Part shown: positions 1 through 64,000 of the stretch, in pieces
How the letters are laid out: each line of letters opens with the position of its first letter
Position numbering within the stretch: the stretch's first letter is position 1
Source of the DNA: Escherichia coli
GTDB taxonomy: Bacteria > Pseudomonadota > Gammaproteobacteria > Enterobacterales > Enterobacteriaceae
Strand: one strand, 5' to 3'
Length of the DNA stretch: 64,000 nucleotides
Assembly (NCBI RefSeq): GCF_048403405.1
Contig: NZ_CP183129.1
The notes under the pieces: model-generated
The model's database searches: none
What the model saw: the letters and a program-made list of their open reading frames with translations, nothing else
What the model was told of the DNA's origin: nothing
Translations under genes and position numbers: made by a program

Positions 1-885
1 ATTTGTCTTCGCTCGCCTCTACGGTACGGGTATCAGTCTGACGCGGCATCGGCGCAGGTGCCCACTCCACCAGACCATCCAGCATATGATCGACGCCGAA
101 GTTACCCAGCGCAGTACCAAAGAATACCGGAGTGATTTCGCCCGCAAGGAACAATTCTTTGTCGAACTCGTTAGACGCGCCTTTCACCAGCTCCAGTTCA
201 TCACGCAGCTGCTGCGCCAGATCTTCACCAACCGCAGCGTCGAGATCCGGGTTATTCAGCCCTTTAACAATACGGACTTCCTGAATGGTGTGGCCTTTAC
301 CGCTCTGATAAAGATAGGTTTCATCTTTATAAAGGTGGTAAACGCCTTTAAACAGCTTGCCGCAGCCAATCGGCCAGGTGATCGGTGCGCAGCCGATTTT
401 CAGCTCGTTCTCAACTTCATCGAGCAGTTCCATCGGGTCGCGGATATCACGGTCAAGTTTGTTCATAAAGGTGAGGATCGGCGTATCGCGCAGACGGGTA
501 ACTTCCATCAGCTTGCGGGTACGATCTTCAACACCTTTTGCGGCGTCGATAACCATCAGGCAGCAGTCCACCGCCGTCAGGGTACGATAGGTATCTTCCG
601 AGAAGTCTTCGTGCCCCGGGGTGTCGAGCAGGTTAACCAGGCAATCGTGATACGGAAACTGCATCACAGACGTAGTAATGGAGATCCCACGCTGCTTTTC
701 CATCTCCATCCAGTCCGACTTAGCGTGCTGGTTGGAACCACGGCCTTTTACTGTACCGGCGGTCTGAATGGCCTGTCCGAACAGCAGCACCTTCTCGGTG
801 ATGGTAGTCTTACCGGCGTCTGGGTGAGAAATAATTGCAAAGGTTCTTCTTTTCGCTACCTCTGCGGCCAAAAGGCTTGTCATAA
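1..885 (-). CDS. prfC: peptide chain release factor 3, partial (3' part runs off window start); first ~16 codons are prophage-derived
   Basis: Minus-strand translation from ATG at 883-885 gives [37 protein letters not shown]..., a GTPase G-domain matching RF3. Confidence 0.93.
822..835. repeat. att core copy (prfC-proximal junction), gggtgagaaataat
   Basis: Identical 14-mer at 49057..49070, about 20/23 identity over the extended repeat; encodes the AIISHP codons of prfC. Confidence 0.6.
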
Positions 886-1043
886 TTGTTGTCTCTTTGA
901 TTATGTACAATCATATGTACAAAGAAAAATTCATGCCGCTGATTGTACATTTTGGAGGTATCAGAGCATAGCAGAACATGATCAGTAGGTGTATTTGTAG
1001 CCAAAGAACATTTGTACATGCAGCAATCTTTGTTCCATTGACA

Positions 1044-1059
1044 CTGTTTATTCATACAG
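1044..1059 (+). promoter_or_regulatory. LexA (SOS) box 1, CTGT-N8-ACAG
   Basis: ctgtttattcatacag upstream of the dinI-like gene. Confidence 0.55.
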
Positions 1060-1071
1060 TTAAAAATAACA

Positions 1072-1087
1072 CTGTATACAAACACAG
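1072..1087 (+). promoter_or_regulatory. LexA (SOS) box 2, CTGT-N8-ACAG
   Basis: ctgtatacaaacacag, 16 bp upstream of the dinI-like start codon. Confidence 0.6.
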
Positions 1088-1102
1088 TGTAGAGGGATTT
1101 TT

Positions 1103-1351
1103 ATGCGTATTGAGATCTGCATAGCCAAAGAGAAAATGACTAAAATGCCAAACGGTGCTGTGGATGCGTTAAAGGAAGAATTAACTCGACGCATCAGTAA
1201 GCGTTATGACGATGTAGAGGTGATCGTAAAAGCCACCAGCAACGATGGCCTTTCTGTTACGCGCACCGCCGATAAAGATTCAGCTAAAACTTTTGTTCAG
1301 GAAACTCTGAAAGATACCTGGGAGTCTGCTGACGAGTGGTTTGTTCACTAA
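1103..1351 (+). CDS. DinI-family DNA-damage-inducible protein (prophage-encoded)
   Basis: 82 aa, MRIEI.IAK...[15 protein letters not shown] resembles E. coli DinI; RBS gaggga; SOS boxes upstream. Confidence 0.85.
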
Positions 1352-1420
1352 TTAACACGTAAAATCGGTAACGGCTGGAAATCATTCAATACTCGCACTA
1401 TCGGAAGTTCACCAGCCAAC

Positions 1421-1458
1421 CGCAGCACGTTCTTGCATACGACGTGTCTGCGGTTTTT
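1421..1458 (+). terminator. putative intrinsic terminator after dinI-like gene
   Basis: Imperfect hairpin cgcagcacg...cgtgtctgcg followed by a T-run. Confidence 0.4.
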
Positions 1459-1777
1459 CAACCATTCAGATACAGCACTCTCATCACATTCATTCTTCCG
1501 CATTAAAGTATATATGACCATATCACCTTAATATTTTTCTTCTTCAGATAAAAATTGTTATCTATGTATACTTTTAAACCGAATCCGTGTAGAGTCTCTA
1601 CCTAAGTTAGTTCACAGCTACCCCTTCAGTTTGCGCCATTAACTTCCTGACTTTTGCCGCTATCTGTAAGCATTCCTGTATACCTGAAACTACAGGGTTC
1701 ATCTACGAACTTTAAGAACACCCAGGATAAAAATTGTCAACTATATTATATATAACACCATACTAATTCGAGGCTAT

Positions 1778-1891
1778 ATGGACAGCATACTGATAATCAC
1801 TTCACTACTTATCATATTCAGCATTTTTAGTCATGCTCTAATAAAATTAGGGGTTGGCATATCCAATAACCCGGACAAAACCGATGTATAA
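1778..1891 (+). CDS. possible small hydrophobic peptide (37 aa)
   Basis: ATG with weak RBS; translation [37 protein letters not shown] has one predicted TM segment; AT-rich context. Confidence 0.25.
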
Positions 1892-1959
1892 GTCAACATA
1901 TCCTGAATCAGACATACAATATTGCAATGAAAACCAATAATATTTTAAGGAATATCTTC

Positions 1960-2193
1960 ATGAAATCAAATGACACCCTAAAGTGGTTCCCCGCGCAGCT
2001 TCCTGAAGTCAGAATTATCCTGGGAGATGCTGTCGTGGAAGTGGCAAAACAGGGAAGACCTATCAATACCAGAACATTGCTTGATTACATTGAAGGAAAC
2101 ATAAAGAAAAAGTCATGGCTGGATAACAAAGAATTATTACAAACAGCGATATCAGTTCTTAAAGACAACCAAAATTTAAATGGTAAAGTGTAA
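1960..2193 (+). CDS. YdfK/YnaE-like prophage cold-shock-associated protein
   Basis: 77 aa from MKSNDTLKWF...; lies next to a PinQ/PinR-like recombinase as in Qin/Rac. Confidence 0.6.
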   Translation: MKSNDTLKWFPAQLPEVRIILGDAVVEVAKQGRPINTRTLLDYIEGNIKKKSWLDNKELLQTAISVLKDNQNLNGKV

Positions 2194-2573
2194 TAAACAC
2201 CCCCTGAAAAATAATTTTTCAATGCATTAAAAAATATCAACAACTACGTTATTCCGCAACAACCTACTTTTTTTACCATTTTTCCACTTTAACAACTTTT
2301 TGCTCCACTTTTCCAAGACCAAACAAATTGAAATCTGGCTAAAACAACATACAACACTATTATTCGTCTTTCTCGAGTCCGCCCGGAGTTCGAAAAACAA
2401 ACCGAGTTAAAGCCATTTTTCAAAAAATCGATTTTAGGTTACACCAAAATTACGGGACTGCATCCAAATTTGTTTATTTTCGAACGTATACATACAAATA
2501 TGTGCAATAATAAGCGAAATAATTTTTGGATATGCATTATGATATGTACACCAATTTCGTATAGAGTCTCACT

Positions 2574-3164
2574 ATGTCTCGAATTTTTGCTTACTGTCGG
2601 ATATCAACTCTGGATCAGACCACCGAAAATCAACGCCGGGAAATCGAAAGTGCAGGCTTTAAAATCAAACCTCAGCAAATAATCGAAGAACACATTAGCG
2701 GCTCAGCAGCAACCAGTGAGCGTCCTGGTTTTAACCGGTTGCTTGCTCGCCTGAAATGTGGTGATCAATTGATTGTGACAAAACTGGATCGCCTTGGTTG
2801 TAATGCAATGGATATCAGGAAAACAGTGGAACAACTGACCGAAACAGGTATCAGAGTGCATTGCTTAGCATTGGGGGGCATTGACCTGACCAGTCCAACA
2901 GGAAAAATGATGATGCAAGTAATTTCAGCAGTCGCTGAATTTGAACGAGACCTTTTACTTGAACGCACTCATTCCGGGATAGTAAGAGCCCGGGGCGCAG
3001 GGAAACGTTTTGGTCGACCACCTGTGTTAAATGAAGAACAGAAACAGGTGGTATTCGAACGAATTAAGTCAGGTGTAAGTATAAGTGCCATTGCCCGGGA
3101 ATTCAAAACCTCGCGGCAAACCATTTTAAGAGCCAAAGCAAAACTTCAGACACCTGACATATAA
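2574..3164 (+). CDS. serine recombinase (PinQ/PinR-like resolvase/invertase family)
   Basis: 196 aa; N-terminal YCRISTLDQ catalytic-serine motif; C-terminal HTH. Confidence 0.85.
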
Positions 3165-3391
3165 AAAATAATCTCGGTGTGAGATGCTTTACGTCTTCCA
3201 AGCCCCCTTCCTTGCCGTAAATGGAAAGATACATCTAATTATAGAATTTATATGTTTTACCCTACGGCAGTGCTGGCCATTCAATATCCTGTGCAGTTGA
3301 CGTATCAACACGGTTCAGCAACACCCGATACTTTTTCCAGGCTTCCAGCAACGGGGTTTCTTCCTCCGTTGCATATACAGCTCACCTTTTT

Positions 3392-3691
3392 TCACCCACG
3401 ATTAACCAACAGCCAGACCAGCAGACACGCCACCACCGGCACAGCAAAATCCATCAGGCTTGCCACATCCCACACGCGCGGATCAAAACCGCCCCACCAC
3501 GGCATGTTAATCCTCTTGCCATGCCCAAACATTTCAATCCAGCGATATTCCGCCTGGGTGTGTTCACGCGCAATGAAGAACGTACAACCGGCTATCGCCC
3601 CGTAAGCCCAGTTCCCGGTAAAAAGACCAACCAGTAGCTGCGCAGCCACAGCACAAAGCGCATGAAGGAAAGGTGTTATATCCATTTTCAT
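3392..3691 (-). CDS. hypothetical small membrane protein
   Basis: About 99 aa with two or three hydrophobic segments, downstream of the tail fiber genes. Confidence 0.45.
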   Translation of the reverse strand: MKMDITPFLHALCAVAAQLLVGLFTGNWAYGAIAGCTFFIAREHTQAEYRWIEMFGHGKRINMPWWGGFDPRVWDVASLMDFAVPVVACLLVWLLVNRG

Positions 3692-3727
3692 CCTACCCAA
3701 TAAAACGGGGCGCTCGGCCCCTTGATA

Positions 3728-4768
3728 TTATTTAGACGCAAGCGCCGCCTCAATTGCAGATAATCTTTGTCTTAATTCTGCGTTTTCTTCTTCCAGTGCT
3801 GTTATTCTGTCGTCTGACTCTCTGGCTACCTGAACAAGCAAGCCAGTAACACCAGAATAATCTACTGTGTAATAACGTTCACCTTCTTCACCTTCCGATC
3901 CGCTTGCGCCGTCCTGATATTTCATTGCGGAACCTACAACTTCTGGGATTGCTTCCAGAGCTTCCTGTGCAATGACACCAGCATAGGGCATACCGTTTTC
4001 TTTAAGCGTGTATGTATAGCCGTTCATTTTACGGATGCGGTCGGTTGCATTATCGATCACCTGAATGTTGTCTTTCAGATCCCGGTCGGAATGCTGGTTA
4101 AATGCGGTGGCATGACATGCACCATTAACGCTTAACATATAGGTGTTATCGGTATTTTTTTGCGCATAGAACATATAAGCGCCACCATCAACACCGACTT
4201 CATAAACAACAGGACGGCTGGAGTTGCCCCACAATTGAGCAGTAACACCAGCATAAGCGGTTCCCTGTGTGTTTAATGTCATGGTTGACCCATGATTGGC
4301 ATATTTGATCTGTAATGTGTCGGTGTAATCAAATTTAATAAGCGCGTTACTTCCACGCTTGCTGTATGACATAAGGCAGTTACCCATTTTGAGGTATCCG
4401 CTGTCACCGGGAAAAATCATCGTACCGCCATAAAGGTTGGTAAAGTCCCAGCAAATGTTTGTCCCGTTATCGTTCAGGTTAAGGCGCGCCATTGCGTTAC
4501 CTGGACTGTCTATCCATTTTTTGAGGTATAGTTCGCAATACGCATCCTCAACACCTGCCGTCCTGTGAGTTGAGCGGAGTTTTCTCCCAAATATAGCTCC
4601 GCTAGTTGGCAATACCTGCTGATACCATGAAGCAGACCAGTCACCAACGATTTCATCTTTGCTGTCTACATATAATTTTGTTGCGTAGCTTCCTTGATCG
4701 TTTTTTAATTTGCTAACGTCGGATTTTAGCGTTTTGATGTCATCAGGAATTACTGTCGATGTAGCCAT
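3728..4768 (-). CDS. tail fiber/receptor-binding protein with C-terminal intramolecular chaperone (peptidase S74-like) domain
   Basis: 346 aa; C-terminal SDRDLKDNI...GYTYTLKENG...ALEAIPEVV followed by a coiled-coil tail, typical of auto-processing chaperone domains. Confidence 0.7.
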   Translation of the reverse strand: MATSTVIPDDIKTLKSDVSKLKNDQGSYATKLYVDSKDEIVGDWSASWYQQVLPTSGAIFGRKLRSTHRTAGVEDAYCELYLKKWIDSPGNAMARLNLNDNGTNICWDFTNLYGGTMIFPGDSGYLKMGNCLMSYSKRGSNALIKFDYTDTLQIKYANHGSTMTLNTQGTAYAGVTAQLWGNSSRPVVYEVGVDGGAYMFYAQKNTDNTYMLSVNGACHATAFNQHSDRDLKDNIQVIDNATDRIRKMNGYTYTLKENGMPYAGVIAQEALEAIPEVVGSAMKYQDGASGSEGEEGERYYTVDYSGVTGLLVQVARESDDRITALEEENAELRQRLSAIEAALASK

Positions 4769-4777
4769 TTTTCTTCC

Positions 4778-5059
4778 TCACATCCAGCCACGAAGTTGAT
4801 GCTCAACAGCAACCACGTATTCATCGAATAATGACGATATTTGCGAATCATTAATGATGCGCACGTTTACAAAATATCCGTCTTCCTTAACACATACCGG
4901 TTCGCCATCTTCAGTCAGTTCTCCGGTTTCTTTGTACACGTTACCTATCACGTCAATAAGAATATCATCCTGCATCAACTCGTCATCATAATAGCCAATG
5001 CTCTCCATAAAGGCCGAAAAGTCGGCCCTGTCGGGAAATTTGAGTGTTAAATCTTTCAT
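4778..5059 (-). CDS. hypothetical acidic protein (93 aa) between the fiber genes
   Basis: ORF overlaps the stf stop by 1 nt, suggesting translational coupling. Confidence 0.5.
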   Translation of the reverse strand: MKDLTLKFPDRADFSAFMESIGYYDDELMQDDILIDVIGNVYKETGELTEDGEPVCVKEDGYFVNVRIINDSQISSLFDEYVVAVEHQLRGWM

Positions 5060-7440
5060 TAGATTGACTCCCCCACCTGAGCATCAGTCAATGCCTTGTG
5101 CCATATTCTGAAATTCCTTACATGACCAAATAAATGACGTAACCCGGCTGTAGTCTGGCCTCCAATACGGATAATTGCGGTGTTCTGAATACAGGACCAT
5201 GTGGTTTTTGTTTCGCTGGATATACGCCCGTTACTTACTGCGCATGTAGACTGATCAGACTTTACACGCATCCCCATAACCATTTTTTCAAGTGATGCAT
5301 TTTCGTTTATCCGTCTGTTAGACCCACCAATATCGCAATAAGGAAATCCGTCGTAATCTGCTGAAGAACCGAAGCCAAGAATAATAGCCGCTCCGGTTTG
5401 ATGACCGCCGGTATCAAAAACACGCGGTGCTGCATTTGGCGTTTTATACCAGTTCTTATGTACCTCACAAAGAACCGTAAAAGGAAGATTATAAAGATTA
5501 TTCTTAATGGGAACTGTGACTATATCGCTTGCGCGGGTCGCCGCCGTCGTTCCTGATATAATAAAAGATGATACACAAGGCCCATTTTCTACTTGTGGGG
5601 TGGCCAGATAAATATAGTCACCAGATACGGTTGCCCCGCCCTGCTTAGGAGAATACTGTATCTGAGAACCTATTTTTAACTCCCCATCAATTGCCTGAAT
5701 TGTTGCCTCTGCAAAAATCCATCCGATAACTTCGTCCTTTCTGACTCTCGCTGTAATCCTTGAGGCAGCGCCGCCTGTCATATTAATTTCAAGCGTTTGT
5801 GTATCAATATACACATCACCAAGAAAAGTTGTTGCGCTACCGTCATATTTATCAAATCGGATACGCAACCTTACCTGCAGTTCTGTTTTAAAACGACATG
5901 AGGTTGTCACGTATTTATTATCGCCTGAGACATCAACTGACTTTGTTGCAGCAATTGATGCCATATTAATGGCTGAGGTTTGCCCAATCAGAGAATCGTT
6001 ACAGACAAACTTTCCATAGGTAAAACCAAAACTATCCGTCCCGGTTTCGGGAACATCCATATTTGACGATCGCCCCCAACTGGCAGGGCTTTCCGAATTG
6101 AGCATGTAGTTCGTTCTTTGCCCCTCAATAAGCAGGCCATCACGTTCAAACCGTGGCTCGTCAATGGCAGCCTCTGTCAGCACACCAGATTTATTAATAT
6201 AGGTTGCTTTCGATGCGCGTTTAAACTTAACAACCTTGTCGCCAGGCATCGTTATTTCATCATCACCAATAACAATCTTTTTATATGACGGCGAAAAGCC
6301 CGTAATCATATCCAGCGAATCGTTAAATGGTATCCACACATCAGGCAGCGGCTGTAAGACATATTTATACGGCTCCGCAGCCTGGCTTGCGTACTCTCTG
6401 GCTGCATCTTCGCTTGCTTTAGCTGCCGTCTGGCTTGCTGCCGATGCTTTCGCTGAGTTCGCAGCCGCTGTTTCGCTCACCTTTGCGTTGGTTTCACTGG
6501 TTTTTGCTGCTTTTTGACTGTTAGCTGATGCAGTGGCAGAAGCAGCAGCCGCGCTTGCAGAACCAGCTGCAGCACTCTCGCTTTCGGCTGCTGCATCCTG
6601 ACTGCTTTTCGCCGCAGTTTCGCTGGCTTTGGCATTCGTTTCGCTGGTCTTCGCTGCCGTCTGGCTGGACTTTGCGTTAGTTTCACTCGTCTTCGCTGCT
6701 TTCTGACTGTTAGCCGCAGCAGTTGCTGATCCAGCAGCTGAAGTCGCAGAACCGGCTGCCGCGCTCTCGCTTTCGGCTGCTGCATCCTGACTGCTTTTCG
6801 CCGCAGTTTCACTGGCTTTGGCATTCGTTTCGCTGGTTTTCGCTGCCGTCTGGCTGGACTTTGCGTTGGTTTCGCTCGTCTTTGCGGCTGTCTCGCTATT
6901 TTTCGCGTTGGTTTCTGATTTTTTGGCTGCTGTCGCGGAGTTTTCTGATGCAGTCTGTGAGGTCGCTGCCGCCTGTGCACTATTAGCTGCATTCGTTTCT
7001 GAGGTTTTCGCCGCGTTCTTCGATGATGCCGCTGCAGTTTCGGATTTCTTTGCCGCCGCTGCGCTCTGAGAGGCGGCTTCGGCGTTGCGTGCCGCTTCTT
7101 CCACCATTTCCTCAAAACGACGCAATGCCTCCGGCATGACATCATCTTCCGTCATGGCACCGAGAAAATCATTCAGCGTACCTGGTCTGGAACCTTCATA
7201 GACGGTAATGGTTCCGGCATGTGAAGGCGGAAAACCTTCAACAAGCAGGATAACGCTGTACTGGCCATACTCAACATCCATGCTGTAACGCCCGGCTTCA
7301 TCCGGATTTTCAGAGGCCACCGTGTTCACCAGTACCGTGGTGCTGTTACGCTTTGCCTTCAGTTGAATAGTGCAGTTCTGTATTGGTTTTCCCGCACCAT
7401 CTTTCAGCACACCTGAGATTTTTACTGCTGCCATATCCAC
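5059..7440 (-). CDS. stf: side tail fiber protein (lambda Stf-like N-terminus, Ala/Ser/Thr-rich repeats, distinct C-terminal domains)
   Basis: N-terminus MAAVKISGVLKDGAGKP..NCTIQLKA matches lambda Stf; C-terminus ends GHVRNFRIWHKALTDAQV (lectin/LamG-like motif). Confidence 0.85.
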   Translation of the reverse strand: MDMAAVKISGVLKDGAGKPIQNCTIQLKAKRNSTTVLVNTVASENPDEAGRYSMDVEYGQYSVILLVEGFPPSHAGTITVYEGSRPGTLNDFLGAMTEDDVMPEALRRFEEMVEEAARNAEAASQSAAAAKKSETAAASSKNAAKTSETNAANSAQAAATSQTASENSATAAKKSETNAKNSETAAKTSETNAKSSQTAAKTSETNAKASETAAKSSQDAAAESESAAAGSATSAAGSATAAANSQKAAKTSETNAKSSQTAAKTSETNAKASETAAKSSQDAAAESESAAAGSASAAAASATASANSQKAAKTSETNAKVSETAAANSAKASAASQTAAKASEDAAREYASQAAEPYKYVLQPLPDVWIPFNDSLDMITGFSPSYKKIVIGDDEITMPGDKVVKFKRASKATYINKSGVLTEAAIDEPRFERDGLLIEGQRTNYMLNSESPASWGRSSNMDVPETGTDSFGFTYGKFVCNDSLIGQTSAINMASIAATKSVDVSGDNKYVTTSCRFKTELQVRLRIRFDKYDGSATTFLGDVYIDTQTLEINMTGGAASRITARVRKDEVIGWIFAEATIQAIDGELKIGSQIQYSPKQGGATVSGDYIYLATPQVENGPCVSSFIISGTTAATRASDIVTVPIKNNLYNLPFTVLCEVHKNWYKTPNAAPRVFDTGGHQTGAAIILGFGSSADYDGFPYCDIGGSNRRINENASLEKMVMGMRVKSDQSTCAVSNGRISSETKTTWSCIQNTAIIRIGGQTTAGLRHLFGHVRNFRIWHKALTDAQVGESI
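6511..6888. repeat. tandem direct repeat, 189-bp period (about two copies), inside stf
   Basis: ctcgctttcggctgctgcatcctgactgcttttcgccgcagtttc occurs at about 6577 and 6766; protein repeat AAKTSETNAKSSQTAAKTSETNAKASETAAKSSQDAAAESESAAAGSA. Confidence 0.8.
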
Positions 7441-7498
7441 TCCACAAAAAAGCCCGCCTGAACCGGCGGGCTGTCATAACACTGTGTTACCTGGCTAA

Positions 7499-8098
7499 TC
7501 AGAATTTATAACCGACACCCACGATGAAACCGTCAGTGCGCCAGTCACCACTGCCGGAACCTTCATAAGCAAGGTCAATGGCCACGGATTCGGTCGGGTT
7601 AAACTGCACGCCAGCCCCCCACGCCAGAGACGTGTTGCTGTGGCGACCGTCATCACTTCCGGTCAGCACATCGTGCGTTTTCCCCTTGTTGTCAGTTACG
7701 CGGAGATAATCCCCGGAGAAGGTCGACACACGGCTGTAAGCCATACCCGCCATCGCATAAGCACTGAACCATTCATTCACGCGTACAGATGGCCCCGCCA
7801 TCATGCTGAACCAGCGGTTACGCACGGAATCTTCATGCCAGCGGGTATCGCTGTAATGCGTTTTTTGCTCATCTTTGGCATTGGCATAACTGAATGACGT
7901 CACCAGCCCCAGCGTGTCCGTAAATTCATAACGGTATTTCACGTTAATGCCCTTCAGGTCATCACTGCCTGGCATATCAGTATGGGTCTGAAGATACCCG
8001 GCGCTTAGTGTGGACTGATGCTCTGCTGCGCTCGCTGGCGTACCAGCGGCAACCAGCCAGACTACTGCGGACAGAATAACAGCACATAATTTACGCAT
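7499..8098 (-). CDS. lom: Lom outer membrane protein (Ail/Lom family)
   Basis: 199 aa with signal peptide, C-terminal ...GVGYKF; position after J as in lambda. Confidence 0.9.
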   Translation of the reverse strand: MRKLCAVILSAVVWLVAAGTPASAAEHQSTLSAGYLQTHTDMPGSDDLKGINVKYRYEFTDTLGLVTSFSYANAKDEQKTHYSDTRWHEDSVRNRWFSMMAGPSVRVNEWFSAYAMAGMAYSRVSTFSGDYLRVTDNKGKTHDVLTGSDDGRHSNTSLAWGAGVQFNPTESVAIDLAYEGSGSGDWRTDGFIVGVGYKF

Positions 8099-8165
8099 AA
8101 TTACCTCTCGCTTTTCTGCAATAAAAAAGGCGTCATTTCTGACGCCCGTATTGGGGTTATAAAAT

Positions 8166-11100
8166 TCAGCTGATACTGATGCCTGCGGTGGCTTTCTTCA
8201 TCACCACAACCAGCAAATCGCTGATACTTGCTGTGGGATACCAGTCATTTACCAGCCATGCTGACACCGAAAACTCCAGCGTCATGTGACCGTGACCGGC
8301 AGGCATATCAATAACGCCACTGTAAATCAGCGTATTATCCAGCGCGGTACGGTTATAAATTTCAGCACCGTTTTTCCGCACTATCAGACGGCATGAGGAG
8401 TAAATATCAGTATGCTCTCTCTCATGTTTAGCGCCGCTGAATGCCACCGCCGGAATAACAATCTGCCGGTCAAACGGCTGATCGTCATAAATCCTGACGG
8501 TAATGGTCCCTGATGGCCACCGTTCCGGTGCACGGGAGTCCCGGGGGAAAGCTTTGCCCACTGTTTTAACGAGATCGCCTTCAATCTGGTTCGCGGACAG
8601 TTTTCCCAGAACCCGGCAGTTCTCGTTAATCGTGACGTTGTTGAGCGTCCCGGAGTTCGCATTCACGTTACCGCTGATATCGGCATTTTTCGCCGTCAGC
8701 CGCCCGTCCGGTGTCAGGGAAAATGCCGGAGGATTACCGCCGCTGGTAATGGTGGGAGCCGTCAGATATTTCAGGAACACTTCATTCATAAATATCTGAT
8801 CGCCCTGACCAACAAACATCGGCTTTGTGTTGCCATTCGCAGGATTAACCATCGCAATCCTGTCCGCCGCCAGCAGCACCTGACTCTGCATACCGTCAGG
8901 AGTATTCTCAATACCGGCACCAATACCCGCGATATAAAGGCGTCCGTCCTGCATCTGCTGCAGCTTCACAGCCCACATGCTGTTCAGGTTATTATTTGTA
9001 TCAACCTGAACCTTCTGTATCTGCTGAATTACCGCACTCTGGTCTTCCAGTTTATTATTGACGGTCTGCGTGATTTCATTGCTGACATCCGTAATGGACG
9101 TCCTGATTTCAGCCAGGTCAGGCGCAAGCTGACCGTTATCAATCTGCGTCCACAGCTCCTGAGCCAGATGGCTTTTCCCTATCTCGCCTTTGAAAAAATC
9201 CAGATAGCCGGATGCATCATCACTCGGCTGGCCAACAGCCTCCACAAATGCCGATTTGCCAACGGTGTTCACACTGCGGATGTAAAAATAATAATCATGG
9301 CCCGGTTTGATATTGATACTGGTGGCTATCCAGTACAGCGCCGTGCCAAGATAGCGGGCTGTGGTTTCAACCTGCCTGATATCGGTAATCCGCGTTTCCG
9401 AGAACCAGAACTCAAACTGTACCGTCGGATCATAAACCGCAAGATGCGGCGTGGCAGTTATCTGAAAATAGCCCGGCGTCAGCTCAATCCGCGACGGCGC
9501 TGCCGGTGCGGCAATCCGGAACGATACCGATGCCGGATCGCCCTGCTGTCCCCACGCATTTACCGCCCGGACCGTCAGCGTGTAACGCCCCAGCGCCAGT
9601 TGCCTGAAGCGGTATGTGGTTTCCGTCGTCCTGGCCGTGCTGACCAGCCGCTCACTGCCGTCGTCCGCTGCCACGGTCAGGCGAAGCAGGAAGCTCACGC
9701 CCTTCACCACCTTCGGCGTGTCCCAGCGGGCCAGTACCTGATACTCCCCGCTGTCTGCGGTGACTTCGGCAGTCAGGTGCTGCACCGCTGGCGGCGTGAC
9801 ACCATTCACCGTGCCGCTCTGGTCACCGTCAAAGTGCGCCCCGTTATCCACGATGGCTTCTTTCTCCGGTACATGCTGCACGGCGGTGATGGCATACGTG
9901 CCATCGTCGTTCTCACGGATACTCACACAGCGGAACAGGCGCTGGCGCAGCGTCGGCAGCTTCAGCCCCCATACGCTGTATTCAGCAACACTGTCAGGAA
10001 CACGGCTCACTTTTACCTTCACGCCGTCGGTGACGGACTGAACCTCCACGCTGACCGGATTGCCACTTCCGTCAACCAGGCTTATCAGCGTGGTACCGGA
10101 GGATGGCAGCGTGATTTCACGGTCGAGCGTCAGCGTCCGGGTCTGGCTGTTCACCGCCAGTACACGACCACCGGTGCTGATACCGGCATAGTCATCATCA
10201 CAGATTTCAATAACATCGCCCGGTACATGGCGAAGCCCTTCTGCGCCGACGCTGAAATCCACGGTCTGCGTTTCCAGCAGTTCCGTTTTAATCAGCCACA
10301 GCCCGGCGCGGTGTGCCTGCCCCCGGCTGGTACAGCCAAAGGCATCCATCTTCGTGACGTTACGACCGTAACGGGCAATGGCCTGCGTGTCCTCCACAAG
10401 CTCTGTCGCCGTCTCCCAGCCGTTGTTCGGGTCAATCCAGTTCACCTCAACGGCATTATGGCGGTCCTTCAGGGCGCTGAAGCTGTAGCGGAACGGCGCG
10501 CCATCATCCGGCATCACCACATTACTGCGGTTATAGGTCCACACCTTATCCGACGGTCGGTCCTGCACGAATGTCAGCGTCTGCCCGTTCCATACCGGCA
10601 TACAGCGCATCGCCGAGCAGAAATCACTGAGCACATCCCACGCCTTGCGCTGTGTGGCCAGGTACGCATTACAGGTGATGCGCGGCTCCGTGCCGCCAAA
10701 ACCATCCGGCACCGACTGGTCGCAATACTGGCTGATGACATACAGCGCCCATTTATCCACATCTGCCGCACCAAGACGTTTCCCCATGCCGTAGCGCGGA
10801 TGGGTCAGCATATCCCACAGACACCAGGCCATGTTGTTGCTGTATGCTGGCTTAAACGTTCCGTCCCAGATACCGCTGTATTGCCGCGTCTGCGGGTTAT
10901 AGTTCGACGGCACCTGCAGAATGCGCCCGCGAAGATGATAATTACGGCTCACCTGCTGGCTGCCGAACTGCTCCGAATCCACCTGCACGCCGACCAGTGC
11001 CGTGTTCGGGTAGCACTGTTTCACATCGATGATTTCGGTGTATGACGACCAGAGCGTTTTGTTCTGCAGCTGGTCTGTGGTGCTGTCCGGCGTCATTCTG

Positions 11101-11645
11101 CGCATCCGGATATTAAACGGGCGCGGCGGCAGGTTATCCACCACCACCGAGGCCAGATACTGTGAGGTGGTTTTGCCCTTAATGGTGATGTCTTTTTCCG
11201 TCACCCAGCCACCATTACGCTGTATCTGAACCAGCAGGCGAACTTCCGACAGATTCCGGTCCCCCTTTGAGGTGGTTTCCACCAGTGCCTGCACACCGAA
11301 GGTAAAGCGCAGACGGTCGATGTTTGCAGACGTGATGGTCCGGGTAATCGGCGTGTCGTACTTCACTTCCGTACCCAGCACCGTCTCGGAGCCGGAGGAT
11401 TCAAATCCCTCCGGCGGTGTCTGCTCCTGCTCACCTGCCCGGAACACCACCGTGACACCGGAGATATTGGTATTCCCCTCACTGTCCAGCACTGGCGTAC
11501 TGTTCAGCAGCACACTTTTTAATCCGTCCACCGGACCTTCAACCGGCCCTTCACTGATGGCGTCTATCACGCTCAGCATCTGGGATGATTTCAGGTTGTC
11601 CTTCGCTTCGCGCGGGGTATGCCCCTTACTGCTGCCTTTACCCAT
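8166..11645 (-). CDS. J: tail tip / host specificity protein J
   Basis: 1159 aa, lambda J-like throughout. Confidence 0.95.
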
Positions 11646-11705
11646 TCGTCATGATCCATAAACGATAAAACCGCCCGGAGGCGGTTTCACATAAAACATT
11701 TTGCA

Positions 11706-12377
11706 TCAGCGACCAATCACCACAACCTGACCACCATCCCCTTCGTCTGCCGTGCTGATCTCCTGAGAAATCACGCGTGACCCCACGCGCATTTCACCGT
11801 ACAGAACGGGCAGAACATTCCCCTGGGCAACCATGTTATCCAGTGAGGAGAAATAGGTGTTCTGCTTACCGTTATCCGTTGTCTGTGTGCGGGGAGTTCT
11901 GGCTTTCGGTGCCAGCATCTGAGCCACACCACCGAGCACCATACTGGCACCGAGAGAAAACAGAATGCCGGTCATACCACCGGCACCAATGGCTGCCCCC
12001 CATGCTGCAAGGGTGGCTCCGGCGGTAAAGAATGATCCGGCAATGGCGGCTGCTCCCAGGACAATCTGGAATACACCACCTGACTTGGCCCCGGCGACTC
12101 TGGGAACAATATGAATCACAGCGCCATCAGGCAGAGTCTCATGTAACTGCGCCGTTAATCCGGACGTGCTGACGTCCCGCCCGGCAATCCGTACCTGATA
12201 CCAGCCGTCGCTCAGTTTCTGACGAAACGCCGGGAGCTGTGTGGCCAGTGCGCGGATGGCTTCAGCCCCCGTTTTCACACGAAGGTCGATGCGGCGGCCA
12301 AATCGTTGCAAATCCCCGTAAAGGCAGATGCGTGCCATTCCCGGTGACGCCAGAGGGAGTGTGTGCGTCGCTGCCAT
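11706..12377 (-). CDS. I: tail assembly protein I
   Basis: 223 aa, lambda I-like; overlaps K. Confidence 0.9.
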   Translation of the reverse strand: MAATHTLPLASPGMARICLYGDLQRFGRRIDLRVKTGAEAIRALATQLPAFRQKLSDGWYQVRIAGRDVSTSGLTAQLHETLPDGAVIHIVPRVAGAKSGGVFQIVLGAAAIAGSFFTAGATLAAWGAAIGAGGMTGILFSLGASMVLGGVAQMLAPKARTPRTQTTDNGKQNTYFSSLDNMVAQGNVLPVLYGEMRVGSRVISQEISTADEGDGGQVVVIGR

Positions 12378-13018
12378 TTGTCGGTATACCTCTCTCGTTT
12401 GCTCAGTTGTTCAGGAATATGGTGCAGCAGCTCGCCGTCACCACAGTAAATGGCGGCATGATTCGGCACCGATGAACCAAAGCAGCACAGCAGCACGTCG
12501 CCAGGCTGCGCCTCTGTCAGTGCGACACGGTAAAAACCAGTCGCCTCCATATTGTCAAGATAGAGATTCTGACCGTTACGCCACCAGTCATCCCCGCGAT
12601 GAAAATCCGGCATCTCAATCCCCGCCAGATGATAAGCATCCCGGAACAGCGTGTAACAGTCCGTCACCCCGTGCTCAAAGCGACGCCCGGTGAGATGCGG
12701 CACACAGCGGAACTTGTGAATCGCCCCCCGGCAGACCAGCCACCACGGCAAATCACTCTGCACCTGCAGCCGCCGGTCAGCCTCACTCAGCCAGGGCAGA
12801 CCACCGGGATGACTGTGGACCAGTGCCACAATCTCACCCTGCATCTCTGCCTGCAGCCAGTCCTCCGGAGCCATCCGGAAATAATCCTCCGGCTCACCGG
12901 AGATATTCACGCAGGGAAAATATCTTTCCCCCTCCGGCGTGCTTACCACGAAGCCGCACGACTCCGCTGGCGCACATCGCCGGGCGTGCGCCAGAATCGC
13001 TGATTCTGTCTCTGTCAT
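12275..13018 (-). CDS. K: tail assembly protein K (NlpC/P60 and JAB-like)
   Basis: Start set at MTETESAIL (internal to the longer ORF); HSHP motif. Confidence 0.85.
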   Translation of the reverse strand: MTETESAILAHARRCAPAESCGFVVSTPEGERYFPCVNISGEPEDYFRMAPEDWLQAEMQGEIVALVHSHPGGLPWLSEADRRLQVQSDLPWWLVCRGAIHKFRCVPHLTGRRFEHGVTDCYTLFRDAYHLAGIEMPDFHRGDDWWRNGQNLYLDNMEATGFYRVALTEAQPGDVLLCCFGSSVPNHAAIYCGDGELLHHIPEQLSKRERYTDKWQRRTHSLWRHREWHASAFTGICNDLAAASTFV

Positions 13019-13022
13019 GGGA

Positions 13023-13721
13023 TTACTGCGAAAGTTTGTTAATGGAAAGGAAGCCGCCAAAGTTGCCGACGTTATTGCGGAACTTACAGCCACTCAGGCA
13101 TTTGCTGCATTTATCCTTCGTGATATCGAACGTCGGCTGGTCATATTCATCCGCGACCGCCGGACCGCTATAACCGCACTCATCACCGCGATAGGTCCAG
13201 GTGCAGGTGTTGGCCAGCATGATGCGCCCCGGAAAAACAGCACCATCCGTTTCCGTCGGCGTGGACAACACAAAGGAGGCACTGACCGCGCTCAGTTCGC
13301 TGCACTGCTCGACGCGCCAGCGGCTGATCACCTCCTGCTCCGGATCGGCATCGCTGTTTCCGTTGACGAAATTCACCGCATCCAGAAAACGGGCGTAAAC
13401 CTTACGCCTGACCACCGTTCCGCCGACCAGACTCTGCAGATCTTCCACCATCCCGGTGACCATACCGTACAGGTTAGAAACCGTCAGCGTGGGGCGCGTA
13501 CTGGCGCCTTTGCCATTCAGTTCAAAACCGCTCCCCTGAATGGGATACGGCTGATACTGTCGCCCCTGCCAGGTGACCGGCTCACCTTTTTCGTTCTGCT
13601 CATTACAGAAAAAATAACGCTCTCCACCGACCTCTGTCAGATCGATTTCCCAGAGCACCACGCTGGCCGACTGCTCCGCACGGGTGCATTCATTCAGTGT
13701 TTCCTGTTGGATATCCTGCAT
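13023..13721 (-). CDS. L: tail tip protein L
   Basis: 232 aa, lambda L-like with cysteine cluster. Confidence 0.95.
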   Translation of the reverse strand: MQDIQQETLNECTRAEQSASVVLWEIDLTEVGGERYFFCNEQNEKGEPVTWQGRQYQPYPIQGSGFELNGKGASTRPTLTVSNLYGMVTGMVEDLQSLVGGTVVRRKVYARFLDAVNFVNGNSDADPEQEVISRWRVEQCSELSAVSASFVLSTPTETDGAVFPGRIMLANTCTWTYRGDECGYSGPAVADEYDQPTFDITKDKCSKCLSGCKFRNNVGNFGGFLSINKLSQ

Positions 13722-14050
13722 CAGTTCACCACCTGTTCAAACTCTGCGCTGAACTCAACACGCAACATACTGACCCGCGACGACCATTTTGCGCAGGTCA
13801 CCTTTATCTGCCGGTAGCCATAAGGCGGCGTCCACAGAAAGGCCTTCCAGCCCCCGTGCTCAGCCAGAAACGACTCCAGCGCCGCGGCCTCCCAACGGGG
13901 AACAGAAAGCGTCACGCTGTACGTTTTCAGGTCAGTGTTCAGCCCGGCAGGCGCTCGCTGGGAATAGCCATCACCAAAGCGCACCTTTCTTACGGAAGGG
14001 GCCGAAGCCACATCCATACCGGGTTTCACTTTCCAGCGGAAGGTTTTCAT
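13721..14050 (-). CDS. M: tail tip protein M
   Basis: 109 aa, lambda M-like. Confidence 0.95.
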   Translation of the reverse strand: MKTFRWKVKPGMDVASAPSVRKVRFGDGYSQRAPAGLNTDLKTYSVTLSVPRWEAAALESFLAEHGGWKAFLWTPPYGYRQIKVTCAKWSSRVSMLRVEFSAEFEQVVN

Positions 14051-16608
14051 CGTCCACCTCCGGAGAACAGACCACCATCGCGCATCTGCCCGGTCACAAC
14101 ATCCATTGCCGCCTTACGGGCTACGTCATAAACAGCCTTCAGCGCCTGTGGCCCTATCTGACCGTTCGTGCCGTCGTTGTTAATCACCACATGGTTATTC
14201 TGCTCAAACGTCCCGGACGCCTGCGACCGGCTGTCCGCCATGCTGCCCGGTGTACCGACATAACCACCGGTGGCATAGCCGCGCATCAGCCGGTAGAGAT
14301 TCCCCACGCCAATCCGGCTGGTTGCCTCCTTCGTGAAGACAAATTCACCACGGTGAACAATCCCCGCAGGCTCATATTTGCCGCCGGTTCCCGTAAATCC
14401 CCCGGTCGCAAAATGGAATTTCGCCGCAGCTGCCTGAATGGCTGTACCGCCTGACGCTGATGCGTCACCACCGACAGCACCGCCAATGACACTGCCCACA
14501 CTCCCGACGATCCCCACCATTGCCTGCTTAAGCAGAATTTCTGTCATCATGGACAGCACGGAACGGGTGAAGCTGCGCCAGTTCTGCTCACTGCCGGTCA
14601 GCATCGCCGCCATATTCTGCGCAATACCATCAAAGGTCTGCGTGGCTGCACTTTTAACCTGCGACATACTGTCCGTGGCACTCTCTTTCCACTCGCTCCA
14701 GCCGGACCTGAGGCCTGCCATCCAGTTCCCGCGAAGCAGGTCTTCAGCCGCCCAGGTCTTTTTCTGCTCTGACATGACGTTATTCAGCGCCAGAGGATTA
14801 TCGCCATACTGTTCCTTCAGGCGCTGTTCTGTGGCTTCCCGTTCTGCCTGCCGGTCAGTCAGCCCCCGGCTTTTCGCATCAATGGCGGCCCGTTTTGCCC
14901 GTTGCTGCTGTGCGAATTTATCCGCCTGCTGCGCCAGCGCGTTCAGGCGCTCCTGATACGTAACCTTGTCGCCAAGTGCAGCAAGCTGGCGTTTGTACTC
15001 CAGCGTCTCATCTTTATGCGCCAGCAGGGATTTCTCCTGTGCAGACAGCTGGCGACGTTGCGCCGCCTCCTCCAGTACCGCGAACTGACTCTCCGCCTTC
15101 CACAAATCCCGGCGCTGCTGGCTGATTTTCTCATTTGCTCCGGCATGCTTCTCCAGCGTCCGGAGTTCTGCCTGAAGCGTCAGCAGGGCAGCATGAGCAC
15201 TGTCTTCCTGACGATCGCCCGCAGACACCTTCACGCCGGACTGTTTCGGCTTTTTCAGCGTCGCTTCATAATCCTTTTTCGCCGCCGCCATCAGCGTGTT
15301 GTAATCCGCCTGCAGGATTTTCCCGTCTTTCAGTGCCTTGTTCAGTTCTTCCTGACGGGCGGTATATTTCTCCAGCGGCGTCTGCAGCCGTTCGTAAGCC
15401 TTCTGCGCCTCTTCGGTATATTTCAGCCGTGACGCTTCGGTATCGCTCTGCTGCTGCGCATTTTTGTCCTGTTGAGTCTGCTGCTCAGCCTTCTTTCGGG
15501 CGGCTTCAAGCGCAAGACGGGCCTTTTCACGATCATCCCAGTAACGCGCCCGCGCTTCATCGTTAACAAAATAATCATCCTTGCGCAGATTCCAGATGTC
15601 GTCTGCTTTCTTAAACGCAGCCTCTGCCTTAATCAGCATCTCCTGCGCGGTATCAGGACGACCAATATCCAGCACCGCATCCCACATGGATTTGAATGCC
15701 CGCGCAGTCCTGTCTGCCCAGGTCTCCAGCGTGCCCATGTTCTCTTTCAGGCGGCGGGTCTGGTCATCAAACCCTTTCGTTGCGGCCTCGTTCGCCGCCT
15801 GCAATGCCCCGGCTTCATCGCCGGAACGCTGCAACTGAGCAACATACGCAATCTGCTCCGCCGTCACGTTATGGAACTGGCGTGCCATCGCCGTCAGCCC
15901 CGACGTCGGGTCTGTGGTCAGCTTCCCGAAGGCTTCAGCGACCTTGTCCACCTCCACGCCGGATGCAGAGGAGAAACGCGCCACACTCTGGCTGATGGAC
16001 GCAATCTGAGCCTCACCGCTTACCCCCGCCTTAACCAGTGCGCTGAGTGACTCGCTGGTCTGGTTAAACGTCAGCCCTGCCGCCTGCCCGGCTCTGGACA
16101 GGACCAGCATACGATCTGCCGTCAGTCCCGCCTGATTGCCGGAAAGGACCAGCGTTTTGTTGAAATCGGACAGGGTTGAGTTGCCCTGATACCAGGCATA
16201 CGCCAGTGCACCGGTCGCCACCGCCAGCGAGGTGGCCCCCACCATCGGCAGGGTGATCGCACCGGCAAGCCCCCTGAACATGGGGATCATCCCGCCGAAG
16301 GAGTCCTTCACCTGCCCCCCCTGTTGCAGCAGGATGAGCCACGGATTCTGCCCCCCTGCAAGCTGCGTGGCCACGTCGGTGAACTGTGCAGGCAGCATAC
16401 GCATGGCGGCTTTATACTGCCCGACGGAAATCCCCGCTTTCTGTGCAGCCAGCGCCTGTCGGCTCAGCGACTGTTCAACGACTGCCGCTGTTTTTTTCGC
16501 ATCACTTTCCGTACCGGAAAAATGACGCCTGACTCTGGCCATCTGCTCGTCAAATCTGGCCGCATCCAGACTCAAATCAACGACCAGATCGCCTACCGGT
16601 TCAGCCAT
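14047..16608 (-). CDS. H: tail tape measure protein H
   Basis: 853 aa, lambda H-like. Confidence 0.95.
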   Translation of the reverse strand: MAEPVGDLVVDLSLDAARFDEQMARVRRHFSGTESDAKKTAAVVEQSLSRQALAAQKAGISVGQYKAAMRMLPAQFTDVATQLAGGQNPWLILLQQGGQVKDSFGGMIPMFRGLAGAITLPMVGATSLAVATGALAYAWYQGNSTLSDFNKTLVLSGNQAGLTADRMLVLSRAGQAAGLTFNQTSESLSALVKAGVSGEAQIASISQSVARFSSASGVEVDKVAEAFGKLTTDPTSGLTAMARQFHNVTAEQIAYVAQLQRSGDEAGALQAANEAATKGFDDQTRRLKENMGTLETWADRTARAFKSMWDAVLDIGRPDTAQEMLIKAEAAFKKADDIWNLRKDDYFVNDEARARYWDDREKARLALEAARKKAEQQTQQDKNAQQQSDTEASRLKYTEEAQKAYERLQTPLEKYTARQEELNKALKDGKILQADYNTLMAAAKKDYEATLKKPKQSGVKVSAGDRQEDSAHAALLTLQAELRTLEKHAGANEKISQQRRDLWKAESQFAVLEEAAQRRQLSAQEKSLLAHKDETLEYKRQLAALGDKVTYQERLNALAQQADKFAQQQRAKRAAIDAKSRGLTDRQAEREATEQRLKEQYGDNPLALNNVMSEQKKTWAAEDLLRGNWMAGLRSGWSEWKESATDSMSQVKSAATQTFDGIAQNMAAMLTGSEQNWRSFTRSVLSMMTEILLKQAMVGIVGSVGSVIGGAVGGDASASGGTAIQAAAAKFHFATGGFTGTGGKYEPAGIVHRGEFVFTKEATSRIGVGNLYRLMRGYATGGYVGTPGSMADSRSQASGTFEQNNHVVINNDGTNGQIGPQALKAVYDVARKAAMDVVTGQMRDGGLFSGGGR

Positions 16609-17439
16609 ACCGGACTCCTCCTGCGATCCCTTCTGATACTGTCATCAGCATTACGTCATCCTCCGTCATGTCCGCCACATCCGGGGAAGCGGAGATAACT
16701 TCATTCCCGTCCGGGCCAAAGCGGACACCTCCGGCAAGCCCTGCCGCTTTCTGCATCAGCACATCATCTTCAGGCTCTTCGTCAGCCTCGCGCCGGTTCA
16801 GCAGACTGAAATCCAGCGGATGCATATCCGGATCGCTGAAAAACAGGCTGAGCACGGTGTACGTCAGCCCGGAAAAGTGCATATCCAGCAGAACATCATG
16901 AAAATAATGGGTACTGTAAAAACGGTGCCAGTCGGCATACTCCGTGGATGACATCCCGGCAAGCATGGCACGCCAGTCGGGTCGCCCCATCTCACGCGCC
17001 AGTTTCAGGGCAAAACTCAGCTCACCGTCGAACACTTTCCCGCAGAAACAGGCTCTGCGGGCCCGGCGTCCTCTGTCTGTTCAGGGGCATTATTCACAAC
17101 AAACTCATACATACCGGACAGCCGGTACACCACGTTTTCAGCATGAGAAATTGCCTCTGTAGGCCAGGTGGTAAGCACTTCCTGCTCAATCTGTTTAACG
17201 GCTTCATTCATGGAAGGCATCTGCGTCTTCTGCGGATGGTTATGCCACAGGGACATCGCTACCACAAAAGCACCGGTTCTGATGGCGTCTTCCACAGTAA
17301 ACTTCCGGTTGCTGTCTGACTCCGCCTGTTCTGCCTGCCGTTTCATCAGGGCGAGATGCTCAATACGCTGCAGGGCTGACAGTTCAGAAAGCGTGACGGT
17401 CACACCGTTATGTTCAAATGATTCGGTTTTCAGGAACAT
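16601..17439 (-). CDS. tail assembly chaperone G-T (programmed -1 frameshift fusion)
   Basis: T frame ORF 16601..17035 overlaps the G 3' end; slippery GGGAAAG present. Confidence 0.8.
17017..17439 (-). CDS. G: tail assembly chaperone G
   Basis: 140 aa, lambda G-like. Confidence 0.9.
   Translation of the reverse strand: MFLKTESFEHNGVTVTLSELSALQRIEHLALMKRQAEQAESDSNRKFTVEDAIRTGAFVVAMSLWHNHPQKTQMPSMNEAVKQIEQEVLTTWPTEAISHAENVVYRLSGMYEFVVNNAPEQTEDAGPAEPVSAGKCSTVS
17033..17039 (-). other. slippery heptamer G GGA AAG for the G-T -1 frameshift
   Basis: Plus-strand ctttccc, 14 nt upstream of the G stop. Confidence 0.7.
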
Positions 17440-17454
17440 CTCTGACTCTCCGGA

Positions 17455-18195
17455 TTAACTGGCGGTGACGGTGATTTCTGCAACCGCAGCAAACTCACCA
17501 TTACCGGATACGACCGGAATGTTGACCTTACCTGCAGCAACGCCATTCACGGTGATGGTCATACCACTGACCGACACGGTGGCTTTTGTTTTATCCGCTG
17601 ACACCGCACGGAAGCTCTTGTCGGTTGCGCCTTCCGGCTGGAATGCCACGGTCAGCGTGGTGCTCTTCCCTTTCACTACGGAAGCGCTGGCTGGCGTCAC
17701 GGTCATACCGGTTGCCGCTGTTACCGTGCTGCGTTCTTCTGCCATCGACGGACGTCCCACATTGGTGACTTTCACCGTGCGGGTGATCACTTCCTTCGCC
17801 GTCACCGCCTTACCGATACTGCTGACCCAGCCACGGAACACATCGACCGTGCCGTTCGGGAAGCGGATTTTATAGGCACGGGTATCGCCTTCATTAAACC
17901 ACGCCAGCAGCGCCTGCTGCCCCTGCTCTCCGGGCATCCACGCCAGCGTGAAGCTGGTATCTCCGGCAGATTTCTGCCCCTGCCCGGTCGCGGTCCAGTC
18001 TGCATCTTCATCATCGAGATAGCTGTCGTCATAGGACTCAGCGGTCAGTTCGCCGGGCGTCAGGTCTTTAACTTTAGCCAGACGCGACCAGTCAACGTCT
18101 GAAAGCGGGTTCGCATAAGGGTCACCGTTCCCCTTATAAACCCACAGGGTGGTCCCGGCCCCTTTCACCGGCATTACTGGATTTGGTACAGGCAT
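17455..18195 (-). CDS. V: major tail protein V
   Basis: 246 aa, lambda V-like with C-terminal Ig-like domain. Confidence 0.95.
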
Positions 18196-18203
18196 ATCGT
18201 CCT

Positions 18204-18212
18204 CACATTTCA
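18204..18212. repeat. IS1 target-site duplication, left copy (cacatttca)
   Basis: Identical 9-mer at 18981..18989. Confidence 0.9.
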
Positions 18213-18267
18213 GGTGATGCTGCCAACTTACTGATTTAGTGTATGATGGTGTTTTTGAGGTGCTCCA

Positions 18268-18543
18268 GTGGCTTCTGTTTCTATCAGCTGTCCCTCCTGT
18301 TCAGCTACTGACGGGGTGGTGCGTAACGGCAAAAGCACCGCCGGACATCAGCGCTATCTCTGCTCTCACTGCCGTAAAACATGGCAACTGCAGTTCACTT
18401 ACACCGCTTCTCAACCCGGTACGCACCAGAAAATCATTGATATGGCCATGAATGGCGTTGGATGCCGGGCAACCGCCCGCATTATGGGCGTTGGCCTCAA
18501 CACGATTTTCCGCCATTTAAAAAACTCAGGCCGCAGTCGGTAA
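18268..18543 (+). CDS. insA: IS1 InsA
   Basis: 91 aa, [23 protein letters not shown]... Confidence 0.95.
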
Positions 18544-18965
18544 CCTCGCGCATACAGCCGGGCAGTGACGTCATCGTCTGCGCGGAAATGGACGAACAGT
18601 GGGGATACGTCGGGGCTAAATCGCGCCAGCGCTGGCTGTTTTACGCGTATGACAGGCTCCGGAAGACGGTTGTTGCGCACGTATTCGGTGAACGCACTCT
18701 GGCCACACTGGAGCGTCTTCTAAGCCTGCTGTCGGCCTTTGAGGTCGTGGTATGGATGACGGATGGCTGGCCGCTGTATGAATCCCGCCTGAAGGGAAAG
18801 CTGCACGTAATCAGCAAGCGTTACACTCAGCGAATTGAGCGGCATAACCTGAATCTGAGACAACATCTGGCAAGGCTGGGACGGAAGTCACTGTCGTTCT
18901 CAAAATCGGTGGAGCTGCATGACAAGGTCATCGGGCATTATCTGAACATAAAACACTATCAGTAA
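18462..18965 (+). CDS. insB: IS1 InsB (normally expressed as InsAB' by -1 frameshift)
   Basis: 167 aa ORF overlapping the insA 3' end. Confidence 0.9.
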
Positions 18966-19375
18966 GTTGGAGTCATTACCCACATTTCATAGGTAATGAC
19001 ATAAGTCAGATCGGCTGAACTCCACAGGCCCGCATCATCGTCGCGCCGGTAGTCATAGCCGCTGGCCACCATACTGGTGATCAAATCTGACAGTGCCGGG
19101 ATATCACTCATCACCGGATAAATCCGGGACTCCATCCACTCATCCAGCTCTGAATCCGGCACCTGAGCAGGCAGGAAAACTTCGATATGCAGCTCCGCCT
19201 GCCAGGTATCGCTGTCCAGCTCTTCGCCCGTGTATTCAGCGCCGGTGAGATAAACGGCAACTGCCGGAAAATCCGCCTCATCAAAAACAGCGGGGCGACC
19301 ATCAAAAAACGTCGCCCCGGTGTCATGCTTCTCCAGTGCATCCAGTACGGCTGCACGGAGTTCAGTATGTTTCAT
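18959..19375 (-). CDS. U: tail terminator protein U, stop codon displaced by IS1 (7 extra residues read from IS1)
   Basis: Lambda U-like to ...VITYEM, then WVMTPTY encoded by the IS1 end. Confidence 0.85.
18981..18989. repeat. IS1 target-site duplication, right copy (cacatttca)
   Basis: Identical 9-mer at 18204..18212. Confidence 0.9.
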
Positions 19376-19950
19376 CGCTTTATTACCATTCTCAGTTGAT
19401 GCTGCAGCGCATAGCCCAGCTCTTTCGGAAGACGCTCACGCCGTATCCGCTCAATATTTTGTTTAAACGCCGTGGTCAGCGGCACCGCCATCGGGATTTT
19501 CACTACATCAATGGGGTAACGGTTTTTCCCGGCCACACGCTGCATGACATGCCAGCGGCCATTTTTCAGTTGCTGAATAAACGCGCCGGGAATACGACGG
19601 TTTCCCACCACAAGCACGCTGCCGCCACCTTTCAGGGCTGAACGCTGCCCCTTTTTACGACGCCTGCGTCGGGACAGGACAATCCGCGCGTTACCCAGCT
19701 TGATTACGGGCAAATCCCCCCGGTTAACCTTGATTCTGGCCTGCGGATTTTTAACCGTAGCCCTTTTCAGCCTGGCCCTTTCCTTTACCAGTTTCCGGCG
19801 TACCTTTGTCTCACGGGCAACCTGTGACGCCGACTGCGATATCGCGGATGAAGCAACGCGGTTAATGGCCATTGCGGCGGCACCAGGCACCGCCGTTTTG
19901 CTGATACGGCTGAGGTTTTCAACGGCCTGCTCAAGACCTTTTATGGCCAT
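19372..19950 (-). CDS. Z: minor tail protein Z
   Basis: 192 aa, lambda Z-like. Confidence 0.9.
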   Translation of the reverse strand: MAIKGLEQAVENLSRISKTAVPGAAAMAINRVASSAISQSASQVARETKVRRKLVKERARLKRATVKNPQARIKVNRGDLPVIKLGNARIVLSRRRRRKKGQRSALKGGGSVLVVGNRRIPGAFIQQLKNGRWHVMQRVAGKNRYPIDVVKIPMAVPLTTAFKQNIERIRRERLPKELGYALQHQLRMVIKR

Positions 19951-19961
19951 ACATCCCCCTT

Positions 19962-20315
19962 TCAGCGGCGACGGTTAACGGCAGGCGGTACGCCCCGCCC
20001 AAGCCAGAGATGACAGCTTCCGCCATCATCCGGCGAAACACGATCTATCCAGAAGTTTTCCTCACCGATGGTCAGCGTGTCTCCACGCCGCAGTTGCCGC
20101 ACATCATCAGTCCGGACAAACAGGGACGGGCTGGAGCCTTCAACGCGCACGCCCTGTCCGGCATAGCTGATATTTTCAGGGTCATCAAAAACACCACGTA
20201 TCACAGCACCGGACTGCTCACCGGATGTCATGGTGGCTGACGTTCCCATGTACCCGCGTATCGTTTCATCAGCGCGGGCAATGGCAGCATCGAACAGGTT
20301 ATCGAAATCAGCCAC
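19962..20315 (-). CDS. FII: head-tail joining protein FII
   Basis: 117 aa, lambda FII-like. Confidence 0.9.
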   Translation of the reverse strand: MADFDNLFDAAIARADETIRGYMGTSATMTSGEQSGAVIRGVFDDPENISYAGQGVRVEGSSPSLFVRTDDVRQLRRGDTLTIGEENFWIDRVSPDDGGSCHLWLGRGVPPAVNRRR

Positions 20316-20326
20316 AGCGCCTCCCG

Positions 20327-20725
20327 TTATTGCATTCTGGCCAGGCCACGTTCTGTCATTTCGGCTGCCACACCGGCAGAGACACGAAACGCCGTTCCCG
20401 GCAGCACAAATGCCACAGGTTTATCCCGCGTGGCGTGAAGTGCATCAGTATGCAGCGTCACCAGTGCCACGACCGTGACCAGTTCAGCCGTATCCTGAAT
20501 CACGGTATCCGGCTGCGCTGATACAGCCTCATTTTCATGCCCGGTCAGCACATTTTCCGGGCTGAGAGGGGTGTCCTGACCGGCAGTGTCACCCGTGTCA
20601 TCAAGCTCTTCTTCCAGCTCTGCCACACGGAGCGCCAGTTCTTCTTTCGTCCCCGTCAGGCTGACATCACGGTTCAGTTGTTCACCCAGCGAGCGGAGAC
20701 GGGCAATCAGTTCATCTTTCGTCAT
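20327..20725 (-). CDS. FI: DNA packaging protein FI
   Basis: Start set at MTKDELIARL (internal to the longer ORF). Confidence 0.85.
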   Translation of the reverse strand: MTKDELIARLRSLGEQLNRDVSLTGTKEELALRVAELEEELDDTGDTAGQDTPLSPENVLTGHENEAVSAQPDTVIQDTAELVTVVALVTLHTDALHATRDKPVAFVLPGTAFRVSAGVAAEMTERGLARMQ

Positions 20726-20766
20726 GGACTTCTCCACAGAGAGACAATGGCCCCGAAGGGCCATGA

Positions 20767-21792
20767 TTACGCCAGTTGTACGGACACGAACTCATCAGGA
20801 TCAGCCAGCAGCATCAGCGGTGCTGACTGAATCATGGTGAACTCACGCGCCGGATCGCCGGTGGTCACCCAGTTTTTCGGGTAACGGGCAGAGGCGTTAA
20901 TGCCTTCGCGCTGTGCGTCCGCATCCTGAATGCAGCCATAGGTGCGCAGACCGCGAGCCTGAGTGTTCCCCAGCACCATCGTGTTGTCCGGCAGGAAGTT
21001 CTTTTTGACGCCGTTTTCCACGTACTGTCCGGAATACACGACGATGGCCACATCGCCATACATTCCCTTATAGGACACCGCTTTGCCCAGGTCTTTTACC
21101 GCTGTCTCCAGCTCGGAATGAGAGCCGCGACGGGTATCCAGCTTCTCCTTGACGGCTTTGAAGGAACGGAACAGCGCCCAGCCTTTCGGGTCAAACACGA
21201 TGATATTCACCACACCGCTGGCGTTCAGCGCGTAGGCTTCGATATCGTCGGTCGGGTCATACGTGGACTTGTCACGCTTGCTCCACTCCGTGCCGCCGGA
21301 CTGCGTGATGTTATTCGCCTCACTGCGGCCCATATCCACCTCAACCGGATCGAAGGCTTCACCGGTCATGGTATATTTGCCCTTAAGCACGGCAGAAACT
21401 GCCTGCATCTCTTCGACCTGGGCAATCGCCAGATTTTCATCCAGCATATTCTGCCGAATAATACGGCGACGACGGTAAGCCGGGTCAGCCAGGTTCTGCG
21501 GATCTTCATCCGGCAGGCGACGCAGGGTCATCTGCGGATTCACCTCATGCTTGGGTTTGACATAACCCGGCGTAAATTCAGAGGTGGAGCCGCCACGGGA
21601 TCGGATAACCTCACCGGAAACAATCGGCGAAACGTACAGCGCCATGTTTACCAGTCCCGGAATTTGTGAGAGATAGACTTTTTCCGTGGTGAAAGGATAG
21701 GTTTCACGGAAAAACAGGCGCAGAAACAGCGGATCGAACTTAAAGTGATGCTGGGTCGATGCCAGTAATTCTGCAGTTGTATATACAGACAT
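20767..21792 (-). CDS. E: major capsid protein E
   Basis: 341 aa, lambda E-like. Confidence 0.95.
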   Translation of the reverse strand: MSVYTTAELLASTQHHFKFDPLFLRLFFRETYPFTTEKVYLSQIPGLVNMALYVSPIVSGEVIRSRGGSTSEFTPGYVKPKHEVNPQMTLRRLPDEDPQNLADPAYRRRRIIRQNMLDENLAIAQVEEMQAVSAVLKGKYTMTGEAFDPVEVDMGRSEANNITQSGGTEWSKRDKSTYDPTDDIEAYALNASGVVNIIVFDPKGWALFRSFKAVKEKLDTRRGSHSELETAVKDLGKAVSYKGMYGDVAIVVYSGQYVENGVKKNFLPDNTMVLGNTQARGLRTYGCIQDADAQREGINASARYPKNWVTTGDPAREFTMIQSAPLMLLADPDEFVSVQLA

Positions 21793-21847
21793 AAATTATT
21801 TCCATAAAAAAAGCCGCACAGGCGGCCTTTGTTGATGAAGGGGAAGA

Positions 21848-22180
21848 TTAAACGATGCTGATTGCCGTTCCGGCAAACGCGGTCCGTTTTTTCGTCTCGT
21901 CGCTGGCAGCCTCCGGCCAGAGCACATCCTCATAACGGAACGTGCCGGACTTGTAGAACGTCAGTGTGGTGCTGGTCTGGTCAACAGCAACCGCCAGAAT
22001 GCCAACGGCTGCACCGTCGGTGGTGCCATCCCACACAACCAGCTTACGGGTAGTGCCATCCAGCATCAGTGGGGTCATTGCAGGCGTTTTCGCACTCAAT
22101 CCGCCAGGCGCAATTGCTGTATGAGCCGGATCACTGTTACCCAGCGGCTGGTAATGGTTAAACTCTTCTTTTGTCGCCAT
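21848..22180 (-). CDS. D: head decoration protein D
   Basis: 110 aa, lambda D-like. Confidence 0.95.
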
Positions 22181-22189
22181 AACTGCCTC

Positions 22190-23501
22190 TTATACCGGTA
22201 AAGCTTCAGGTGTATTAAGTAATTCTTTATTGGTATCAGATGCCAGGTTACCTGCAGCCAGCGGTGCCGCTGCACCCTGCATCAGACGATCCAGCGCAGT
22301 GTCACTGCGCGCCTGTGCACTCTGTGGTGCTGCGGCCAGAATGCGGCGGGCCGTTTCCACGGTCATTCCGGGGGTTTCTGCCAGAACGCGCGCCTGTTCT
22401 TCGCGTCCGTGAGCCTCCTCACAGTTGAGGATCCCCATAATGCGGCTGTTTTCTGCCGCAACCGCTGCGGTGATCTGTGCGTTCACATCCGGCTGCGCCG
22501 CGCTGGCGTTTTCGCCCTCCTTCGCAGGCTCCACGGTGGTGATGTCAGCCTGCGAAGCAGTGGCTGAAACAGTTGTTGATTGAGTCTCTTTGGTCATTCG
22601 CCCTCCTGAGAGACGGGATTTACGTGCATCCAGTGCATCACGCATGACGGTGATCGCATCGGTGCTGTTAACAAGTTCATCAGCCAGTCCGGCATCAATG
22701 GCCTCCTGACCGCTGTACACTGCAGCCTCGGTATCCAGCACAGCCTGCACAGACAGGCCGGTATATGCCGACACCTTCTGCGCAAACATCTGGCGGGTTG
22801 CATCCATCCGGGACTGCAGTGTTTCCCGGACGTCATCCGGAAGATGGCTGTAGGGGTTGCCATCCACCTTATGGCTGCCGCTGTAAATCAGCGTGATTTC
22901 CACGCCCTGTTTCTCCAGCGCAGCACCGTAATTGCTGTGAGCCATCATGACGCCGATGGAGCCTGTCCGGGCGGTCTGCGTGACCAGGCGCCGGGAAGCG
23001 GCACTGGCAAGCAACTGACCTGCACTGCAGTTCATGTCGTTGGCAAGCGCCCATACCGGTTTTATGTCACGCACACGGGCGATGATGTCAGCGCAGTCAA
23101 ATGCCCCCGCCACCATCCCGCCGGGCGTGTCCATATCGAGCAGAATGCCGTCCACCATCGGATCGCTGGCAGCCTGTTGCAGACGGGCGATAATGCCGTT
23201 GTAACCGGTCATCCCCGAATACGGCTGCAGCGCCCGCGTCCGGCTGACCAGCGTGCCGGAAACCGGCAGCACGGCGATGCCGTTCATGACCTGATAACTG
23301 CGGGCCTGTCGTGGCCCGCCATCATCACCGGATAACGCCAGCGTCGCGGGTGCCTCTCCGGCAGCCAAGCTGTCACCGGACACCGCATCCGTCAGGCGGC
23401 TGATCCCAAGCTGACCTGCAAGTGCACAAAAGAAAACCCGCGCATAGGCGGGTTCAAGCATCAGCGGCTCATTAAAGGCCATGCTGGCAATATGCGGGAG
23501 A

Positions 23502-23521
<20 letters not shown>
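22190..23521 (-). CDS. C: prohead protease/scaffold C (with in-frame Nu3 region)
   Basis: Lambda C-like from (V/M)TAELRNLPHIASMAF; probable GTG start at 23519-23521. Confidence 0.85.
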
Positions 23522-27202
<3,681 letters not shown>

Positions 27203-27228
<26 letters not shown>

Positions 27229-27748
27229 TCAGCAACCCCGGTATCAGTTCATCCAGCGCGGCTGCTTTGTTCATGGCTTTGATGATATCCCGTTTCAGGA
27301 AATCAACATGTCGGTTTTCCAGTTCCGGAAAACGCCGCTGCACCGACAGGGGGATCCCGTCGAGAATACTGGCAATTTCACCTGCGATCCGCGACAGCAC
27401 GAAAGTACAGAATGCGGTTTCCACCACTTCAGCGGAGTCTCTGGCATTTTTCAGCTCCTGTGCGTCGGCCTGCGCACGCGTAAGTCGATGGCGTTCGTAC
27501 TCAATAGTCCCTGGCTGGAGATCTGTCTCGCTGGCCTGCCGCAGTTCTTCAACTTCCCGGCGCAGCTTTTCGTTCTCAATTTCAGCATCCCTTTCGGCAT
27601 ACCATTTTATGACGGCGGCAGAGTCATAAAGCACCTCATTACCCTTGCCACCGCCTCGCAGAACGGGCATTCCCTGTTCCTGCCAGTTCTGAATGGTACG
27701 GATACTCGCACCGAAAATGTCAGCCAGCTGCTTTTTGTTGACTTCCAT
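27203..27748 (-). CDS. Nu1: terminase small subunit Nu1
   Basis: 181 aa, MEVNKKQLADIFGASIRTIQNWQEQGMP... Confidence 0.95.
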
Positions 27749-27925
27749 TGTTCATTCCACGGACAAAAACAGAGAAAGGAAACGACAGAGGCCAAAAAGC
27801 TCGCTTTCAGCACCTGTCGTTTCCTTTCTTTTCAGAGGGTATTTTAAATAAAAACATTAAGTTATGACGAAGAAGAACGGAAACGCCTTAAACCGGAAAA
27901 TTTTCATAAATAGCGAAAACCCGCG

Positions 27926-27937
27926 AGGTCGCCGCCC
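27926..27937 (-). other. cos site (cosN 12-nt cohesive end GGGCGGCGACCT on the minus strand), cosB region toward Nu1
   Basis: Plus-strand aggtcgccgccc, preceded by ...cgaaaacccgcg, matching the lambda left end in reverse complement. Confidence 0.85.
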
Positions 27938-28136
27938 CGTAACCTGTCGGATCGCCGGAAAGGACCCGAAAAATGATAATAATTATCATCTACATATCAC
28001 AACGTGCGTGTACGCCATCAAACCACGTCAAATAATCAATTATGACGCAGGTATCGTATTAATTGATCCGCATCAACTTAACGTAAAAACAACTTCAGAC
28101 AATACAAATCAGCAACACAGAATACGGGACAACCTC

Positions 28137-28331
28137 ATGTCAACGAAGAACAGAACCCGCAGAACAACAACCCGCAACATCCGCTTTCCTAACCAAATGA
28201 TTGAACAAATTAACATCGCTCTTGATCAAAAAGGGTCCGGGAATTTCTCAGCCTGGGTCATTGAAGCCTGCCGTCGGAGACTAACGTCAGAAAAGAGAGC
28301 ATATACATCAATCAAAAGTGATGAAGAATGA
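28137..28331 (+). CDS. hypothetical small protein, possible ribbon-helix-helix fold
   Basis: 64 aa MSTKNRTRRTTTRNIRFPNQMIEQINIALDQKGSGNFSAWVIEACRRRL...; beta-alpha-alpha pattern; the upstream in-frame extension crosses cosN and is rejected. Confidence 0.4.
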   Translation: MSTKNRTRRTTTRNIRFPNQMIEQINIALDQKGSGNFSAWVIEACRRRLTSEKRAYTSIKSDEE

Positions 28332-28581
28332 ATATCCCGGTTTCTTTACCTCCCCTCCCACCCCGCACAGGACTGGCGAGCGTGTGGGACAAATATGTGA
28401 GTCATAAACGCCTTATCCTCAGAAATGCAGTTGGCATCCGAACAGGACGATATTGTAAATTCACCTAATTACGAGGCATTGCAGTAGTTGAATTGTAGTT
28501 CTGTATTAGCCTGACAGTGACAGAATGCGATATTGACTCTGTCACAGGTGAAATAGTTTGAATGGTTAGCAGTTATGGTGA

Positions 28582-28788
28582 TCAGTCAACCACCAAGGAA
28601 TAATCCTTCGAATTCTTATCGTGCTTCACCAACGCTGCCTCAATTGCCCTGAATGCTTCCAGAGACACTTGATGTTCTATACATGCAATTACAACATCCG
28701 GGTAACCCATCGAAATGGTGCTATTAAGCATAGTTTTTACACGAATCTGCTCCTGGGAGGGGGCATCAGTGTATTGATCTTTATGCAT
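28582..28788 (-). CDS. hypothetical protein (68 aa)
   Basis: ORF only; cos-proximal late-region gene. Confidence 0.35.
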
Positions 28789-29083
28789 TTTGTCGCTCCA
28801 TGCGTTTGCTCTTCACTTGCGGCTAAAAATATAACGTCAAATCACTCAGCATGAAAGAGTGAAAGTTTCAGCGCGTTTCCCTTACATAATCTGTCATTTG
28901 TATTCTCTTCAGGCATACCGGAAAGACTAGGTATTGTCACACAACCAATACCATCGACAATCGAGATTTATATCTATTCGGTAATGTTTAAATATAACAA
29001 AACCCCGTAAAAACGAGGTTTATGGGTAATTTGTATTGTTGAATAGCATCTGATGAGAAATTGATGCTAATACTATAAACATA

Positions 29084-29257
29084 CTAGATTAAATCAATCT
29101 TGATATCATAGCTTTCAAGACCAGTCATTTTTTCCCGTGCAGTAAACTGGATACTGGTAACTTCTTTCCCGGTCTTTTTCTTAAGCTCAATGATTTTTTT
29201 TGTTATATATTCAGAAATATCTGCTTCTGTTTTTGTTTTTAACTCTTCAATGTTCAT
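29084..29257 (-). CDS. GnsA/GnsB-family protein
   Basis: 57 aa from MNIEELKTKTEADISEYITKKIIELKKKTGKEV...REKMTGLESYDIKIDLI. Confidence 0.6.
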   Translation of the reverse strand: MNIEELKTKTEADISEYITKKIIELKKKTGKEVTSIQFTAREKMTGLESYDIKIDLI

Positions 29258-29429
29258 CATTTCCTCTTTTAGTCTGTTATGACTTTCCTGGTACACAGTA
29301 GTGTCAATTATATGGAGCAAACGTATAAAAGATAAGATGAAACATCGCAATAATCAACATACGACGGTCTAAATTTCACACAAACAGATAAAGATGATTA
29401 TCATTTATTATCAATGCATTAGAATCAAA

Positions 29430-29660
29430 TCAATTCAAGAGTCTCATTGCTGCTTCCAGAATTTCTTCTGAAGTTACATGTCGATCCGCTGCTACATAAA
29501 TGACTTTATGATCTCCGGTCAGAGATGGAAACCCTGCAGCCATTACAGTGAGGTGTGTTGTTTCGCCATTTGGATATTCACGCATGATGGTGTTAACTCC
29601 GGTCATCACTGGCACTACCATTGCTGGTTCAGAGTTAAAAAAAACTATTATTTTTTTCAT
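29430..29660 (-). CDS. hypothetical protein (76 aa)
   Basis: ORF only, start chosen at MKKIIVFF. Confidence 0.35.
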   Translation of the reverse strand: MKKIIVFFNSEPAMVVPVMTGVNTIMREYPNGETTHLTVMAAGFPSLTGDHKVIYVAADRHVTSEEILEAAMRLLN

Positions 29661-29931
29661 AATGTTACCGTAATATGTGAGTATCCATCGACTAGACACT
29701 AAGCAAAAAAGCTCCCGAAGGAGCCTTCATTTTCACTTTCTTAAATCTAACGACAGACGGCTAACATTTAAGTATTGTGAAATATTATCAAATGTAATCA
29801 TCATTGATTTACAAAAGATACATTTTGCCCCGAAAGGATTCCTGTCAGAAACATCAAAAGATGATGTTCTATACTGAGAACCATGGCAACACGGGCATCT
29901 AAAGTGAATATGGTTTGTAATATTTTCTACC

Positions 29932-30144
29932 TCAAAGTGCCACTACATGAACAGCCGCGGGGCCTTTAGGTCCGTTCTCAATACCAAATTCGACTTCCTG
30001 ATTCTCAGTTAACGTTTTGAAATCGTTGCTCTGAATAGCTGAGAAATGGACAAACACATCTTTGCTACCATCTTTCGGCGTGATGAAACCAAAACCTTTT
30101 TCAGGGTTAAACCATTTCACTAAACCAGTCATTTTGTTAGACAT
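29932..30144 (-). CDS. cold-shock protein (CspA family, CspI-like)
   Basis: [23 protein letters not shown]...; RNP motifs. Confidence 0.9.
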
Positions 30145-30508
30145 CATTATTACCTTTTGAAGAAGTTAGCCCTTGGGCAGAATGGTCCGAAAAAAAAATA
30201 TCAGAGAGAAAAACCAACAAGGAAATCTCAAGAGGTACAAATAATAAATTTATAACAATGACTGCTTCAGATAATTTTGTAACAAACCAGAACACCATTA
30301 ACGCATGATTAACCAACCATAGCAAGGATTACTTTTGTAAAGAAAAACACACGAATGAAACAATAGCTTTATTTATTAATAAAACGTGTCATTCTGTCTA
30401 ATGACCTTTTATCTTACCCTTAAGATTTCAAGGATTTTGACTCATGGAAGAGTCCTTTTTATTTAAATTTCACATTCAGCGCTAAAAATAATCCGATTTA
30501 ATATTAAT

Positions 30509-31536
<1,028 letters not shown>

Positions 31537-31649
31537 GGATATTTATCAGGATTTATCGGCTTCAAATCCCTGGATATGTTAAATCTTACCTCACCAGTGA
31601 TGGGCACTGGCGGGAGGAGGATGTCAATCTGATAAACACAGAGGTGACT

Positions 31650-31910
31650 ATGGATTACACAAATCTACCAAAACAAACTTTTGCTGATTTAATCGCACTC
31701 AGGCAAGCAGTCGTAGCCCTAATCAACTTGTTGCCGGAGAAGGAAAAGGAATTAGTTAAAGCGCTTCTTAACAGAACTGCCGCCGATTTTTCATCATATC
31801 CACTGACAGATGACCTTGCGGACCTTCCTGAATTAATTGCAGCGTCCGCCATTAAGCTTACTGAAGAGATTTACCCTCCTCAAAAATCTTCACAAAATTC
31901 CTGCGAGTAA
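31650..31910 (+). CDS. possible antisense-oriented hypothetical protein (86 aa)
   Basis: Strong RBS gaggtg 5 nt before the ATG; lies in the R/ydfR-like intergenic region on the opposite strand. Confidence 0.25.
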   Translation: MDYTNLPKQTFADLIALRQAVVALINLLPEKEKELVKALLNRTAADFSSYPLTDDLADLPELIAASAIKLTEEIYPPQKSSQNSCE

Positions 31911-32409
31911 CTTCAATGCAATAATCGTAAAACGCCGCAAACTGCTCATCGCGGCGTTTTTTTTCATCTTCAGAAGGAATCAGCACCGACAATTTTTTAT
32001 TCAGATCAGCGACGCTGCCCTCCAGTTTTTCAATGGGCGATTCAATATCATCTTTTTCTGACCGCAATGCCGTCGGTGGCGTCTTCAGAGAACCAGTAAT
32101 TCTTCCCGGTAGCTTTCCTTTGTAGGTTATCCACACATTCTGCGCCTCTAAAATTATGGGGCGCTTTTCCGGCGACTGCTCATCCCCTTCACATAACCCG
32201 GCTGCAACTTCCAGGAAGACCTGTCTGATGCTCCTTCTGGCTGCTGCCTCATAAAACTCCAGCGCGGCACCTTCAACACGGTCCAGCGAGATGTCCAGGT
32301 CAAAAATTTCACCGTCAAAGCGTTTTTTGTCCCTTAATGCTACAGTTACCGCAACTTTATTCTCAAAATTGCGGATCCCTTTCACAATCAGTTCATAGTT
32401 TTGTGTCAT
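31858..32409 (-). CDS. hypothetical protein, YdfR-like, between holin and endolysin
   Basis: 183 aa from MTQNYELIVKGIRNFENK...; same position as ydfR in Qin. Confidence 0.45.
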   Translation of the reverse strand: MTQNYELIVKGIRNFENKVAVTVALRDKKRFDGEIFDLDISLDRVEGAALEFYEAAARRSIRQVFLEVAAGLCEGDEQSPEKRPIILEAQNVWITYKGKLPGRITGSLKTPPTALRSEKDDIESPIEKLEGSVADLNKKLSVLIPSEDEKKRRDEQFAAFYDYCIEVTRRNFVKIFEEGKSLQ

Positions 32410-32413
32410 TGAA

Positions 32414-32629
32414 TTACTCTCCCCGTGCAACCTTACGCTTGTCTTCTTTAATCTTGAAATAAAGGTTTGTCAGGTACGTCAGCAAGCCAAATACCAGACT
32501 ACCCAGCACACCGATTGCAGCCCACTGTGACGGAGTTACTTTATCGAGTAACTGCAATGCCCAGAAACCAGCATTACCAGCCGATGTGCCATAGGCGATA
32601 CCTGTTGTTAACTTATCCATTGATTTCAT
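32414..32629 (-). CDS. S: pinholin (phage 21 S-like holin)
   Basis: 71 aa [31 protein letters not shown]..., two TM segments, paired with a SAR endolysin. Confidence 0.85.
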
Positions 32630-32847
32630 ATCCTCACCCCGATGTACACAGATGGTGCAATATGTTTGAAAAGATCGGAGTCTATGGGGTAGTTTTTATA
32701 GCAAACGTTGTTCTCAACGGCGCTAAAAAACAGACACATTAAAAATGTGGGTAATTATTTTAAAAGAAAATCATATGTTAAATAATAATACGAGATATGT
32801 TTTCATATTTAGTGTACTGTATACGGCCATTTATACAGGAAAAGCCT

Positions 32848-33018
32848 ATGTCAGAACGTAAAGACTCAAAATCACGCCGTAATTATCTCGTTAAATGTTC
32901 CTGCCCAAACTGCACCCAAGAGTCAGAACACAGTTTTTCAAGAATACAAAAAGGTGCCCTTTTGATCTGCCCTCATTGCAACAAAGTATTCCAGACAAAT
33001 CTTAAAGCTGTAGCTTGA
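32848..33018 (+). CDS. YnfN-like small Cys-rich protein
   Basis: 56 aa MSERKDSKSRRNYLVKCSCPNCTQ...CPHCNK; CxC...CxxC zinc-ribbon-like. Confidence 0.5.
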   Translation: MSERKDSKSRRNYLVKCSCPNCTQESEHSFSRIQKGALLICPHCNKVFQTNLKAVA

Positions 33019-33075
33019 TTGATTTTATTCGTAACAAGTATTTTTTATATTTTAATAACATATTTAAAGCAGATA

Positions 33076-33097
33076 ATAAAAAACCCGCCTGAGCGGG
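33076..33097 (-). terminator. intrinsic terminator downstream of the cspB-like gene
   Basis: Hairpin cccgcctgagcggg with U-run on the minus strand. Confidence 0.4.
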
Positions 33098-33381
33098 TTT
33101 AATATTGTGGTACTTTTTGTGGGAGTCATCCACTTACGCACTTTGTTTTGCTATGCCAGCAGTTAGCTTCTGCTGTAAAACTATTCATGCAGCAAACCTG
33201 CACTTCACCACAATGGTTAGCATACTTTTCCTGATTAAGTTATTGCCAAATATGCTGGCCATTGTTTCATGTATTGGACCTCCTTACTATTTATTAAAGA
33301 GATCCAATATTCACCACTCTGTCTGTATCTCCACTCAGGCATCAGCCTTCTTCGTTATCGTATACAGACAAACTATGAATT

Positions 33382-33597
33382 TTAATCAGTAATTATGACA
33401 TTTGCTGCTGCAGGACCTTTAGCACCACTCTCTACAGAGAAGGTAACCTTTTGACCTTCAAATAAGGTTCGATAATTATCATTCTGAATCGCAGAAAAAT
33501 GCACAAACACATCTTTACTACCATCAACAGGAGAAATAAAGCCAAAACCTTTATCAGCGTTAAACCATTTTACTAAACCAGTCATTTTATTTGACAT
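33382..33597 (-). CDS. cold-shock protein (CspB/CspI-like)
   Basis: 71 aa [23 protein letters not shown]... Confidence 0.9.
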
Positions 33598-33896
33598 TCT
33601 ACATTCCTTAACTTGAGCCTTTCGGCATAAATGGCTTGTATAACAGAAACGACTTCGTACTTAATTGGAGAGACTCAAAGAAGGAATAAGTGAATAACAC
33701 CTGAAATGAGAACTGCTTTAGTAAACTACTTCGTATATCGTCTGTTCTTCAAACCGACGCAATCATTAACGCATAGTTGAACATATGAAGCAATGTTTAT
33801 TTTAGACATCCAGCCATCTTCAACCCCATCAAAAAACTATAGCTTTCTTCAGGAACGTGTGTATAGTGCGCCAAGTTATCAGTATTAAGGAATTTT

Positions 33897-34109
33897 TTGT
33901 CCCGTAAAATGACAGGAATTCTCAAAACCTTTGACGGCAAAAGCGGCAAAGGTCTTATAACCCCATCCGATGGTCGTATCGATGTCCAGCTTCATGTTTC
34001 AGCGCTCAATCTCCGCGATGCAGAAGAAATTACCACCGGATTACGCGTGGAATTTTGCCGGATAAATGGTCTGCGTGGACCATCAGCTGCCAATGTTTAC
34101 CTTTCATGA
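33897..34109 (+). CDS. cold-shock-like protein (CspF/CspH-like)
   Basis: 70 aa [23 protein letters not shown]... Confidence 0.85.
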
Positions 34110-34404
34110 GCTATATTAAAGCTTTAACTTCAAGCCCCATCGAATCAAACATGGAGAGTTTTCATGAATAAACCCGTCTGTCTTGATGACTGGTTGATTG
34201 GCTTTAAAAGCTTATGCTGTACTTTGACCTTAATAGCTCTGCTAATAATGTAATAAGCAAACTCATTGTATCTATGGACATTGTACTGGAAGAAAACATT
34301 TTAAACATCAGGCAAAAAACAAAGTCACCCGATAAATAATAAGTAAACTAACATGAATCCCGTAATGAGATTCAACATCTCTATTACCCTATTTAAAGCA
34401 CAAA

Positions 34405-34430
34405 AACCCGCTCATCAGCGGGTTTTCTAC
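34405..34430 (-). terminator. tR'-like intrinsic terminator of the short late-leader transcript
   Basis: Hairpin cccgctgatgagcggg followed by tttttg on the minus strand, about 45 nt downstream of the PR'-like promoter. Confidence 0.5.
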
Positions 34431-34471
34431 TTTTTCTTAACTTCGGGTATACAAAGCCCATCGTTGAAAAA

Positions 34472-34500
34472 ATTTTATCCATATTTTTTGAAAAATGCAA
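34472..34500 (-). promoter_or_regulatory. late promoter PR'-like (-35 TTGCAT, 17-nt spacer, -10 TAAAAT) with presumed qut region
   Basis: Read on the minus strand immediately downstream of the Q stop. Confidence 0.5.
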
Positions 34501-34531
34501 GCATCACGTCGCCATCTTCGGCGAAAATCAC

Positions 34532-35284
34532 TTATCTCGTCACCTTTCTCAATTGTGCTTCAGCGTAAGATTCCTCCTGCCAGCACTTTGTAACCAGTTT
34601 ATCAATGACATTTGCATATCCTTTATACCACTGATAATCACTCAGGTCCGGTACCAGCTTCTGGACATGATACCGCGCCAGTGTGGTTGGTAAACGACTA
34701 AACCGTTTTCCATTGCAACGCCCACAAATCTTATAAACAGGTGTGCCATGAAGCCGGGTCCTTTTTTCATCCAGGACAATACCTTTACCCTTACACCCTC
34801 TGCACGCTGTGCTGACTTCTCCCTTACCATGGCAATGCTGACATAGTTCCTTCACCCACTCTTCTTTGATAACAGATTCCCCGCTTCTGGAGTGTTTCAC
34901 CACTTCGCGCAATACATTATGAAATCCAGTACCAGCACAATGCTCACAACGAGCCTTACTTGCCGCAGACCTGGAATAATCAGCAAAGGCAAAATTCACA
35001 AGGTAAGGAATAATCTGTAGCCGGGTTTCTTCACTCAATTTATTCAATGTCGGGTTATCCAGTGCCATCGCGTAATTGAGCAGACCTTCAATCGCAAACT
35101 GAGGATCCTGAACACCAACTTTTGCCAGGAATAAGGCAAACCCAAGCGGTGCTTTCGATTGCACCATCCCCTGCGCAGCCATCACATCCGTAATCGTTAA
35201 ACCACCAGAGCCTGTCGCCGGTGCGTCATCACTCAATTTTGGAGATTTTGGGGAGTAATATTTTGGTAAGGCTTCAAGGTTCAT
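34532..35284 (-). CDS. Q: late antiterminator Q (phage 82/Qin QuuQ-like)
   Basis: 250 aa with multiple CxxC zinc-binding motifs, upstream of the late promoter. Confidence 0.8.
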   Translation of the reverse strand: MNLEALPKYYSPKSPKLSDDAPATGSGGLTITDVMAAQGMVQSKAPLGFALFLAKVGVQDPQFAIEGLLNYAMALDNPTLNKLSEETRLQIIPYLVNFAFADYSRSAASKARCEHCAGTGFHNVLREVVKHSRSGESVIKEEWVKELCQHCHGKGEVSTACRGCKGKGIVLDEKRTRLHGTPVYKICGRCNGKRFSRLPTTLARYHVQKLVPDLSDYQWYKGYANVIDKLVTKCWQEESYAEAQLRKVTR

Positions 35285-35297
35285 GCTCGTTCTCCAC

Positions 35298-36293
35298 TTA
35301 CGCCAGTACGCCTATTGCCAGCGCACGATCGATAAAACGAAATATCAGCTCCAGCTGGGAGCCATACTTCTCTTCAAATGCCACGGTATCCGCATGCAGC
35401 TCGTCGTGATGCTTTCTGCACAAAGGCAACACAAAAAGGTCATGCGCTTTTGTACCCATTCCCCCCTGACCGTGGCCTATCAGGTGGTGGGGATCATCAG
35501 CAGGTTTTCCACAACATGCGCACGGCTGCGTCTTAACCCAGCGCGTGTACTTTTCATTAACCCAGCGGTGACGTTTTGGGCGTAACATAAAAGACTCCGG
35601 CGACTCCGGATCCACTTTCAGCGCCAGCACCTTTTTCGCCTTATCCTGGATGATGCTGGTGGCAGGAACCGAAGGCACAAGGTCACTTTCCCGGGTAACA
35701 GACGGCACAACAGGCTTCGGTAATCTCAGTGCCTTACGGGCTGCACTTTCCGGTAAGGCATCCGCCAGATCATTACGAATCAGCCACCAGCACAGTTCCG
35801 GCATTGTCACAACATGACTGTCATCAAAACCGAGATCCCGACGCACAACAGACAACACCCAGCGGGCACAGTTATCCGTTGCCATTGATTCCAGCCGTTC
35901 CGTGAACTGATCGCGCAGCTGGTTATCGCAGTGCCAGCACAGACGGATTGCGCCCGGAGCGTGTCGCATTGTTGTCATATTCTCGCTGTGCCAGTCGGAA
36001 TGAGGCCACTGGCAGCCTTTTTCACGAAGTAACCAGCTTTCAAGACATTCCACGCCACCAGCACGACGGATCACTGCCTCATTGCGGAACACGGCCCGAA
36101 CGGCAGGATCATCCGCCAGCGGTTGTGATGCCGCCGGAACGGCACCACTGGCGAAAGATGAATAACGTTCCGGCTCAGGCTCCAGCAGGACACGCCCCTG
36201 CATAAACAAGGGCATCAGCTCTGAACCTGGTCTGAACAATACGATCCCCATACGCGGGGCAATTTCAGGGGTCAGTAGTGCTCTCACGGTCAC
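35298..36293 (-). CDS. DUF968-family protein (YdfU-like) with HNH-like Cys/His cluster
   Basis: 331 aa; C-terminal CACCGKPADDPHHLIGHG...CRKHHDELH. Confidence 0.65.
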   Translation of the reverse strand: MTVRALLTPEIAPRMGIVLFRPGSELMPLFMQGRVLLEPEPERYSSFASGAVPAASQPLADDPAVRAVFRNEAVIRRAGGVECLESWLLREKGCQWPHSDWHSENMTTMRHAPGAIRLCWHCDNQLRDQFTERLESMATDNCARWVLSVVRRDLGFDDSHVVTMPELCWWLIRNDLADALPESAARKALRLPKPVVPSVTRESDLVPSVPATSIIQDKAKKVLALKVDPESPESFMLRPKRHRWVNEKYTRWVKTQPCACCGKPADDPHHLIGHGQGGMGTKAHDLFVLPLCRKHHDELHADTVAFEEKYGSQLELIFRFIDRALAIGVLA

Positions 36294-36294
36294 C

Positions 36295-37122
36295 TCAATG
36301 AACGGTATCGAGCAGCTTTAACAGCTCAGGGAATCGGGATTCGAAGAAATGCGGCTGCGTCTCGCGCGGATTTGCAGGACTGGTGATGTTCTTGCCGAAC
36401 ATGCAGCCTTTCGCGGTCAGCGACCAGAATTTTTTGATGTTGTTAATCGCGGTACGACTGTATCGTTCGCGTTGTTCAACGATCCCCAGCTTCGCCATCT
36501 GGTGATATGCCTGATTAGCCGTCAGGCGGATACCATACTGCTTCAGCAGTGCACTCAGCGACAGCGTAGGGCGGCTTGAACCATCTGGCGCATCAGCAGG
36601 TGCATCAATGGCATAGATCGGCATAAGTTCAGGAAGACCAGCTACCTTTGATAATTTCTGGTATGCACCAAGTTTCGAGGAGTTTGACAGATTTAGAGTC
36701 TTTGCTGCTGATTCAAGCAGAATGACCCCGGATTTAATTTTGTCGGATGTGGTTTCTTCTGGTGATGAATTATGAAGCGCATCAAAAGTACGTATCACTT
36801 TTAAGCTGAATGCCGGGCTGATCCACATTGCATATGCATAGACCAGCTCTTTACAGACATACGTCCCACCATTGCGCCCCTGAATGGTGATGACAGGAAT
36901 ACTACGGGAATCTCCCGTAGTTTCTTCTTCCAATAATTCCACAAGAGCCTTCGTTTCAGGACGACGCATAAACTCGTGAACTTCCAGCGAACGGGAGGAG
37001 CGATTCTCACCAGCGGCAAGAAGAGCAGCTTTCTGAAGGTCGTTAAGACAGTAGTTAGATTCGAAGTACTGGCGCACAGAAACGCCATCAATTACAAGCA
37101 ACTGATTCATTGGTTTCTCCAC
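36295..37122 (-). CDS. KilA-N domain protein (antirepressor-like)
   Basis: 275 aa; N-terminal KilA-N-like region. Confidence 0.6.
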   Translation of the reverse strand: MEKPMNQLLVIDGVSVRQYFESNYCLNDLQKAALLAAGENRSSRSLEVHEFMRRPETKALVELLEEETTGDSRSIPVITIQGRNGGTYVCKELVYAYAMWISPAFSLKVIRTFDALHNSSPEETTSDKIKSGVILLESAAKTLNLSNSSKLGAYQKLSKVAGLPELMPIYAIDAPADAPDGSSRPTLSLSALLKQYGIRLTANQAYHQMAKLGIVEQRERYSRTAINNIKKFWSLTAKGCMFGKNITSPANPRETQPHFFESRFPELLKLLDTVH

Positions 37123-37272
37123 AAATTTTTATCCACGAGCGGGACTGCACTCCCTTTTCGTTGATGCAGGATGAACTTACTGCGATTTTTAATAGTTATC
37201 AAGGATACACTGTTCATAAATACAGTATCTTTAACGAGGTAATACCCAAATTTAGGGTGTTGCTCAATTCCG

Positions 37273-37668
37273 TTACCGAGTTGCTAATTTGCAACTCGCT
37301 TTTTCGTACTTACTGATAGTGATCTCGACCTTCCCCTCCGGGATAACCGGTCCCCACTCCACCAGCATTCTTTTCACCTGACTGTCGTCTTCCCACACAC
37401 CCGCGTGGGTCAGGGCGTCAAACAGCGCCTTGTTATAGTTGTCCAGATCGCGGATCCGGTTATCCGGAGGAAACAACACGATCTCCACTGAAGCAGGTGC
37501 CGACGTTGGTTTTGGCAGACGACGTAACTGCTCAACTATTGCTGCACACGCCGCGCTCTGGAATTTTCGCCCCGCCGCGCTTATCAGGCTCTTACCAGCA
37601 AACGCCCCTTTGTTGGGGTGTCGCCAGTACGTGTTCACGCTGGTCGGAAAAGGCAGGATCAGCTTCAT
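37273..37668 (-). CDS. rusA: Holliday junction resolvase RusA
   Basis: 131 aa; RDLDNYNKALFDALTHAGVWEDDSQV motif. Confidence 0.85.
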   Translation of the reverse strand: MKLILPFPTSVNTYWRHPNKGAFAGKSLISAAGRKFQSAACAAIVEQLRRLPKPTSAPASVEIVLFPPDNRIRDLDNYNKALFDALTHAGVWEDDSQVKRMLVEWGPVIPEGKVEITISKYEKASCKLATR

Positions 37669-37991
37669 ACTTTCAGGCCCCTCTCATGTAACCAGTGGGC
37701 TGCACGCAGCCTGGCGTTTTCCTCACCGGCAAGCAGTGAGCGGATAATCCCGACCGCCTCGCTGTCGTCGTCCTTCACCACGGTATGAAGCGTGATCCCC
37801 CGGGCCACACCACGCTTTATCGTGATGACGCCTTTTTTCTCCAGTGCGCGAAGATGCTCCACCGCTGCATTCACTGAACGGTATCCCAGCATGGTTGCCA
37901 CCTCCTGATTGGTTGGCGGGAAGCCACGTTCTTTCTGATAAGAAATCAGCATATCCAGCACCTGCTGCTGGCATTGAGTTAAAGTCGTCAT
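37665..37991 (-). CDS. LexA-type winged-helix DNA-binding protein (no peptidase domain)
   Basis: 108 aa; LTQCQQQVLDMLISYQKERGFPPTNQEVATMLGYRSVNAAVEHLRALEKKGVI. Confidence 0.6.
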   Translation of the reverse strand: MTTLTQCQQQVLDMLISYQKERGFPPTNQEVATMLGYRSVNAAVEHLRALEKKGVITIKRGVARGITLHTVVKDDDSEAVGIIRSLLAGEENARLRAAHWLHERGLKV

Positions 37992-38641
37992 GCCGCCATC
38001 TCCCTGACCAGTTTTTCCGCCTGCTGGCGAACCTGCGCCAGAAACGCCTCACCACATGCCTCAAGTTCATCGCGCCCGATGTAGCTGATTGCCGGTCCCT
38101 TCCAGGTCTTGTCGAAAACAGCAATAGCACCAGCGAAGAAAGCGCCTGTCGGCACCTGCTTCTCATCTTTCGGGATAAACCAGGCAGGCAGTTCAAAACC
38201 AATACGCCCGCGAATAAAAGCAATATGATCTGCATCTTCCGGCCACCACACTTCGCTGGTGGCAGCTTTGATCAGGAAAACATAGCGCCCGCCTTTATCA
38301 CGCATGGCACTGGCATGTTTCATGATGTAACGCATGCCGGTGATGTATTGCCCCTCATGCTGACTGGCGCGGCTGTATGGGGGATTACCAAAGGCAGCAC
38401 CTTTAAGCTCCGCAAGACGTTCTGACCAGTCATGCGCCAGCGCGTTGTCTTCCGCCGTGTAATACGCGGTACATTTGGCGTTATCACCGTCAGTAAACAG
38501 ATCCAGGACAAACGGGCCAAACAGGGTGTTAATTCCCCAGAAAATGTTATCCGGCGTGCGCCACTGATCGCCCACTTCCTTCAGTTCATGGGCTGGTTTG
38601 TTCCGCAGCTCCACCAGCTCCTGGCAATATTTATTACTCAT
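37988..38641 (-). CDS. phage DNA N6-adenine methyltransferase (Dam family)
   Basis: NPPY motif (GNPPYSR); start set at MSNKYCQ. Confidence 0.8.
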   Translation of the reverse strand: MSNKYCQELVELRNKPAHELKEVGDQWRTPDNIFWGINTLFGPFVLDLFTDGDNAKCTAYYTAEDNALAHDWSERLAELKGAAFGNPPYSRASQHEGQYITGMRYIMKHASAMRDKGGRYVFLIKAATSEVWWPEDADHIAFIRGRIGFELPAWFIPKDEKQVPTGAFFAGAIAVFDKTWKGPAISYIGRDELEACGEAFLAQVRQQAEKLVREMAA

Positions 38642-39129
38642 TAAGCCCCCACGTAATTCCCTGACAGATACCACTCATCACCCGATACAGCGCGCTTGCT
38701 GCTTTTCCGTAAGCACCGCTCACGACGTGCCAGAAAATTGTTTCGTTCTGGCTGGGAGTGGCTTTCACGGAATGCCGCCATCCACACGGTTGCAGCACGA
38801 CGGTATAAGCCCCTGGACTCCAGTTCTTCAGCCTGGCGGGTCAGGCACAAAATCACCCGGGGATCGTTAGTGCCGACATAGAAATTGCGCACAGGTCTGG
38901 TTTCACGAACTGGTTGTGGTTCCGGCTCCTGCGCTCTCTCAGTCAGGCGCGGGAAATGTCTGCGTGTATATCCTTCACAACGGTGAGCCACACGCCCACT
39001 CTGACGTAACTTGCTTGCAGACTGCAGAACGCGCTGCCGTGAGTAACCTGCAAAAGCATCCGCAATGTCTCCGGAAGTACACCCCGGATGGGCTTCAATG
39101 AATTTCTGAACTTCATTCAAAAGACTCAT
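38641..39129 (-). CDS. PerC-family-like transcriptional regulator
   Basis: C-terminal LESRGLYRRAATVWMAAF...RRERCLR resembles the PerC/Pch signature. Confidence 0.5.
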   Translation of the reverse strand: MSLLNEVQKFIEAHPGCTSGDIADAFAGYSRQRVLQSASKLRQSGRVAHRCEGYTRRHFPRLTERAQEPEPQPVRETRPVRNFYVGTNDPRVILCLTRQAEELESRGLYRRAATVWMAAFRESHSQPERNNFLARRERCLRKSSKRAVSGDEWYLSGNYVGA

Positions 39130-39131
39130 GA

Positions 39132-39950
39132 TTATCCCCTGAATCCTGCCGGGATCTGGCTGTAGTCCACGTTGTCGTAACTGGCTTTGAAGTACGGGTC
39201 CTCGCGTCTGGCTGCAGATACCGCAGGAACTTCCCAGGATTCTTCGAAATGACGATCCGGACCAAAGAACGTGACAGCCTGTTTCACAAATTGTGTGCCG
39301 CTGTTACCCATCGCAGATACCCAGCCCGCGTAGCGTTTCACACCTTCCAGCATGGTTTCGGGTTTTACCCCCTCATTCAAACGGGCTTTCCAGGCTTTGA
39401 AGGCTGCAGATTTTGAATTGCCACCAGCACGTTTGGGGTATGCCAGCCATGCCTGCTCAAACTCCGGAGAGTATTCCGGTCGGTTTGAACGAACTCGCAC
39501 AGACTCATCAGCAGATGCACCAACAGCTATTGGTTCATTGACTGGTTCTTTGACTGGTTCAAAAGAGTGACTGGTTCTGGGTGAATCTCCTGCACCACCC
39601 CCTGGTGCAACTCCTGCACTACCTGGTGAATTTGCTGCACCAGATAGTGAATTATTTGCACTACCCCCTAGTGAATCTCCTGCACCATCAAGATGAAGGA
39701 GATAGATATTACTTGAGTTACCTTTTTCACCTTTCCGGGTGACTTTTTTTACCAGCCCGGAATCACAAAGGGCCGCAATATGATTCATCACAGAACGTTT
39801 GCTAATCTCGCACTGGTCAGCAATATGCTGGTAGCTGGGCCAGCACTCACCCTGATCGCTGGCATTATCAGCCAGCTTGATCAGAACCAGTTTTCGCAAT
39901 GGATTACCCACTCGAATTTTCATCGCTTTAACCATCAGCTCCATACTCAT
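39132..39950 (-). CDS. replication initiation protein (O-like N-terminal wHTH; DnaT-like C-terminus)
   Basis: C-terminus ...YSQIPAGFRG parallels host DnaT ...[10 protein letters not shown] encoded at 56947..57486; start uncertain. Confidence 0.7.
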   Translation of the reverse strand: MSMELMVKAMKIRVGNPLRKLVLIKLADNASDQGECWPSYQHIADQCEISKRSVMNHIAALCDSGLVKKVTRKGEKGNSSNIYLLHLDGAGDSLGGSANNSLSGAANSPGSAGVAPGGGAGDSPRTSHSFEPVKEPVNEPIAVGASADESVRVRSNRPEYSPEFEQAWLAYPKRAGGNSKSAAFKAWKARLNEGVKPETMLEGVKRYAGWVSAMGNSGTQFVKQAVTFFGPDRHFEESWEVPAVSAARREDPYFKASYDNVDYSQIPAGFRG

Positions 39951-40183
39951 GCTGCACCTCCGAGATGCTTCATGTTTTTTCCGGAGCAAAAGGCTATAAG
40001 CGGCATACTGATGCGGTAATTACGGCCCAGCGGTTCACAAATCACCTTCTGACATTCACGGTCAACCAGGCTAACACGTAGAACATGCCCTGCAGGCGTG
40101 GTGTACCACTGCCCAACTGTAGGAATTGATGTTTTTTTACGCTGAAGCAAACGGCAAATATTGAGGATCAACGGATTAAGCAT
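39947..40183 (-). CDS. hypothetical protein (78 aa), translationally coupled in the replication operon
   Basis: Overlaps neighbouring ORFs at both ends. Confidence 0.45.
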   Translation of the reverse strand: MLNPLILNICRLLQRKKTSIPTVGQWYTTPAGHVLRVSLVDRECQKVICEPLGRNYRISMPLIAFCSGKNMKHLGGAA

Positions 40184-41012
40184 GACGATGCCCTCCGCTG
40201 ATATTCAGGAGACGGTGAATATGAAAATTAGCCTTATCCGCCAGACGAATACGTTCAGCCTGCAAGTTAAGAAGGGTTTCTACCAAAACCTGATGCGCCT
40301 GCGGATCCGAAAGAGTTACCTTGCGCAGAGCACGTAGTGCAGTTGTTACATAACTGAGTTTATGTAAGTCTTCATCATTCAGACGAGTGAGGGCTGGGAC
40401 AGTAGCCATGATGGCAGCCTCCGATAACAGTGAATTACCTTCACCACCGGAAACGCCAATTTCGCTGGTGGTGAACTGAACGGGGTTGGCGTAACCGGCG
40501 TTATCGGAAACCGGCGCACCTTTCGGTGCCCCCGTCCAGCCCACCATAATTTGGGTGTGCACAGACGCAGACGATAAAAAAGACGCTGGCGCGTCATATA
40601 TCGCCGATAACATTTCCAGGACGCCAATCCCGTCACCCGCTTTATAAGGTGCCTGAACAGTGTAACGTCCCGGAATGGCAGAATCAATGTGCTGGTGGTC
40701 CTTCACACTCAACAAAATCACGCCTGAATTTCCACAAAGGACTAAAGCACTCATGCGGGTAGTCTTTGCGAAGATAGATAACGCGCTGTGTTTCTGGTTC
40801 CCAACGAATAACATGGACATAAAGCCCTCTTCCGTCACGAAACCAGCGGTTAAGTTCCCGCACAACTCGCCCCCCACAGTCAGGTAAAGTTCTCTGTGGT
40901 TACTTACAGCCAGGTAATTTGGTAATCTGCATTCATGCCGTAACAACAGGTGTTCAGCGACACTGACCACCAGCTGTTGCGACAAACGGTTATTTGCCGT
41001 TAAACTGTTCAT
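40176..41012 (-). CDS. hypothetical protein (278 aa), translationally coupled between the CII-like and O-like genes
   Basis: ATGA overlap with the upstream gene; no recognisable motif. Confidence 0.5.
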   Translation of the reverse strand: MNSLTANNRLSQQLVVSVAEHLLLRHECRLPNYLAVSNHRELYLTVGGELCGNLTAGFVTEEGFMSMLFVGNQKHSALSIFAKTTRMSALVLCGNSGVILLSVKDHQHIDSAIPGRYTVQAPYKAGDGIGVLEMLSAIYDAPASFLSSASVHTQIMVGWTGAPKGAPVSDNAGYANPVQFTTSEIGVSGGEGNSLLSEAAIMATVPALTRLNDEDLHKLSYVTTALRALRKVTLSDPQAHQVLVETLLNLQAERIRLADKANFHIHRLLNISGGHRHA

Positions 41013-41572
41013 GCGTTAGTTTCTCCACAGACACAAAACGCCACGACGCCCGGAGCTGCACACTCGCGGGCGTCACTCTTTTCTGGAGCGCAAAAGATTT
41101 TGTAGACCAGTGCTGCATGCTCTTGGAGCTTCGAAATTGACAGATACAACTCATCATTAATTGCTGTCTGCTCGTGTGGCTCCACGACCCCATCTTCGAT
41201 TGCCGAACGAATCTGCTTTGAGTAATTCCCGATCTGTTCGATGACTTCCAGCAGGCGCTGGTTTATATCGGCGTTCTCTACTTCCTCAATTTCAGGAAGC
41301 GATACGAACACCCCACCAGCAGACTGTGCGACAGCATCCGCAATGTAGTGAGTGCCAGCCGCGCGCTGTAAAACCATTGCCCATCCCAGCGGGAAAATCT
41401 GATCGCCATCGGCACGAAGGCGGTTAAATAATGCGTTCTCTGTTACATCCAGCCAGTCAGCTGCTTCAGCGTAACCACCCGGCAACGCTGCGATAGTTTT
41501 TCTGACAGCTTTCACGTACCACTCAGGCTGTTTTTCTACTTTCCAGTGATACTTACCCACGGTTAGCCTCAT
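41009..41572 (-). CDS. CII-like regulator (YdaT-family-like)
   Basis: 187 aa, immediately downstream of the cro-like gene. Confidence 0.5.
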   Translation of the reverse strand: MRLTVGKYHWKVEKQPEWYVKAVRKTIAALPGGYAEAADWLDVTENALFNRLRADGDQIFPLGWAMVLQRAAGTHYIADAVAQSAGGVFVSLPEIEEVENADINQRLLEVIEQIGNYSKQIRSAIEDGVVEPHEQTAINDELYLSISKLQEHAALVYKIFCAPEKSDARECAAPGVVAFCVCGETNA

Positions 41573-41603
41573 CGTTCTGTGGTTAAAAATTGAAGGTGTT
41601 CTG

Positions 41604-41804
41604 TTAATCTTTCGGATAGATATCCGGTCTTAAGTCAGATTTCGTAATTGCACCTGACGTGCATTGCTCAAGTTTTTTCGCCAGCACAAAACTGGCTTTT
41701 TTATAACCATTGAAAACCAGCCGTAAGTAGCCAGGTGTTGAGCCAACTTTTCCGGCCAACTCGCCCTGCTGTTCTTTGGTTAAAGAGTCCCAATACGCTT
41801 TCAT
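41604..41804 (-). CDS. cro: Cro-like HTH regulator (YdaS-like)
   Basis: 66 aa from MKAYWDSLTKEQQGELAGKVGSTPGYLRLV...; RBS ggagg; divergent from cI. Confidence 0.7.
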   Translation of the reverse strand: MKAYWDSLTKEQQGELAGKVGSTPGYLRLVFNGYKKASFVLAKKLEQCTSGAITKSDLRPDIYPKD

Positions 41805-41826
41805 ACAATATGTACCTCCGGTATAC

Positions 41827-41854
41827 ATATTACATGATTGAAATGAACCTTCAA
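41827..41854 (-). promoter_or_regulatory. PR-like promoter (-35 TTGAAG, 16-nt spacer, -10 TAATAT)
   Basis: Read on the minus strand upstream of cro. Confidence 0.4.
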
Positions 41855-41860
41855 GATACT

Positions 41861-41877
41861 TGTACCTTATCGGTACA
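41861..41877. promoter_or_regulatory. operator-like 17-bp perfect palindrome TGTACCTTATCGGTACA
   Basis: Between the divergent cI and cro starts; related half-sites nearby and at the PL-like promoter. Confidence 0.5.
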
Positions 41878-41894
41878 AAGGTTTTAATTTCGTT

Positions 41895-42569
41895 ATGAAA
41901 ACAATCCATGACATCCGGCGGTCTAACGCCAGAAAACTGAGAGATGGTGTTGGCGGAAATTCATCCTTTGCCACCATGATTGATCGCGAGCCAACCCAAA
42001 CCAGCAGGTTTATGGGGGATGGCGCTACTAAAAATATCGGTGACAGCATGGCACGGCACATCGAAAAATGTTTCGACCTGCCTGTCGGATGGCTTGATCA
42101 AGAACACCAGACAACGAACATCACAAAAAAACCTGATGTTTCAATCACTAACAAACAAATAACGTTAGTCCCTGTCATATCATGGGTACAGGCCGGAGCA
42201 TGGAAAGAAGTTGGCTATTCTGAGGTTGATTTGAGCACAGCAGAAACGTATCCCTGCCCTGTACCCTGTGGCGAAATGACTTATATCTTGCGGGTGATTG
42301 GTGATTCAATGATTGATGAGTACCGCCCTGGAGACATGATTTTTGTTGATCCCGAAGTCCCTGCCTGCCACGGTGACGACGTTATTGCATTGATGCACGA
42401 TACAGGCGAAACCACCTTCAAGCGATTGATAGAAGATGGAACACAGCGTTATCTCAAAGCATTAAACCCAAACTGGCCTGAGCCTTACATTAAGATTAAC
42501 GGTAATTGCTCTATAATTGGTACAGTGATTTTCTCGGGAAAACCAAGAAGATACACAATAAAGGCCTAA
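41895..42569 (+). CDS. cI: CI-like repressor (HTH plus S24 LexA-like peptidase domain)
   Basis: 224 aa; Ala-Gly site in VQAGAW, Ser in GDSM, Lys in TFKRL. Confidence 0.9.
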   Translation: MKTIHDIRRSNARKLRDGVGGNSSFATMIDREPTQTSRFMGDGATKNIGDSMARHIEKCFDLPVGWLDQEHQTTNITKKPDVSITNKQITLVPVISWVQAGAWKEVGYSEVDLSTAETYPCPVPCGEMTYILRVIGDSMIDEYRPGDMIFVDPEVPACHGDDVIALMHDTGETTFKRLIEDGTQRYLKALNPNWPEPYIKINGNCSIIGTVIFSGKPRRYTIKA

Positions 42570-42582
42570 TCAATATTTATGA

Positions 42583-42604
42583 ACCTGCTTCGGCAGGTTT
42601 TTTT
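42583..42604 (+). terminator. intrinsic terminator after cI
   Basis: acctgcttcggcaggt followed by ttttttt. Confidence 0.6.
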
Positions 42605-42608
42605 ATAC

Positions 42609-42636
42609 TTGACAATGTACCCATGAGATACATAAT
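42609..42636 (+). promoter_or_regulatory. PL-like promoter (-35 TTGACA, 16-nt spacer, -10 CATAAT)
   Basis: Directly after the cI terminator, directed toward the early-left genes. Confidence 0.5.
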
Positions 42637-43039
42637 GTATCCAAAAGAAACATGAGGCAGGCAAGATTCAAACAAAATTTGGTTGTAACACGGCGTATGG
42701 CACATGCGTCGTTAGCGGTCTGGGGACGTTAAAGGGGACAATCCACTTCTTGCTCGGGCAAACAAACCAGGTAGTCGGAATGTGCAAGTCAATGATGATG
42801 CTGATAAGACGCCTAACCAGCGTGGCGATCCGGTTTGACGCCTGGGAAGAGACCAGGGTGCAACGATGAGGGCATTTATGGAGCCGCGACAAAGTGTGGT
42901 GCCGTAACTGGCTAAGTGCTCTCAGCGTTGTGGTAATCCGCGAAATGGCGCGGCGGTAAGTATGGCGGGGTTACTCTTTCCCCGTTGAGGACACCGGATT
43001 GTCAGGTTGACCATACGCCTGAGTGACAACCCCACCACA

Positions 43040-43100
43040 ACAGCCACTGCTTTGGCGGTACCAGTTTGTACACTTGCTTCCGGCTGGTACCGCTCTTTTT
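43040..43100 (+). ncRNA. DicF-like sRNA candidate ending in an intrinsic terminator
   Basis: tttggcggtaccagttt resembles the DicF core as I recall it; perfect 10-bp stem gcggtaccag/ctggtaccgc (43055..43093) followed by tcttttt. Confidence 0.4.
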
Positions 43101-43237
43101 ACAAAACAGAGAAGAGCATCACCGGACGACAGGCTCATAACCCAATCCATCCGGGCGGCTGCCACCGCAGGTGTTCTTCTCTGTTTTGTGGAGAAACCAA
43201 CCGACCTTGCAGGGTCGATATGATGAGGAGCAGCAAA

Positions 43238-43600
43238 ATGGCTAGCGAACGCAGTACTGATGTGCAGGCATTTATCGGGGAGCTGGACGGCGGCGTATTT
43301 GAAACCAAAATCGGCGCAGTTCTCAGTGAAGTCGCTTCCGGTGTGATGAACACGAAAACCAAAGGTAAGGTCTCACTCAACCTGGAAATCGAACCATTTG
43401 ATGAGAACCGTGTGAAAATCAAACACAAACTCTCATATGTTCGCCCGACTAACCGCGGGAAAATTTCCGAAGAAGACACCACCGAAACGCCGATGTATGT
43501 CAATCGCGGTGGTCGCCTGACTATTCTGCAGGAAGACCAGGGACAATTACTGACTCTTGCCGGTGAACCTGACGGAAAACTACGCGCAGCAGGTCATTAA
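43238..43600 (+). CDS. hypothetical protein (120 aa), first gene of the early-left operon
   Basis: RBS aggag 8 nt upstream of ATG GCT AGC (MASERSTDV...). Confidence 0.5.
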   Translation: MASERSTDVQAFIGELDGGVFETKIGAVLSEVASGVMNTKTKGKVSLNLEIEPFDENRVKIKHKLSYVRPTNRGKISEEDTTETPMYVNRGGRLTILQEDQGQLLTLAGEPDGKLRAAGH

Positions 43601-43665
43601 TATCGTTCTTAATTAACTGATTATTTATCTCATCACTGAATATCTTTATATAGTGAGGACTTATT

Positions 43666-44490
43666 ATGTCTCAGAACTTAGACGCAACCGCAATTAATCA
43701 AATCCATGCCCTTATTTCTGCTCAGGGTGTTAATGAAATTATCAGTAATATTGGTGCCGATGCTGTGGCATTGCCTGAGAATTTCCGCATTCATGATCTG
43801 GAAAAATTTAATTTAAATCGCTTCCGTTTCCGTGGTGCGCTTTCCACTGCCAGCATCGATGACTTTACCCGTTATTCTAAAGATCTTGCAGATGAAGGCA
43901 CCCGCTGCTTTATCGATGCTGATAATATGCGTGCCGTCAGTGTACTTAACCTGGGTACTATTGATGAACCAGGTCACGCAGATAACACCGCCACTCTCAA
44001 ACTGAAAAAGACAGCACCGTTCTCTGCCCTGTTGTCTGTTAACGGCGAGCGTAACTCCCAGAAGTCACTGGCAGAATGGATTGAAGACTGGGCCGACTAC
44101 CTTGTGGGCTTTGATGCTAATGGTGACACCATTCAGGCAACAAAAGCGGCTGCGGCAGTCCGTAAAATCACGATTGAAGCAAACCAGACCGCTGATTTTG
44201 AAGATAATGACTTCAGCGGCAAACGCTCCCTGATGGAATCTGTCGAAGCGAAGACCAAAGACATTATGCCAGTGGCATTTGAATTTAAATGCGTTCCGTT
44301 TGAAGGTCTGAAAGAACGTCCGTTTAAATTACGCCTCAGCATTATCACTGGCGATCGTCCTGTACTGGTTCTGCGCATTATTCAGCTGGAAGCGGTGCAG
44401 GAAGATATGGCTAACGAATTTCGTGATCTGCTTGTTGAGAAATTCAAAGACAGCAAAGTAGAAACCTTTATTGGTACTTTCACCGCCTGA
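43666..44490 (+). CDS. YfdQ-like protein
   Basis: 274 aa; same length and position as CPS-53 yfdQ, upstream of an HD-domain gene. Confidence 0.5.
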
Positions 44491-44617
44491 TTTCATTACT
44501 GCAAATGCCCCTGCGGGGGCATTTATGGAAACGTAATTAACTCAATAATCACCGGATGGTGAGGGCTTCCTTTTACCCAAACTCAGCGCGGTGCAGCGCA
44601 TATACGTGGAGAACAAA

Positions 44618-45154
44618 ATGTCATTTATTAAAACTTTTTCCGGGAAGCATTTTTATTATGACAAGATAAATAAAGACGACATCGTGATTAACGATATCGC
44701 GGTTTCCCTTTCAAATATCTGCCGCTTTGCCGGTCATCTTTCTCACTTCTACAGTGTCGCCCAACATGCGGTGCTTTGCAGCCAGCTGGTGCCGCAGGAA
44801 TTTGCTTTTGAAGCGTTAATGCATGATGCAACAGAAGCGTATTGCCAGGATATTCCCGCTCCACTGAAACGCCTTCTTCCTGACTATAAACGGATGGAAG
44901 AAAAAATTGACGCCGTAATCCGTGAGAAATACGGGTTACCCCCAGTTATGAGTACGCCCGTGAAATATGCCGATCTTATCATGCTGGCAACCGAACGCCG
45001 CGATCTCGGGCTTGATGATGGCTCTTTCTGGCCTGTACTGGAAGGCATCCCGGCAACAGAGATGTTCAACGTGATTCCACTGGCACCTAGCCATGCCTAC
45101 GGGATGTTTATGGAACGTTTTAACGAGTTATCGGAGTTACGCAAATGCGCATGA
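44618..45154 (+). CDS. HD-domain phosphohydrolase (YfdR-like 5'-deoxynucleotidase)
   Basis: H...HD motifs (SVAQHAVL, MHDATE); start at MSFIKTF. Confidence 0.7.
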   Translation: MSFIKTFSGKHFYYDKINKDDIVINDIAVSLSNICRFAGHLSHFYSVAQHAVLCSQLVPQEFAFEALMHDATEAYCQDIPAPLKRLLPDYKRMEEKIDAVIREKYGLPPVMSTPVKYADLIMLATERRDLGLDDGSFWPVLEGIPATEMFNVIPLAPSHAYGMFMERFNELSELRKCA

Positions 45155-45507
45155 ATGTTTTCGAAATGGAAGGGTTTCTTCGCGGGAAATGTGTACCGCG
45201 AGATCTGAAAGTGAACGAAACAAATGCTGAGTACCTGGTACGTAAATTCGACGCGCTTGAAGCTAAATGTGCGGCACTGGAAAACAAAATAATACCAGTG
45301 TCAGCTGAACTGCCACCAGCAAATGAAAGTGTTCTGTTATTTGATGCTAACGGAGAAGGCTGGCTGATTGGCTGGCGTTCTCTCTGGTACACCTGGGGAC
45401 AAAAAGAAACCGGAGAATGGCAGTGGACATTTCAGGTCGGGGACCTTGAAAACTTCAATATCACTCACTGGGCAGTAATGCCAAAAGCGCCGGAGGCTGG
45501 AGCATAA
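45145..45507 (+). CDS. YfdS-like hypothetical protein (120 aa)
   Basis: ORF overlaps the yfdR-like stop. Confidence 0.45.
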   Translation: MRMNVFEMEGFLRGKCVPRDLKVNETNAEYLVRKFDALEAKCAALENKIIPVSAELPPANESVLLFDANGEGWLIGWRSLWYTWGQKETGEWQWTFQVGDLENFNITHWAVMPKAPEAGA

Positions 45508-46127
45508 TGACCACATTTACCAATAAAGAACTGATTAAAGAAATCAAAGAACGAATCAGCAGCCTAGAGGTTCGAGACGATATTGAGCGCCGTGCTTATG
45601 AAATTGCTCTGGCATCGCTAGAAGAGGAGCCGGTGGCATGGCTGCATTCAGAAAATGGCTTAGGTATTCCGGCAATAACGAGGAGTAAAAACATTGCTGA
45701 CAGTTGGTTATCAAAGGGCTGGTATGTTCAGCCGCTATATATAGCCAAGCCAGTGCCGATGGTGCCAGATGCTCGTCCGTCTTTAAATAATGGCATAGTC
45801 GGCTTTGATGAAGGCTGGAACGCCTGCCGCGCCTCCATGCTTAATGGTGCCGAACCTGTAAGCCAGACTTATAAGTTGAACGAGCTGTCGGGCAACTCTC
45901 CGGTAACTCCGGATGGTTGGATAAGCTGTAGTGAGCGAATGCCGAACGATAAACAGTATGTTTGGTGTTGGGGTAAGTCTTACGGCTGGACTGAGTGCGA
46001 TACCTTCGAAGGGTATTACGATTGTTCGAGAAACAAATGGTGGGCAGTTACTGACAATGGGGAAGAACCGGCATCGAAAGTAACCCACTGGATGCCGCTA
46101 CCGGAGCCGCCGCAGGAGGTGAAGTAA
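45507..46127 (+). CDS. DUF551-domain protein (YfdT-like)
   Basis: C-terminal WISCSERMPNDKQYVWCW...THWMPLPEPP. Confidence 0.55.
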   Translation: MTTFTNKELIKEIKERISSLEVRDDIERRAYEIALASLEEEPVAWLHSENGLGIPAITRSKNIADSWLSKGWYVQPLYIAKPVPMVPDARPSLNNGIVGFDEGWNACRASMLNGAEPVSQTYKLNELSGNSPVTPDGWISCSERMPNDKQYVWCWGKSYGWTECDTFEGYYDCSRNKWWAVTDNGEEPASKVTHWMPLPEPPQEVK

Positions 46128-46321
46128 TGAACAACTTAATGACAACTAAACAAGTCGCCGATTTCTGTGGTGTTTCAGTATCGACAGTTCTTCGCTGGAA
46201 CAGCGTAAACAGGAGAACTGGCCAGAAATACAGGCCTGACTTTCCAGATCCTGATATTAAATCCTGCCCAAATAAATGGGCATCACACAAGATTTACAGA
46301 TTTGCGGGAGTGATTGATTAA
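46127..46321 (+). CDS. xis: AlpA/excisionase-like HTH protein
   Basis: 64 aa; MTTKQVADFCGVSVSTVLRW HTH; adjacent to the integrase module. Confidence 0.6.
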   Translation: MNNLMTTKQVADFCGVSVSTVLRWNSVNRRTGQKYRPDFPDPDIKSCPNKWASHKIYRFAGVID

Positions 46322-46597
46322 TATGTATTAGCTTAGATGTGAGCTGACACATCTATGATTAGATGCCAAACCTAATCTGAGCGTCCACTCTTTACCAAGA
46401 GCGGACGTTACCAATGACCATATGACATGAATCGATAAGATCAAAACATTATCGCCAAGAAATGTATTGATACAAATAAAATTGATTACCCCCTTACTCT
46501 TGTTGAAAAGTTAGTCGTAGAGTACCTATCGCAATGTAATCAGCTTTAATCATCTGAAAATTACTCCTTAAAAATTAGCTTTTATATACTGAACAAA

Positions 46598-47317
46598 TTA
46601 AATCTCTGTTTCTTTTCCTGTTCGGCTCAACCAATACTCCATTGTTTGAGTATGAATCTTTTCAGCGTATATTTTTTCAATTAATTTATCTCGTTTTTCT
46701 TTAATGACTTTACGCAGTGAATCATATAACATAAAAAAACGTTCATCATCTTCCTCATTATTACCGTAATTTATTTGATTGAGTTCTGAAAAAATATGAT
46801 AGCACCTTTTTTTCTTGGTCCCCGGCAATATTAAAACCAAGCCGCATTGATCATATTCAAATTCACCTTTATGGGCAGCAAAGTTATGTCTAACATTCAT
46901 AATAGAATCATGTAAATCTCTGTATTTTTCTGGCACATGCTTTCTCTGCAATGTGAATCGACGCCCTTTCGCCTCTGTAAAACACTTACCGTAAGTAACA
47001 ACTTTTGATATAAATAAAGACTTTAATATTAGATTCTTTTCTAAATCAGGATAAATAAAGTGTTGTTCTCTATTAATGTTATTACAAATGTTTTTTATTA
47101 TATTCTCCCAACCAATAACATTCCGAAGATCTTTATCCAGCAACTGTAAGGCCACATATTGTTCTACAAAGCGGCCTTTTAAAGGTATTCGTGGTAATAT
47201 TACACCTTTCTGCTTATAAACTCTTTCTATCGTATTATCTGGATATTGGATCTTCCTTATTTCTATTCCGTCTTCTTCTGATACCCTTACTAATGGTTCA
47301 TTTTTTAACTTTGACAT
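46598..47317 (-). CDS. hypothetical protein (239 aa) in an AT-rich moron between xis and int
   Basis: Visibly AT-rich relative to neighbours; own upstream intergenic region of 283 bp; R-x5-H motif at residues 143-149. Confidence 0.6.
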   Translation of the reverse strand: MSKLKNEPLVRVSEEDGIEIRKIQYPDNTIERVYKQKGVILPRIPLKGRFVEQYVALQLLDKDLRNVIGWENIIKNICNNINREQHFIYPDLEKNLILKSLFISKVVTYGKCFTEAKGRRFTLQRKHVPEKYRDLHDSIMNVRHNFAAHKGEFEYDQCGLVLILPGTKKKRCYHIFSELNQINYGNNEEDDERFFMLYDSLRKVIKEKRDKLIEKIYAEKIHTQTMEYWLSRTGKETEI

Positions 47318-47602
47318 GTTAACCCTCTTAAATAAAAAACTAACTTTATCCAGATAGTGTCCGTTAAGAAGTTTTCGTTACAACTAAGTTTCTAGGTAAA
47401 TCATGAATCAACCTATAGTATCAAAAACATTTGGTGGTAAACATCTGCATTTATCAAATAGCAGGAGCGATTTAGGGGCATAGGGATAGTGATGATATCT
47501 ATACCCGTGCCCTCTTATGTCAACACAATGGCGTAAACTTAACGCTCACATCTCGCTCAAAGTGTGCTAGGAGATTTGGTTATGTTCAGGTGATACAAAC
47601 CG

Positions 47603-48826
47603 TCAGTTTGAATCAGAGATAGTACAATTAACAATCGATTCAACCCTCTTCCACCATGCCAGGTAAGCTTTACGCTGTTCTTCTAGATAATCGCTCTTAT
47701 CATAAACTTGCCATACCCCTGGCAGCTTATGACCAAGCATAATTTCTGCGATATGAGGCGCAGTAAGATCAGAAAAATTTGTTCGTGCTGTCCGTCTCAA
47801 GTCATGAAGAGACCAATGAGGGAATTGATATCCTAAACGCCGCCACGCGTACTGCATTAAATTGTAAGGCAGCGACTGTAATGATGTCCTACCGACTGGC
47901 TCCCTGCTTCCTTCCTTAGTAAAAAGCATATCGGAACCGTTGTTCATAGAGATAACGTATTTTATAAGCTCTTCAACCGGTTCAATAATGGGCCGCTTTA
48001 GCGGTTCGCCTGTTATGTCCCCTGTCTTATGTCGTTCAGGTGGTACAGTCCATACCTTATTTATGAAATCAAAATCACCCACCCTAGCAGTAATTAGCTC
48101 CGAACTACGGCAACCAAAATGCAGTAATAGTTTAATGAAGGCCCTGTATTTGGGAACCATTCTAGAGCCATCGATCGCAGCATAAAGAATTTTAATTTCA
48201 TCGTGTGTCAGAAACCGTTTCTTCTGACCTTTACGGATATCCATATCTTTACCCGTGATATCCGACAGCGGGCGAGTTTCAATAAGCTTTCTCTTATACG
48301 CCCAGACATGGGCCTGCTTTGCGTTAATTAGCAATCGGTCTGCTATTGCTGGAGTCTTAGTGCTAAGAGGCTCCAGGACTTCTAACCAATCATGCAATGT
48401 AGCTGCATCGTGAGGGATATTCCCGATTTTAGAGAACAGGTGCAGCTCAAACGAGCGGAGTATCTGTTCAGAACTCTTTTTATTTTTTACACAATATGCT
48501 TCATACCAGGCACGGATCACAGACTCTACCGTCATGGCTTCAGTAGCTTTTCGTTTTTCAGCCTGCTTGACCAATCGTGGATTACGGTTTGACTCGAGTT
48601 CACCACGGAGACGGATAACTTCTTCTCTGGCCTCTTTTAATCCAGTTGCCGGGTAAGTTCCGATATCAAGACGCTCACCTTTCCCTGCCCATTGATAACG
48701 ATATTGGAACACTACGCGACCTTTCGGTGATACTCTGACAGACAGACCATCACGATCGGATTTAACCAAAACCTTATCACGTTCCTTTCCAACGACTGAA
48801 CGCAACCACGCATCAGACAGCGCCAT
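47603..48826 (-). CDS. int: tyrosine integrase (P4-type)
   Basis: 407 aa; catalytic R (GCRSSEL), H-x-x-R (HDLRRT) and C-terminal Y. Confidence 0.95.
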   Translation of the reverse strand: MALSDAWLRSVVGKERDKVLVKSDRDGLSVRVSPKGRVVFQYRYQWAGKGERLDIGTYPATGLKEAREEVIRLRGELESNRNPRLVKQAEKRKATEAMTVESVIRAWYEAYCVKNKKSSEQILRSFELHLFSKIGNIPHDAATLHDWLEVLEPLSTKTPAIADRLLINAKQAHVWAYKRKLIETRPLSDITGKDMDIRKGQKKRFLTHDEIKILYAAIDGSRMVPKYRAFIKLLLHFGCRSSELITARVGDFDFINKVWTVPPERHKTGDITGEPLKRPIIEPVEELIKYVISMNNGSDMLFTKEGSREPVGRTSLQSLPYNLMQYAWRRLGYQFPHWSLHDLRRTARTNFSDLTAPHIAEIMLGHKLPGVWQVYDKSDYLEEQRKAYLAWWKRVESIVNCTISDSN

Positions 48827-49055
48827 TACTCACCTTGTACAAATCGCAAAACACCTCTGCTGCTTTGTACATTATGTACAAGCATATGTACAGATTTTTG
48901 ATGAAAGCAACCTGATCGATTTAAAGTTACATGAAAGAATTTTCAATTAAAGAAGCCACATAACCATATGTATTTAAATGAGTTATATAACCAGACCTCA
49001 ATTAACTGAAAGGATTTTGAAAGAGTAAAAGAGCTTTAATTTGGGATTAATTATT

Positions 49056-49121
49056 GGGGTGAGAAATAATGGCAAAAGTGCGGCGCTTCGCCACCTCTTG
49101 CAAATAAGGAGACAACGTCAT
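49056..49121 (-). pseudogene. prfC: orphaned original 5' end of prfC (first 22 codons, [22 protein letters not shown]), with its native upstream region to 49210
   Basis: Minus-strand ATG at 49119..49121; frame ends in phage DNA after about 24 codons. Confidence 0.7.
49057..49070. repeat. att core copy (integrase-proximal junction)
   Basis: Direct repeat of 822..835, 230 bp beyond the integrase start. Confidence 0.6.
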
Positions 49122-49210
49122 AATTCTTTCTTCTTGAGTAAGCGGCATCGCGCCGCGCTTGTTGAAAACGAAAAATTGCGGCTATTTTACCCATCAACGG
49201 GGGGAGGCAA

Positions 49211-49888
49211 TCAGTGTTTACACAGGAGCTGCTCCAGTTCGTGCAACGAAGAAACGGTCCAGGTGGGCGCGATGCCTTCTGGTTGCTCGCGATTGTGCGC
49301 ATTCAGCCAGCAGGTCGCAAGCCCGGCGTTGATGCCACCGAGAATATCGGACTCGGCAGTGTCGCCAACCATCAGCACGCGTGAACGGTCAGGATTGCCC
49401 GCCTGTTCCAGCGCATAATCGAAAATTTTCTTATTCGGTTTGGCAACGCCAACTTCTTCGGAAATCACCAGCAAATCGAAATAATCACGCAGGCCCGTGC
49501 GTTCCAGACGCACTTGCTGCAAGGCGCTAAAGCCGTTGGTGATGATGCCAATTTTAGCGTTGCCACGAATGGCGTTAAGCAGAGAAACCGCGCCCGGCAG
49601 CGGCGTACAGATTTCCGCCATCGCATTAATAAAGGCTTCGTTGAGTTTACCCGGCTCGACGTTCAGCCGTTCGGCCCAGCTCTCAAACCGCCCGTGCTGA
49701 AGCTGTAATGAAGTGATCGCGCCGTTTTGATAATCCACCCACAGTGGCTTGTTAACGGCCTGATAGTCCTGAAAATCTTCAGCGGTAAAGGTGACGCTGT
49801 AATCAAGAAACATCCGCTGCAGGCCGGTGAATGAGTCAAAGGTAAACAGCGTTTCATCGGCATCAAAGAAAATCCAGTCCCACTTCAT
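49211..49888 (-). CDS. yjjG: pyrimidine 5'-nucleotidase YjjG (HAD family)
   Basis: 225 aa; DxD motif FFDADETL. Confidence 0.9.
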
Positions 49889-49902
49889 TATTCCACCTTG
49901 TC

Positions 49903-50349
49903 TTACATACTGATTGGCAACGCCATGATGATGGCGTCTTCGCGACCGTCCGTGGTGGGGTAGTAATTGCGGCGAATTGTCGCCTCGTTAAAGCCTAAAC
50001 TTTCGTACAGGGCAATGGCGGCAGCGTTTGAAGCACGGACTTCCAGCCATAGTGTCGCCACGCCGCGTTTTTCCAGTTCGTCGATCAGATGTTCCAGCAG
50101 CGCCCTTCCCAATCCCTGACGCTGATAGTCAGGATCGACCGCAATATTGAACAATGTAGCTTCATCCAGCACCACTTGCGTAATCGCAAACGCCGCCATT
50201 TTGCCGTTTTGCGTTAACTGAAAGTTGAGATAACGCTCGCCCTGGTTGCTGGCAAAGGTTTTTTCACTCCACGGAAAGGCGTGGGCGCGTTGTTCAATGT
50301 GGTAAGCCGCTGGTAAATCAGTCGTTTCGAGGGAAGAAATCGTGTTCAT
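49903..50349 (-). CDS. rimI: ribosomal-protein-S18-alanine N-acetyltransferase
   Basis: 148 aa GNAT; Q/RxxGxG/A motif. Confidence 0.9.
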
Positions 50350-50731
50350 ATGTGCAAATTTGTTGCCATAACGCGGCGCGTGCCGTTGGGTTTGCCCGTA
50401 ATTCGGTGAGCGCCGGTGATGCCACCTGAGCGCCTTCCAGTGATAGCGGTTCGTCAGTACCCAACCGCCAGCTGTTGCAGCGACTGCCTTGTGGCAGCAT
50501 CGCGATTTTTTCTGGCGTCAGTTGCAGCACTTGATCGGGGCTGACGGTTAATGCGCGCAGAACATCGCTCACCAGAGGATCGGTCAGGGCGGGAAGATCG
50601 TTTGCCACCATCACCAGACGGACGTGTGCCGGGATCGCAATCGCAATCTCCCCCTGCAACGCGCCAGGGCGACGCAGCGACCACTGGGTAATGCCCAGTT
50701 GCTGTAACTGCCAGTCTCGTCGGGATGTCAT
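50318..50731 (-). CDS. holD: DNA polymerase III psi subunit
   Basis: 137 aa, MTSRRDWQLQQLGITQW... Confidence 0.9.
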   Translation of the reverse strand: MTSRRDWQLQQLGITQWSLRRPGALQGEIAIAIPAHVRLVMVANDLPALTDPLVSDVLRALTVSPDQVLQLTPEKIAMLPQGSRCNSWRLGTDEPLSLEGAQVASPALTELRANPTARAALWQQICTYEHDFFPRND

Positions 50732-50833
50732 AGCGAATCGCTCCTGTTGTCAGGGGCGCAAATATAGCAAATTCGTCGATACCGCGCCAACATATGGCTA
50801 TAATCGCCGCCAGTATCAATTGAGGAGCATTCC

Positions 50834-51865
50834 ATGTCTGCATTTACCCCGGCAAGTGAAGTCTTGCTGCGTCACAGTGATGATTTCGAACAAAGCCGTA
50901 TTCTGTTTGCCGGAGACTTACAGGATGACCTGCCCGCGCGTTTAGATACCGCGGCCAGCCGTGCTCATACCCAGCAATTCCACCACTGGCAGGTATTAAG
51001 CCGCCAGATGGGGGATAACGCCCGTTTCAGTCTGGTCGCCACGGCGGATGATGTCGCAGATTGCAATACGCTGATTTACTACTGGCCGAAGAACAAACCG
51101 GAAGCCCAGTTCCAGTTGATGAATTTACTTTCTCTACTGCCGGTGGGCACGGATATTTTTGTCGTTGGCGAGAACCGCAGCGGCGTGCGCAGCGCCGAAC
51201 AGATGCTGGCAGATTATGCGCCGTTGAATAAAGTCGATAGCGCCCGTCGCTGTGGCCTCTATTTTGGTCGTCTGGAAAAACAACCGGAATTTGATGCCGA
51301 TAAATTCTGGGGCGAATACAGCGTCGATGGCCTGACAGTCAAAACGCTGCCTGGCGTGTTTAGCCGCGACGGTCTGGATGTCGGTAGCCAGTTGCTGCTC
51401 TCGACGTTAACTCCGCACACGAAAGGTAAAGTGCTGGATGTCGGCTGCGGCGCGGGCGTGCTTTCGGTTGCCTTTGCGCGCCATTCACCGAAAATTCGTC
51501 TCACTCTGTGCGATGTCTCTGCACCAGCGGTAGAAGCCAGCCGCGCAACACTTGCGGCCAACGGTGTTGAAGGTGAAGTCTTTGCCAGTAACGTCTTTTC
51601 CGAGGTGAAAGGTCGTTTTGATATGATCATCTCCAACCCGCCGTTCCACGATGGGATGCAAACCAGCCTCGATGCGGCGCAAACGCTGATTCGCGGCGCG
51701 GTGCGTCATCTTAATAGCGGCGGCGAGCTGCGAATTGTAGCGAACGCCTTCCTGCCTTACCCGGACGTGCTGGATGAGACATTTGGCTTCCACGAAGTGA
51801 TCGCGCAAACCGGGCGCTTCAAGGTGTATCGCGCCATTATGACCCGCCAGGCGAAGAAAGGTTGA
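50834..51865 (+). CDS. rsmC: 16S rRNA (guanine1207-N2)-methyltransferase
   Basis: 343 aa; SAM motif [11 protein letters not shown] and NPPFH. Confidence 0.9.
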
Positions 51866-52064
51866 GTATCTGATATCTGTCGCCGCATACCGTGTCGGAT
51901 GCGGCGTACACGCCTTCTCTGACCGACAAACGAATTATCCACAATCCGCTGATGGACATTTTTCCAGCAATTACACCTCCGGCGATAATTAACTATTGAC
52001 GAAAAGCTGAAAACCACTAGAATGCGCCTCCGTGGTAGCAATTCTTTTTAAGAATTGATGGTAT

Positions 52065-52150
52065 GCGAAGGTGGCGGAATTGGTAGACGCGCTAGCTTCA
52101 GGTGTTAGTGTCCTTACGGACGTGGGGGTTCAAGTCCCCCCCTCGCACCA
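52065..52150 (+). tRNA. leuV: tRNA-Leu (anticodon CAG)
   Basis: gcgaaggtggcggaattggtagacgcg...ttcaagtcc...cgcacca; long variable arm; CUUCAGG anticodon loop. Confidence 0.9.
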
Positions 52151-52178
52151 AAAACCACGTTGATATTGCTCGCACTGG

Positions 52179-52264
52179 GCGAAGGTGGCGGAATTGGTAG
52201 ACGCGCTAGCTTCAGGTGTTAGTGTTCTTACGGACGTGGGGGTTCAAGTCCCCCCCTCGCACCA
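52179..52264 (+). tRNA. leuP: tRNA-Leu (anticodon CAG)
   Basis: Near-identical tandem copy. Confidence 0.9.
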
Positions 52265-52298
52265 AACGAGGCGATATCAAAAAAAGTAAGATGACTGT

Positions 52299-52385
52299 GC
52301 GAAGGTGGCGGAATTGGTAGACGCGCTAGCTTCAGGTGTTAGTGTCCTTACGGACGTGGGGGTTCAAGTCCCCCCCCTCGCACCA
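52299..52385 (+). tRNA. leuQ: tRNA-Leu (anticodon CAG)
   Basis: Near-identical tandem copy. Confidence 0.9.
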
Positions 52386-52423
52386 ATTATCTTTACTTCC
52401 TTTCTTGTTTCTTCCCTGTTTTA

Positions 52424-52660
52424 TCATCCCTGATTCAAATTCATTAGCATCAGCATGATGCCAGCACTAAGCGCCAGGCACGATGGCAGCAAAACGTAAT
52501 GCCGCAACTGTTTGTGATACAACATCACCGGCGTCAATATTAATCCCATCAGAATGACAATCCGCCACTGATCCGGCGATAAATCCGCATACATCAGCCC
52601 TGCAATCAGCAATCCCGGCAGCAACACTCCCCAGCCACTGCCCAGCGTACGTTGCAACAT
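52424..52660 (-). CDS. yjjZ: small membrane protein YjjZ
   Basis: 78 aa from MLQRTLGSGWGVLL...; hydrophobic. Confidence 0.55.
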   Translation of the reverse strand: MLQRTLGSGWGVLLPGLLIAGLMYADLSPDQWRIVILMGLILTPVMLYHKQLRHYVLLPSCLALSAGIMLMLMNLNQG

Positions 52661-52800
52661 GGTTTCATCTCTTTCATTGATAATGATAACTAATATCATA
52701 TGATAATTTTTATCATTTGCAAGCCAGAGAAATCCCTTGCTATCGGGTAAACCTATCGCTAGGATTAGCAATCATTATCATTTAGATTACTATCACGATT

Positions 52801-53589
52801 ATGGCCTATCGTTCCGCACCGCTCTATGAAGATGTTATCTGGCGAACGCATCTCCAGCCGCAGGATGCTGGGCTTGCACAAGCCGTACGGGCGACGATCG
52901 CCGAACATCGTGAACATTTGCTCGAGTTTATCCGCCTGGATGAACCCGCTCCGCTTAACGCCATGACGCTGGCGCAATGGTCATCACCGAATACGCTAAG
53001 TTCTCTACTGGCGGTCTATTCCGATCATATCTACCGCAACCAACCCTTGATGATCCGCGAGAACAAACCGCTGATCTCACTATGGGCGCAATGGTATATC
53101 GGCCTGATGGTGCCACCATTAATGTTGGCGCTGCTGACGCAGGAAAAAGCATTAGATGTGTCGCCGGAACATTTCCACGTTGAGTTTCACGAAACCGGAC
53201 GCGCCGCCTGTTTCTGGGTCGATGTGTGTGAAGATAAAAACGCAACACTACATTCGCCGCAGCAGCGAATGGAAACGTTAATCAGTCAGGCGCTTGTTCC
53301 GGTAGTGCAGGCATTAGAAGCAACGGGAGAGATCAACGGCAAACTTATCTGGAGCAATACCGGTTATTTGATCAACTGGTATCTGACTGAGATGAAACAG
53401 CTGCTCGGCGAGGCGACGGTTGAATCGCTGCGCCATGCCCTCTTTTTTGAGAAAATGCTCACGAACGGTGAAGATAATCCACTCTGGCGTACCGTGGTAC
53501 TGCGCGACGGCCTGCTGGTGCGCCGCACTTGCTGTCAGCGTTATCGCTTACCGGATGTGCAGCAATGTGGCGATTGTACGCTGAAATGA
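52801..53589 (+). CDS. fhuF: ferric-siderophore reductase FhuF
   Basis: 262 aa; C-terminal C-C-x10-C-x2-C cluster (RRTCCQRYRLPDVQQCGDC). Confidence 0.9.
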   Translation: MAYRSAPLYEDVIWRTHLQPQDAGLAQAVRATIAEHREHLLEFIRLDEPAPLNAMTLAQWSSPNTLSSLLAVYSDHIYRNQPLMIRENKPLISLWAQWYIGLMVPPLMLALLTQEKALDVSPEHFHVEFHETGRAACFWVDVCEDKNATLHSPQQRMETLISQALVPVVQALEATGEINGKLIWSNTGYLINWYLTEMKQLLGEATVESLRHALFFEKMLTNGEDNPLWRTVVLRDGLLVRRTCCQRYRLPDVQQCGDCTLK

Positions 53590-53626
53590 AAGCACTGCCG
53601 GGGAAGTAAACCCGGCATCATGCGGA

Positions 53627-54304
53627 TTAATAGGGATGCAACACATTACTTGCTTCGCAATGCCGCATACATAACAGAATATCTGCGGCCTCCAACAACC
53701 CTGCATCAGAACTGACGCCCAGTTTCGACATCACATTAAATTTATGTGCACGGATCGTTTTGATATTGCGTTTAAGCTGCTCGGCAATTTGTGTCATTGA
53801 GTAGCCACGCGACATAAAGCGCAATATTTCTCTCTCCGTCGGGCTTAGCGTTCGGCTTTGATTAATGTACCACTGATTGTTCAGTCGGTCGGTCGCCTGA
53901 CGTACACCATTTAATGACAAAAAGAGTTCCTGATGAAAAATCTCCAGCGTTGACGCTTTACTTAATACACCGTCCAACGGTGATGGCGACAAAGAACCAA
54001 TCAGCCGAGCTTCAATATCATCATCCGCAATAACTAAACGCCGGGTACGCGGAAACTTAATCGCCAGTTCAGTCAGGCAAGATAATCCCTCTCTGCGCTC
54101 ACTTCTCATGGCAGAAAAAGAAAAAATGACCGCCGCAAACGAGATCCGCGACATGGCATCCTGAAATGACTCCTGACTGGTATAGGTATGGAGCTTATAA
54201 GGGTTACCCGCAAACTTTCTGAATAAACTCTCAATACCGATACTACTCATGACGCATTTTTCTATGAGTGCGACATTTCTCTTCTTAATTCGGCTGTGTT
54301 CCAT
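53627..54304 (-). CDS. bglJ: LuxR-family transcriptional regulator BglJ
   Basis: 225 aa with C-terminal LuxR HTH. Confidence 0.85.
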
Positions 54305-54987
54305 TCTGCGGCATCTCCATAAACAGAAGGCAAGTTAAGTTCTCTTGCACCCTGCGCGCTATTTATCCATGCATACATTTCAGCGTTGCTGTGAATTGCC
54401 AGTCGACGCATCGCACTGTTTTTTTGGGCGCTGATAGTTTTATTACTTTTCTTAAGCAATGAAGCTATCTGGTTGATGCCCCATCCTTTACCTAATAGCC
54501 GCAGTACCTTGCGCTCTGAAAGAGTGAGAATGACGGAGCGATAGCTAAAATCATGAGTTTCAGTCATTGCCGGAGAGGTCAGCATGGCGCTGATACGCTC
54601 TGCGTGCGTATTGCCGGAACGTACGGTCTTGACCAGATTCTCAATGGGTTCAACATCAGACAATAACGTCGCCGTAGGGCACATGAGCAATTCTACTGCC
54701 TGGGAATACCAGGAGCGTGACACCATGAAAACCCAGTGAATTTCCCGATATTGCGAGATTAAAGAATAATAATGTTCACAAACAGAACGTGGATCTTCAC
54801 TTTCACCGGCTAAATCAGCAATGACTAATCCGGAACGACGTAATTGTAATAAGGTAAGGTCCTCCGCAGAGGCGCTGGATATTATTTCATATTCAGGGAA
54901 GTGAGTCCTCATGACCTCTTTTAACCCTGCTTGCATAACAGGTATTTTACTGATAACAATTCCATTTTTGCAGCATCCTGGCAACAT
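54262..54987 (-). CDS. yjjQ: LuxR-family transcriptional regulator YjjQ
   Basis: 241 aa with C-terminal LuxR HTH. Confidence 0.85.
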
Positions 54988-55605
54988 ATTTCCTCCACAT
55001 CCACTGTCTAAAAATCATGATGGTTTATTCAGGATATTCATTCCTTAAATGTTTCCAGCAAATTAATAGATTAAGCGAATAAATTATCCTTAGCATTCAC
55101 TTTCATATCAGCATACTCCTGCTGCACAACAACTCCACTGCATGTGTCAGAAGGTTAGCATCAAATGATAACCTGGTGAAATAGCCTGGAGACATTTAAA
55201 ATATCTACATTAAGTTGTTAGAAATACTTAATGAAAAACAGAATTCTCATTCATTTAATTTATAATTAACTGATATCCCTTCCTGCAGAATACAAAATCA
55301 CACAATCAATATTTATTCAATAAAATCTGATAGTTTTAACTTGTAAAAATTAAAAAACGCGCCCAGTTATCTTTTATCCTGATTCGTAAAGGCTAAACAA
55401 TAAATTCATTATAGTGATAATATTCATGTGATAATTTGTTTGCGACGAGAGATAATTCGCTTTTTATCACCGAGCTTCTCCTGATAACCAGGATTAATCA
55501 GCGCAATTTTGATCTTAACCTACCGCAAAACAACCGTGCTTCATGATACAAATGGATTCTCATTATCTGAACAATACGCAGCACGTCTATGACAAAGGGC
55601 GAGTT

Positions 55606-56376
55606 ATGCAAACTGAGCAACAGCGAGCCGTAACACGGCTTTGTATCCAGTGTGGATTATTTCTTTTGCAACATGGTGCGGAAAGCGCGTTGGTTGATGA
55701 GCTTTCCTCACGACTGGGTCGGGCGTTGGGAATGGACAGCGTCGAAAGTTCTATCTCTTCGAACGCCATAGTGCTGACAACCATCAAAGATGGGCAATGC
55801 CTGACATCGACACGAAAAAATCACGATCGCGGCATTAATATGCATGTGGTGACTGAAGTCCAGCACATTGTGATTCTGGCGGAGCATCATCTGCTGGATT
55901 ACAAAGGTGTAGAGAAACGATTTAGCCAAATTCAGCCATTACGTTACCCGAGATGGCTGGTAGCCTTAATGGTCGGCCTTTCTTGCGCCTGTTTCTGTAA
56001 ACTCAATAAAGGTGGCTGGGATGGTGCCGTCATCACCTTCTTTGCCAGTACGGTCGCGATGTATATCCGCCAGCTGCTGGCACAACGTCATCTTCATCCA
56101 CAGATCAACTTTTGCCTCACCGCTTTCGCCGCCACCACCATTTCCGGTTTGCTTTTGCAACTTCCCACTTTCAGCAATACACCCACTATCGCGATGGCCG
56201 CCAGCGTTCTGCTGCTGGTGCCGGGTTTTCCGTTGATTAATGCCGTCGCCGATATGTTTAAAGGCCACATCAATACCGGACTGGCACGCTGGGCGATCGC
56301 CAGTCTGCTGACACTGGCTACCTGCGTCGGCGTAGTAATGGCACTGACGATTTGGGGGCTACGCGGATGGGTGTGA
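55606..56376 (+). CDS. yjjP: inner membrane protein YjjP
   Basis: 256 aa from MQTEQQRAV... Confidence 0.8.
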
Positions 56377-56840
56377 TCGAATTTCTGTTAGCGTTGGCGC
56401 AGGATATGATCCTCGCCGCCATTCCTGCGGTCGGCTTTGCGATGGTGTTCAACGTTCCCGTGCGGGCGTTACGCTGGTGTGCGCTGCTTGGCTCGATAGG
56501 TCATGGTTCCCGAATGATCTTAATGACCAGCGGGCTGAATATTGAGTGGTCAACTTTTATGGCTTCTATGCTGGTCGGCACCATTGGTATTCAATGGTCG
56601 CGCTGGTATCTGGCGCATCCGAAAGTGTTTACCGTGGCGGCTGTTATTCCTATGTTCCCTGGCATATCGGCTTATACCGCAATGATTTCGGCGGTAAAAA
56701 TCAGCCAGCTAGGTTACAGCGAACCGTTGATGATTACCCTGTTAACCAACTTTCTTACAGCTTCATCAATTGTTGGTGCGTTATCCATCGGTCTTTCCAT
56801 TCCTGGATTATGGTTGTACCGCAAGCGCCCTCGCGTATAA
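56367..56840 (+). CDS. yjjB: inner membrane protein YjjB
   Basis: 157 aa, overlaps the yjjP stop. Confidence 0.8.
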
Positions 56841-56946
56841 AATTGCCTCGCTTAAGCACACGGATGAGAGACAGCCTCCTCTCCTCCGTGTGTTACTATA
56901 AAAGTTATCTCCCTTCTCGTTCATCGTTCCATATTTGAGAAACAGT

Positions 56947-57486
56947 ATGTCTTCCAGAGTTTTGACCCCGGACGTCGTTGGTATTGACGCCCTGGTACAC
57001 GATCACCAAACCGTTCTGGCAAAAGCTGAAGGCGGTGTGGTTGCCGTATTTGCTAACAATGCCCCGGCGTTTTATGCCGTCACGCCTGCACGCCTGGCTG
57101 AACTGCTAGCGCTGGAAGAAAAGCTGGCGCGTCCGGGAAGCGATGTCGCTCTGGACGATCAACTCTATCAGGAACCGCAAGTTGCTCCCGTTGCTGTACC
57201 CATGGGGAAATTCGCCATGTATCCGGACTGGCAACCCGATGCCGACTTTATCCGCCTGGCGGCGCTATGGGGCGTGGCACTAAGAGAGCCGGTGACCACC
57301 GAAGAACTGGCCTCATTCATTGCCTACTGGCAGGCGGAAGGTAAAGTCTTTCACCATGTGCAGTGGCAACAAAAACTGGCGCGCAGCCTGCAAATCGGTC
57401 GTGCCAGCAACGGCGGACTGCCGAAACGAGATGTGAATACGGTCAGTGAACCTGACAGCCAAATTCCACCAGGATTCAGAGGGTAA
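56947..57486 (+). CDS. dnaT: primosomal protein DnaT
   Basis: 179 aa, ends ...SQIPPGFRG. Confidence 0.9.
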
Positions 57487-57488
57487 CG

Positions 57489-58226
57489 ATGAAAAACGTT
57501 GGCGACCTGATGCAACGCCTGCAAAAAATGATGCCTGCCCATATCAAACCTGCGTTCAAAACGGGTGAAGAACTACTGGCCTGGCAGAAAGAACAAGGGG
57601 CGATCCGCTCCGCCGCTCTCGAACGTGAAAATCGGGCGATGAAAATGCAGCGCACCTTTAACCGCTCCGGTATTCGTCCACTGCATCAGAACTGCTCCTT
57701 TGAGAACTATCGCGTTGAGTGTGAAGGGCAGATGAATGCGTTAAGCAAAGCGCGCCAGTATGTCGAAGAGTTTGACGGCAACATCGCCAGCTTCATCTTT
57801 TCTGGTAAGCCAGGAACCGGCAAAAACCATCTGGCGGCGGCAATCTGCAACGAGCTGCTGCTACGCGGTAAATCCGTATTGATTATCACCGTGGCCGATA
57901 TTATGTCGGCGATGAAAGATACCTTCAGGAATAGCGGTACCAGCGAAGAACAACTGCTTAACGATCTGAGCAATGTTGATCTGCTGGTGATCGATGAGAT
58001 CGGCGTGCAAACCGAATCGAAATACGAAAAAGTGATCATCAACCAGATCGTCGATCGCCGCTCTTCTTCCAAACGCCCAACCGGGATGCTGACCAACAGT
58101 AATATGGAAGAGATGACCAAGTTGCTGGGCGAACGCGTGATGGACCGTATGCGCCTGGGTAACAGTTTGTGGGTGATCTTCAACTGGGATAGCTACCGTA
58201 GCCGGGTAACGGGTAAAGAGTATTAA
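57489..58226 (+). CDS. dnaC: helicase loader DnaC
   Basis: 245 aa; Walker A GKPGTGKNHLA. Confidence 0.95.
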   Translation: MKNVGDLMQRLQKMMPAHIKPAFKTGEELLAWQKEQGAIRSAALERENRAMKMQRTFNRSGIRPLHQNCSFENYRVECEGQMNALSKARQYVEEFDGNIASFIFSGKPGTGKNHLAAAICNELLLRGKSVLIITVADIMSAMKDTFRNSGTSEEQLLNDLSNVDLLVIDEIGVQTESKYEKVIINQIVDRRSSSKRPTGMLTNSNMEEMTKLLGERVMDRMRLGNSLWVIFNWDSYRSRVTGKEY

Positions 58227-58271
58227 TCCCCGTTTCTGGCGGTATACTGCGACACAATTCCACCTTGAGTA

Positions 58272-58769
58272 ATGATGATGAAAACTGTTAAACATCTTCT
58301 GTGCTGTGCCATTGCCGCCAGCGCATTAATTTCCACCGGGGTGCATGCTGCGTCCTGGAAAGATGCGCTCTCCAGCGCCGCCAGCGAACTTGGCAACCAA
58401 AACAGCACGACACAGGAAGGCGGTTGGTCGCTCGCGTCATTAACTAACTTGCTTAGCAGCGGAAACCAGGCCTTAAGCGCAGATAACATGAACAATGCCG
58501 CAGGCATTCTGCAATACTGCGCGAAGCAAAAGCTGGCTTCGGTAACCGATGCCGAAAACATCAAGAATCAGGTACTGGAAAAACTGGGCCTGAACAGTGA
58601 AGAGCAAAAAGAAGACACCAACTATCTGGATGGCATTCAGGGTTTGCTGAAAACTAAAGATGGTCAGCAACTCAATCTGGATAATATCGGAACGACTCCG
58701 CTGGCAGAAAAGGTGAAAACCAAAGCCTGCGATCTGGTGTTAAAGCAGGGGCTGAACTTCATTTCCTGA
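58272..58769 (+). CDS. yjjA: secreted protein YjjA
   Basis: Signal peptide MMMKTVKHLLCCAIAASALISTGVHA. Confidence 0.8.
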   Translation: MMMKTVKHLLCCAIAASALISTGVHAASWKDALSSAASELGNQNSTTQEGGWSLASLTNLLSSGNQALSADNMNNAAGILQYCAKQKLASVTDAENIKNQVLEKLGLNSEEQKEDTNYLDGIQGLLKTKDGQQLNLDNIGTTPLAEKVKTKACDLVLKQGLNFIS

Positions 58770-59022
58770 ACCGCGAAACGCCGCGTTTTAGCTGTTACCC
58801 GGCTGACGCGGCTCTCTCCTGCCCTTTTCCCTGCTCCTGGACGGTTTTCCCCCTGTTACACGGGAAGCGACCGTAATCAAAAAAGTCTGTTTATAAACTA
58901 ATTCCTAACAACATCGCATTTTTTTGACACTAGAATTGCAGCAATATGGCGACGCCATTACATTGTGCTTCTCAAAAAGCTTAAACGTTGGCTAAACGGC
59001 CCGGTTTAGTGAGGATCGCCCG

Positions 59023-61314
59023 TTGTCAGAACTACTCTCTTTCGCCCTTTTTCTCGCCTCTGTGCTGATTTACGCATGGAAAGCGGGACGTAACACCTGG
59101 TGGTTTGCAGCCACATTAACGGTACTGGGGCTATTTGTCGTTTTAAATATCACCCTGTTTGCCAGCGACTATTTTACTGGCGATGGTATTAACGACGCGG
59201 TTCTCTATACCTTAACCAACAGCCTGACCGGTGCTGGTGTCAGTAAATACATCCTGCCTGGTATCGGCATTGTGCTGGGGCTGACGGCGGTGTTCGGTGC
59301 GCTGGGCTGGATCCTGCGCCGTCGTCGCCATCATCCGCACCATTTTGGTTACAGCCTGCTGGCACTCTTACTGGCGCTGGGCTCAGTGGATGCCAGCCCG
59401 GCATTTCGTCAGATAACGGAACTGGTGAAATCCCAGTCACGCGACGGCGACCCGGACTTTGCGGCTTATTATAAAGAGCCGTCGAAAACTATCCCTGACC
59501 CGAAACTCAACCTGGTTTATATCTACGGCGAAAGTCTCGAGCGGACCTATTTTGATAACGAGGCTTTCCCGGATCTCACGCCTGAACTGGGCGCGTTGAA
59601 AAATGAAGGCCTGGATTTCAGCCACACGCAGCAGCTGCCGGGAACAGATTACACGATTGCGGGCATGGTGGCTTCTCAGTGTGGCATTCCGCTTTTTGCC
59701 CCCTTTGAAGGCAACGCCTCCGCTTCTGTCTCCAGCTTCTTCCCGCAGAACATCTGTCTGGGCGATATCCTGAAAAACTCGGGTTATCAGAACTATTTCG
59801 TGCAGGGCGCGAATCTGCGTTTTGCCGGTAAAGATGTGTTCCTGAAGTCGCATGGCTTCGACCACTTATACGGCTCAGAAGAGCTGAAAAGCGTGGTGGC
59901 CGACCCGCACTATCGCAACGACTGGGGATTCTACGACGATACCGTTCTCGATGAAGCGTGGAAAAAGTTTGAAGAGCTTTCCCGCTCAGGTCAGCGATTC
60001 TCACTGTTTACCCTGACAGTCGATACCCATCACCCGGATGGTTTTATCTCGCGTACCTGTAACCGCAAAAAATATGATTTTGACGGTAAGCCGAATCAGT
60101 CATTCAGCGCGGTAAGTTGCAGCCAGGAGAATATCGCGACGTTTATCAACAAAATCAAAGCGTCACCGTGGTTTAAAGATACTGTTATCGTCGTCTCTTC
60201 TGACCATTTAGCGATGAACAACACGGCGTGGAAATACCTTAATAAGCAGGATCGCAATAACCTGTTTTTTGTCATCCGTGGCGACAAGCCGCAGCAAGAG
60301 ACGCTGGCAGTGAAGCGTAACACGATGGATAACGGCGCGACGGTGCTGGACATTCTCGGTGGCGATAACTATCTCGGACTTGGTCGTAGCAGTTTATCCG
60401 GGCAGTCGATGTCGGAAATCTTCCTCAATATCAAAGAGAAAACATTGGCGTGGAAGCCGGATATCATCCGCCTGTGGAAATTCCCTAAAGAGATGAAAGA
60501 GTTCACCATCGACCAGCAGAAAAACATGATTGCCTTCTCGGGTAGCCATTTCCGTTTGCCGCTGCTGTTGCGGGTTTCAGACAAACGCGTGGAACCGCTG
60601 CCGGAAAGTGAATACTCAGCACCGCTGCGTTTCCAGCTGGCCGATTTCGCTCCACGCGACAATTTCGTCTGGGTTGACCGTTGCTACAAGATGGCACAAC
60701 TTTGGGCTCCGGAACTGGCACTCTCCACCGACTGGTGTGTCTCGCAAGGGCAGCTTGGCGGTCAGCAAATTGTCCAGCATGTTGACAAAACAACATGGAA
60801 GGGCAAAACGGCATTTAAAGATACGGTCATCGACATGGCGCGTTACAAAGGCAATGTCGATACGCTGAAGATTGTTGATAACGATATTCGCTACAAAGCC
60901 GACAGTTTCATCTTTAACGTCGCTGGTGCGCCAGAAGAGGTGAAACAGTTTAGCGGGATTTCTCGTCCAGAGTCGTGGGGCCGCTGGTCCAACGCACAGC
61001 TGGGCGATGAAGTAAAAATCGAGTACAAGCATCCGCTGCCGAAGAAATTTGACCTGGTGATTACCGCCAAAGCATACGGCAATAACGCCAGCCGTCCTAT
61101 TCCGGTACGCGTAGGCAATGAAGAACAAACCCTTGTGCTGGGCAATGAAGTGACCACCACCACACTGCATTTCGATAACCCAACCGATGCAGACACACTG
61201 GTAATTGTGCCGCCGGAACCTGTCTCAACCAACGAAGGGAATATCCTCGGACACTCGCCGCGTAAGCTCGGGATCGGCATGGTGGAAATTAAAGTGGTAG
61301 AACGTGAAGGGTAA
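59023..61314 (+). CDS. opgB: phosphoglycerol transferase I (OPG biosynthesis)
   Basis: 763 aa; N-terminal TM segments plus sulfatase-like domain. Confidence 0.9.
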
Positions 61315-61452
61315 TTCCTGACTGATGTGTAGGTCGCATAAGGTGCGACCTACACACCTTCTCCGGCCTACAAAACATCATTGAGAAACAGAAAAAAACA
61401 GCGCCCAACACTTCCCCGGACGCTGCATGGCAACTTTAATAATCTCGCCTTA

Positions 61453-62475
61453 TCAGAAAGTAATTACACCCTTAATCAACTCACGATTGTTAATCACATC
61501 GCGCTCGTAGGTTTCTGCCAGCGTGGCGAACGGATAGCGATGGGTTAACATCATGTCGGCAGTGATTTTCCCTTCCGCCATCAGTCGACCGACTTTAGCG
61601 AAATCTTCCGGCGTGGCGTTGCGGCTGCCCATCATCGTCGTTTCTTTTTTATGGAATTCCGGATCGGAGAACTGCAACTCACCTTTAAACAGGCCGACAA
61701 ATACCACCGTGCCGCCGTGACGAATCAGATTCACGGTGTTATTCATCGCATGTTGATTACCTGTCGCGTCGATCACTTTCTGCGCCAGAGAACCACCAAA
61801 CTGCGCCCGCAGCTGCGCGTCAAAATCTTCGGCTGACGGGTCCAGTACAGGTAATTCCAGACGTGTTGCCACATGTTCACGGCGCGCCGGACTGGTATCC
61901 GCCACCACCACCTGTGCGCCATCGGCTTTAGCGATTGCCGCCGCGCCCAGACCGATTGGCCCCGCCCCGACCACCAGCACCTGCTCGCCGGGAGCAATGG
62001 CTGCGCGACGCACCGCATGAGCGCTAATAGCGAAAGGTTCAATCAATGCTGCCGCCTGCGGGTCAATACCATCTGCGGGCAAAATGTTCGCCACCGGCAC
62101 GCTCAAATACTCACTAAAACCGCCATCCTGATGCACGCCAATGACTGAAATTTTTTCACAGCAATTGGTACGCCCGCTTTTACACGCCGGGCATTGCTGA
62201 CAGGCAACATAAGGGATCACCGCTACTTGCTGTCCATTTTTAAGATTTGCAATATTTTTACCCAGCCCAACAATCTCCCCACATATTTCATGGCCTAAAA
62301 CGCGTGGATAACTAAAAAATGGTTGATTTCCACCCCAGGCATGAATATCGGTACCGCAAATCCCGACAGACTTAATTTTTATTAATGCTTCATTGTCACC
62401 CGGAATAGGTATCTCGCGTTGTTTCCAGACTAATTCTTTCGGCTGCTGGCAAATTAAAACATTCATCGTAGACAT
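61453..62475 (-). CDS. lgoD: L-galactonate-5-dehydrogenase (Zn-dependent alcohol dehydrogenase family)
   Basis: 340 aa from MSTMNVLICQ...; GHE..GE and GxGxxG motifs. Confidence 0.85.
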   Translation of the reverse strand: MSTMNVLICQQPKELVWKQREIPIPGDNEALIKIKSVGICGTDIHAWGGNQPFFSYPRVLGHEICGEIVGLGKNIANLKNGQQVAVIPYVACQQCPACKSGRTNCCEKISVIGVHQDGGFSEYLSVPVANILPADGIDPQAAALIEPFAISAHAVRRAAIAPGEQVLVVGAGPIGLGAAAIAKADGAQVVVADTSPARREHVATRLELPVLDPSAEDFDAQLRAQFGGSLAQKVIDATGNQHAMNNTVNLIRHGGTVVFVGLFKGELQFSDPEFHKKETTMMGSRNATPEDFAKVGRLMAEGKITADMMLTHRYPFATLAETYERDVINNRELIKGVITF

Positions 62476-62613
62476 GATTCGGCTCTCCATTTTTTGTTGC
62501 CTTAGATATCAATGAAAATGAAAAATGGCAGCGGAACGGAAAATCTGTTTTGTGAAAACACACGCATAAAAATGTTTTAAATCGGGTTTTAATGGACTCA
62601 CAAGGAGGAAAAT

Positions 62614-63528
62614 ATGAGTCGTTCACAAAATTTACGCCACAATGTGATTAACCAGGTCATTGATGATATGGCGCGGGGTCATATCCCTTCCCCACTTCCA
62701 TCGCAAAGTGCGCTGGCGGAAATGTACAACATCAGCCGCACTACAGTGCGTCATATTCTCAGCCACTTACGCGAATGCGGCGTCTTAACGCAGGTTGGAA
62801 ACGACTATGTTATTGCGCGTAAACCTGACCATGATGACGGTTTCGCCTGTACTACCGCTTCAATGAGTGAACAAAACAAAGTGTTTGAGCAGGCTTTTTT
62901 CACGATGATAAACCAGCGCCAGTTACGCCCTGGGGAAACTTTTTCTGAACTGCAACTGGCTCGGGCCGCGGGTGTCAGCCCGGTTGTAGTAAGAGAATAT
63001 CTTTTAAAATTCGGCCGTTATAATCTTATTCAAAGCGAAAAGCGCGGCCAGTGGAGCATGAAGCAATTCGATCAATCCTACGCCGAGCAGCTGTTTGAAC
63101 TACGCGAAATGCTCGAAACACATTCACTTCAGCACTTTCTCAACCTGCCTGATCATGATCCCCGCTGGCTGCAGGCGAAAACCATGCTCGAACGTCATCG
63201 GCTACTGCGTGACAACATCGGCAATAGCTTTCGCATGTTCTCGCAACTTGACAGAGATTTTCACTCCTTACTGCTTTCAGCTGCCGACAATATCTTTTTT
63301 GATCAATCTCTTGAGATCATCTCAGTCATCTTTCATTTTCACTATCAATGGGACGAAAGCGATCTTAAACAGCGCAATATCATTGCCGTTGATGAGCATA
63401 TGACCATTCTCAGCGCTCTGATTTGCCGCAGTGACCTTGATGCCACCCTTGCGCTCCGTAACCATTTGAATTCAGCTAAACAATCAATGATTCGATCCAT
63501 TAATGAGAACACGCGTTATGCTCATTAA
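62614..63528 (+). CDS. lgoR: GntR-family transcriptional regulator LgoR
   Basis: 304 aa; N-terminal GntR HTH. Confidence 0.85.
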   Translation: MSRSQNLRHNVINQVIDDMARGHIPSPLPSQSALAEMYNISRTTVRHILSHLRECGVLTQVGNDYVIARKPDHDDGFACTTASMSEQNKVFEQAFFTMINQRQLRPGETFSELQLARAAGVSPVVVREYLLKFGRYNLIQSEKRGQWSMKQFDQSYAEQLFELREMLETHSLQHFLNLPDHDPRWLQAKTMLERHRLLRDNIGNSFRMFSQLDRDFHSLLLSAADNIFFDQSLEIISVIFHFHYQWDESDLKQRNIIAVDEHMTILSALICRSDLDATLALRNHLNSAKQSMIRSINENTRYAH

Positions 63529-63742
63529 GTACGGATTAAAAACAGCAAACTATTAGCGGGTGCACGGTTTTATCAAAAGATAAATACCGGGAAATTCCCG
63601 CTTACCTATGCTCACAATCAGTCGACTAAAAATGTTTTTGTGAGCGGTAGTAAAGTCCTAAAACTTTAACCTGCCGTTAATGTCAACCTTGCGTAATGCA
63701 CAATTACGTAAACAATTAAAATTATAAATACAGGAGTCCGGC

Positions 63743-64000
63743 GTGGAAAAAGAAAATATCACCCTCGATCCGCGTTCTTCATTTACTCCATCTTCGTCGG
63801 CAGATATTCCCGTGCCACCAGATGGATTAGTTCAACGCAGTACCCGAATTAAACGCATTCAAACCACCGCCATGTTGTTATTATTTTTTGCGGCGGTAAT
63901 CAATTATCTCGACCGCAGTTCGCTGTCGGTAGCAAATTTAACGATTCGTGAAGAATTGGGATTAAGTGCCACCGAAATCGGCGCTTTGCTCTCCGTGTTT
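63743..64000 (+). CDS. lgoT: L-galactonate transporter (MFS), partial, probable GTG start
   Basis: RBS caggag then gtg gaa aaa gaa aat...; hydrophobic segment LLLFFAAVINYLDRSSLSVANL; not in the ORF track because it runs off the window. Confidence 0.65.
   Translation, partial: MEKENITLDPRSSFTPSSSADIPVPPDGLVQRSTRIKRIQTTAMLLLFFAAVINYLDRSSLSVANLTIREELGLSATEIGALLSVF

Follow-up and report, generated by a model that had tools for sequence, protein, structure and literature searches.

The window analysed here, a 64-kb stretch of E. coli DNA, carries the start of prfC (RF3) twice, once joined to the body of the gene and once alone beside yjjG, on the far side of a 48.2-kb insert. How did prfC acquire a second start, and what does the one now joined to the gene mean for its expression? 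A first-pass annotation had proposed that a prophage integrated within the coding sequence and put a 5' end of its own in place of the native one. The insert and its two junctions comprise the following features:

1-883, minus strand: 5' part of the hybrid prfC (RF3), which continues beyond the left edge of the window and is host-derived from 835 down
822-835: copy of the att core beside the prfC body (attR side, by phage convention), an exact 14-bp repeat
836-883, minus strand: phage-encoded surrogate 5' coding sequence of 16 codons, contiguous with int in free 2H10, cdtI and Ayreon
836-49056: lambda-like prophage of 48.2 kb, both halves of which match PhiR63_1 and 2H10
49047-49121, minus strand: stranded native 5' end of prfC, 22 host codons followed by two phage codons (NN) and a stop
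49057-49070: copy of the att core beside int and yjjG (attL side), an exact 14-bp repeat
49122-49210, minus strand: predicted native prfC leader and promoter region, now facing into the prophage, toward int
49211-49888, minus strand: ORF of yjjG (pyrimidine 5'-nucleotidase), the host gene upstream of prfC, annotated in empty-site genomes

The two core copies are the only occurrences in the window of the 14-mer GGGTGAGAAATAAT, of which none is expected by chance (100 shuffles). Sequence identity between the two junctions stops at either edge of these 14 bp, and the Ala codon just outside the core differs (GCA vs GCC). The core spans the I-I-S-H codons and, of the P codon, the first two bases, which places the insertion at prfC codons I18-P22, the start of the P-loop (G1) motif of RF3, SHPDAGKT. 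We rebuilt the empty site by joining positions 1-835 to 49071 onward. The product, a prfC-yjjG junction, matches that of strain B1.H1.39 at 100% identity. Of 5426 complete E. coli genomes, 4717 hold at least 80% of its length, and in them prfC begins with MTLSPYLQ. The reciprocal product, attP (position 49056 joined to 822), was used as a query of 517 nt. It is contiguous in the free phages 2H10 (99.6%), cdtI (96.1%) and Ayreon (95.9%), and the matches in 2H10 and cdtI span 100% of the query. The 205 phage-specific bases at 836-1040 adjoin prfC in 699 of the 5426 genomes, nearly all at an identity of at least 95%, and these surrogate carriers explain almost all of the 707 genomes without an intact empty site. 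In strain MS 69-1 the junction is identical to that of the window, and RefSeq annotates there an intact prfC of 1587 nt and a DinI-like gene.

Could the second start have arisen without duplication of an att site, through a rearrangement in the host, a gene-conversion tract or an error of assembly? The bare fact that a gene start is duplicated is all that points in this direction. The identical junction in 699 complete genomes, the reciprocal empty site in 4717 and the contiguous attP in sequenced free phages refute such an origin, and other genera show the same architecture (see below); we give it practically no credence. Collectively, the repeat, the reading frame and the empty-site and attP reconstructions agree on integration of a prophage at an att core that lies within the coding sequence of prfC, and the comparison with the unlysogenised prfC-yjjG region, which the first-pass annotation had named as the check on its claim, places the repeat at the boundaries of the insert. 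The coordinates given there were right to within a base or two, and its peptides and its count of 16 codons were right.

On the minus strand, 294 codons are open from 883 to 1 without a stop. With this open frame, and with attP contiguous in the free phages, the proposal that the phage provides the first 16 codons of prfC, its start codon and its upstream leader holds. The K-12-type 5' end of the gene was likewise found where it had been placed, stranded at the far junction beside yjjG, by minus-strand translation of 49121-49047. The hybrid RF3 is 528 aa long, one residue shorter than the native protein: MTSLLAA replaces native residues 1-8 (MTLSPYLQ) and the rest is the same. In the free phage, a mini-ORF that resembles a prfC start spans the core of attP. 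About 230 bp separate it from int, which follows downstream on the same strand; the order on the minus strand is P' arm, mini-ORF, 225 bp of P arm and int.

The surrogate is conserved in an uneven way. The residues replaced by MTSLLAA vary in sequence and length across genera, while a stretch of 10 residues is invariant; the RF3 start reads MSGNKVEVDKRRTF in Shewanella and MSFKQELAAQVAQRRTF in Acinetobacter, and the starts in Xenorhabdus and Pseudomonas also differ. Between phage and host, 8 of the 27 bases that encode EVAKRRTFA differ, and all of the differences are synonymous. When eight substitutions were placed at random 200000 times, this peptide was never kept. In divergent lysogens and phages, the sole variation within the 48-nt surrogate is GCA/GCC, which is synonymous; the leader and the proximal P' arm are almost invariant, and the distal flank at ~1005-1045 varies. 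This pattern, with differences in EVAKRRTFA that are all synonymous, argues that selection has conserved the surrogate peptide and not just its DNA, which would fit a hybrid gene that is translated and functional. Part of it could reflect capture from the functional prfC of another host rather than selection within the phage.

The two halves of the prophage are 95-98% identical to the isolated phages PhiR63_1 and 2H10 over ~80-90% of their length, and the matching span covers tail, portal, terminase, replication and integrase genes. The integration module consists of the following features:

46127-46321, plus strand: excisionase (Xis/AlpA-like; PHROG 1553, E=6e-36), convergent with int
47603-48826, minus strand: tyrosine integrase of 407 aa (PHROG 1, E=3e-74), pointing away from the att site
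48827-49056, minus strand: P arm, from the core to int, with four TGTACA (48836, 48866, 48875, 48887) and no terminator-like site
884-1050, minus strand: P' arm and leader of the hybrid prfC, with a weak SD-like AGAGA and four TGTACA (904, 916, 944, 1013)

Homologues of the integrase carry PF13356, PF22022 and PF00589. The catalytic residues R240, K267, H341-x-x-R344, H366 and Y375 are invariant in an alignment of 19 sequences, and the protein combines the arm-binding N-terminal domain and the R-K-H-x-x-R-H-Y catalytic domain of an IntSXT/P4-like tyrosine recombinase. In contrast to the arrangement in lambda, its gene is immediately adjacent to the att site, with transcription directed away from the site. 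The palindrome TGTACA occurs 14 times in the window, and eight of the copies fall in the two att arms (904-1018 and 48836-48892). Putative arm-type sites for Int, ATGTACAA, are located 10 bp before the start of int and 21 bp before the start of the hybrid prfC, where they overlap the best -10-like hexamers. Between xis and int sits an AT-rich ORF of 239 aa, for which PADLOC gave no defence family. Scans of viral contigs with the integrase, first as a single sequence and then as an alignment, returned only E. coli prophages that are 97-100% identical and mostly cut at int. An Rfam search of both junctions yielded nothing besides a sub-threshold match to CssrB at 1421-1558 (24 bits vs a gathering score of 76), which we treated as chance.

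From which signals is the hybrid gene transcribed? According to the first-pass annotation, two LexA boxes lie ~160-200 bp upstream of the prfC start, and prfC might come under their control. The boxes are where it had put them (1044-1059 and 1072-1087), and they are part of a transcription unit on the opposite strand:

1038-1087, plus strand: dinI-like SOS-type promoter, with -35 at 1038-1043, LexA box 1 at 1044-1059, -10 at 1062-1067 and box 2 at 1072-1087
1103-1351, plus strand: DinI-like gene, divergent from prfC; RefSeq 'DinI-like family protein'

This promoter, TTGACA-18-AAAAAT, agrees with the consensus at 10 of 12 positions and has a PWM score of 12.4 on the plus strand. LexA box 1 fills its spacer, and box 2 ends 15 nt before the ATG of the dinI-like gene at 1103. 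The product matches PHROG 189 (DinI, E=4e-31) and NCBIfam NF007893 (E=3e-20, below the equivalog cut-off). In the whole window, six CTGT-N8-ACAG sites were found vs 0.67 expected.

If the hybrid prfC were transcribed from a LexA-repressed prophage promoter, the level of RF3 would be SOS-dependent. Two perfect CTGT-N8-ACAG boxes at 161-204 bp from the prfC ATG at 883 invite this reading, as does a very weak minus-strand candidate, TACACT-17-TATTTT (score 7.5), that overlaps them. However, that candidate scores below the shuffle median, and the boxes lie between and just past the -35 and -10 of the strong plus-strand dinI-like promoter, so that the hybrid prfC has no box overlapping a promoter of its own, as a member of the LexA regulon would. 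Homology among the prfC phages breaks at ~1050, inside LexA box 1, and Ayreon and Ayreon-type lysogens, which lack LexA boxes over 3.4 kb, nevertheless keep an identical surrogate and P' arm. The dinI junction is missing from 46 of the 699 lysogens. The position of the boxes suggests that they regulate the dinI-like gene only, and we consider SOS control of prfC very improbable; on this point the first-pass annotation did not hold.

Scanning for other promoters gave little. On the prfC strand at 884-1110, no sigma-70-like site scored above the shuffle median (best 7.6 vs median 9.8, PWM), and a consensus promoter scan found none for the hybrid prfC. The best candidate for native prfC, TTGCCT-15-TAAAAT, is itself marginal, with a score of 9.3 that falls below the 95th percentile of shuffles. 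The SD-like element of the hybrid gene is weak (-2.9 kcal/mol), and so is the native one (-1.6). Read-through from the late operon into prfC in the lysogen was considered and seems unlikely, given a terminator-like hairpin after the tail-fibre gene (3707-3721) and three intervening plus-strand genes. A phage-borne promoter for the hybrid prfC, which the first-pass annotation had also proposed, is thus plausible by analogy to SXT (PMC8409611), without support from the scans.

The missing promoter signal and the weak SD would also fit an integration that effectively knocks prfC down or out, with an ORF that is intact on paper and poorly transcribed or silent, and a mini-ORF that serves the DNA requirements of the integrase. 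The gene can be spared (PMC2791158, PMC2323221): it had been called an essential translation factor, which is incorrect, as delta-prfC strains are viable and in routine use (PMC2791158). Because prfC is non-essential, a silent hybrid would be tolerated, and this counts against a functional one. Bobay 2013 (PMC3603311) also lists prfC among the genes 'disrupted' by prophages. In contrast, a constraint from DNA recognition predicts the opposite of what is seen outside the 14-bp core, where amino acids are kept and bases are not. All phages and lysogens examined retain the ATG, the frame and the SD-like element, the annotation in all lysogens inspected is that of an intact prfC, and SXT and dusA elements of the same design express their hybrid gene (PMC8409611). 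We therefore regard a knock-down as rather unlikely, and the intact hybrid frame would qualify the label 'disrupted'.

Our preferred explanation, which we hold to be probable as a whole, is site-specific phage integration that leaves a functional hybrid prfC under modest, roughly constitutive transcription. A lambda-like temperate phage of the cdtI/2H10/Stx1a-prfC group integrated by tyrosine-integrase recombination, and the exchange took place between the 14-bp core of attP and its identical counterpart in prfC codons I18-P22. The mini-ORF was thereby split at the core, and its 16 codons, ATG, weak Shine-Dalgarno sequence and the ~170 bp of P' arm were fused, in frame, to the body of prfC. 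The 22 native codons, together with the native promoter and RBS, ended up in front of int, in place of the mini-ORF. The hybrid gene presumably stays functional, and signals in 884-1050 would drive its transcription, as the analogy to SXT suggests. Against this explanation we counted the lack of an above-shuffle promoter on the prfC strand and the weak SD-like element.

The other junction raises the reciprocal question, that of what transcribes int. Promoter scans, both by consensus and by PWM with shuffles, found no convincing promoter for int. There is no terminator-like site from the native prfC leader to int, and host transcription from yjjG/prfC thus probably reads into int. The signals behind the mini-ORF may likewise read into int in the free phage and drive RF3 in the lysogen. 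Since predicted ATGTACAA sites near the starts of int and of the hybrid prfC overlap -10-like hexamers, Int could autoregulate and set the level of RF3. Integration would then be a reciprocal exchange of promoters with regulatory effects, carried out by an integrase clade specialised for the P-loops of GTPase genes, and translation-termination fidelity would depend on lysogeny. We consider this more elaborate reading, taken as a whole, doubtful.

The relatives of the integrase bear on the second part of that reading. A scan with the integrase alignment, restricted to one genome per species, returned 80 loci at 43-98% identity. At 42 of these, int is preceded, on its own strand and at a distance of 196-235 nt, by a prfC start truncated at AI(I/V)SHP; these loci belong to Enterobacterales, Pseudomonas, Acinetobacter, Shewanella, Burkholderiales and alphaproteobacterial MAGs. 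At six further loci, the remnant at this distance from int is a truncated start of lepA (IRNFSIIAHI). Neither remnant is present at 29 loci, where no translational-GTPase-like or other short gene-start remnant was evident and the targets look heterogeneous, and at three loci the sequence upstream of int was too short for a verdict. Repeats of the GTACA type are found in front of int in the relatives from Salmonella, Xenorhabdus, Shewanella and Pseudomonas and in SXT. A neighbour-joining tree of the integrases, which carries no support values, suggests more than one target switch. The clade may be specialised for P-loop DNA in the 5' ends of genes for paralogous translational GTPases (prfC, lepA), always with a decoy start. 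We found no statement in the searchable literature that the prfC and lepA targets are paralogous sites. That one integrase family acts on the same prfC P-loop codons in gamma-, beta- and alphaproteobacteria, and also on the paralogous lepA codons, is modestly interesting from an evolutionary point of view.

The window prophage is typical of a phage group that has been described before. Its integrase is 99.8% identical to that of 2H10, 97.3% to that of Ayreon and 96.6% to those of Stx1a/Stx2c phages at prfC. The prfC phages cdtI (AB285204), 2H10 and Ayreon share its attP module with the mini-ORF, its insertion point and its lambda-like structural genes, so that integrase type, contiguous attP and lambda-like virion and replication genes all place it in the cdtI/2H10/Stx1a-prfC group. 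Only the cargo differs. The window copy has no cdt or stx genes, and instead carries the dinI-like gene, ydfK, a Pin-like invertase and the AT-rich 239-aa ORF. The site is standard for Stx phages (PMC8065619, PMC10132054, PMC12831630). Ogura 2007 (PMC2323221) described, for an Stx1 phage at prfC, that a short region at the N-terminus of RF3 is altered and that the gene loses its authentic RBS and promoter, and Hochhut & Waldor 1999, as cited in PMC8409611, dealt with SXT at prfC. The replaced prfC start is therefore already known, since 2007 for a phage and, going by that citation, since 1999 for SXT. With the site, the altered N-terminus and the parallel to SXT in the literature, the finding itself adds nothing new. 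The phage-supplied prfC start occurs in 699 of 5426 complete E. coli genomes (~13%), ETEC H10407, O145 and other pathogens among them, and RF3 expression in such strains would depend on phage DNA.

Outside the prfC group, the nearest phage relative is Gifsy-1 of Salmonella, whose integrase shares 46.6% identity with the window Int. The int gene of Gifsy-1 is placed and oriented as in the window prophage, and a dinI-like module lies near the other end of Gifsy-1 (PMC13090387), the same standard SOS-controlled phage module as in the window. The attP of Gifsy-1 holds a mini-ORF, MKNIRNFSIIAHIDN*, which is a surrogate LepA start, and its crossover falls on the paralogous P-loop codons. In contrast to the window prophage, its target is lepA (EF4) rather than prfC and its arm repeats are of the TGTCCA type rather than TGTACA.

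SXT/R391 elements cross over on the same prfC codons (AIISHP) as the prophage, and their P arm also has GTACAA repeats. We used a published primer for the left end of SXT (PMC8386438) to fetch 24 metagenome contigs, and at 22 of these left junctions a host-specific RF3 start is followed by identical element DNA at the same codons; the primer had no match in the previously fetched loci. Smyshlyaev et al. 2021 (PMC8138268) placed the integrases of cdt1-phage and SXT in one prfC-targeting cluster, within the same subgroup. SXT/R391 elements are conjugative elements and not phages, and the family is defined by a nearly identical IntSXT and 52 core genes in a conjugative backbone (PMC2791158). The SXT-type Int of a metagenome locus (L257) shares only 38% identity with the Int of the window, and its gene lies ~870 bp from the core and points toward the junction, whereas the window int points away. 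Near-complete coverage of the insert by lambda-like phage argues against a conjugative backbone. SXT int is expressed from Ps003 in a SetCD-dependent manner (PMC4344509) and thus receives no input from the host prfC promoter. The prophage thus works like SXT at the target and is outside the SXT family.

The dusA-specific elements, such as IMEVchUSA3, have a target other than prfC and follow the same principle, with insertion at the 5' end of a conserved gene whose frame is restored with a new N-terminus (PMC8409611). They bring a new, weaker promoter, as judged by lacZ fusions, and expression of the restored gene is experimental for a dusA element and reported for SXT (PMC8409611). Phage 21 and e14 at icd, in the account available to us from PMC3603311, also have the core inside the coding sequence and a replacement gene end that keeps the ORF length. 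Unlike the prfC phage, they replace the 3' end of the gene, so that no promoter or RBS has to be supplied. The window prophage belongs with these gene-end-replacing elements, as its core lies inside a coding sequence and its in-frame copy of the displaced end restores the full ORF.

The integrase of the lambda-like prophage in prfC belongs to a family whose targets extend beyond the RF3 gene. The attP of Gifsy-1 (NC_010392.1; L084 1972-1992 joined to L085 1-30) codes for MKNIRNFSIIAHIDN followed by a stop, a surrogate start of LepA (EF4). A truncated lepA start was also found ~190-220 nt upstream of six other integrase relatives (L231, L234, L236, L242, L243 and L244). The lepA-type crossover lies on codons paralogous to those for RF3 AIISHP; two paralogous translational-GTPase genes are thus targeted by a single integrase family, in each case at the DNA encoding the P-loop. 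A literature search found no paper linking the prfC and lepA targets. In most elements of the integrase-relative set (L175-L254), a stop codon occurs 0-4 codons past the crossover, in the DNA directly following (e.g., AAT AAT TAA; AAT ATT TGA; GAC ATT ACC CTC TGA). Hence neither the host gene start left stranded at the junction nor the mini-ORF of the free element continues far past the crossover.

No prfC or lepA remnant was detected upstream of 29 integrase relatives with 45-53% identity. These remnant-free relatives (L184, L199-L218, L223-L229, L232, L233, L237 and L241, mainly from Xenorhabdus, Photorhabdus, Pantoea and Morganella; also L094) are preceded by assorted genes, such as trkA in Morganella, indicating that their target specificity differs.

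Both att arms of the window prophage carry clusters of TGTACA (extended ATGTACAA) at 904-1018 and 48836-48892; the 64-kb window has 14 copies in all, and eight of them fall in these clusters. One copy lies 10 bp ahead of the int ATG and another 21 bp ahead of the hybrid prfC ATG. GTACA-type repeats were observed at the equivalent position upstream of int in relatives from Salmonella, Xenorhabdus, Shewanella and Pseudomonas (L086, L088, L089 and L091). SXT has them too, near the core in the metagenome locus L257, as in the arms of the window prophage. These repeats are probably arm-type integrase binding sites. Some metagenome contigs (L263, L268) share the SXT-type left junction and the first ~200 bp with L257 and diverge beyond, and no integrase homologue was found within 2.6 kb in contigs of this type. 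They may belong to different elements that use the att site of SXT.

Four further CTGT-N8-ACAG sites are present in the window, at 14541-14556, 37210-37225, 40894-40909 and 60004-60019. CTGTTCATAAATACAG, the site at 37210, falls within the early region of the prophage, where it could mark another LexA-controlled phage gene. Approximately 50-100 bp past the dinI-like gene, a GC-rich hairpin is followed by a T run (~1405-1450, plus strand; ccgcagcacgt...acgtgtctgcgg ttttt), and this structure is probably the dinI terminator. It overlaps a sub-threshold Rfam CssrB match (24 bits vs 76), and Gifsy-1 has a close counterpart near its left end (L085 ~245-290).

Two further regions contain the following features, the first two as annotated by RefSeq in strain MS 69-1, whose locus is identical:
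2574-3164, plus strand, Pin/Gin-like recombinase gene
3252-11645, truncated tail-fibre-assembly gene and tail-fibre genes
46598-47317, minus strand, 239-aa ORF, function unassigned (PHROG 8440)

The recombinase gene adjoins the tail-fibre genes and the truncated assembly gene, and this region is possibly an invertible host-range segment. The 239-aa ORF, which had no match in NCBIfam or PADLOC, sits in a 30% G+C island with xis on one side and int on the other. Since the prfC-integrating phage cdtI carries a larger, different ORF at this position, the xis-int interval looks like a cargo hot spot.

Follow-up and report, generated by a model that had tools for sequence, protein, structure and literature searches.

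The prophage in prfC and its attachment sites

The window, by which we mean the whole 64,000-nucleotide stretch of Escherichia coli DNA that was analysed, contains a lambdoid prophage integrated within the 5' end of prfC. Apart from the integrase gene int (47603-48826, minus strand) and the repressor gene cI (41895-42569), the prophage carries lambda-like head and tail genes and a dinI-like gene (1103-1351). On the host side, it is flanked by prfC, the gene of release factor 3, which lies left of 883 on the minus strand, and by yjjG-rimI-holD right of 49210. The latter three genes were placed at 49211-50731 by the sizes of their open reading frames, and the junction is annotated as prfC and yjjG. 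The attachment cores, the two 5' ends of prfC and the two recombination genes are located as follows:

822-835: attL core GGGTGAGAAATAAT, 14 bp; its minus strand, ATTATTTCTCACCC, is read as the prfC codons Ile-Ile-Ser-His-Pro
836-883, minus strand: phage-supplied 5' end of prfC, 16 codons, which continue in frame into host prfC at the core
46127-46321, plus strand: candidate excisionase gene, 64 aa, with a MerR/HTH_17-like helix-turn-helix, convergent with int
47603-48826, minus strand: int, encoding a tyrosine integrase of 407 aa whose N-terminal domain is of the arm-DNA-binding type
49057-49070: attR core GGGTGAGAAATAAT, identical to the attL core over 14 bp
49071-49121, minus strand: orphaned original 5' end of prfC, which together with the core encodes 24 aa and then meets a stop codon shortly after the phage border

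The core corresponds to codons 17-21 of prfC, and the part of the gene that was replaced is its first 16 codons. An attP assembled by joining 48780-49070 to 836-1110 was gapless and colinear with the free phage genomes of 2H10, cdtI and Ayreon, circular or linear, and in the same three phages the stretch that supplies the new prfC 5' end is contiguous with attP. The corresponding attB (640-835 joined to 49071-49270) was recovered as an uninterrupted prfC-yjjG junction in 4717 of the 5426 complete E. coli genomes, the prfC site being occupied in about 13% of them. Moreover, the record of the Stx1a phage LC727891 annotates the same 14-bp duplication. A 22-bp direct repeat, ATTATGTACAA[T/G]CATATGTACA (900-921 and 48871-48892), was also considered as the att core and rejected: the attB built on it matched only about 700 genomes, and those partially, and the attP built on it was short by 264 bp that are found in the free phages. 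Overall, the integration is of the prfC type, with insertion in the 5' end of the gene and replacement of its 5' coding end, and it leaves the promoter side of host prfC facing int.

The prophage of the window is a member of the cdtI/2H10/PhiR63_1 group. Besides these three, the group includes Ayreon and the Stx1a and Stx2c phages of CC119; its integrases are at least 96% identical, the attP is common to its members, and all the TGTACA sites described below were present where checked. Integration of Stx phages at prfC has been published (PMC10132054), and prfC is also the published integration site of the SXT/R391 elements (PMC2791158). The likeness to SXT lies in the prfC target site, SXT being a conjugative element, unlike the lambdoid phage described here. 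SXT, too, repairs prfC by supplying a 5' end and a promoter of its own, and its core lies on the same Ile-Ile-Ser-His-Pro codons.

The integrase has Pfam matches to PF13356 (Arm-DNA-bind_3, residues 3-90, E = 1.9e-16), to PF22022 in its central part and to PF00589 in its catalytic part. The structures nearest to its N-terminal domain, 3JTZ and 3JU0, were solved in the apo form, and the known structures of this domain are apo only. The int start codon at 48826 faces away from attR, and the 5' end of the gene adjoins att. The excisionase candidate matches HTH_17 at E = 1.4e-4, which is below the curated cut-off.

Repeated TGTACA hexamers in the two phage arms

[quoted passage not shown] Both groups were confirmed, at 903, 915 and 943 on the left and at 48835, 48865, 48874 and 48886 on the right, and a fourth left-end copy was found at 1012, beyond the 886-960 interval. 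The TGTACA hexamers themselves start at 904, 916, 944 and 1013 and at 48836, 48866, 48875 and 48887. Since the true core lies at 822-835 and 49057-49070, both clusters are phage DNA and fall within its arms, P' on the left and P on the right, with four sites in each:

900-921, minus strand: P'-arm module, TGTACA-TATGAT-TGTACATAAT, with hexamers at 904-909 and 916-921; its end lies 16 nt before the ATG of the hybrid prfC (prfC')
944-949: third TGTACA of the P' arm, as the 8-mer TTGTACAT, the inverse orientation of ATGTACAA
1013-1018: fourth and most distal TGTACA of the P' arm, as the 8-mer TTGTACAT
48836-48841: P-arm TGTACA, 9 nt upstream of the int ATG and immediately 5' of the ribosome-binding site AGGTGAG
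48866-48892, minus strand: P-arm cluster, TGTACA-TATGCT-TGTACA-TAA-TGTACA, with sites at 48887, 48875 and 48866
48902-49023: second repeat, P arm only, CTTTCA four times on the minus strand (TGAAAG on the plus strand at 48902, 48932, 49007 and 49018)

Distances to the core are 68-177 bp for the P'-arm sites and 164-215 bp for the P-arm sites. The former precede the new ATG of prfC by 20 to 129 bp, and the latter precede that of int by 9 to 60 bp. Where hexamers are paired in att, their spacing is N3 or N6. The P-arm cluster includes the conserved module TGTACA-N6-TGTACATAAT, located 44 nt upstream of the int ATG, and the module of the P' arm was also found upstream of the element-supplied prfC in Xenorhabdus ehlersii, Budvicia and an Osedax symbiont. 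The third P'-arm site at 944-949 pairs with the site at 903-913 in a perfect inverted repeat of 11 nt (ATGTACAATCA / TGATTGTACAT). The arm motif is unlike the core sequence, and no TGTACA was present in 800 bp of the empty attB.

The sequence-only reading had allowed that the motif frequency might simply match the background for this composition. This applies to the total count and not to the distribution: TGTACA occurs 14 times in the whole window against 12.2 expected, which is unremarkable (WTGTACA, 21 against 12.9), whereas its clustering in the arms is far above expectation. Eight of the 14 copies fall inside the 495 bp of the two phage arms. In comparison, 5000 simulations of the arms under a first-order Markov model, trained on these AT-rich 495 bp themselves, averaged 0.29 copies and never exceeded 4, and a cluster of four TGTACA within 120 bp appeared in none of 200 simulations of the whole window. 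Taken as the asymmetric 8-mer ATGTACAA, the motif has seven of its eight window occurrences in the arms. The repeated TGTACA motifs at both prophage ends are real and conserved.

Two of the CTTTCA copies of the P arm belong to a 20-nt unit that is present at 48927-48946 and again at 49002-49021; the repeat is absent from the P' arm. In relatives from Vibrio, Pseudomonas, Marinomonas and Acinetobacter, RAGRCA-type repeats stand in its place. These CTTTCA/RAGRCA repeats are candidate sites for the excisionase, a directionality factor or an accessory factor. They could instead be the true arm-type sites, in which case TGTACA would belong to another protein, and this is the main uncertainty of the analysis. 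Apart from these repeats, attP showed no IHF consensus with up to one mismatch, promoter scans of the int and prfC' strands gave no match to the sigma-70 consensus, and an Rfam search of the arms returned no RNA family. CATAAT within the module is a candidate -10 element only.

Conservation of the motif with integrase and repressor

Twelve homologues were picked by similarity of the integrase protein alone (51-84% identity) from gamma- and betaproteobacteria: Salmonella, Pantoea stewartii, Pantoea agglomerans, Xenorhabdus innexi, Serratia, Erwinia, Alcanivorax, Shewanella, Pseudomonas, Vibrio diabolicus, Acidovorax and Arsenophonus. The arrangement YGTACA-N6-YGTACATAA upstream of int was at least partly kept in all 12, in the midst of diverged DNA, with 9 to 12 of the 12 hexamer positions matching and Erwinia showing the weakest match. 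In Acidovorax, the module stands in a background of 61% G+C. When the 13 int-upstream regions were aligned, the two hexamers and the TAA following them made up the main conserved columns, and an A-rich stretch just upstream was also partly conserved. A further hexamer near the ribosome-binding site, no more than about 30 nt before int begins, reads TGTACA in eight, TGTACG in two and TGGACA in one of the 12 homologues. Most of the 12 are inserted in the 5' end of prfC; the P. agglomerans locus has the module and no prfC remnant visible upstream of int, which ties the motif to the integrase rather than to prfC. Moreover, residues 1-90 of the integrase are better conserved than the remainder among the motif-bearing homologues, with 66% against 45% in Photorhabdus.

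A more distant relative, Klebsiella phage 5 LV-2017, has an integrase of 46% identity. Its record stops within a tail gene, and the comparison covers the int-upstream region. There the layout is the same, with two N6-spaced sites, then TAT, then two inverted sites, and each of the four has TGTCCA/TGGACA as its hexamer, so that the motif co-varies with the integrase. Such a concerted change from TGTACA to TGTCCA points to a reader encoded by the element itself rather than to RNA polymerase with sigma-70 or to a host factor.

A genome-wide scan for the module placed it at int starts in Photorhabdus, Acinetobacter, Marinomonas and Xenorhabdus ehlersii, and also at prfC starts. The scan returned at least 120 loci, of which about 98 of the 120 listed look like chance, and it gives no frequencies; eleven of its loci, found with the motif itself as the query, are not independent evidence. 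In Vitreoscilla and Moraxella, the module lies upstream of prfC among housekeeping-type neighbours with no integrase in the locus, which shows that its persistence, or function, does not require a nearby int. A scan of IMG/VR with the integrase added nothing to the comparison, yielding only relatives of 97-100% identity that were mostly cut at the int start, and the record of the Moraxella phage Mcat10 begins at the int ATG.

The sequence-only reading had also described the TGTAC half-site in a 17-bp operator between cI and cro and at a PL-like promoter. This description holds, with dyads at 41861-41877 and 42616-42632, and the full set of operators is as follows:

41811-41827: CI/Cro operator TGTACCTCCGGTATACA, between the cro-like gene and cI
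41844-41860: CI/Cro operator TGAACCTTCAAGATACT, weaker, between the cro-like gene and cI
41861-41877: CI/Cro operator TGTACCTTATCGGTACA, between the cro-like gene and cI
42616-42632: PL-side operator TGTACCCATGAGATACA, beyond the 3' end of cI, abutting a TTGACA hexamer
42636-42652: PL-side operator TGTATCCAAAAGAAACA

The operator model is a 17-bp dyad, TGTAYC-N5-GRTACA, and its half-site TGTACC has TGTAC in common with the att motif. With up to two mismatches, the model matched the five immunity-region sites (41811, 41844, 41861, 42616 and 42636) and a few scattered intragenic positions, with no match in the att arms. The operators resemble those of the SfV/SfIV type, whose TGTACC half-site contains TGTAC, and the two cI, of SfV and of the window, share 99% identity. 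Unlike the att sites, operators of the SfV type are 17-bp N5 dyads at the promoters on both sides of cI.

Because lambdoid phages are mosaics, comparing them can tell binding by the integrase from binding by the repressor. In SfV and PhiR49_1, cI is 99% identical to that of the window and the three operators are the same; both integrate beside a tRNA gene with another integrase, and neither has a TGTACA cluster at or near attP. Indeed, SfV has three TGTACA in 37 kb and none in attP, and PhiR49_1 has one, inside int, and none in the genome-end sequence examined. PhiR63_1 shares int and attP with the window, including all eight hexamers, and has an unrelated Xre-type cI with TTGCGC-type operators; the Stx1a phage LC727891 has all eight sites and a cI of only 32% identity. 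By this comparison of phage genomes, the TGTACA motif travels with the integrase and not with the repressor or the immunity region, and the TGTAC pentamer common to operators and att sites looks like a coincidence.

Probable arm-type sites for the integrase and rival explanations

The TGTACA hexamers are probably arm-type sites for the N-terminal arm-binding domain of the integrase. The sequence-only reading had offered this as one of two options, and all the comparative evidence supports it: the integrase has an arm domain, the sites occur in both arms, and they are linked to int and conserved with it. Judged by the same evidence, the sites belong to the site-specific recombination module of the phage. 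Integrase bound to the four P and four P' sites would bridge them to the core GGGTGAGAAATAAT in prfC, and the bridged assemblies would be the complexes for integration and excision. Given that int begins beside attP and converges on the excisionase candidate, the sites of the P arm span the upstream region of int: they take up the 60 bp in front of its ATG, in which its promoter and leader would have to lie; an overlap of the arm sites with the int promoter is assumed here. Bound integrase would then probably also lower the expression of int, by analogy with IntS of KplE1. It might also affect the hybrid prfC, as a copy of the module is positioned just upstream of the phage-supplied prfC start.

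The likeness to the lambda Int sites (P1, P2 and P'1-P'3) consists in a short motif that is distinct from the core, present in both arms and absent from attB, and in an integrase with a separate N-terminal arm-binding domain (PF13356). Unlike in lambda, where the motif is an asymmetric 10-mer, it is here a palindromic hexamer in a fixed N6 pair. Also unlike in lambda, int is transcribed away from attP, which puts the P-arm sites upstream of int itself; a protein-coding gene contains the core, and no IHF consensus turned up. As a counterpoint to the arm-type reading, classical sites of this type are asymmetric and 9-10 nt long, whereas TGTACA is palindromic, and asymmetry comes only from its flanks (ATGTACAA), which are less conserved across genera.

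In KplE1 (CPS-53), the IntS arm-type sites overlap the int promoter at attL, and negative autoregulation has been shown (PMC2951348). As in the IntS/TorI system, the 5' end of int in the window abuts att, and int is not co-transcribed with the directionality factor. The sites of the window span the last 60 bp before the int ATG, much as the P' arm-type sites of IntS span the intS -10 box. However, the integrase clade, the motif and the target differ (the prfC coding sequence here, the argW tRNA gene in KplE1), a second copy of the module here precedes a fusion with a host gene, and here no consensus promoter was found on the int strand. A search of the accessible literature returned unrelated papers only and gave no account of the arm motif, of the N6 module or of its spread through gamma- and betaproteobacteria.

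Some other protein of the element might instead bind TGTACA and control directionality or int expression, the obvious candidate being the helix-turn-helix excisionase encoded at 46127-46321. Palindromic and often paired hexamers would suit a helix-turn-helix dimer, and an Xis-like gene is co-conserved beside int in Salmonella, Pantoea, Xenorhabdus and Serratia, as it is in E. coli. The KplE1 directionality factor TorI also binds the int promoter region, and the concerted change from TGTACA to TGTCCA would fit any element-encoded protein. Sites of directionality factors are, however, normally one-armed, and it is CTTTCA that is confined to the P arm, while TGTACA occupies both. In Acinetobacter pittii and Photorhabdus cinerea, moreover, no relative of the Xis-like gene was found within 10 kb of int, though the module is present, and the protein feature best conserved alongside the motif is the N-terminal domain of the integrase. 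Binding by the excisionase or another such protein is in our view unlikely. We regard it as quite unlikely that TGTACA-N6-TGTACATAAT is mainly a promoter or leader element, duplicated before int and the phage-borne prfC and with no role in recombination complexes. The distances to the start codons would suit such an element (44 nt for int and 16 nt for prfC'), the hybrid prfC needs a promoter supplied by the phage, the 3' end of the module, CATAAT, agrees with the -10 consensus in five of six positions, and Vitreoscilla and Moraxella keep the module before prfC at loci that lack an integrase. Against this, the consensus scan gave no sigma-70 promoter on the strand and a -35 element is missing; Vibrio, Pseudomonas and Photorhabdus have CATAAA, without the -10-like T, and the isolated TGTACA at 944, 1013 and 48836 lie outside promoter geometry. 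A simultaneous change to TGTCCA at all four Klebsiella sites is unexpected for a target of RNA polymerase. The two roles are in any case not exclusive, KplE1 being the documented instance of arm sites that overlap a promoter.

Regulators outside the recombination module fare worse. The second option of the sequence-only reading was that the repressor CI might bind at the att regions too, which would link immunity to recombination or to the expression of int and prfC. The TGTAC shared by the operator half-site TGTACC and the att motif speaks for it, as does the frequent pairing of this integrase with this cI in phages (2H10, cdtI, Ayreon and 12 Stx2c phages). Among the regulatory regions of the phage, however, the operator model with two mismatches matches only 41811-41877 and 42616-42652, and none of the arms; the att pairs are spaced by N3 and N6 instead of N5. 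SfV and PhiR49_1 have the cI and its operators without a TGTACA cluster at or near attP, PhiR63_1 keeps all eight sites beside an unrelated cI, and elements with related integrases in many other genera keep the motif. Binding of CI to att finds no support in these comparisons and is highly improbable, and the speculative link between immunity and recombination is thereby removed. A conserved host transcription factor, for instance a TyrR-like one, is an even less probable reader of the sites. The TyrR box is TGTAAA-N6-TTTACA, and TGTACA-N6-TGTACA matches it in 10 of 12 positions with the same spacing, the same 18-bp geometry and the same G and C positions; the occurrence of the module before prfC in apparently non-mobile contexts would also fit a host factor. 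But the central C is kept in every lineage examined, bar single degenerate half-sites (TGAACA in P. agglomerans), TGTAAA was never seen in the aligned int-upstream regions, and the isolated single hexamers near the ribosome-binding site are conserved as well. The Klebsiella element, moreover, changes all four sites together, no such site occurs at the native prfC of E. coli in 800 bp of the empty attB, and the hosts range from Acidovorax to Acinetobacter.

A further and rather doubtful proposal, going beyond arm-type binding by the integrase, is that TGTACA-N6-TGTACATAA forms an integrase-operated switch before two genes, int and the replacement 5' end of prfC. If this were true, the integrase of the lysogen would be a transcription factor tuning both release factor 3 and itself, the promoter of host prfC would be redirected to int, and the module would outlive the decayed element as a resident control region of prfC. 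Viewed as a decay series of this kind, the Budvicia and Osedax symbiont loci look intermediate, and those of Vitreoscilla and Moraxella look like end states.

Arm-type sites and autoregulated int promoters that overlap att are already established and, in this respect, the locus shows an ordinary feature; what is new is the arm-site sequence for this integrase family. As arm-type sites of the integrase, the hexamers would provide a testable site definition, namely YGTACA hexamers with an N6 pair followed by TAA, plus a copy near the ribosome-binding site, for a widespread clade of integrases, used in E. coli by Stx and Cdt toxin phages. Its target gene, prfC, is the same as that of the SXT/R391 resistance elements. 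Together with the true 14-bp core, the arm sites would help to delimit prophages, to predict attP and attB of relatives and to design integration vectors.

Promoter exchange at prfC

After integration, the first 16 codons of prfC (window 836-883) and the region upstream of them are phage-derived, and the orphaned host 5' end of the gene (window 49057-49121) encodes 24 residues and runs into a stop codon just within the phage. The native prfC promoter is then directed via the P arm, the attachment arm on the integrase side, toward int, and no terminator was predicted between this promoter and int. The promoter exchange at prfC is a consequence of prophage integration. Among 5426 complete E. coli genomes, the prfC site was empty in 4717, and approximately 700 (13%) have P-arm sequence of the window's phage type there. 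The SfV-type cI occurs together with the window's integrase in 2H10, cdtI, Ayreon and 12 Stx2c phages, and with other integrases in SfV, SfIV, PhiR49_1 and PhiR29.

prfC-upstream modules in loci without an integrase

The exact module TGTACA-N6-TGTACATAAT was present 13-17 nt 5' of the prfC start in four loci from other genomes, all recovered with the module itself as the query:

L207 4514-4535 (Vitreoscilla massiliensis), prfC-upstream module
L193 735-756 (Moraxella bovis), prfC-upstream module
L196 1171-1192, prfC-upstream module
L209 2455-2476, prfC-upstream module

Neither an integrase nor an orphan prfC fragment was found within these four loci, and in Vitreoscilla the 10 kb upstream contains housekeeping-type genes. 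Such modules are either relics that a decayed element left behind or control elements native to prfC. Decayed elements in which the module precedes a full prfC were seen in two further loci:

L157 4700-7710 (Budvicia aquatica), decayed element of ~2.5 kb
L147 7830-10230 (Osedax symbiont), decayed element of ~2.5 kb

In both, the module and the full gene come after the orphaned 5' end of a prfC or after pieces of int; in Budvicia, the two prfC 5' ends encode an identical N-terminus, and TGTACA lies upstream of each.

Other features of the prophage and its flank

1103-1351, dinI-like phage gene (PF06183)
46598-47317, 239-aa ORF between the Xis-like gene and int
40464-40652, 29886-30292 and 33319-33758, Rfam matches (C4 antisense RNA, isrK, two cspA thermoregulator leaders)
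52065-52382 (+), three tandem tRNA genes in the chromosomal flank right of the prophage

Two LexA-type boxes, CTGTTTATTCATACAG and CTGTATACAAACACAG (window 1044-1087), lie ahead of the dinI-like gene and overlap a TTGACA-N18-AAAAAT promoter match directly past the P' arm. The 239-aa ORF, for which a Pfam search gave no match, is probably an inserted cargo gene; the relatives in Salmonella, Pantoea, Xenorhabdus and Serratia lack it, and their xis directly adjoins int. Among the Rfam matches, the C4 antisense RNA adjoins isrK close to the early region.

P-arm repeats and a natural variant of the hexamer

CTTTCA occurs four times on the int-sense strand at window 48902-49023, in the P arm only, and two of these copies are part of a 20-nt unit:

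48927-48946 and 49002-49021, two copies of the unit, 80% identical

RAGRCA-type repeats occupy the equivalent place in Vibrio, Pseudomonas, Marinomonas and Acinetobacter relatives, and both kinds of repeat are candidate sites for an excisionase or an accessory factor. In Klebsiella phage 5 LV-2017 (L009 150-215), whose integrase is 46% identical to that of the window and which shares the four-site layout, TGTCCA/TGGACA replaces TGTACA upstream of int. This is a putative natural specificity variant, which could be used for specificity-swap experiments.

Follow-up and report, generated by a model that had tools for sequence, protein, structure and literature searches.

A dinI-like gene behind two predicted LexA boxes: a widespread cassette beside the attachment site of lambdoid prophages in Escherichia coli

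DinI of Escherichia coli acts on the RecA filament in a concentration-dependent manner. At about stoichiometric levels it stabilizes filaments, and at high levels it inhibits UmuD cleavage and recombination (PMC6590174). In the cryo-EM structure, a pocket of DinI formed by L13, L21, W71, W77 and F78 receives F203 of RecA, and an acidic patch (E24, E69 and D76) faces RecA K232, R243 and K245 (PMC9926225). Homologs of dinI are also carried by prophages. Those of Gifsy-1, -2 and -3 are preceded by a LexA box, and treatment with mitomycin C leads to accumulation of the protein (Lemire et al., PMC3121763). The Gifsy dinI genes of Salmonella were induced 23-, 14- and 4.6-fold by nalidixic acid (PMC8072944). 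LexA binding or induction by DNA damage has thus been described for the Gifsy homologs and, by ChIP, for the chromosomal dinI of Klebsiella. The C-terminal half of Tum, a phage 186 protein, is likewise DinI-like, a link already noted by Lemire et al. (PMC3121763). Additionally, the Hex protein of phage 434 is reported to prevent RecA-mediated autocleavage of repressor (PMC3564112). Non-polar deletions of the dinI homologs of Gifsy-1 and Gifsy-3 did not significantly change the level or the rate of induction (PMC3121763), and this was the only direct test of a prophage dinI homolog in the literature searched. The same search returned no paper testing the function of a stand-alone DinI cassette or its effect on CI cleavage.

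Here, we describe such a cassette in a stretch of 64,000 nucleotides of an E. coli chromosome (contig NZ_CP183129.1), to which we refer as the window. A sequence-only reading had noted a DinI-family gene directly behind two CTGT-N8-ACAG boxes at the edge of a prophage. It had proposed that the gene product tunes RecA-dependent cleavage of the CI repressor of the same prophage, which was said to carry an S24 domain. Positions 1-883 on the minus strand are annotated in RefSeq as the 5' part of prfC (GTP_EFTU domain). Alignment to the empty K-12 site revealed a 14-bp att core, GGGTGAGAAATAAT, with copies at 825-838 and 49057-49070. The left copy (attL, 825..838) lies inside the 5' end of prfC, as a three-way alignment of both junctions and the empty K-12 site showed, and the right copy (attR, 49057..49070) is followed by the displaced original 5' end of prfC. 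Therefore, we conclude that the phage spans 839-49056 and that it inserts within the first codons of prfC, for which it brings along a substitute 5' end (839-883, minus strand). This lambdoid prophage follows prfC, and yjjG and rimI lie beyond it. Its minus strand encodes tail, head and lysis genes, Q, the nin region and replication genes, and it further carries a divergent cI/cro pair and an integrase gene at 47603-48826. The phage P' arm (839..1037) contains four TGTACA motifs (at 904, 916, 944 and 1013), which are probably Int arm-type sites. We consider this arm phage-specific, since the other dinI cassettes are homologous only from about 1035-1038 onwards.

The start codon of the dinI-like gene lies 265 bp inside attL, and comparison with the empty K-12 site thereby confirmed its position at the prophage edge. 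The CI-type repressor is encoded at 41895..42569 on the plus strand. It contains the Peptidase_S24 domain that had been read from the sequence (Pfam, E = 1.5e-26), with the cleavage site at Ala100-Gly101 and the Ser-Lys dyad formed by Ser138 and Lys176, and is predicted to be a standard autocleaving repressor of the S24 type. Among sequenced phages, PhiR63_1 and 2H10 (genus Glaedevirus) are the closest; they are 97-98% identical to the prophage across about 80% of its early half. The prfC-type att arm together with the dinI-like gene is also found in phage cdtI.

Elsewhere in the prophage, a further LexA-like box was observed between rusA and a KilA-N gene, ahead of the latter (37210-37225, minus strand, TACTGTATTTATGAACAGTG, 16/20 matches to the consensus). 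A simple scan returned no consensus promoter beside it. The rusA/KilA-N junction was found in 185 genomes as well as in phage SfIV. Just upstream, a gene at 37665-37991 encodes a 108-aa protein that has a LexA DNA-binding domain but lacks the cleavage domain. Positions 4-69 of LexA can be aligned with it residue by residue, the recognition helix being nearly identical, and its counterpart in mEp460 is annotated as "LexA DNA binding domain protein".

The dinI-like gene itself (1103..1351, plus strand) encodes 82 amino acids and is annotated as 'DinI-like family protein' in RefSeq. The protein matched Pfam PF06183 over all 63 profile positions (1-63; E = 1.2e-19, 70.8 bits at a cut-off of 24.2) and the PDB entries 1GHH/7YWA over its full length (E = 7.9e-13). 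It also matched PHROG 189, 'RecA filament binding protein DinI' (E = 4.4e-31), where it aligns to the C-terminal half of a profile of 151 positions. The AlphaFold model (pLDDT 82) showed a strand-helix-helix-strand-strand-helix topology (E2-8, H9-13, H19-32, E39-45, E49-53, H58-76). This is the alpha/beta fold of about 80 residues with a long C-terminal helix known from 1GHH, and 7YWA and 1GHH were the only significant Foldseek matches (TM 0.79-0.82, probability 1.00). At the positions contacting RecA in E. coli DinI, the protein carries M15, L23, W73, W79 and F80 in the pocket and E26, D71 and E78 in the acidic patch; five of these eight residues are identical and three are conservative replacements. 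The conserved contacts and the predicted fold make it likely that the 82-aa protein binds in the groove of the RecA filament. Pairwise dN/dS values among diverged phage copies were 0.08-0.23, and the protein is therefore under purifying selection. Identity to DinI of K-12 was 46-49%, and the score against the NCBIfam equivalog model NF007893 stayed below its cut-off (72.5 vs. 111 bits). For both reasons we regard the gene as a paralog of chromosomal dinI rather than an ortholog.

Upstream of the gene, promoter and boxes are interlocked. A perfect -35 hexamer, TTGACA (1038..1043), is abutted by the first box, CTGTTTATTCATACAG (1044..1059), which fills the promoter spacer. The -10 element (1061..1067) can be read as TAAAAA with a spacer of 17 nt or as AAAAAT with a spacer of 18 nt. 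The second box, CTGTATACAAACACAG (1072..1087), begins 5-6 nt after the -10 element and lies over the predicted transcription start; it is followed by a Shine-Dalgarno sequence read as GAGGGA (1092..1097), 5 nt ahead of the ATG at 1103. All of these elements are on the plus strand. With the 18-nt spacer and AAAAAT ending at 1067, this was the best promoter-like site of the region (10/12 matches). The depositors of mEp460 annotated the identical site as a promoter with the 17-nt spacer and TAAAAA, leaving the LexA boxes unannotated. We predict a strong, near-consensus promoter of the sigma-70 type.

The two boxes proved to be exact matches to CTGT-N8-ACAG, with a centre-to-centre distance of 28 bp. 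The window contains six matches to this pattern where 0.67 are expected, and none of 100 shuffled sequences reached six. Three of the other four matches have G+C-rich spacers and agree poorly with the LexA consensus TACTGTATATATATACAGTA (11-12/20), and therefore look like chance occurrences; the fourth is the LexA-like box at 37210. The 20-mers of both boxes matched this consensus at 15/20 positions, the same value as for the box of K-12 dinI.

The boxes also appear to be maintained. The 58 related loci examined contained 22 distinct promoter haplotypes, in which both CTGT and both ACAG tetrads were invariant. The sole exception was box 1 of two haplotypes, where CTGT is replaced by CTGG, a variant that some genuine LexA sites also have. 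Substitutions were instead concentrated in the N8 spacers and between the boxes, which argues that the boxes are under selection. The distance between the boxes was 28 bp in most haplotypes and 29 bp in two; phased cooperative binding of LexA is therefore doubtful, and a strict helical-phase requirement is argued against. We did not count the near-identical promoter of PhiR12_2 (coding dS = 0.81) as a sign of selection, since the first ~50 nt of the open reading frame are near-identical as well, indicating a recombination joint.

A box at the position of box 2 is common to most of the other DinI genes examined. It is centred 23-29 nt ahead of the ATG in K-12 dinI, in the 77-aa Gifsy-type genes (Gifsy-1, mEp237, SEN34 and a Klebsiella phage) and in an 82-aa-type copy from a Klebsiella phage. 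The one exception was the dinI gene of Yersinia phage YeP3, for which the 160 nt next to the ATG contained no box. The distal box 1 was found in the E. coli clade of 82-aa genes only and is decaying in BP-4795. The tandem layout is therefore a lineage-specific addition to an ancestral single operator. A box that overlaps promoter or start site and that is conserved in homologous loci is what characterizes members of the LexA regulon. With both features present, and by analogy with the relatives for which LexA control is known, we consider it very probable that LexA controls the cassette.

When the region was compared with complete E. coli genomes and 80 related loci from IMG/VR, promoter, gene and terminator were seen to form a unit. 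In most of the 80 loci, homology starts at the -35 hexamer (1035-1038) and ends at 1420-1470. The latter is the place of a predicted intrinsic terminator (1418..1460, plus strand), composed of a 14-bp G+C-rich hairpin followed by UUUUU (RNA fold z = -3.4 vs. shuffled sequences), which is the usual right boundary of the cassette just as the -35 hexamer is the left one. Upstream of the -35 hexamer, at least five unrelated sequences were found among the related loci. One is the prfC-type att arm, which has TGTACA repeats; another is the 3' end of an integrase gene of the dusA type, present in mEp460; a third is an arm of the BP-4795 type that contains CCCCATTGATG repeats; and two more are again unrelated. 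There is no plausible second open reading frame between the stop codon of the dinI-like gene and the terminator, and the next genes, ynaM and ydfK, are more than 400 bp away. In phage cdtI, whose map is circular, int is followed by attP, dinI and then the cdt toxin genes.

By prediction the cassette thus has its own promoter and terminator, and it occurs as a discrete unit in unrelated contexts. Since these parts move as a block through the cargo region adjacent to att, we interpret the cassette, from its sequence and distribution, as an autonomous moron, a cargo of lambdoid phages carried beside the attachment site. It is present in 1804 of the 5426 complete E. coli genomes, at 3386 places in all and with up to seven per genome.

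The cassette as such is already known, and identical genes have been annotated in sequenced phages since 2000-2007. The identical protein (100%) is encoded by phage cdtI (gp30, "RecA filament binding protein DinI") and phage 2H10, and proteins with 96-99% identity are found in mEp460 (mEp460_021, "DinI-like protein"), CP-1639 (dinI) and VT1-Sakai (H0001). Dozens of Stx1- and Stx2-converting phages carry dinI copies with 94-99% identity. The carriers of the identical or near-identical gene include inducible phages, namely cdtI, 2H10, mEp460, VT1-Sakai and Stx phages.

Several further leads were followed and set aside. The 3'-UTR of about 105 nt could have harbored an sRNA like DinR of Klebsiella; this was dropped as the UTR is unconserved in diverged copies (PhiR12_2, BP-4795 and a Klebsiella phage), where homology does not extend past the stop codon. 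Rfam returned no match over the cassette region. A hidden downstream antirepressor gene, as in the Gifsy phages, was rejected because none precedes the terminator. The locus c0943 of CFT073, reported to be co-regulated with SOS genes, was not accepted as expression evidence, since it is a 186/Tum-type locus in a P2-like prophage. The supplements of an EHEC ciprofloxacin transcriptome contained no entries for DinI-like paralogs, and its main text names chromosomal dinI only.

Taking these observations together, we propose that the cassette is an SOS-inducible moron that would act as a brake on the slow substrates of RecA*. We assign this explanation as a whole a probability of roughly 0.5. In a resting lysogen, LexA dimers on both operators would block RNA polymerase, as expected from LexA biology and from the Gifsy precedent. 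Upon DNA damage, RecA* would drive the self-cleavage of LexA and the dinI-like gene would be transcribed; since two operators need to be vacated, the gene is probably switched on tightly and late. The 82-aa protein would then sit in the groove of the RecA-ssDNA filament as E. coli DinI does, judging from its contact residues and predicted fold, and would add to the dose of host DinI, more so in strains with several copies. The steps that follow are the least certain. By analogy with E. coli DinI, RecA* may be stabilized while fast LexA cleavage continues, and the protein may compete with slow substrates that bind in the groove, that is UmuD and repressors of the S24 type including the CI of this prophage. 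The outcome would be a higher damage threshold, or a delayed timing, for SOS mutagenesis and prophage induction.

The proposal of the sequence-only reading, that prophage DinI tunes CI cleavage, is thus plausible by analogy with E. coli DinI. Such an effect would be reasonable for the cassette in general and not specific to the locus in the window. The Gifsy deletions are not decisive for a prophage with an S24-type CI, since the Gifsy repressors are not cleaved. DinI homologs are also conserved in phages with non-cleaved repressors (the Gifsy type, and the 186/Tum type in CFT073), and the role of the family is therefore not specific to CI cleavage. Together with the presence of the cassette in many unrelated backbones, this argues for a general modulation of RecA* and the SOS response.

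Two alternatives deny the cassette a function or its control by LexA. If the two palindromes were chance matches, integrase arm sites or CI operators instead of LexA operators, their position next to the att arm would be accounted for, as would the occurrence of TGTATACA in box 2, which resembles the TGTACA arm motif. We regard this as hardly credible: two exact matches lie 28 bp apart where 0.67 are expected in 64 kb, and a box at the proximal position is also present at K-12 dinI and the Gifsy dinI genes, for which LexA control is established by experiment. An identity as Int arm sites or CI operators was rejected because the boxes travel with the gene, accompanying it beside different integrases, att arms and immunity regions. 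The cassette could also be an evolutionary leftover, a functionless remnant of a LexA-controlled dinI-antirepressor operon of the Gifsy or 186 Tum type. Related phages do pair DinI with an antirepressor, and here a terminator follows the gene with no second open reading frame. However, the strong purifying selection on the coding sequence (dN/dS 0.08-0.23), the conservation of operators, promoter and RecA-contact residues, and the presence of the cassette in many contexts and in a third of the E. coli genomes make a functionless remnant very improbable.

Two other alternatives accept an active, SOS-induced protein and differ in what it would do. Phage DinI could stabilize RecA*, prolong the depletion of LexA and the cleavage of repressor after damage has been sensed, and thereby hold the cell in the SOS state and promote induction. 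This reading agrees with DinI being a positive modulator and filament stabilizer when stoichiometric with RecA (PMC6590174; PMC9926225). It would also better explain why DinI homologs stand alongside LexA-controlled antirepressors in Gifsy- and 186-type phages, where sustained inactivation of LexA drives induction. Nevertheless, DinI and lambda CI use the same features of the RecA groove, so that competition is expected, UmuD cleavage is inhibited at high levels of DinI, and the Gifsy dinI deletions caused no drop in induction; we therefore consider an accelerator unlikely. Alternatively, the gene might be a lysogenic-conversion cargo. Extra DinI would then shift SOS outputs of the host, towards less UmuD' and mutagenesis and towards better recombinational repair or drug tolerance, and would not meaningfully affect induction of its own phage. 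The moron architecture fits a cargo of this kind, as do the location in the att-adjacent cargo region, next to the cdt toxin genes in cdtI and next to effector-like genes in a dusA-integrating element, and the missing induction phenotype of the Gifsy deletions. Reports that tie DinI-like genes in prophage regions to later quinolone resistance and to drug-susceptibility status also point this way, but they are correlative only. The host has a dinI gene of its own, to which a higher dose may or may not add a benefit, and we regard a cargo without effect on induction as rather unlikely, while noting that a benefit to the host is compatible with the brake and not mutually exclusive with it. The brake on slow RecA* substrates therefore remains our preferred reading, with less than even confidence in the direction of the effect, brake or accelerator.

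A more far-reaching view would join the cassette, the S24-type CI, the box at 37210 and the protein with the LexA DNA-binding domain into a circuit that reads and rewrites the SOS signal of the host. The DinI paralog would shape which RecA* substrates are cleaved early in the SOS response. After early lytic expression, the LexA surrogate, which cannot be cleaved, would bind to LexA boxes again, the two of the cassette among them, and would shut down SOS functions of the host during phage growth. Cassettes present in several copies would act in trans and form a shared threshold-setter among co-resident prophages. We consider such a circuit quite improbable.

The cassette is real, well defined and under selection, yet ordinary and widespread. 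Gene and family have been described before, as has the principle that LexA controls prophage copies of dinI, so that the annotation itself adds little. Its significance lies in its number: a third of the complete E. coli genomes, including lysogens of Shiga-toxin and Cdt phages, carry one to seven extra DinI genes with predicted SOS induction. If the cassettes set the threshold of induction, this would bear on the antibiotic-triggered release of Stx. The useful question is how phage DinI in multiple copies affects repressor cleavage, the induction of toxin phages and SOS mutagenesis.

Among known systems, the cassettes of phages cdtI, 2H10, mEp460, CP-1639 and VT1-Sakai are the closest, with the same promoter, both boxes and a position beside attP or int. 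The cargo of cdtI is cdtCBA, whereas ynaM-ydfK-pin is found here, and the phage backbone may also differ. Chromosomal DinI of E. coli (b1061; 1GHH, 7YWA) has the same fold and belongs to the same length class, with the eight contact residues conserved. Its gene is likewise LexA-regulated and monocistronic, with its own terminator, but it has one LexA box and a weaker promoter, whereas the cassette has two boxes and a perfect -35 hexamer, is phage-borne and can be present in multiple copies.

The dinI genes of Gifsy-1, -2 and -3 (dinI-gfoA/gftA-irsA operon) are also prophage paralogs behind a LexA box, and their SOS induction is experimental. They encode 77 aa with 40-45% identity to the protein described here, have a single box and lie in the nin region after a terminator. 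They are co-transcribed with an antirepressor in phages with non-cleaved repressors, whereas the gene of the cassette stands alone, next to att, in a prophage with an S24-type CI. Phage 186 with its Tum, and PSP3, Fels-2 and the CFT073 prophage (c0943) with their split tum loci, also combine LexA control with a DinI-like module. In these P2-like phages the module is fused or adjacent to an antirepressor, and no such partner exists here. The cassette thus falls outside the class of LexA-controlled antirepressor operons, as it lacks the antirepressor and the CI of its prophage has an autocleavage domain.

Other mobile elements modulate the coprotease activity of RecA* through PsiB, which is plasmid-borne, and ImpC of the impCAB operon. 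Like Hex of phage 434, these are carried by mobile elements and act on RecA-dependent cleavage, as is proposed for the cassette. Hex and PsiB are unrelated to the DinI paralog in sequence, and Hex is produced in the lysogen from P_RM rather than upon SOS induction. DinI modules themselves occur in three phage contexts: linked to an antirepressor in P2-like phages, as the first gene of the Gifsy operon, and, as in the prophage described here, as a stand-alone gene adjacent to the attachment site.

The prophage is inserted within the first codons of prfC, and the replacement 5' end of the gene is supplied by the phage (window 825-883, 49057-49121). In the lysogen, 14 original residues of the RF3 N-terminus are swapped for 13 phage-encoded ones, and the displaced original prfC start persists as a remnant at the right prophage junction. 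Since the 5' end of prfC is replaced by the phage, the prfC promoter of the lysogen must lie in phage DNA (884-1037), divergent from the promoter of the dinI cassette, i.e. the unit of promoter, DinI-family ORF and terminator at the prophage edge. Each att arm additionally carries four TGTACA motifs (904-1018 and 48836-48892), and a near-repeat with such motifs, ATTATGTACAA(T/G)CATATGTACA, is found in both arms (900-921 and 48871-48892). We propose that the TGTACA motifs of both arms are probably arm-type binding sites of the integrase.

In box 2, the second of the two LexA-type boxes preceding the dinI-like ORF, the palindrome reaches 22 nt (ACACTGTATACAAACACAGTGT, 1069-1090); on the other strand, the scan scored this palindrome as terminator-like. 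In the mRNA, the sequence would fold into a hairpin of 9 bp at the extreme 5' end, immediately upstream of the ribosome-binding site.

Comparison of window 18200-49000 with E. coli MS 69-1 (NZ_CP146675.1) identified the same prophage there as a remnant, in which an IS1 after the tail genes has taken the place of the head and lysis genes, the early region and the greater part of int. At its prfC junction, this remnant retains the whole dinI cassette with 100% identity. We also considered c0943 of CFT073 (NC_004431.1), referred to as 'dinI-like' in the literature. This gene encodes a 77-aa DinI protein and is preceded by a 62-aa ORF; the locus (27673-28105 of the extracted comparison sequence) lies in a P2-like prophage just downstream of the replication endonuclease. 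It represents a split 186-Tum-type locus and is distinct from the dinI cassette described here.

A 108-aa protein encoded on the minus strand (37665-37991) consists of a LexA DNA-binding domain alone (Pfam E = 1.7e-18; the alignment covers LexA residues 4-69), followed by a C-terminal tail of 40 aa. Its recognition helix reads SVNAAVEHLRALEKKG compared to SPNAAEEHLKALARKG in LexA and, in contrast to LexA, it is without the S24 cleavage domain. The protein could mimic LexA while being uncleavable. An annotation for it exists already, and we found no study of it in the literature. A third good LexA-like box (TACTGTATTTATGAACAGTG, 37210-37225, minus strand, consensus match 16/20) is located between rusA and a downstream KilA-N domain gene (36295-37122), and a simple scan found no consensus promoter next to it. 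Of 5426 E. coli genomes, 185 carry this rusA/KilA-N junction, which also occurs in Shigella phage SfIV. The box may point to a regulator or antirepressor under SOS control.

Directly after the dinI cassette, ynaM (37 aa) and the cold-shock gene ydfK are followed by a gene for a serine invertase of the Pin type (2574-3164). Next come a tail-fibre assembly gene in truncated form (3262-3372) and the tail-fibre genes. This end of the prophage (1778-3372) looks like an invertible tail-fibre end of the Rac/Qin/e14 kind. The late and lysis region contains two full-length cspA thermoregulator 5'-UTRs on the minus strand (29886-30292 and 33319-33758; 112 and 157 bits). They are part of phage-borne cold-shock protein genes, which the annotation of phage 2H10 also contains. 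At 40464-40652 (minus strand), inside an ORF at 40176-41012, Rfam matched C4 antisense RNA with 82.8 bits and isrK with 55.4 bits; both matches adjoin or lie within an Ash-family ORF that has the cII-like gene on one side and the replication genes on the other. The region resembles a P1/P7-type c4-ant or Gifsy-1 IsrK module and occurs alongside a lambda-type CI.

Follow-up and report, generated by a model that had tools for sequence, protein, structure and literature searches.

A prophage gene of the YnaM/YnfT family encoding a small, predicted single-helix membrane peptide upstream of ydfK in Escherichia coli

The 37-codon open reading frame (ORF) at positions 1778-1891 (+) of the Escherichia coli DNA analysed here (64,000 nucleotides of contig NZ_CP183129.1, hereafter the window) is a real gene. 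It is an allele of the gene for the prophage small membrane protein YnaM/YnfT, which has already been named and curated. The favoured reading, held at a probability of roughly 85%, is that the ORF specifies a translated single-pass membrane peptide, comes first in an accessory module of the prophage and is probably co-expressed with a cold-shock gene. A gene that is named, curated as a family, annotated in RefSeq and confirmed by immunoblot for its K-12 paralogues was thus rediscovered from raw sequence.

The assignment is based on RefSeq annotation, family models, identity to the K-12 proteins and the ratio of non-synonymous to synonymous substitution (dN/dS). A 619-nt stretch surrounding the ORF matches E. 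coli strain YDC107 with 100% identity. In that strain RefSeq lists the ORF as 'YnaM/YnfT family protein' (WP_123863255.1), and the genes that come next are annotated as 'cold shock protein YdfK' and a recombinase. The peptide matches Pfam family PF23676 'YnaM' with 92.5 bits (cutoff 27) across residues 1-37 of 37, and NCBIfam model NF041477 with 60 bits (cutoff 35). Its PHROG match, 35882, is in the category unknown function, and PADLOC returned no match for it. In K-12, YnaM (b4744) is encoded in the Rac prophage upstream of ynaE, and YnfT (b4748) in the Qin prophage upstream of ydfK; the latter ORF was named YnfQ in VanOrsdel 2018. The two K-12 proteins share one sequence, and 35 of its 37 residues match the window peptide, the differences being confined to residues 2 and 26 (D2 and V26 in the window; N2 and I26 in K-12). 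All 10 invariant positions used to define membership of the family are present in the window peptide.

Both K-12 proteins have been observed experimentally. In LB cultures, chromosomal SPA tagging and immunoblotting revealed YnaM as well as YnfQ, whose K-12 coordinates are those of the present ynfT (VanOrsdel 2018, PMC6001520), and both were positive in tetracycline ribosome profiling (PMC6001520). Made from their native loci, the proteins reach levels that are easily detected in growing cells (PMC6001520; bioRxiv 10.1101/511675). No start-codon peak was seen for YnaM with retapamulin/Onc112 (Weaver 2019, bioRxiv 10.1101/511675); the suspected cause is the mapping of reads to both near-identical K-12 copies. 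For the window allele, synthesis is predicted indirectly, from the conserved Shine-Dalgarno sequence and a dN/dS of about 0.1. A search of the literature on YnaM function found two detection papers and incidental mentions in gene lists, and the available part of the text of the Adams 2021 supplements makes no mention of ynaM, ynfT, ynaE or ydfK.

The ORF begins with ATG, ends with TAA and occupies exactly 1778-1891 (+), both in the sequence and in the list of ORFs, as reported in the earlier note that had drawn attention to it as a possible hydrophobic peptide. The helix and polar tail described there correspond to one strongly hydrophobic segment followed by SNNPDKTDV, and the surrounding spacer is AT-rich as claimed, with a G+C content of 36.5% across 1352-1959. 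The length of 575 bp given for the gap applies if ydfK begins at an in-frame ATG at 1927; with the annotated start at 1960, the gap measures 608 nt. The claim that the gap holds no other ORF is not literally correct: each strand has mechanical ORFs of 20-33 aa, and the left edge of the gap is overlapped by one of 57 aa on the minus strand (1348-1521). RefSeq annotates none of these. Translation signals and conservation in related prophages had been proposed as checks on the ORF, and both are found. A GAGG Shine-Dalgarno sequence at 1770-1773 (+), read from the sequence, precedes the ATG by 4 nt and falls in invariant columns of the E. coli/Salmonella alignment, and the ORF is kept in related prophages and in inducible phages.

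To assess chance expectation, the 608-nt gap was shuffled 2000 times with dinucleotides preserved. Of these shuffles, 91% contained an ORF of 37 aa or more, and the length of the ORF is therefore uninformative by itself. An ORF that also contained a 19-residue window with a mean hydropathy of at least 2.5 was found in 0.55% of the shuffles, or in 0.25% when only ATG starts were allowed. The hydrophobic segment of the ORF exceeds chance expectation.

The ORF is under purifying selection at the level of the protein. A total of 28 copies was collected, with K-12, Salmonella phage 118970_sal3, two E. coli genome contigs and IMG/VR viral contigs reached through the neighbouring YdfK as sources. The search of genome contigs with YdfK returned the two E. 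coli loci and one irrelevant match in Rhodobacteraceae. Wherever a ydfK homologue was preceded by sufficient upstream sequence, as was the case at 28 loci, the 37-codon ORF is intact; 11 distinct alleles are represented. Values of dN/dS (Nei-Gojobori) in the frame of the ORF lie between 0.06 and 0.18 in eight pairwise comparisons, as against about 0.8-2 when these sequences are read in either of the other frames. Between the window allele and that of the Salmonella phage there are 14 synonymous and eight non-synonymous changes, at 24.8 and 86.2 sites, respectively (binomial p = 3.8e-5). Variable columns are distributed as 9/6/18 over codon positions 1/2/3. Selection of this kind is seen in the ORF frame only. 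Since the family is very narrow and confined to prophages of Enterobacteriaceae, these statistics rest on few independent lineages.

Within E. coli the gene is common. Of 5426 complete genomes, 2786 carry the ORF, at up to three copies per genome, and all 25 rows sampled over the ranking of E. coli genome matches carry an annotated, intact YnaM/YnfT. The window allele is uncommon, with eight records at an identity of at least 99% across the ORF. Sequenced temperate phages, including mEp460, 2H10 and Tritos, also contain the ORF. A YnaM-family ORF without an annotated feature was noticed in the phage records 2H10, Tritos, mEp460_ev081, PhiR63_1 and PhiR68_2. The gene appears to be under-annotated in phage records, since several deposited genomes carry the ORF unannotated and RefSeq calls it in bacterial genomes. 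In comparisons of E. coli-type with Salmonella-type DNA, upstream similarity is limited to about 50 nt before the ATG, including the invariant GAGG, and similarity continues across the ORF, parts of the spacer and ydfK.

A profile search of 1.84 billion cluster representatives returned this family alone, in three real clusters at 50% identity, leaving aside fragments and chimeras formed at IS junctions. The distant members P0020 and P0023 are about 45% identical to the window peptide, both reach PF23676, and both keep the C-terminal motif; the native N-terminus of P0020 appears to have been lost at an insertion junction. Their genes are located at prophage ends with baseplate genes of the Mu gp48 type, beside genes for tail fibres and tail-fibre assembly, and a ydfK homologue is absent from both loci. 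One distant homologue belongs to a genome of Enterobacteriaceae, and the aspS of this genome shares 87.5% identity with E. coli aspS. As the distant homologues occur in loci without ydfK, the peptide is likely to have a role that is independent of ydfK, and not to be a mere leader. Distant YnaM-like genes are adjoined by an acyltransferase-3 gene, a family that includes the O-antigen acetylases of lysogenic conversion.

In the window, the gene belongs to a lambdoid prophage of about 47 kb, inserted between yjjG and prfC, with the integrase at the far end. At the prfC-proximal end, beyond the tail-fibre genes, the order is a dinI-like gene, ynaM, ydfK and pin. From ynaM to pin, this equals the gene order of K-12 Qin and Rac. 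The order of the ORF and ydfK is also retained in Salmonella phage 118970_sal3. The ynaM-ydfK pair is convergent with the phage late operon. The region past the tail-fibre genes is the usual site of accessory 'moron' genes, and ynaM is proposed to be the first cistron of a two-gene, moron-like accessory module, ynaM-ydfK.

The DinI-like gene (1103-1351) is followed by an intrinsic terminator at 1418-1458 (+), a hairpin with a U-tract (UUUUU) of -20 kcal/mol (z = -3.9 against shuffles), which is conserved in the Qin and Rac copies of K-12. Because the dinI-like gene is terminated at this site, ynaM would need a promoter of its own, with transcription starting past it. A candidate distal promoter, TTCAGA-18 nt-TATACT at 1543-1572 (+), came from a consensus scan. 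Neither of its hexamers varies among 11 distinct E. coli copies, and both belong to the best-conserved block of an otherwise divergent leader; this block is missing from the Salmonella-type module. A candidate start site near 1580 would leave a leader of about 200 nt ahead of the ORF. Nearer to the gene, alignment of E. coli and Salmonella copies revealed a conserved block, GGATAAAAATTGTCAAC, at 1725-1741 (+), which contains TTGTCA at 1734-1739 and is the only upstream sequence common to E. coli-type and Salmonella-type modules. This block may be a proximal promoter or operator element. A sigma-70 promoter at the TTGTCA was considered and set aside as a candidate only, as no -10 hexamer is found at acceptable spacing. 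Overall, five promoter-like sites were found in the region, with 4.8 expected from shuffles.

Some further features of this upstream region were recorded. A 12-nt direct repeat, GATAAAAATTGT, occurs in the leader at 1547-1558 and 1726-1737 (+); its first copy overlaps the conserved promoter-like site and its second copy lies inside the upstream block conserved with Salmonella. The repeat may be a promoter or operator element that is present twice. Two tandem LexA-box-like sites (CTGT-N8-ACAG), CTGTTTATTCATACAG at 1044-1059 and CTGTATACAAACACAG at 1072-1087 (+), precede the DinI-like gene, and their position just ahead of the gene suggests that it is under SOS control. The Rfam family CssrB gave a hit at 1421-1558 (-) with 24 bits against a gathering threshold of 76, which was rejected as a shared terminator-like hairpin and not a member of the family. 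The terminator hairpin has a distinctive loop region, GTTCTTGCATAC, and it is the CssrB 3' hairpin that it matches on the opposite strand, with the same 24 bits. Similar hairpins flank the distant ynaM-like genes, downstream in locus L035 (about 190-228) and upstream in locus L036 (about 2868-2905), and the terminator hairpin looks like a recurring boundary element of the accessory module.

Downstream of the ORF, a 68-nt intercistronic spacer (1892-1959, +) contains the ydfK ribosome-binding site AAGGA at 1947-1951. The spacer is 97% identical to the K-12 copies, has a minimum free energy of -0.9 kcal/mol (z = +1.66), and held no terminator-like site in the scan. Transcription of ynaM probably continues into ydfK, a co-transcription that is likely because the spacer is unstructured and free of terminators and ydfK has a ribosome-binding site of its own. 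On this basis ynaM is also expected to respond to cold. The ydfK gene (1960-2193, +; RefSeq) encodes a 77-aa cold-shock protein that is 96-97% identical to K-12 YdfK and YnaE. YdfK and YnaE had been recognized as cold-shock proteins at the transcript level, and the proteins themselves were seen by top-down mass spectrometry following refrigeration (PMC5594050). YdfK has no Pfam family. It matches the NCBIfam YcgZ model with E = 0.0098 and 16 bits against a cutoff of 80 bits, and in pairwise BLASTP 54 aa align with K-12 YcgZ at 26% identity (E = 7e-5 for a single comparison). YcgZ is a small connector protein induced by cold and blue light and encoded beside bluF/bluR, which are regulated by blue light and temperature. 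YdfK and YcgZ may thus be remote homologues, as two small regulators linked to cold.

The same stretch of DNA has been described from the perspective of RNA. The leader of ydfK/ynaE was reported to act as an RNA thermosensor whose transcripts end prematurely (Raghavan 2011, cited in PMC4444293 and PMC5089854), and the leader RNAs of ydfK and ynaE co-immunoprecipitate with Hfq (PMC4152368). The YnaM ORF falls within this 5' leader, which is treated as non-coding in the RNA literature. A structured-RNA reading of the ORF and spacer was tried and rejected, as the fold of 1725-1990 is no more stable than that of shuffles (z = +0.79) and one of 39 alifold pairs covaries.

The peptide itself is predicted to be simple in structure. 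The best 19-residue Kyte-Doolittle mean is 2.52, at residues 4-22, and AlphaFold2, run with the family alignment of 11 sequences, gives a single helix at residues 2-30 (mean pLDDT 87) with an unstructured tail. Residues 4-25, approximately, would thus form a hydrophobic membrane helix, followed by a strictly conserved juxtamembrane tail. The sequence of the helix varies across the family and stays hydrophobic, and the motif A20-x-x-K23-x-G25-x-G27-x-S29-N30-N31-P32-D33-x-x-D36 is invariant, including in the homologues of about 45% identity. The variable helix, the invariant polar tail and stable accumulation in growing cells suggest a specific, membrane-anchored binding interface. In the most likely mode of action, the conserved tail would bind a larger partner, and the peptide would be a membrane-anchored modulator. 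A cytoplasmic C-terminus is weakly favoured, since K23 is the sole charge beside the helix. Roles as a pore-forming toxin or as a mere leader peptide are thought unlikely.

Three other explanations of the ORF have been weighed against a translated peptide with a function of its own. Translation of the ORF, as distinct from the peptide produced, could tune ydfK by protection from Rho or by remodelling of the thermosensor. The ORF does lie inside the thermosensor leader described for ydfK/ynaE (as cited in PMC4444293 and PMC5089854), the ORF-ydfK order is kept in E. coli and Salmonella, and the conserved spacer sequence CCTGAAT can pair with ATTCAG inside the ORF. Against this, the amino-acid sequence is under strong purifying selection (dN/dS of about 0.1), the K-12 protein is stable enough to be detected, and the homologues of about 45% identity still have the tail motif although ydfK is missing from their loci. 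The stop codon is, in addition, 68-74 nt away from the start of ydfK, which has its own Shine-Dalgarno sequence, and neither a terminator/antiterminator arrangement nor support from folding (z = +0.79) or covariation (1/39 alifold pairs) was found. This explanation is consequently very improbable, although a secondary cis effect on ydfK, besides the function of the peptide, is possible. The view that the ORF arose by chance in a purely non-coding leader RNA draws on the 91% of gap shuffles that contain an ORF of such length and on the first description of the region as a non-coding leader. It is effectively refuted and retains hardly any probability, given the frame-specific pattern of substitution, the intact ORF in every copy examined, a hydrophobic segment matched in 0.55% of shuffles only, membership of curated protein families and the published detection by immunoblot (PMC6001520).

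The third explanation follows the earlier note, in which the peptide was compared to small membrane toxins and a search for an antisense RNA was advised. The product would then damage or depolarize the inner membrane, and a small RNA, antisense or overlapping, would normally keep it silent. The peptide is indeed small and prophage-encoded and has a single hydrophobic helix; a promoter-like sequence on the minus strand (TTGATT-16-TAAAAT, from 1969 to 1942) could direct antisense transcription through the ORF; and the association of the ydfK/ynaE leader RNAs with Hfq (PMC4152368) would be compatible with such regulation. However, Pfam and NCBIfam match the peptide to the YnaM family only, and no toxin family was matched in Pfam, NCBIfam, PHROG or PADLOC. 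Rfam searches of either strand, with E up to 1, gave no antitoxin RNA family. The lone antisense promoter-like site is at chance level, as promoter-like sites in the region are as frequent as in shuffles (5 versus 4.8), its -10 element is altered in all three Salmonella-type sequences (CAAAAT or TAAAAC), and a scan for minus-strand terminators found none. Unlike type I toxins, the K-12 proteins accumulate from their own loci in LB cultures that grow normally, which makes strong toxicity at native levels unlikely. Further, the strictly conserved part is the polar tail and not the helix, which indicates a specific interaction. A toxin of this type is therefore very improbable, and of the earlier interpretation the genuine gene for a small, hydrophobic, single-helix peptide stands, whereas the comparison with toxins is not supported.

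Taking the ORF as a translated membrane peptide that is probably co-expressed with ydfK, a broader proposal can be framed, which is speculative and rather unlikely as a whole. The 'thermosensor leader' would be, at least partly, the mRNA of YnaM, and the tail of the peptide, together with YdfK, would modulate a host protein of membrane signalling or transport, or exclude superinfecting phage in the cold. If this were true, ynaM-ydfK would be a cold-responsive prophage module in which the invariant tail KxGxGxSNNPD acts with YdfK. The proposal raises the question of whether peptide, leader RNA and YdfK form one temperature-responsive prophage module.

Several other features were recorded in the prophage and its surroundings. 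The prophage is unusually rich in cold-shock genes; it contains a Qin-like set of cspF, cspB, cspI, ymcF, ynfN and gns, and two thermoregulator leaders of the cspA type (29886-30292 and 33319-33758, -). A C4 antisense RNA (40464-40551) is located beside an isrK-like RNA (40576-40652, -), and three tRNA genes are present outside the prophage at 52065-52382 (+). The side tail-fibre region at about 3200-6000 (-) (42368-46540 in locus record L037) is fragmented. RefSeq annotates in it a tail-fibre assembly gene that is truncated and two pseudogene pieces of 'prophage tail fiber N-terminal domain', and because of this fragmentation the side tail fibres of the prophage may be defective. Rfam IS009 gave a partial match at 3296-3400 (-), with 66 bits against a gathering threshold of 117, which reached the edge of the searched region. 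It is positioned between the pin invertase and the remnants of tail-fibre assembly genes, and it was below the gathering threshold in the scan of the whole window.

The closest known relatives of the window gene are the K-12 copies, ynaM and ynfT. They have in common with it a length of 37 aa, the GAGG ribosome-binding site and a place upstream of ydfK/ynaE and the pin invertase, at the tail-fibre end of a lambdoid prophage, and the flanking leader and spacer DNA is 85-97% identical. Unlike the K-12 copies, the window gene is carried by a prophage integrated elsewhere, between yjjG and prfC, and a DinI-like gene is found immediately upstream.

A second comparison concerns YnfR, or 'cold shock small protein YmcF', which is likewise encoded by a small ORF beside a cold-shock gene in Qin-like prophages. 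The YmcF gene adjoins cspI in the window prophage, and the level of YnfR-SPA rises strongly upon cold shock (PMC6001520). YnaM/YnfT is unrelated to YnfR/YmcF in sequence and is detectable at 37 °C. The location of ynaM also resembles that of lom and bor of lambda, cor of phi80 and N15, and gp15 of HK97, which share an accessory place at the end of the late region, apparently as a terminator-bounded unit of their own, and a membrane-associated product. No homology relates lom, bor, cor or HK97 gp15 to ynaM.

The type I toxins Hok, Ldr, TisB, IbsC, ShoB, DinQ and ZorO are similar to YnaM in being short, hydrophobic, one-helix peptides, often encoded in prophages or intergenic regions. They differ from YnaM, which is without a toxin-family match or a detected antisense RNA and is detectable in unstressed, growing cells. 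The characterized small membrane-protein modulators MgrB, AcrZ, MgtS, SafA, PmrR and CydX have no sequence relationship to YnaM, and they are encoded in the core genome whereas YnaM is prophage-borne. They resemble it in size (fewer than 50 aa), in having one transmembrane helix and in a short soluble segment that is conserved and could make a specific contact. Most characterized E. coli small membrane proteins bind a larger partner, and it is to these modulators that the YnaM/YnfT peptide may, by analogy, best be likened.

Follow-up and report, generated by a model that had tools for sequence, protein, structure and literature searches.

Branched tail fibres are known from the T5-like phages DT57C and DT571/2, in which genetic evidence places the N-terminus of the second fibre (LtfB) on the tail-attached first fibre (LtfA) (Golomidova et al. 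2016, PMC4728585; Ayala et al. 2023, PMC10713586). In the T5-like phage IrisVonRoten (Bas32), the proximal fibre Gp22 has a C-terminal galectin-like domain, and AlphaFold-Multimer predicted that the distal fibre Gp24 is attached to it (Humolli et al. 2025, PMC11990801).

Here, positions 3392-7440 (minus strand) of the window, which means the whole stretch of 64,000 nucleotides that was analysed, are the late-operon end of a complete lambda-like Escherichia coli prophage. Taken as a whole, they are best explained as encoding the host-recognition end of the prophage, a side (lateral) tail fibre apparatus with a two-part fibre, and we hold this explanation to be probable. The gene order is J-lom-stf-orf93-fibre2-orf97-tfa'-pin (Table 1). 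An earlier note on this DNA had described the locus as composite: a side tail fibre anchored as in lambda, with a repeat shaft that could vary in length and a head resembling a lectin, next to a second fibre that has an intramolecular chaperone; this description holds, and all the features it claimed are present at the same or nearby coordinates. Six complete genomes contain the 3392-7440 block in identical form (100%); of 5426 E. coli genomes, 275 have a match on one strand that covers at least 80% of it. The sequenced phages Tritos, HannyBb, PhiR63_1 and 2G7b contain the block at 97–98% identity together with the same pin and tfa stub, while the remainder of the prophage matches PhiR63_1 and 2H10 at 96–98%. 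The locus type is already well understood, with the cassette present in many sequenced phages.

Table 1. Features of the side tail fibre locus and its surroundings (positions in the window)
Feature	Position	Strand	Basis or remark
pinQ-type serine recombinase, 196 aa	2574..3164	+	PHROG 125 DNA invertase
tfa remnant, last ~37 codons (111 nt) of tail fibre assembly gene	3262..3373	-	translation; PGAP tfa pseudogene
orf97, three hydrophobic segments, 97 aa	3392..3685	-	ORF, hydropathy; PHROG 1443 (function unknown)
Terminator-like GC-rich hairpin then T-run, between fibre2 and orf97	3707..3721	-	consensus scan, pattern match only
fibre2, 346-aa second (distal) tail fibre	3728..4768	-	PHROG 4563 tail fibre, full length
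fibre2 C-terminal S74 intramolecular chaperone, from Ser227	3731-4090	-	Pfam PF13884 at aa 227-278
fibre2 middle, variable beta-rich receptor-binding part	between docking peptide and S74 domain	-	
fibre2 N-terminal docking peptide (putative), aa 1-~22	~4703-4768	-	motif conservation
orf93, acidic 93-aa protein, pI 4.05	4778..5059	-	ORF; PHROG 1361 (function unknown)
stf	5059-7440	-	ORF: 793 aa from GTG; PGAP: ATG at 7434, 791 aa
Stf C-terminal head (aa 365-793), all-beta, ConA/LamG-like lectin jelly-roll fold, presumed glycan-binding domain	5062..6348	-	
Stf shaft, Ala/Ser/Thr/Glu/Lys-rich, 21-bp/7-aa periodicity	6349..7038	-	21/42-bp repeat families
189-bp (63-aa, nine-heptad) tandem duplication in Ala/Ser/Thr-rich shaft	6481..6893	-	TRF, repeat search, offset scan
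Stf N-terminal collar (anchor) domain and start codon	7039..7434	-	Pfam PF08400, PDB 9e7m, PGAP start 7434
Terminator-like hairpin between lom and stf	7451..7472	-	consensus scan: 8-bp stem, 7 GC pairs, and T-run

Like IrisVonRoten, the locus combines an Stf whose aa 138-791 are 52.6% identical to Gp22 (shaft and lectin head are homologous), an orf93 product 39% identical to Gp23, and a second fibre, fibre2, which has the same N-terminal motif at its start and an intramolecular chaperone at its end as Gp24. Unlike IrisVonRoten with its T5 LtfA/LtfC system, it uses a lambda collar domain as N-terminal anchor; fibre2 has only the length given in Table 1 and another receptor-binding part, while Gp24, a "T-shaped" dual-RBD fibre, has 574 aa; and the host phage is temperate and additionally carries orf97, a tfa stub and pinQ. 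The proximal fibre plus second fibre with its own receptor specificity, predicted here, resembles LtfA/LtfB of DT57C and DT571/2 by architecture. However, the N-terminus of DT57C LtfB is phiEco32 gp15-like, and no small intervening orf9x gene has been described for DT57C or DT571/2.

As in the Stf/Tfa system of Ur-lambda, stf follows J and lom and encodes a homologous collar domain, then a trimeric shaft. The lambda-like anchor proposed earlier is confirmed by Pfam PF08400 (aa 5-134, E 6e-67) and by the match of residues 5-97 to the solved Ur-lambda Stf collar domain (gpStfN; 9e7m, E 1e-49). By analogy with residues 102-393 of Ur-lambda Stf (PMC12617516), the shaft would be the counterpart of the proximal, trimeric coiled coil of the lambda fibre. 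In contrast to Ur-lambda, whose T4 gp37-like tip binds OmpC and needs Tfa, this locus has a lectin-fold head, orf93 and a second fibre, and its tfa is only a 37-codon stub. Phage 21 (OL657228; stf, 92-aa ORF, 97-aa membrane protein) has the same Stf type with a largely near-identical head, and its orf9x and orf97 are 54% and 95% identical to those of the window; but it has no gene for a second fibre, 105 aa are missing from its shaft, and the stretch examined contains no annotated pin or tfa stub, with sitABCD genes coming next instead.

The C-terminus of Stf, earlier called lectin/LamG-like, indeed has a ConA/LamG-like jelly-roll fold, and the head would most likely bind a surface glycan, e.g. 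O-antigen. Previously, a second fibre gene was thought to stand downstream of stf instead of Tfa. The second fibre gene is there, but the gene directly after stf is orf93, which had been overlooked and whose ATG overlaps the stf stop (TAATG); nor is Tfa entirely absent, since a genuine Tfa C-terminal stub lies at 3262-3372. No Pfam match was found for orf93. In 183 phage records, which represent at least six lineages, a homologue directly follows the fibre gene, and members of the family go with this fibre type in lambda-, T1-, Dhillon-, 9g-, T5- and rV5-like phages. orf93 is the positional counterpart of Tfa. Translationally coupled to stf and always found with this head type, it may serve as an assembly factor or adaptor specific to the lectin-headed fibre. 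Its subtypes follow the presence of fibre2 (83–96% vs 42–54% identity), a correlation that could be mere linkage.

For fibre2, the Pfam Peptidase_S74 match and the Ser227-x4-Lys232 dyad, which hardly varies within the family, bear out the C-terminal intramolecular chaperone that had been suggested. The domain is intact, with the dyad at its start as in chaperones of the endosialidase / T5 pb1 type, and fibre2 also matches the T4-type long tail fibre chaperone region 6f45 (E 1e-3). Unlike the endosialidase / T5 pb1-type proteins, fibre2 would be left with only ~226 aa after the putative cleavage, including a short coiled coil at the N-terminus. AF2 gave a poor monomer model for fibre2 (pLDDT 58.7), and a fold search with this model brought no informative match. 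Compared with a 234-aa allele, the N-terminal motif is kept and the remainder is only 29% identical. This motif is also found in T1-, Dhillon-, T5- and 9g-like phages, and its conservation across lineages makes it most likely that fibre2 would dock on the Stf-derived proximal fibre. Alternatively, fibre2 could be an independent fibre on the tail tip or collar and not on Stf, giving a virion with two kinds of side fibre, which we regard as rather unlikely. Stf heads in loci without fibre2 (phage 21, AH20K059) are largely near-identical to that of the window, so that no Stf feature tracking with the presence of fibre2 was found in this comparison, and related distal fibres of BASEL-set phages (ManiWeber) have their own baseplate anchor (PMC11990801), as an independent fibre would. 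However, the conserved part of fibre2 is limited to its first ~20 residues and a short coiled-coil-like repeat after them, in which no anchor domain was recognisable, and one motif is shared across lambda-, T1-, Dhillon-, 9g- and T5-like phages with unrelated tail tips and anchors, in which the gene with the motif always comes just after a lectin-headed fibre and orf9x. The gene that follows orf9x in nomo, an rV5-like phage, is without the fibre2 N-terminal motif.

The small membrane protein noticed after the second fibre was recovered as orf97 by hydropathy. With an alternative TTG start at 3700 (ORF finder) it would have 102 aa, and no match was found in Pfam, NCBIfam, PADLOC or PDB. Phage 21, Tritos and E. 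coli B Qin have it at 95–98% identity. It is found in the phage collection almost only in temperate E. coli phages, and has a chromosomal homologue in Aeromonas; it may be an accessory membrane protein and does not belong to the mobile fibre cassette. Conceivably, fibre2 and/or orf97 are not virion proteins at all and are expressed from the prophage to mask receptors and protect the lysogen, like StfE2, the e14 Stf chimera that reportedly blocks T2 adsorption (PMC12529663). Tail fibre fragments of cryptic prophages can block the adsorption of other phages (PMC12529663), a terminator-like hairpin sets orf97 apart from fibre2, and both the limitation of orf97 to temperate phages and its chromosomal homologues would fit. 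Such a role is nevertheless improbable, because homologues of fibre2 and orf93 are present in the strictly virulent ESCO3, tunzivis and IrisVonRoten, where protecting a lysogen makes no sense; moreover, fibre2 starts 9 nt after orf93 within the late operon, with a Shine-Dalgarno-like GAGGAAG, and the consensus scan found no excess of sigma-70-like promoters. For orf97 alone, receptor masking may still apply.

The recombinase beside the fibre genes, described earlier as PinQ/PinR-like, is 194/196 identical to K-12 PinQ (99%) and 38% identical to PinE. It is a neighbour of the cassette and, contrary to its earlier inclusion, functionally no part of the fibre locus. The ynfT-ydfK-pin-tfa 3' end neighbourhood also occurs in K-12 Qin and Rac (95.6% DNA identity), where the 3' end of the recombinase gene abuts the tfa 3' end exactly as it abuts the tfa remnant here; the earlier note had missed this remnant at 3262-3372. 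By blastn, similarity to Qin/Rac extends up to 3373 and homology to K-12 StfR begins again at 7082, and the cassette in between (3374-7081; 3.7 kb) replaced the ancestral Rac/Qin-type Stf tip and Tfa. This swap probably took place by recombination within tfa and in the repeats of the shaft, displacing the gp37-like Stf tip with Tfa and leaving the tfa stub beside pinQ. The same shaft with its head, then orf9x and a downstream gene whose product begins with M[AV]TxTxIPxDIxxLK, recur behind unrelated N-terminal anchors, with carriers among T1-like (L015, tunzivis), Dhillonvirus (KarlBarth), Nonagvirus (ESCO3; 94.6% DNA identity) and T5-like phages (L017, IrisVonRoten).

As in Mu G, P1 C and e14 P (Gin/Cin/Pin), a serine invertase gene adjoins the tail fibre genes, and an intact gene of this family only 98 nt from the tfa remnant could suggest that the locus is, or recently was, a Pin-controlled switch in which inversion brings an alternative fibre end into frame. 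This is very improbable. Unlike in those systems, no gix/hix/pix-like sites were found at ≤3 mismatches, the AAACCNNGGTTT core occurs no more often than by chance, TTGGTTTGGGAGAAGG, the e14 crossover sequence, does not occur anywhere in the 64 kb at ≤3 mismatches, and the searches gave no convincing inverted repeats flanking any segment, in agreement with the earlier failure to see an invertible segment. No alternative stf end lies in opposite orientation, all genes from stf to the tfa stub having the same direction; the polarity of the recombinase is also opposite, as pin faces the fibre genes with its 3' end here and with its 5' end in e14. In the 275 genomes, the match covering at least 80% of the query is on one strand. 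PinQ has been reported to invert the e14 P segment in trans (Kirigo et al. 2025, PMC12529663). It has no substrate at this locus, and any action of it would be in trans, on a P segment of the e14 type in another part of the genome.

The tandem duplication in the shaft is supported by TRF (6481-6893; 189-bp period, 2.2 copies, 87% matches) and by an offset scan. In the register first proposed (6511-6699 vs 6700-6888), the copies are identical at 167 of 189 nucleotides and 58 of 63 amino acids, and this divergence, 22 nt vs only 5 aa, is as expected for an old duplication under selection. The best 189-nt window has 89% identity at offset 189, compared with ≤60% at other multiples of 21 and ~22–25% at out-of-frame offsets, indicating a real higher-order duplication on top of the 21-bp (heptad) periodicity. 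An assembly artefact or chance likeness, for which the background similarity raised by biased composition and 21-bp units might speak, is practically dismissed by the identity at offset 189 (88–89% vs ≤60% at other in-frame offsets) and by the fact that hundreds of independent complete genomes, as well as phage genomes, have the same two-copy structure. Repeat number varies among relatives: Stf of AVS0655 has exactly one 63-aa unit fewer (a single-copy allele). Stf of phage 21 and AH20K059 is 105 aa (315 bp) shorter. Shaft length differs between alleles, probably because unequal recombination between the 189-bp copies adds or removes a 63-aa unit, which as a coiled coil would measure about 9 nm.

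In the proposed two-part fibre, Stf would be the proximal fibre, with its collar plugged into the tail tip as in Ur-lambda, followed by the trimeric heptad-repeat shaft and ending in the ConA-like lectin head. Fibre2 would be the distal fibre, trimerising with the aid of its S74 domain, which would then cut itself off at the putative cleavage site, Ser227, and docking by its conserved N-terminal peptide on the proximal fibre. Such docking, if true, would give the virion a second receptor specificity.

Modular two-part lateral tail fibres are a class already recognised, and the tail-fibre locus is one of them, of lambda type. It lies in a lambda-like prophage which occupies the window from about 1100 onward, bases 1–883 being the 3' part of the host gene prfC. 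Three sequenced phages, PhiR63_1, PhiR42_1 and 2H10, match the structural and early regions of this prophage at 95–98%, and Tritos, HannyBb, PhiR63_1 and 2G7b, also sequenced phages, are 97–98% identical to window 3165–7428. The 5.2 kb around the locus recur at 100% identity in six complete E. coli genomes, and at least 80% of this region is present in 275 of 5426 genomes. These matches indicate that the locus is real and common, and that it occurs within genomes deposited as complete phages.

Gene order was taken from six-frame open reading frames (ORFs) and the RefSeq annotation, which are concordant. The prfC-side end of the prophage (1103–2193, plus strand) carries a dinI-like gene, a ynaM/ynfT-family gene and ydfK, followed by the recombinase gene pin, and the same dinI-like/ynaM-ynfT/ydfK block closes off K-12 Rac and Qin, and also the PhiR63_1 record at its end. 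A 300-aa ORF at 86–988 (+), antisense to prfC, is almost certainly no gene. Strong terminator-like hairpins on the minus strand follow fibre2 (3707–3721) and separate lom from stf (7451–7472) and J from lom (8128–8147), so the fibre genes would need antiterminated late transcription.

Genes at and around the tail-fibre locus
Feature	Position	Strand	Basis or remark
J	8166–11645	-	six-frame ORFs and RefSeq
lom	7499–8098	-	six-frame ORFs and RefSeq
stf (side tail fibre)	5059–7434/7440	-	six-frame ORFs and RefSeq; after J and lom, at the late operon end
orf93, 93 aa	4778–5059	-	six-frame ORFs and RefSeq
fibre2 (second fibre), 346 aa	3728–4768	-	six-frame ORFs and RefSeq
orf97 (small membrane protein), 97/102 aa	3392–3685/3700	-	six-frame ORFs and RefSeq
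tfa stub, 37 codons/111 nt	3262–3373	-	between orf97 and pin; left swap point 3373/3374
pin recombinase, 196 aa	2574–3164	+	
ydfK, cold-shock-type gene	1927–2193	+	upstream of pin
dinI-like gene	1103–1351	+	prophage end adjoining host prfC

The lambda-like N-terminal anchor that the earlier note had read in Stf is borne out by Pfam PF08400 at aa 5–134 (E 6e-67), a collar homologous to gpStfN, and by a match of residues 5–97 to the solved Ur-lambda collar domain (PDB 9e7m, E 1e-49). In Ur-lambda Stf, residues 1–91 form a twelve-copy collar round the tail tip and residues 102–393 a trimeric coiled coil (PMC12617516), to which the Ala/Ser/Thr/Glu/Lys-rich heptad shaft of Stf would correspond by analogy.

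A tandem duplication of 189 bp had been noticed in this shaft. It is genuine, and is superimposed on a 21-bp (heptad) periodicity. Tandem Repeats Finder gives a 189-bp period across 6481–6893 (2.2 copies, 87% matches), 6511–6699 and 6700–6888 share 167 of 189 bases, and the 63-aa protein copies are identical at 58 of 63 residues. In an offset scan of the shaft, the best 189-nt window reaches 89% at offset 189, against at most 60% for other multiples of 21 and 22–25% for out-of-frame offsets. The number of repeats varies among relatives, as the earlier note had proposed to check. For example, Stf of AVS0655 (E. coli) lacks exactly one 63-aa unit, and 105 aa are absent from that of phage 21 and strain AH20K059. 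One 63-aa unit is nine heptads, or roughly 9 nm by the rise per residue if the shaft is an alpha-helical coiled coil. The stf shaft is carried by roughly 970 E. coli genomes. Among 60 evenly spaced matches, which give an estimate and no exhaustive count, 26 have two copies, one is shorter by 191 bp (one copy) and 7 are shorter by 315 bp. This natural variation supports the view that fibre length may be changed through recombination at the repeat.

The annotation of stf differs between RefSeq records (comparison loci L001, 8660–11035, and L002, 3660–6035) despite 100% identity over the 5.2-kb query. In MS 69-1 it is a single 791-aa gene; in EC28 it is divided into an N-terminal pseudogene and a CDS of 416 aa labelled "phage head spike fiber domain", and the repeat shaft carries no annotation. 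The split in EC28 looks like an annotation artefact from the repetitive shaft.

For the C-terminus of Stf a lectin/LamG-like motif had been suggested. Pfam finds only PF08400 and CarboxypepD_reg in Stf, with no Laminin_G_3-type profile match and aa 365–793 empty, and NCBIfam assigns a "GTA head spike fiber" domain to the head, whose family is very large (2015 representatives at E<=1e-3). An AlphaFold2 model of the head from a 50-sequence alignment (pLDDT 93.3, pTM 0.89) matches carbohydrate-binding domain 4 of arabinanase AbnA (score 20.4), phage Pa193 gp46 (17.5), the lectin-like Hc-N domains of clostridial neurotoxins (16–18), sialic-acid-binding CBM40 modules and pentraxins (14–16) and laminin-G domains (about 12), and Foldseek is concordant with these lectin-type matches. 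At the level of fold in the predicted model, the suggestion is thus confirmed: the distal part of Stf is a jelly-roll beta-sandwich of the Concanavalin A-like lectin/LamG type. Given this fold, and given what lateral fibres do in related phages (PMC8594841, PMC11990801), we infer that the head may bind sugar. Within the head, 5880–5915 is a 36-nt inverted match (81% complementary) to 28121–28156, 22 kb apart, probably by chance.

The gene that follows stf is orf93, whose ATG overlaps the stf stop codon (TAATG) and whose product is acidic (pI 4.05). Searches of the protein against Pfam, NCBIfam and PDB sequences gave no meaningful match, and none to Tfa. By tblastn, homologues are found in 183 phage records, including lambda-like phages, T1-like Drexlerviridae, Dhillonvirus, Nonagvirus/Seuratvirus, T5-like Tequintavirus and rV5-like myoviruses, and among the matches listed, in every record that has annotation, they sit at a tail fibre gene or immediately behind it. 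In the four loci examined, the fibre gene before the orf93 homologue (orf9x) ends in RIGGQT.TG.RHLFGH.R.FR.W...LTD. By these comparisons, orf93 is the constant partner of this lectin head type, in the position that Tfa has in lambda. It may be an assembly factor or an adaptor, and the data fit either alike.

The earlier note had placed the second fibre directly downstream of stf, overlooking orf93, and had correctly given it an intramolecular chaperone. From end to end the fibre2 protein matches PHROG 4563 (tail fibre); it carries Peptidase_S74 (PF13884) at aa 227–278 (Pfam, E 1.5e-13) and resembles the T4-type long tail fibre chaperone region 6f45 (E 1e-3). SDRDLK at aa 227–232 supplies the Ser-x4-Lys dyad at the predicted cleavage site, and of 28 family members at least 90% share S227 and K232. 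Autoproteolytic release of the S74 domain after trimerisation is predicted. Family members consist of an N-terminus of the form MATSTVIPxDIxxLKxDVS, LKxDxS repeats in varying number, a variable middle and the chaperone domain. E. coli B Qin and AVS0655 carry an allele of 234 aa that has this N-terminal motif and is elsewhere only 29% identical. The AlphaFold2 monomer of fibre2 is poor (pLDDT 58.7), and the only Foldseek matches, T4 gp34-like and weak (E 0.02), were discarded as evidence in view of this low-confidence model.

The N-terminal motif is MATSTVIPDDIKTLKSDVSKLK in fibre2, MVTKTVIPTDITKLKN in Gp24 of IrisVonRoten, MATVTVIPSDITKLKN in tunzivis gp74 and MVTKTNIPADITALKN in KarlBarth gp30. 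The gene after orf9x opens with it in tunzivis (T1-like), KarlBarth (Dhillonvirus), IrisVonRoten, a metagenomic T5-like contig and ESCO3 (Nonagvirus). The remainder of these distal proteins is described as unrelated in sequence; that of ESCO3 is 92% identical to fibre2 over 333 aa. Among the upstream fibres, the N-terminal anchor varies by lineage (lambda collar, T1-type, T5 LtfA type beside LtfC). Since one short N-terminal peptide is kept across unrelated tail tips, the distal fibre must, on this comparison, dock on a part that travels with it, and the partner of fibre2 would have to be the shaft/head or orf9x. Docking onto the proximal fibre would agree with published AlphaFold-Multimer models, themselves a prediction, in which the distal fibre of IrisVonRoten is joined to the proximal one (PMC11990801). 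A bolder reading, which we think improbable, is that shaft plus lectin head, orf9x and a fibre opening MxTxTxIPxDIxxLK make up a self-contained plug-in unit moving between at least five siphovirus lineages, in which orf93 would be no transient chaperone but a structural adaptor that stays in the virion and clamps any compatible distal fibre, by its N-terminal peptide, onto the lectin head. If true, the unit with its adaptor would be a universal socket for swapping receptor-binding proteins.

The ends of the cassette are sharp. Homology to K-12 Qin/Rac, at 95.6%, begins at about 1358, takes in ynfT-ydfK-pin, the intergenic stretch and the final 111 nt of tfa, and breaks off at 3373, which is 18 nt away from the stop of orf97. 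Sequence homologous to Rac reappears at 7082, within the N-terminal region of Stf. Based on these two limits, a 3.7-kb cassette of shaft, lectin head, orf93, fibre2 and orf97 replaced the ancestral gp37-like tip and Tfa, with swap junctions in the repetitive shaft and inside tfa. The earlier note missed the tfa stub, which is annotated as a pseudogene and translates into a typical Tfa C-terminus. Several variants of the cassette exist: phage 21 and AH20K059 are without fibre2, E. coli B Qin and AVS0655 have the 234-aa fibre2, and ESCO3 has head, orf93 and fibre2 at 94.6% DNA identity. In the Qin prophage of E. coli B strain C2566 (L008, 3267–6391), an stf of this same type is cut short at its 5' end by an IS3 insertion, while orf93, a second fibre of 234 aa, orf97, the stub of tfa and pinQ are intact.

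The adjacent recombinase had been described as PinQ/PinR-like, with no invertible segment in sight, and both points stand. Its product is 194/196 identical (99%) to K-12 PinQ and 38% to PinE, and falls in the PHROG DNA invertase family. At up to 3 mismatches, neither the 26-bp Gin/Hin/Pin crossover consensus (gix/hix-type) nor the e14 crossover site TTGGTTTGGGAGAAGG has a match in the window, and the core AAACCNNGGTTT at 1 mismatch has two matches elsewhere in it, no more than chance. The search for inverted crossover sites thus found none, and inverted repeats in 2300–7700 (5.4 kb) and in the whole 64 kb are only short, weak, chance-type pairs. No oppositely oriented alternative fibre C-termini with tfa were found either, the fibre genes and the tfa stub lying on one strand. 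It is with its 3' end that pin is turned toward the fibre genes; the e14 gene has its 5' end on that side. PinQ (and PinR) has been reported to invert the 1797-bp e14 P segment in trans (Kirigo et al. 2025, PMC12529663), the point that corrects the earlier description. Because no local substrate was found and PinQ is reported to act in trans, pin is a conserved neighbour inherited from a Rac/Qin-type ancestor and not a controller of the fibre locus.

The small membrane protein noted after the second fibre is orf97; it has three hydrophobic segments, and one of its loops (AREHTQAEYRWIE...MPWWGGFDPR) is highly conserved. Sequence searches against Pfam, NCBIfam and PDB yielded nothing meaningful, no database assigns orf97 a function, and PADLOC defence models matched none of orf93, orf97, fibre2 and pin. 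Phage 21, Tritos and E. coli B Qin carry it at 95–98% identity; it is absent from the virulent phages with the rest of the cassette, and in the phage collection is almost confined to temperate E. coli phages. Homologues of 58–60% identity are known from Aeromonas, where the gene stands alone on the chromosome, and from a Comamonas prophage, where it follows a giant GpJ and where the lectin head and orf93 were sought and are absent. A terminator-like hairpin precedes orf97, and a promoter scan gave no excess over shuffles. The mobile fibre unit does not include orf97. We guess at an envelope function related to lysogeny; a bolder reading, again improbable, is that the lysogen expresses it in its envelope to mask the receptor of the lectin-headed fibre type. 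The family is unnamed, its members in Escherichia, Aeromonas and Comamonas being about 60% identical (L013, 6001–6309; L012, 6001–6303), and the neighbours of the Aeromonas rivipollensis homologue on its two sides are genes for pirin, a RIO1-kinase and a lipid A acyltransferase.

Compared with known systems, the locus shares the collar domain and the position after J and lom with lambda-type Stf. However, lambda Stf has a T4 gp37-like tip and a downstream gp38-like Tfa, in place of which a ConA-like head, orf93 and the 111-nt tfa stub are found here. A close parallel is IrisVonRoten: Stf aa 138–791 are 52.6% identical to its proximal fibre Gp22 over 744 aligned positions, with a shared lectin-like C-terminal domain, orf93 is 39% identical to Gp23, and the distal fibre gene Gp24 lies downstream with the conserved N-terminal motif, as does fibre2, its physical attachment being predicted. 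The branched LtfA/LtfB fibres of DT57C, which are genetically supported, offer a functional precedent (PMC4728585, PMC10713586). With Peptidase S74 chaperone fibres, fibre2 shares the C-terminal S74 domain and the Ser-Lys dyad. An adjacent Gin/Hin/Pin-family serine invertase is common to this locus and the Mu G, P1 C and e14 P switches, but those have inverted crossover sites and two opposed fibre ends, neither of which is found here.

In summary, the earlier description was largely right, the corrections being orf93, the tfa stub and the trans-acting PinQ. No new principle is evident. PinQ in this setting illustrates that an invertase adjoining fibre genes need not act locally. Side or lateral tail fibres set the strains that a phage can reach, and are swapped by engineers to retarget phages and delivery particles. 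Here, a lambda-type temperate phage that exists in culture shows the portable cassette of T1-, T5-, 9g- and Dhillon-like virulent phages, with clean recombination scars, the tfa stub on one side and the shaft-repeat junction on the other, and with natural shaft-length alleles. A culturable phage with these features makes a convenient genetic system (lambda tools, ECOR hosts) for studying two-part fibre assembly and the role of the 93-aa partner.

Follow-up and report, generated by a model that had tools for sequence, protein, structure and literature searches.

Whether the genes beyond an insertion sequence in a polycistronic operon are still expressed is a question posed by the U/V locus of a lambda-like prophage in Escherichia coli (contig NZ_CP183129.1), where an IS1 separates the gene of the tail terminator, U, from that of the major tail protein, V. 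The stretch that was analysed is 64 kb long and is called the window below; all coordinates refer to it. The earlier note on this DNA had argued that IS1 insertions are typically polar, that tail gene expression was probably impaired, and that the prophage might be defective despite its otherwise complete structural set.

Anatomy of the insertion

By sequence inspection, an intact IS1 of 768 bp was found at 18213–18980. Its transposase genes, insA and insB, lie on the + strand and are antisense to the phage late operon, which is on the − strand. The element is delimited by a left inverted repeat (IRL, GGTGATGCTGCCAACTTACTGAT, 18213–18235) and a right inverted repeat (IRR, 18958–18980, with the other-strand sequence GGTAATGACTCCAACTTACTGAT), which match at 18 of 23 positions. 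The insA gene (18268–18543, +) encodes 91 aa, and the insB reading frame (18462–18965, +) is an ORF of 167 aa. The A6C frameshift motif at 18519–18525 joins insB to insA to give the InsAB' transposase. Together the two products covered positions 1–199 of the NCBIfam IS1 transposase model NF033558, InsA matching positions 1–81 and InsB positions 76–199. A promoter-like site at IRL, CTGCCA-16-TATGAT (18220–18247), represents the insA promoter region. The identity to K-12 IS1A was 96.35% over 768 bp, with no gaps. In RefSeq, the same element of strain TUM1226 is annotated as an IS1 transposase with programmed frameshift. The U/V insertion as such is ordinary for an IS, and it is already annotated in RefSeq.

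On both sides, IS1 is abutted by a perfect copy of the 9-mer CACATTTCA (TGAAATGTG on the operon strand), and these two copies are its only occurrences on the + strand of the window. The V-proximal copy (18204–18212) begins with the base that forms the 5' G of the V Shine-Dalgarno sequence GAGGA, and the U-proximal copy (18981–18989) contains the last U codons and the TG of the old TGA stop. On the operon strand, the target reads TAT GAA ATG, then the U stop, divided by the insertion as TG/A, then GGACGAT and the ATG of V. Removing IS1 and one repeat copy in silico gave TATGAAATGTGAGGACGATATG, which contains the U stop, the Shine-Dalgarno sequence and the V start, and which matched the empty site of YDC107 exactly. 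In that empty site CACATTTCA is present once, and the two BLAST segments overlapped by this 9-mer at YDC107 positions 20750–20758.

The insertion altered the end of U and left V intact. U, assigned to phrog_37 (tail terminator), now spans 138 codons and a stop (18959–19375, −). The native 131 codons (18983–19375) are followed by seven added codons (WVMTPTY, 18962–18982) that are read into IRR, the operon strand of which is the coding source of the extra residues and also of the new TGA stop (18959–18961). Residues 1–131 were identical to lambda gpU (PDB 1z1z) at 130 of 131 positions. The tail completion gene Z (19372–19950, −) lies immediately upstream of U. V (17455–18195, −; phrog_41, E of 3e-126) encodes 246 aa from an ATG at 18193–18195. 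Its GAGGA (18200–18204) shares one base with the duplicated 9-mer; because the 9-mer was duplicated, the Shine-Dalgarno sequence is fully retained, and both it and the ATG are unchanged. The earlier note had described a complete 768-bp IS1 with perfect 9-bp duplications at the junction of the U stop and the V ribosome-binding site, oriented against the tail operon, upstream of V through J, lom and stf, with the U stop displaced and U extended by seven residues from the IS1 end. The ends, length and flanking repeats of the element, the gene annotation and the reading frame of U agreed with this description, and the site could be refined to the inside of the U stop codon, with the Shine-Dalgarno sequence of V kept whole.

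According to RefSeq and Pfam annotations, the late genes follow the lambda order (Nu1-A-W-B-C-D-E-FI-FII-Z-U-V-G-T-H-M-L-K-I-J), with a cos site. The tail genes Z, U, V, G, T, H, M, L, K, I and J run on the − strand, followed by lom and stf, and the G-T slippery heptamer was located at 17035. No reading frame is broken by IS1 at U/V. Decay of the tail genes downstream of IS1 was looked for in the carriers of the insertion and none was found; these ORFs are all full length in the window and in TUM1226. In another carrier assembly, GCA_015472125.1, the genes Z, H, M and K are fragmented, and its alignment with the window shows nine gaps of one base each in 20 kb. These gaps are more likely to be long-read assembly errors than real decay; the sister assembly (L006) has none of them.

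The prophage and its relatives with and without IS1

The insertion lies in a whole lambda-like prophage of ~48.2 kb including IS1 (822–49070), integrated in the 5' end of prfC. Scripted comparison of both ends showed that the prophage is bounded by the 14-bp repeat GGGTGAGAAATAAT at 822–835 and 49057–49070. Even with IS1, a genome of ~48.2 kb is within the packaging limits of lambda. The int gene is at 47603–48826 and the lambda cosN sequence GGGCGGCGACCT at 27926–27937; a LexA-type repressor, a CII-like protein, an O-like initiator, Q and the full lambda morphogenetic set are encoded as well. The prophage sits inside the 5' coding end of prfC and provides a replacement 5' end (836–883 and 49053–49121), and the displaced original prfC start appears in RefSeq as a 69-bp pseudogene beside yjjG.

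Several further features of the region were observed. The late operon at 28000–34400 is crowded with host-like small genes, comparable to the Qin prophage of K-12: cspB, cspF and ynfU lie between Q and the holin, and cspI, ymcF, ynfN, a gene for a GnsA/GnsB-family toxin and ylcI between the lysis genes and Nu1. Several of these small genes have terminator-like hairpins of their own. A serine DNA invertase (Pin/Gin-like; recombinase family) adjoins fragments encoding a tail-fibre C-terminal part and tail-fibre assembly (2574–3164 and 3260–4770), which suggests an invertible host-range segment; no inverted repeat of at least 20 nt with good complementarity was found at 2300–8200. Outside the prophage, three tandem tRNA-Leu(CAG) genes are present at 52064–52385 and likewise in YDC107. 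The TUM1226 assembly shows a single one, because of a deletion or because the repeat collapsed during assembly.

The insertion was found to be rare. It was present in one of 5,426 complete E. coli genomes (TUM1226, from Japan), a set in which no genome was identical to the window, and about five further assemblies carried it. A U protein of exactly these 138 aa was encoded on six contigs, including two Japanese assemblies of 5.2 Mb and one short-read contig that ends inside IS1. CEA106S was considered as a second carrier and rejected, since it proved to be a joined match to another, unrelated IS1 that lies in its major capsid gene. The insertion was absent from 50,697 phage genome records. Packaged or independently spread copies were sought with the IS1 junction sequences in IMG/VR and the JGI metagenomes, and none were found; the uninterrupted U-V junction was present in 40 IMG/VR contigs.

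TUM1226 was 100% identical to the window over V-IS1-U-Z (17455–19950), and the host flanks of the two were ~99.9% identical. The prophages differed by 265 substitutions, all of them within 3–16 kb (tail fibre, J, I/K and H), and were otherwise essentially identical. Recombination with a different lambdoid prophage probably replaced the tail-tip module in TUM1226, at a time when IS1 had already inserted.

Comparison with relatives lacking IS1, which the earlier note had named as a check, was made possible by YDC107. It has a nearly identical prophage at the same site without IS1, and over ~47.4 kb only five positions differed from the window, in three clusters. The coding changes were one silent change in stf, one missense change in J and one missense change in H. 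In contrast to the prophage, the host DNA was 1–4% different on both sides, with 26 substitutions in prfC at 17–821 and 95.7% identity beyond 51949. The presence of a near-identical prophage in divergent hosts implies that the IS1-free phage moved between E. coli backgrounds recently, and therefore that the parent is, or very recently was, a working phage. Literature on a 'phage YDC107' was also inspected and set aside; it concerns a Ravinvirus-type tail, not the prfC prophage.

On the sequence evidence, the insertion is a genuine and fairly recent transposition. It is regarded as recent because the empty site occurs in a near-identical prophage, because carriers are few, and because the insertion is absent from the phage and metagenome sets. 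The carriers whose host flanks allowed a comparison have the same host background. This fits either a loss of transmissibility or a recent insertion.

Predicted transcription across IS1, and the altered tail terminator

Whether V to J are still expressed depends on how the late operon is transcribed. Q, a full-length late antiterminator of 250 aa from the lambda-Q family, is encoded at 34532–35284 (−). It matched phrog_127 with an E of 1e-107 and Pfam PF03589 twice, and its identity was 98% to the Q of SfV and 34.5% to that of lambda. Directly downstream of Q and 15.5 kb upstream of IS1, a putative pR' (TTGCAT-17 nt-TAAAAT, 34472–34500) is followed by a putative tR', a strong terminator hairpin (34402–34426), both recognized by their sequence pattern on the − strand (34402–34500). 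Judged in this way, Q, pR' and tR' are intact. Two further terminator-like hairpins on the operon strand, at 33100–33081 and 29021–29000, lie upstream of Nu1. With at least three such structures in its path, late transcription would already need processive antitermination for 15.5 kb before it reached IS1.

The explanation that we prefer, and to which we assign an even chance of being correct, is that IS1 inserted recently at U/V, that Q-modified RNA polymerase mostly reads through it, and that polarity attenuates the phage rather than abolishing it. By splitting the TGA of U, the insertion gives a gpU with seven extra C-terminal residues. It also separates U from V by 768 nt of antisense-IS1 RNA that is not translated, and the close spacing from the U stop to the V start is lost, with the Shine-Dalgarno sequence and ATG of V unchanged. 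In an ordinary operon, such an RNA would load Rho and cause strong polarity. Here read-through is expected, because the operon would be transcribed from pR' by a Q-modified polymerase that resists both intrinsic and Rho-dependent terminators, and transcription would mostly cross IS1. Each gene from V to J would then rely on a ribosome-binding site of its own, and the amount translated would probably be somewhat lower. The predicted cost of opening the Shine-Dalgarno–AUG region of V increased from 5.0–6.0 to 6.5–7.5 kcal/mol with IS1, a rise of ~1–2.5 kcal/mol, and with the proximity to the U stop lost, a modest reduction of the V yield is likely according to this model.

Several points count against the preferred explanation. 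At 34.5% identity to lambda Q, the suppression of polarity by this Q would be an extrapolation within the family. V is the most abundant tail protein, and the lost proximity to the U stop could lower its yield. The C>G-rich RNA would be a good substrate for Rho, and the consensus scan gave no promoter-like site that could rescue V. Finally, the IS1 allele was seen in one compared host background and in none of the phage and metagenome sets, whereas the IS1-free phage occurs in divergent hosts; this would fit either of the two histories named above.

A strong polar block, in which transcription from pR' stops in IS1 and V to J are not made, would lead to lysis with filled heads and no tails, that is, to a defective phage. 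We consider this unlikely. IS1 is classically polar in both orientations, and in the window it lies within a polycistronic unit upstream of distal genes, as in polar insertion mutations. Translation of U ends 21 nt into IS1 and is followed by ~750 nt of untranslated antisense-IS1 RNA. The C/G ratio of this RNA was 1.15–1.5 over the first ~400 nt, compared with 0.6–0.9 in the flanking phage genes, which fits a Rho loading site. One weak terminator-like hairpin was found inside IS1 on the operon strand (18353–18339). No promoter-like site directed toward V was found on the operon strand at 17400–19400 by the consensus scan, which is weak evidence; the sole match was pIRL of IS1, on the + strand. 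The single host background of the compared carriers is also consistent with a block. Nevertheless, stronger terminator-like hairpins would already have to be passed upstream of IS1, in an operon whose late transcription would be Q-antiterminated, with Q, pR' and tR' intact, and the downstream tail genes were without decay in any carrier. In a 2025 review (PMC12360218), a passage that cites Forbes & Herskowitz 1982 calls the Q of lambda 'a proven polarity suppressor'. Moreover, an IS that disrupts no gene lies within the late operon of Sp5, the Stx2 prophage of O157 Sakai, and this prophage still transfers to K-12 (Asadulghani et al. 2009, PMC2669165).

The polarity argument of the earlier note is therefore partly supported. 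Its premise fits the C>G-rich RNA and the result of the promoter scan, but it overlooks the Q-modified polymerase expected from pR', the precedent of Sp5 and V's own ribosome-binding site. For a Q-antiterminated operon, the usual polarity of IS1 makes a weak argument, and a defect is a possible outcome. As the cause of such a defect, the altered U C-terminus or weaker V translation would be roughly as probable as polarity.

The U extension may matter as much as polarity, and it would be an equally plausible cause of a defect. If the main lesion were in the protein, the hydrophobic WVMTPTY on gpU would interfere with hexamer assembly, with the termination of tails or with their joining to heads, also in a phage that expressed V to J; as the principal explanation, this is also rather improbable. 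None of the 131 residues of gpU is disordered in the lambda virion, and the protein folds into a compact beta-sheet with helices at its sides (PMC10721106). Close relatives within the 90%-identity cluster have, with few exceptions, a length of exactly 131 aa. For the homologous T5 terminator p142, it was reported that the C-terminus lies in the monomer-monomer interface and that a C-terminal His6 tag caused aberrant fibre formation/polymerisation (bioRxiv 10.1101/2024.10.16.618446). These observations speak for a lesion in the protein; against it, more distant gpU homologues (P0113, P0123, P0144 and P0145) end naturally 6–12 residues past lambda M131. The position of the gpU C-terminus in the assembled ring is not stated in the lambda cryo-EM paper (PMC10721106). 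Among the other gpU homologues, P0016, P0025 and P0027 had C-terminal additions of 33–55 residues with a high content of Cys and Arg. These extensions look like frameshift or read-through products, i.e. other damaged U genes in public assemblies.

An assembly artefact or chimera, with IS1 misplaced by the assembler, is hardly credible: IS copies are a common cause of misassembly and one carrier contig (L007) stops within IS1, but the same junctions with perfect 9-bp duplications, the hallmark of real transposition, were found in several independent assemblies, including the complete TUM1226 and the two 5.2-Mb contigs.

Implications and comparison with known systems

Beyond read-through with attenuation, we raise tentatively, as something rather doubtful, the suggestion that the IS1-bearing phage is still infectious, with Q antitermination and the retained V ribosome-binding site making the late operon tolerant of intergenic IS cargo. 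If it is infectious, this lambda-like phage would be a natural vehicle moving an active IS1 between hosts, and also a natural test of the tolerance of gpU to a C-terminal extension. A viable phage would offer a natural case in which antitermination protects a phage from the polarity of an IS. In addition, the insertion could be reversed. The parental sequence would be regained if IS1 were excised precisely between its perfect 9-bp repeats, and recombination with other lambdoid prophages, of the kind visible in the tail region of TUM1226, could repair it. As a caution, when an IS lies between the genes of a late operon under Q antitermination, it should not be counted as inactivating by the standard used for host operons. 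The seven residues added to the tail terminator at this locus are easily overlooked and may be just as important. Taken by itself, the U/V insertion is one more IS in a prophage and matters little beyond annotation.

As an element, this IS1 shares with other members of its family (K-12 IS1A, R100 IS1R) the length of 768 bp, the imperfect terminal inverted repeats of 23 bp, insA and insB' joined by A6C, and the 9-bp target duplication. It differs from IS1A by 28 substitutions, as an isoform, and structurally in nothing. Like nu1::ISEc8 in the Sakai prophage Sp4 and the capsid-gene IS1 in CEA106S, it lies in the morphogenetic region of a lambda-like prophage. Those two insertions break a coding sequence and are plainly inactivating, whereas the U/V IS1 is at a gene boundary with every ORF readable.

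In the gal and lac operons, the polarity of classical IS1 insertions is reportedly suppressed by the N and Q antitermination of lambda. As in those cases, the U/V IS1 lies in a polycistronic operon before distal genes, and Rho-type polarity and its relief by antitermination would be expected. The gal and lac operons, however, are host operons transcribed by unmodified polymerase unless fused to phage promoters, whereas the U/V operon would natively be Q-antiterminated. The IS in the late operon of Sp5, presumably IS629, belongs to another IS family than the element studied here. Both prophages are lambdoid, and in each the IS is intergenic, lies in the Q-dependent late operon and leaves the coding sequences undisrupted; the Sp5 phage is transferable (PMC2669165). 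The two differ in position, the Sp5 IS being upstream of the lysis genes and the present one between U and V, and in their products: no structural protein is altered in Sp5, whereas gpU is extended here by seven residues.
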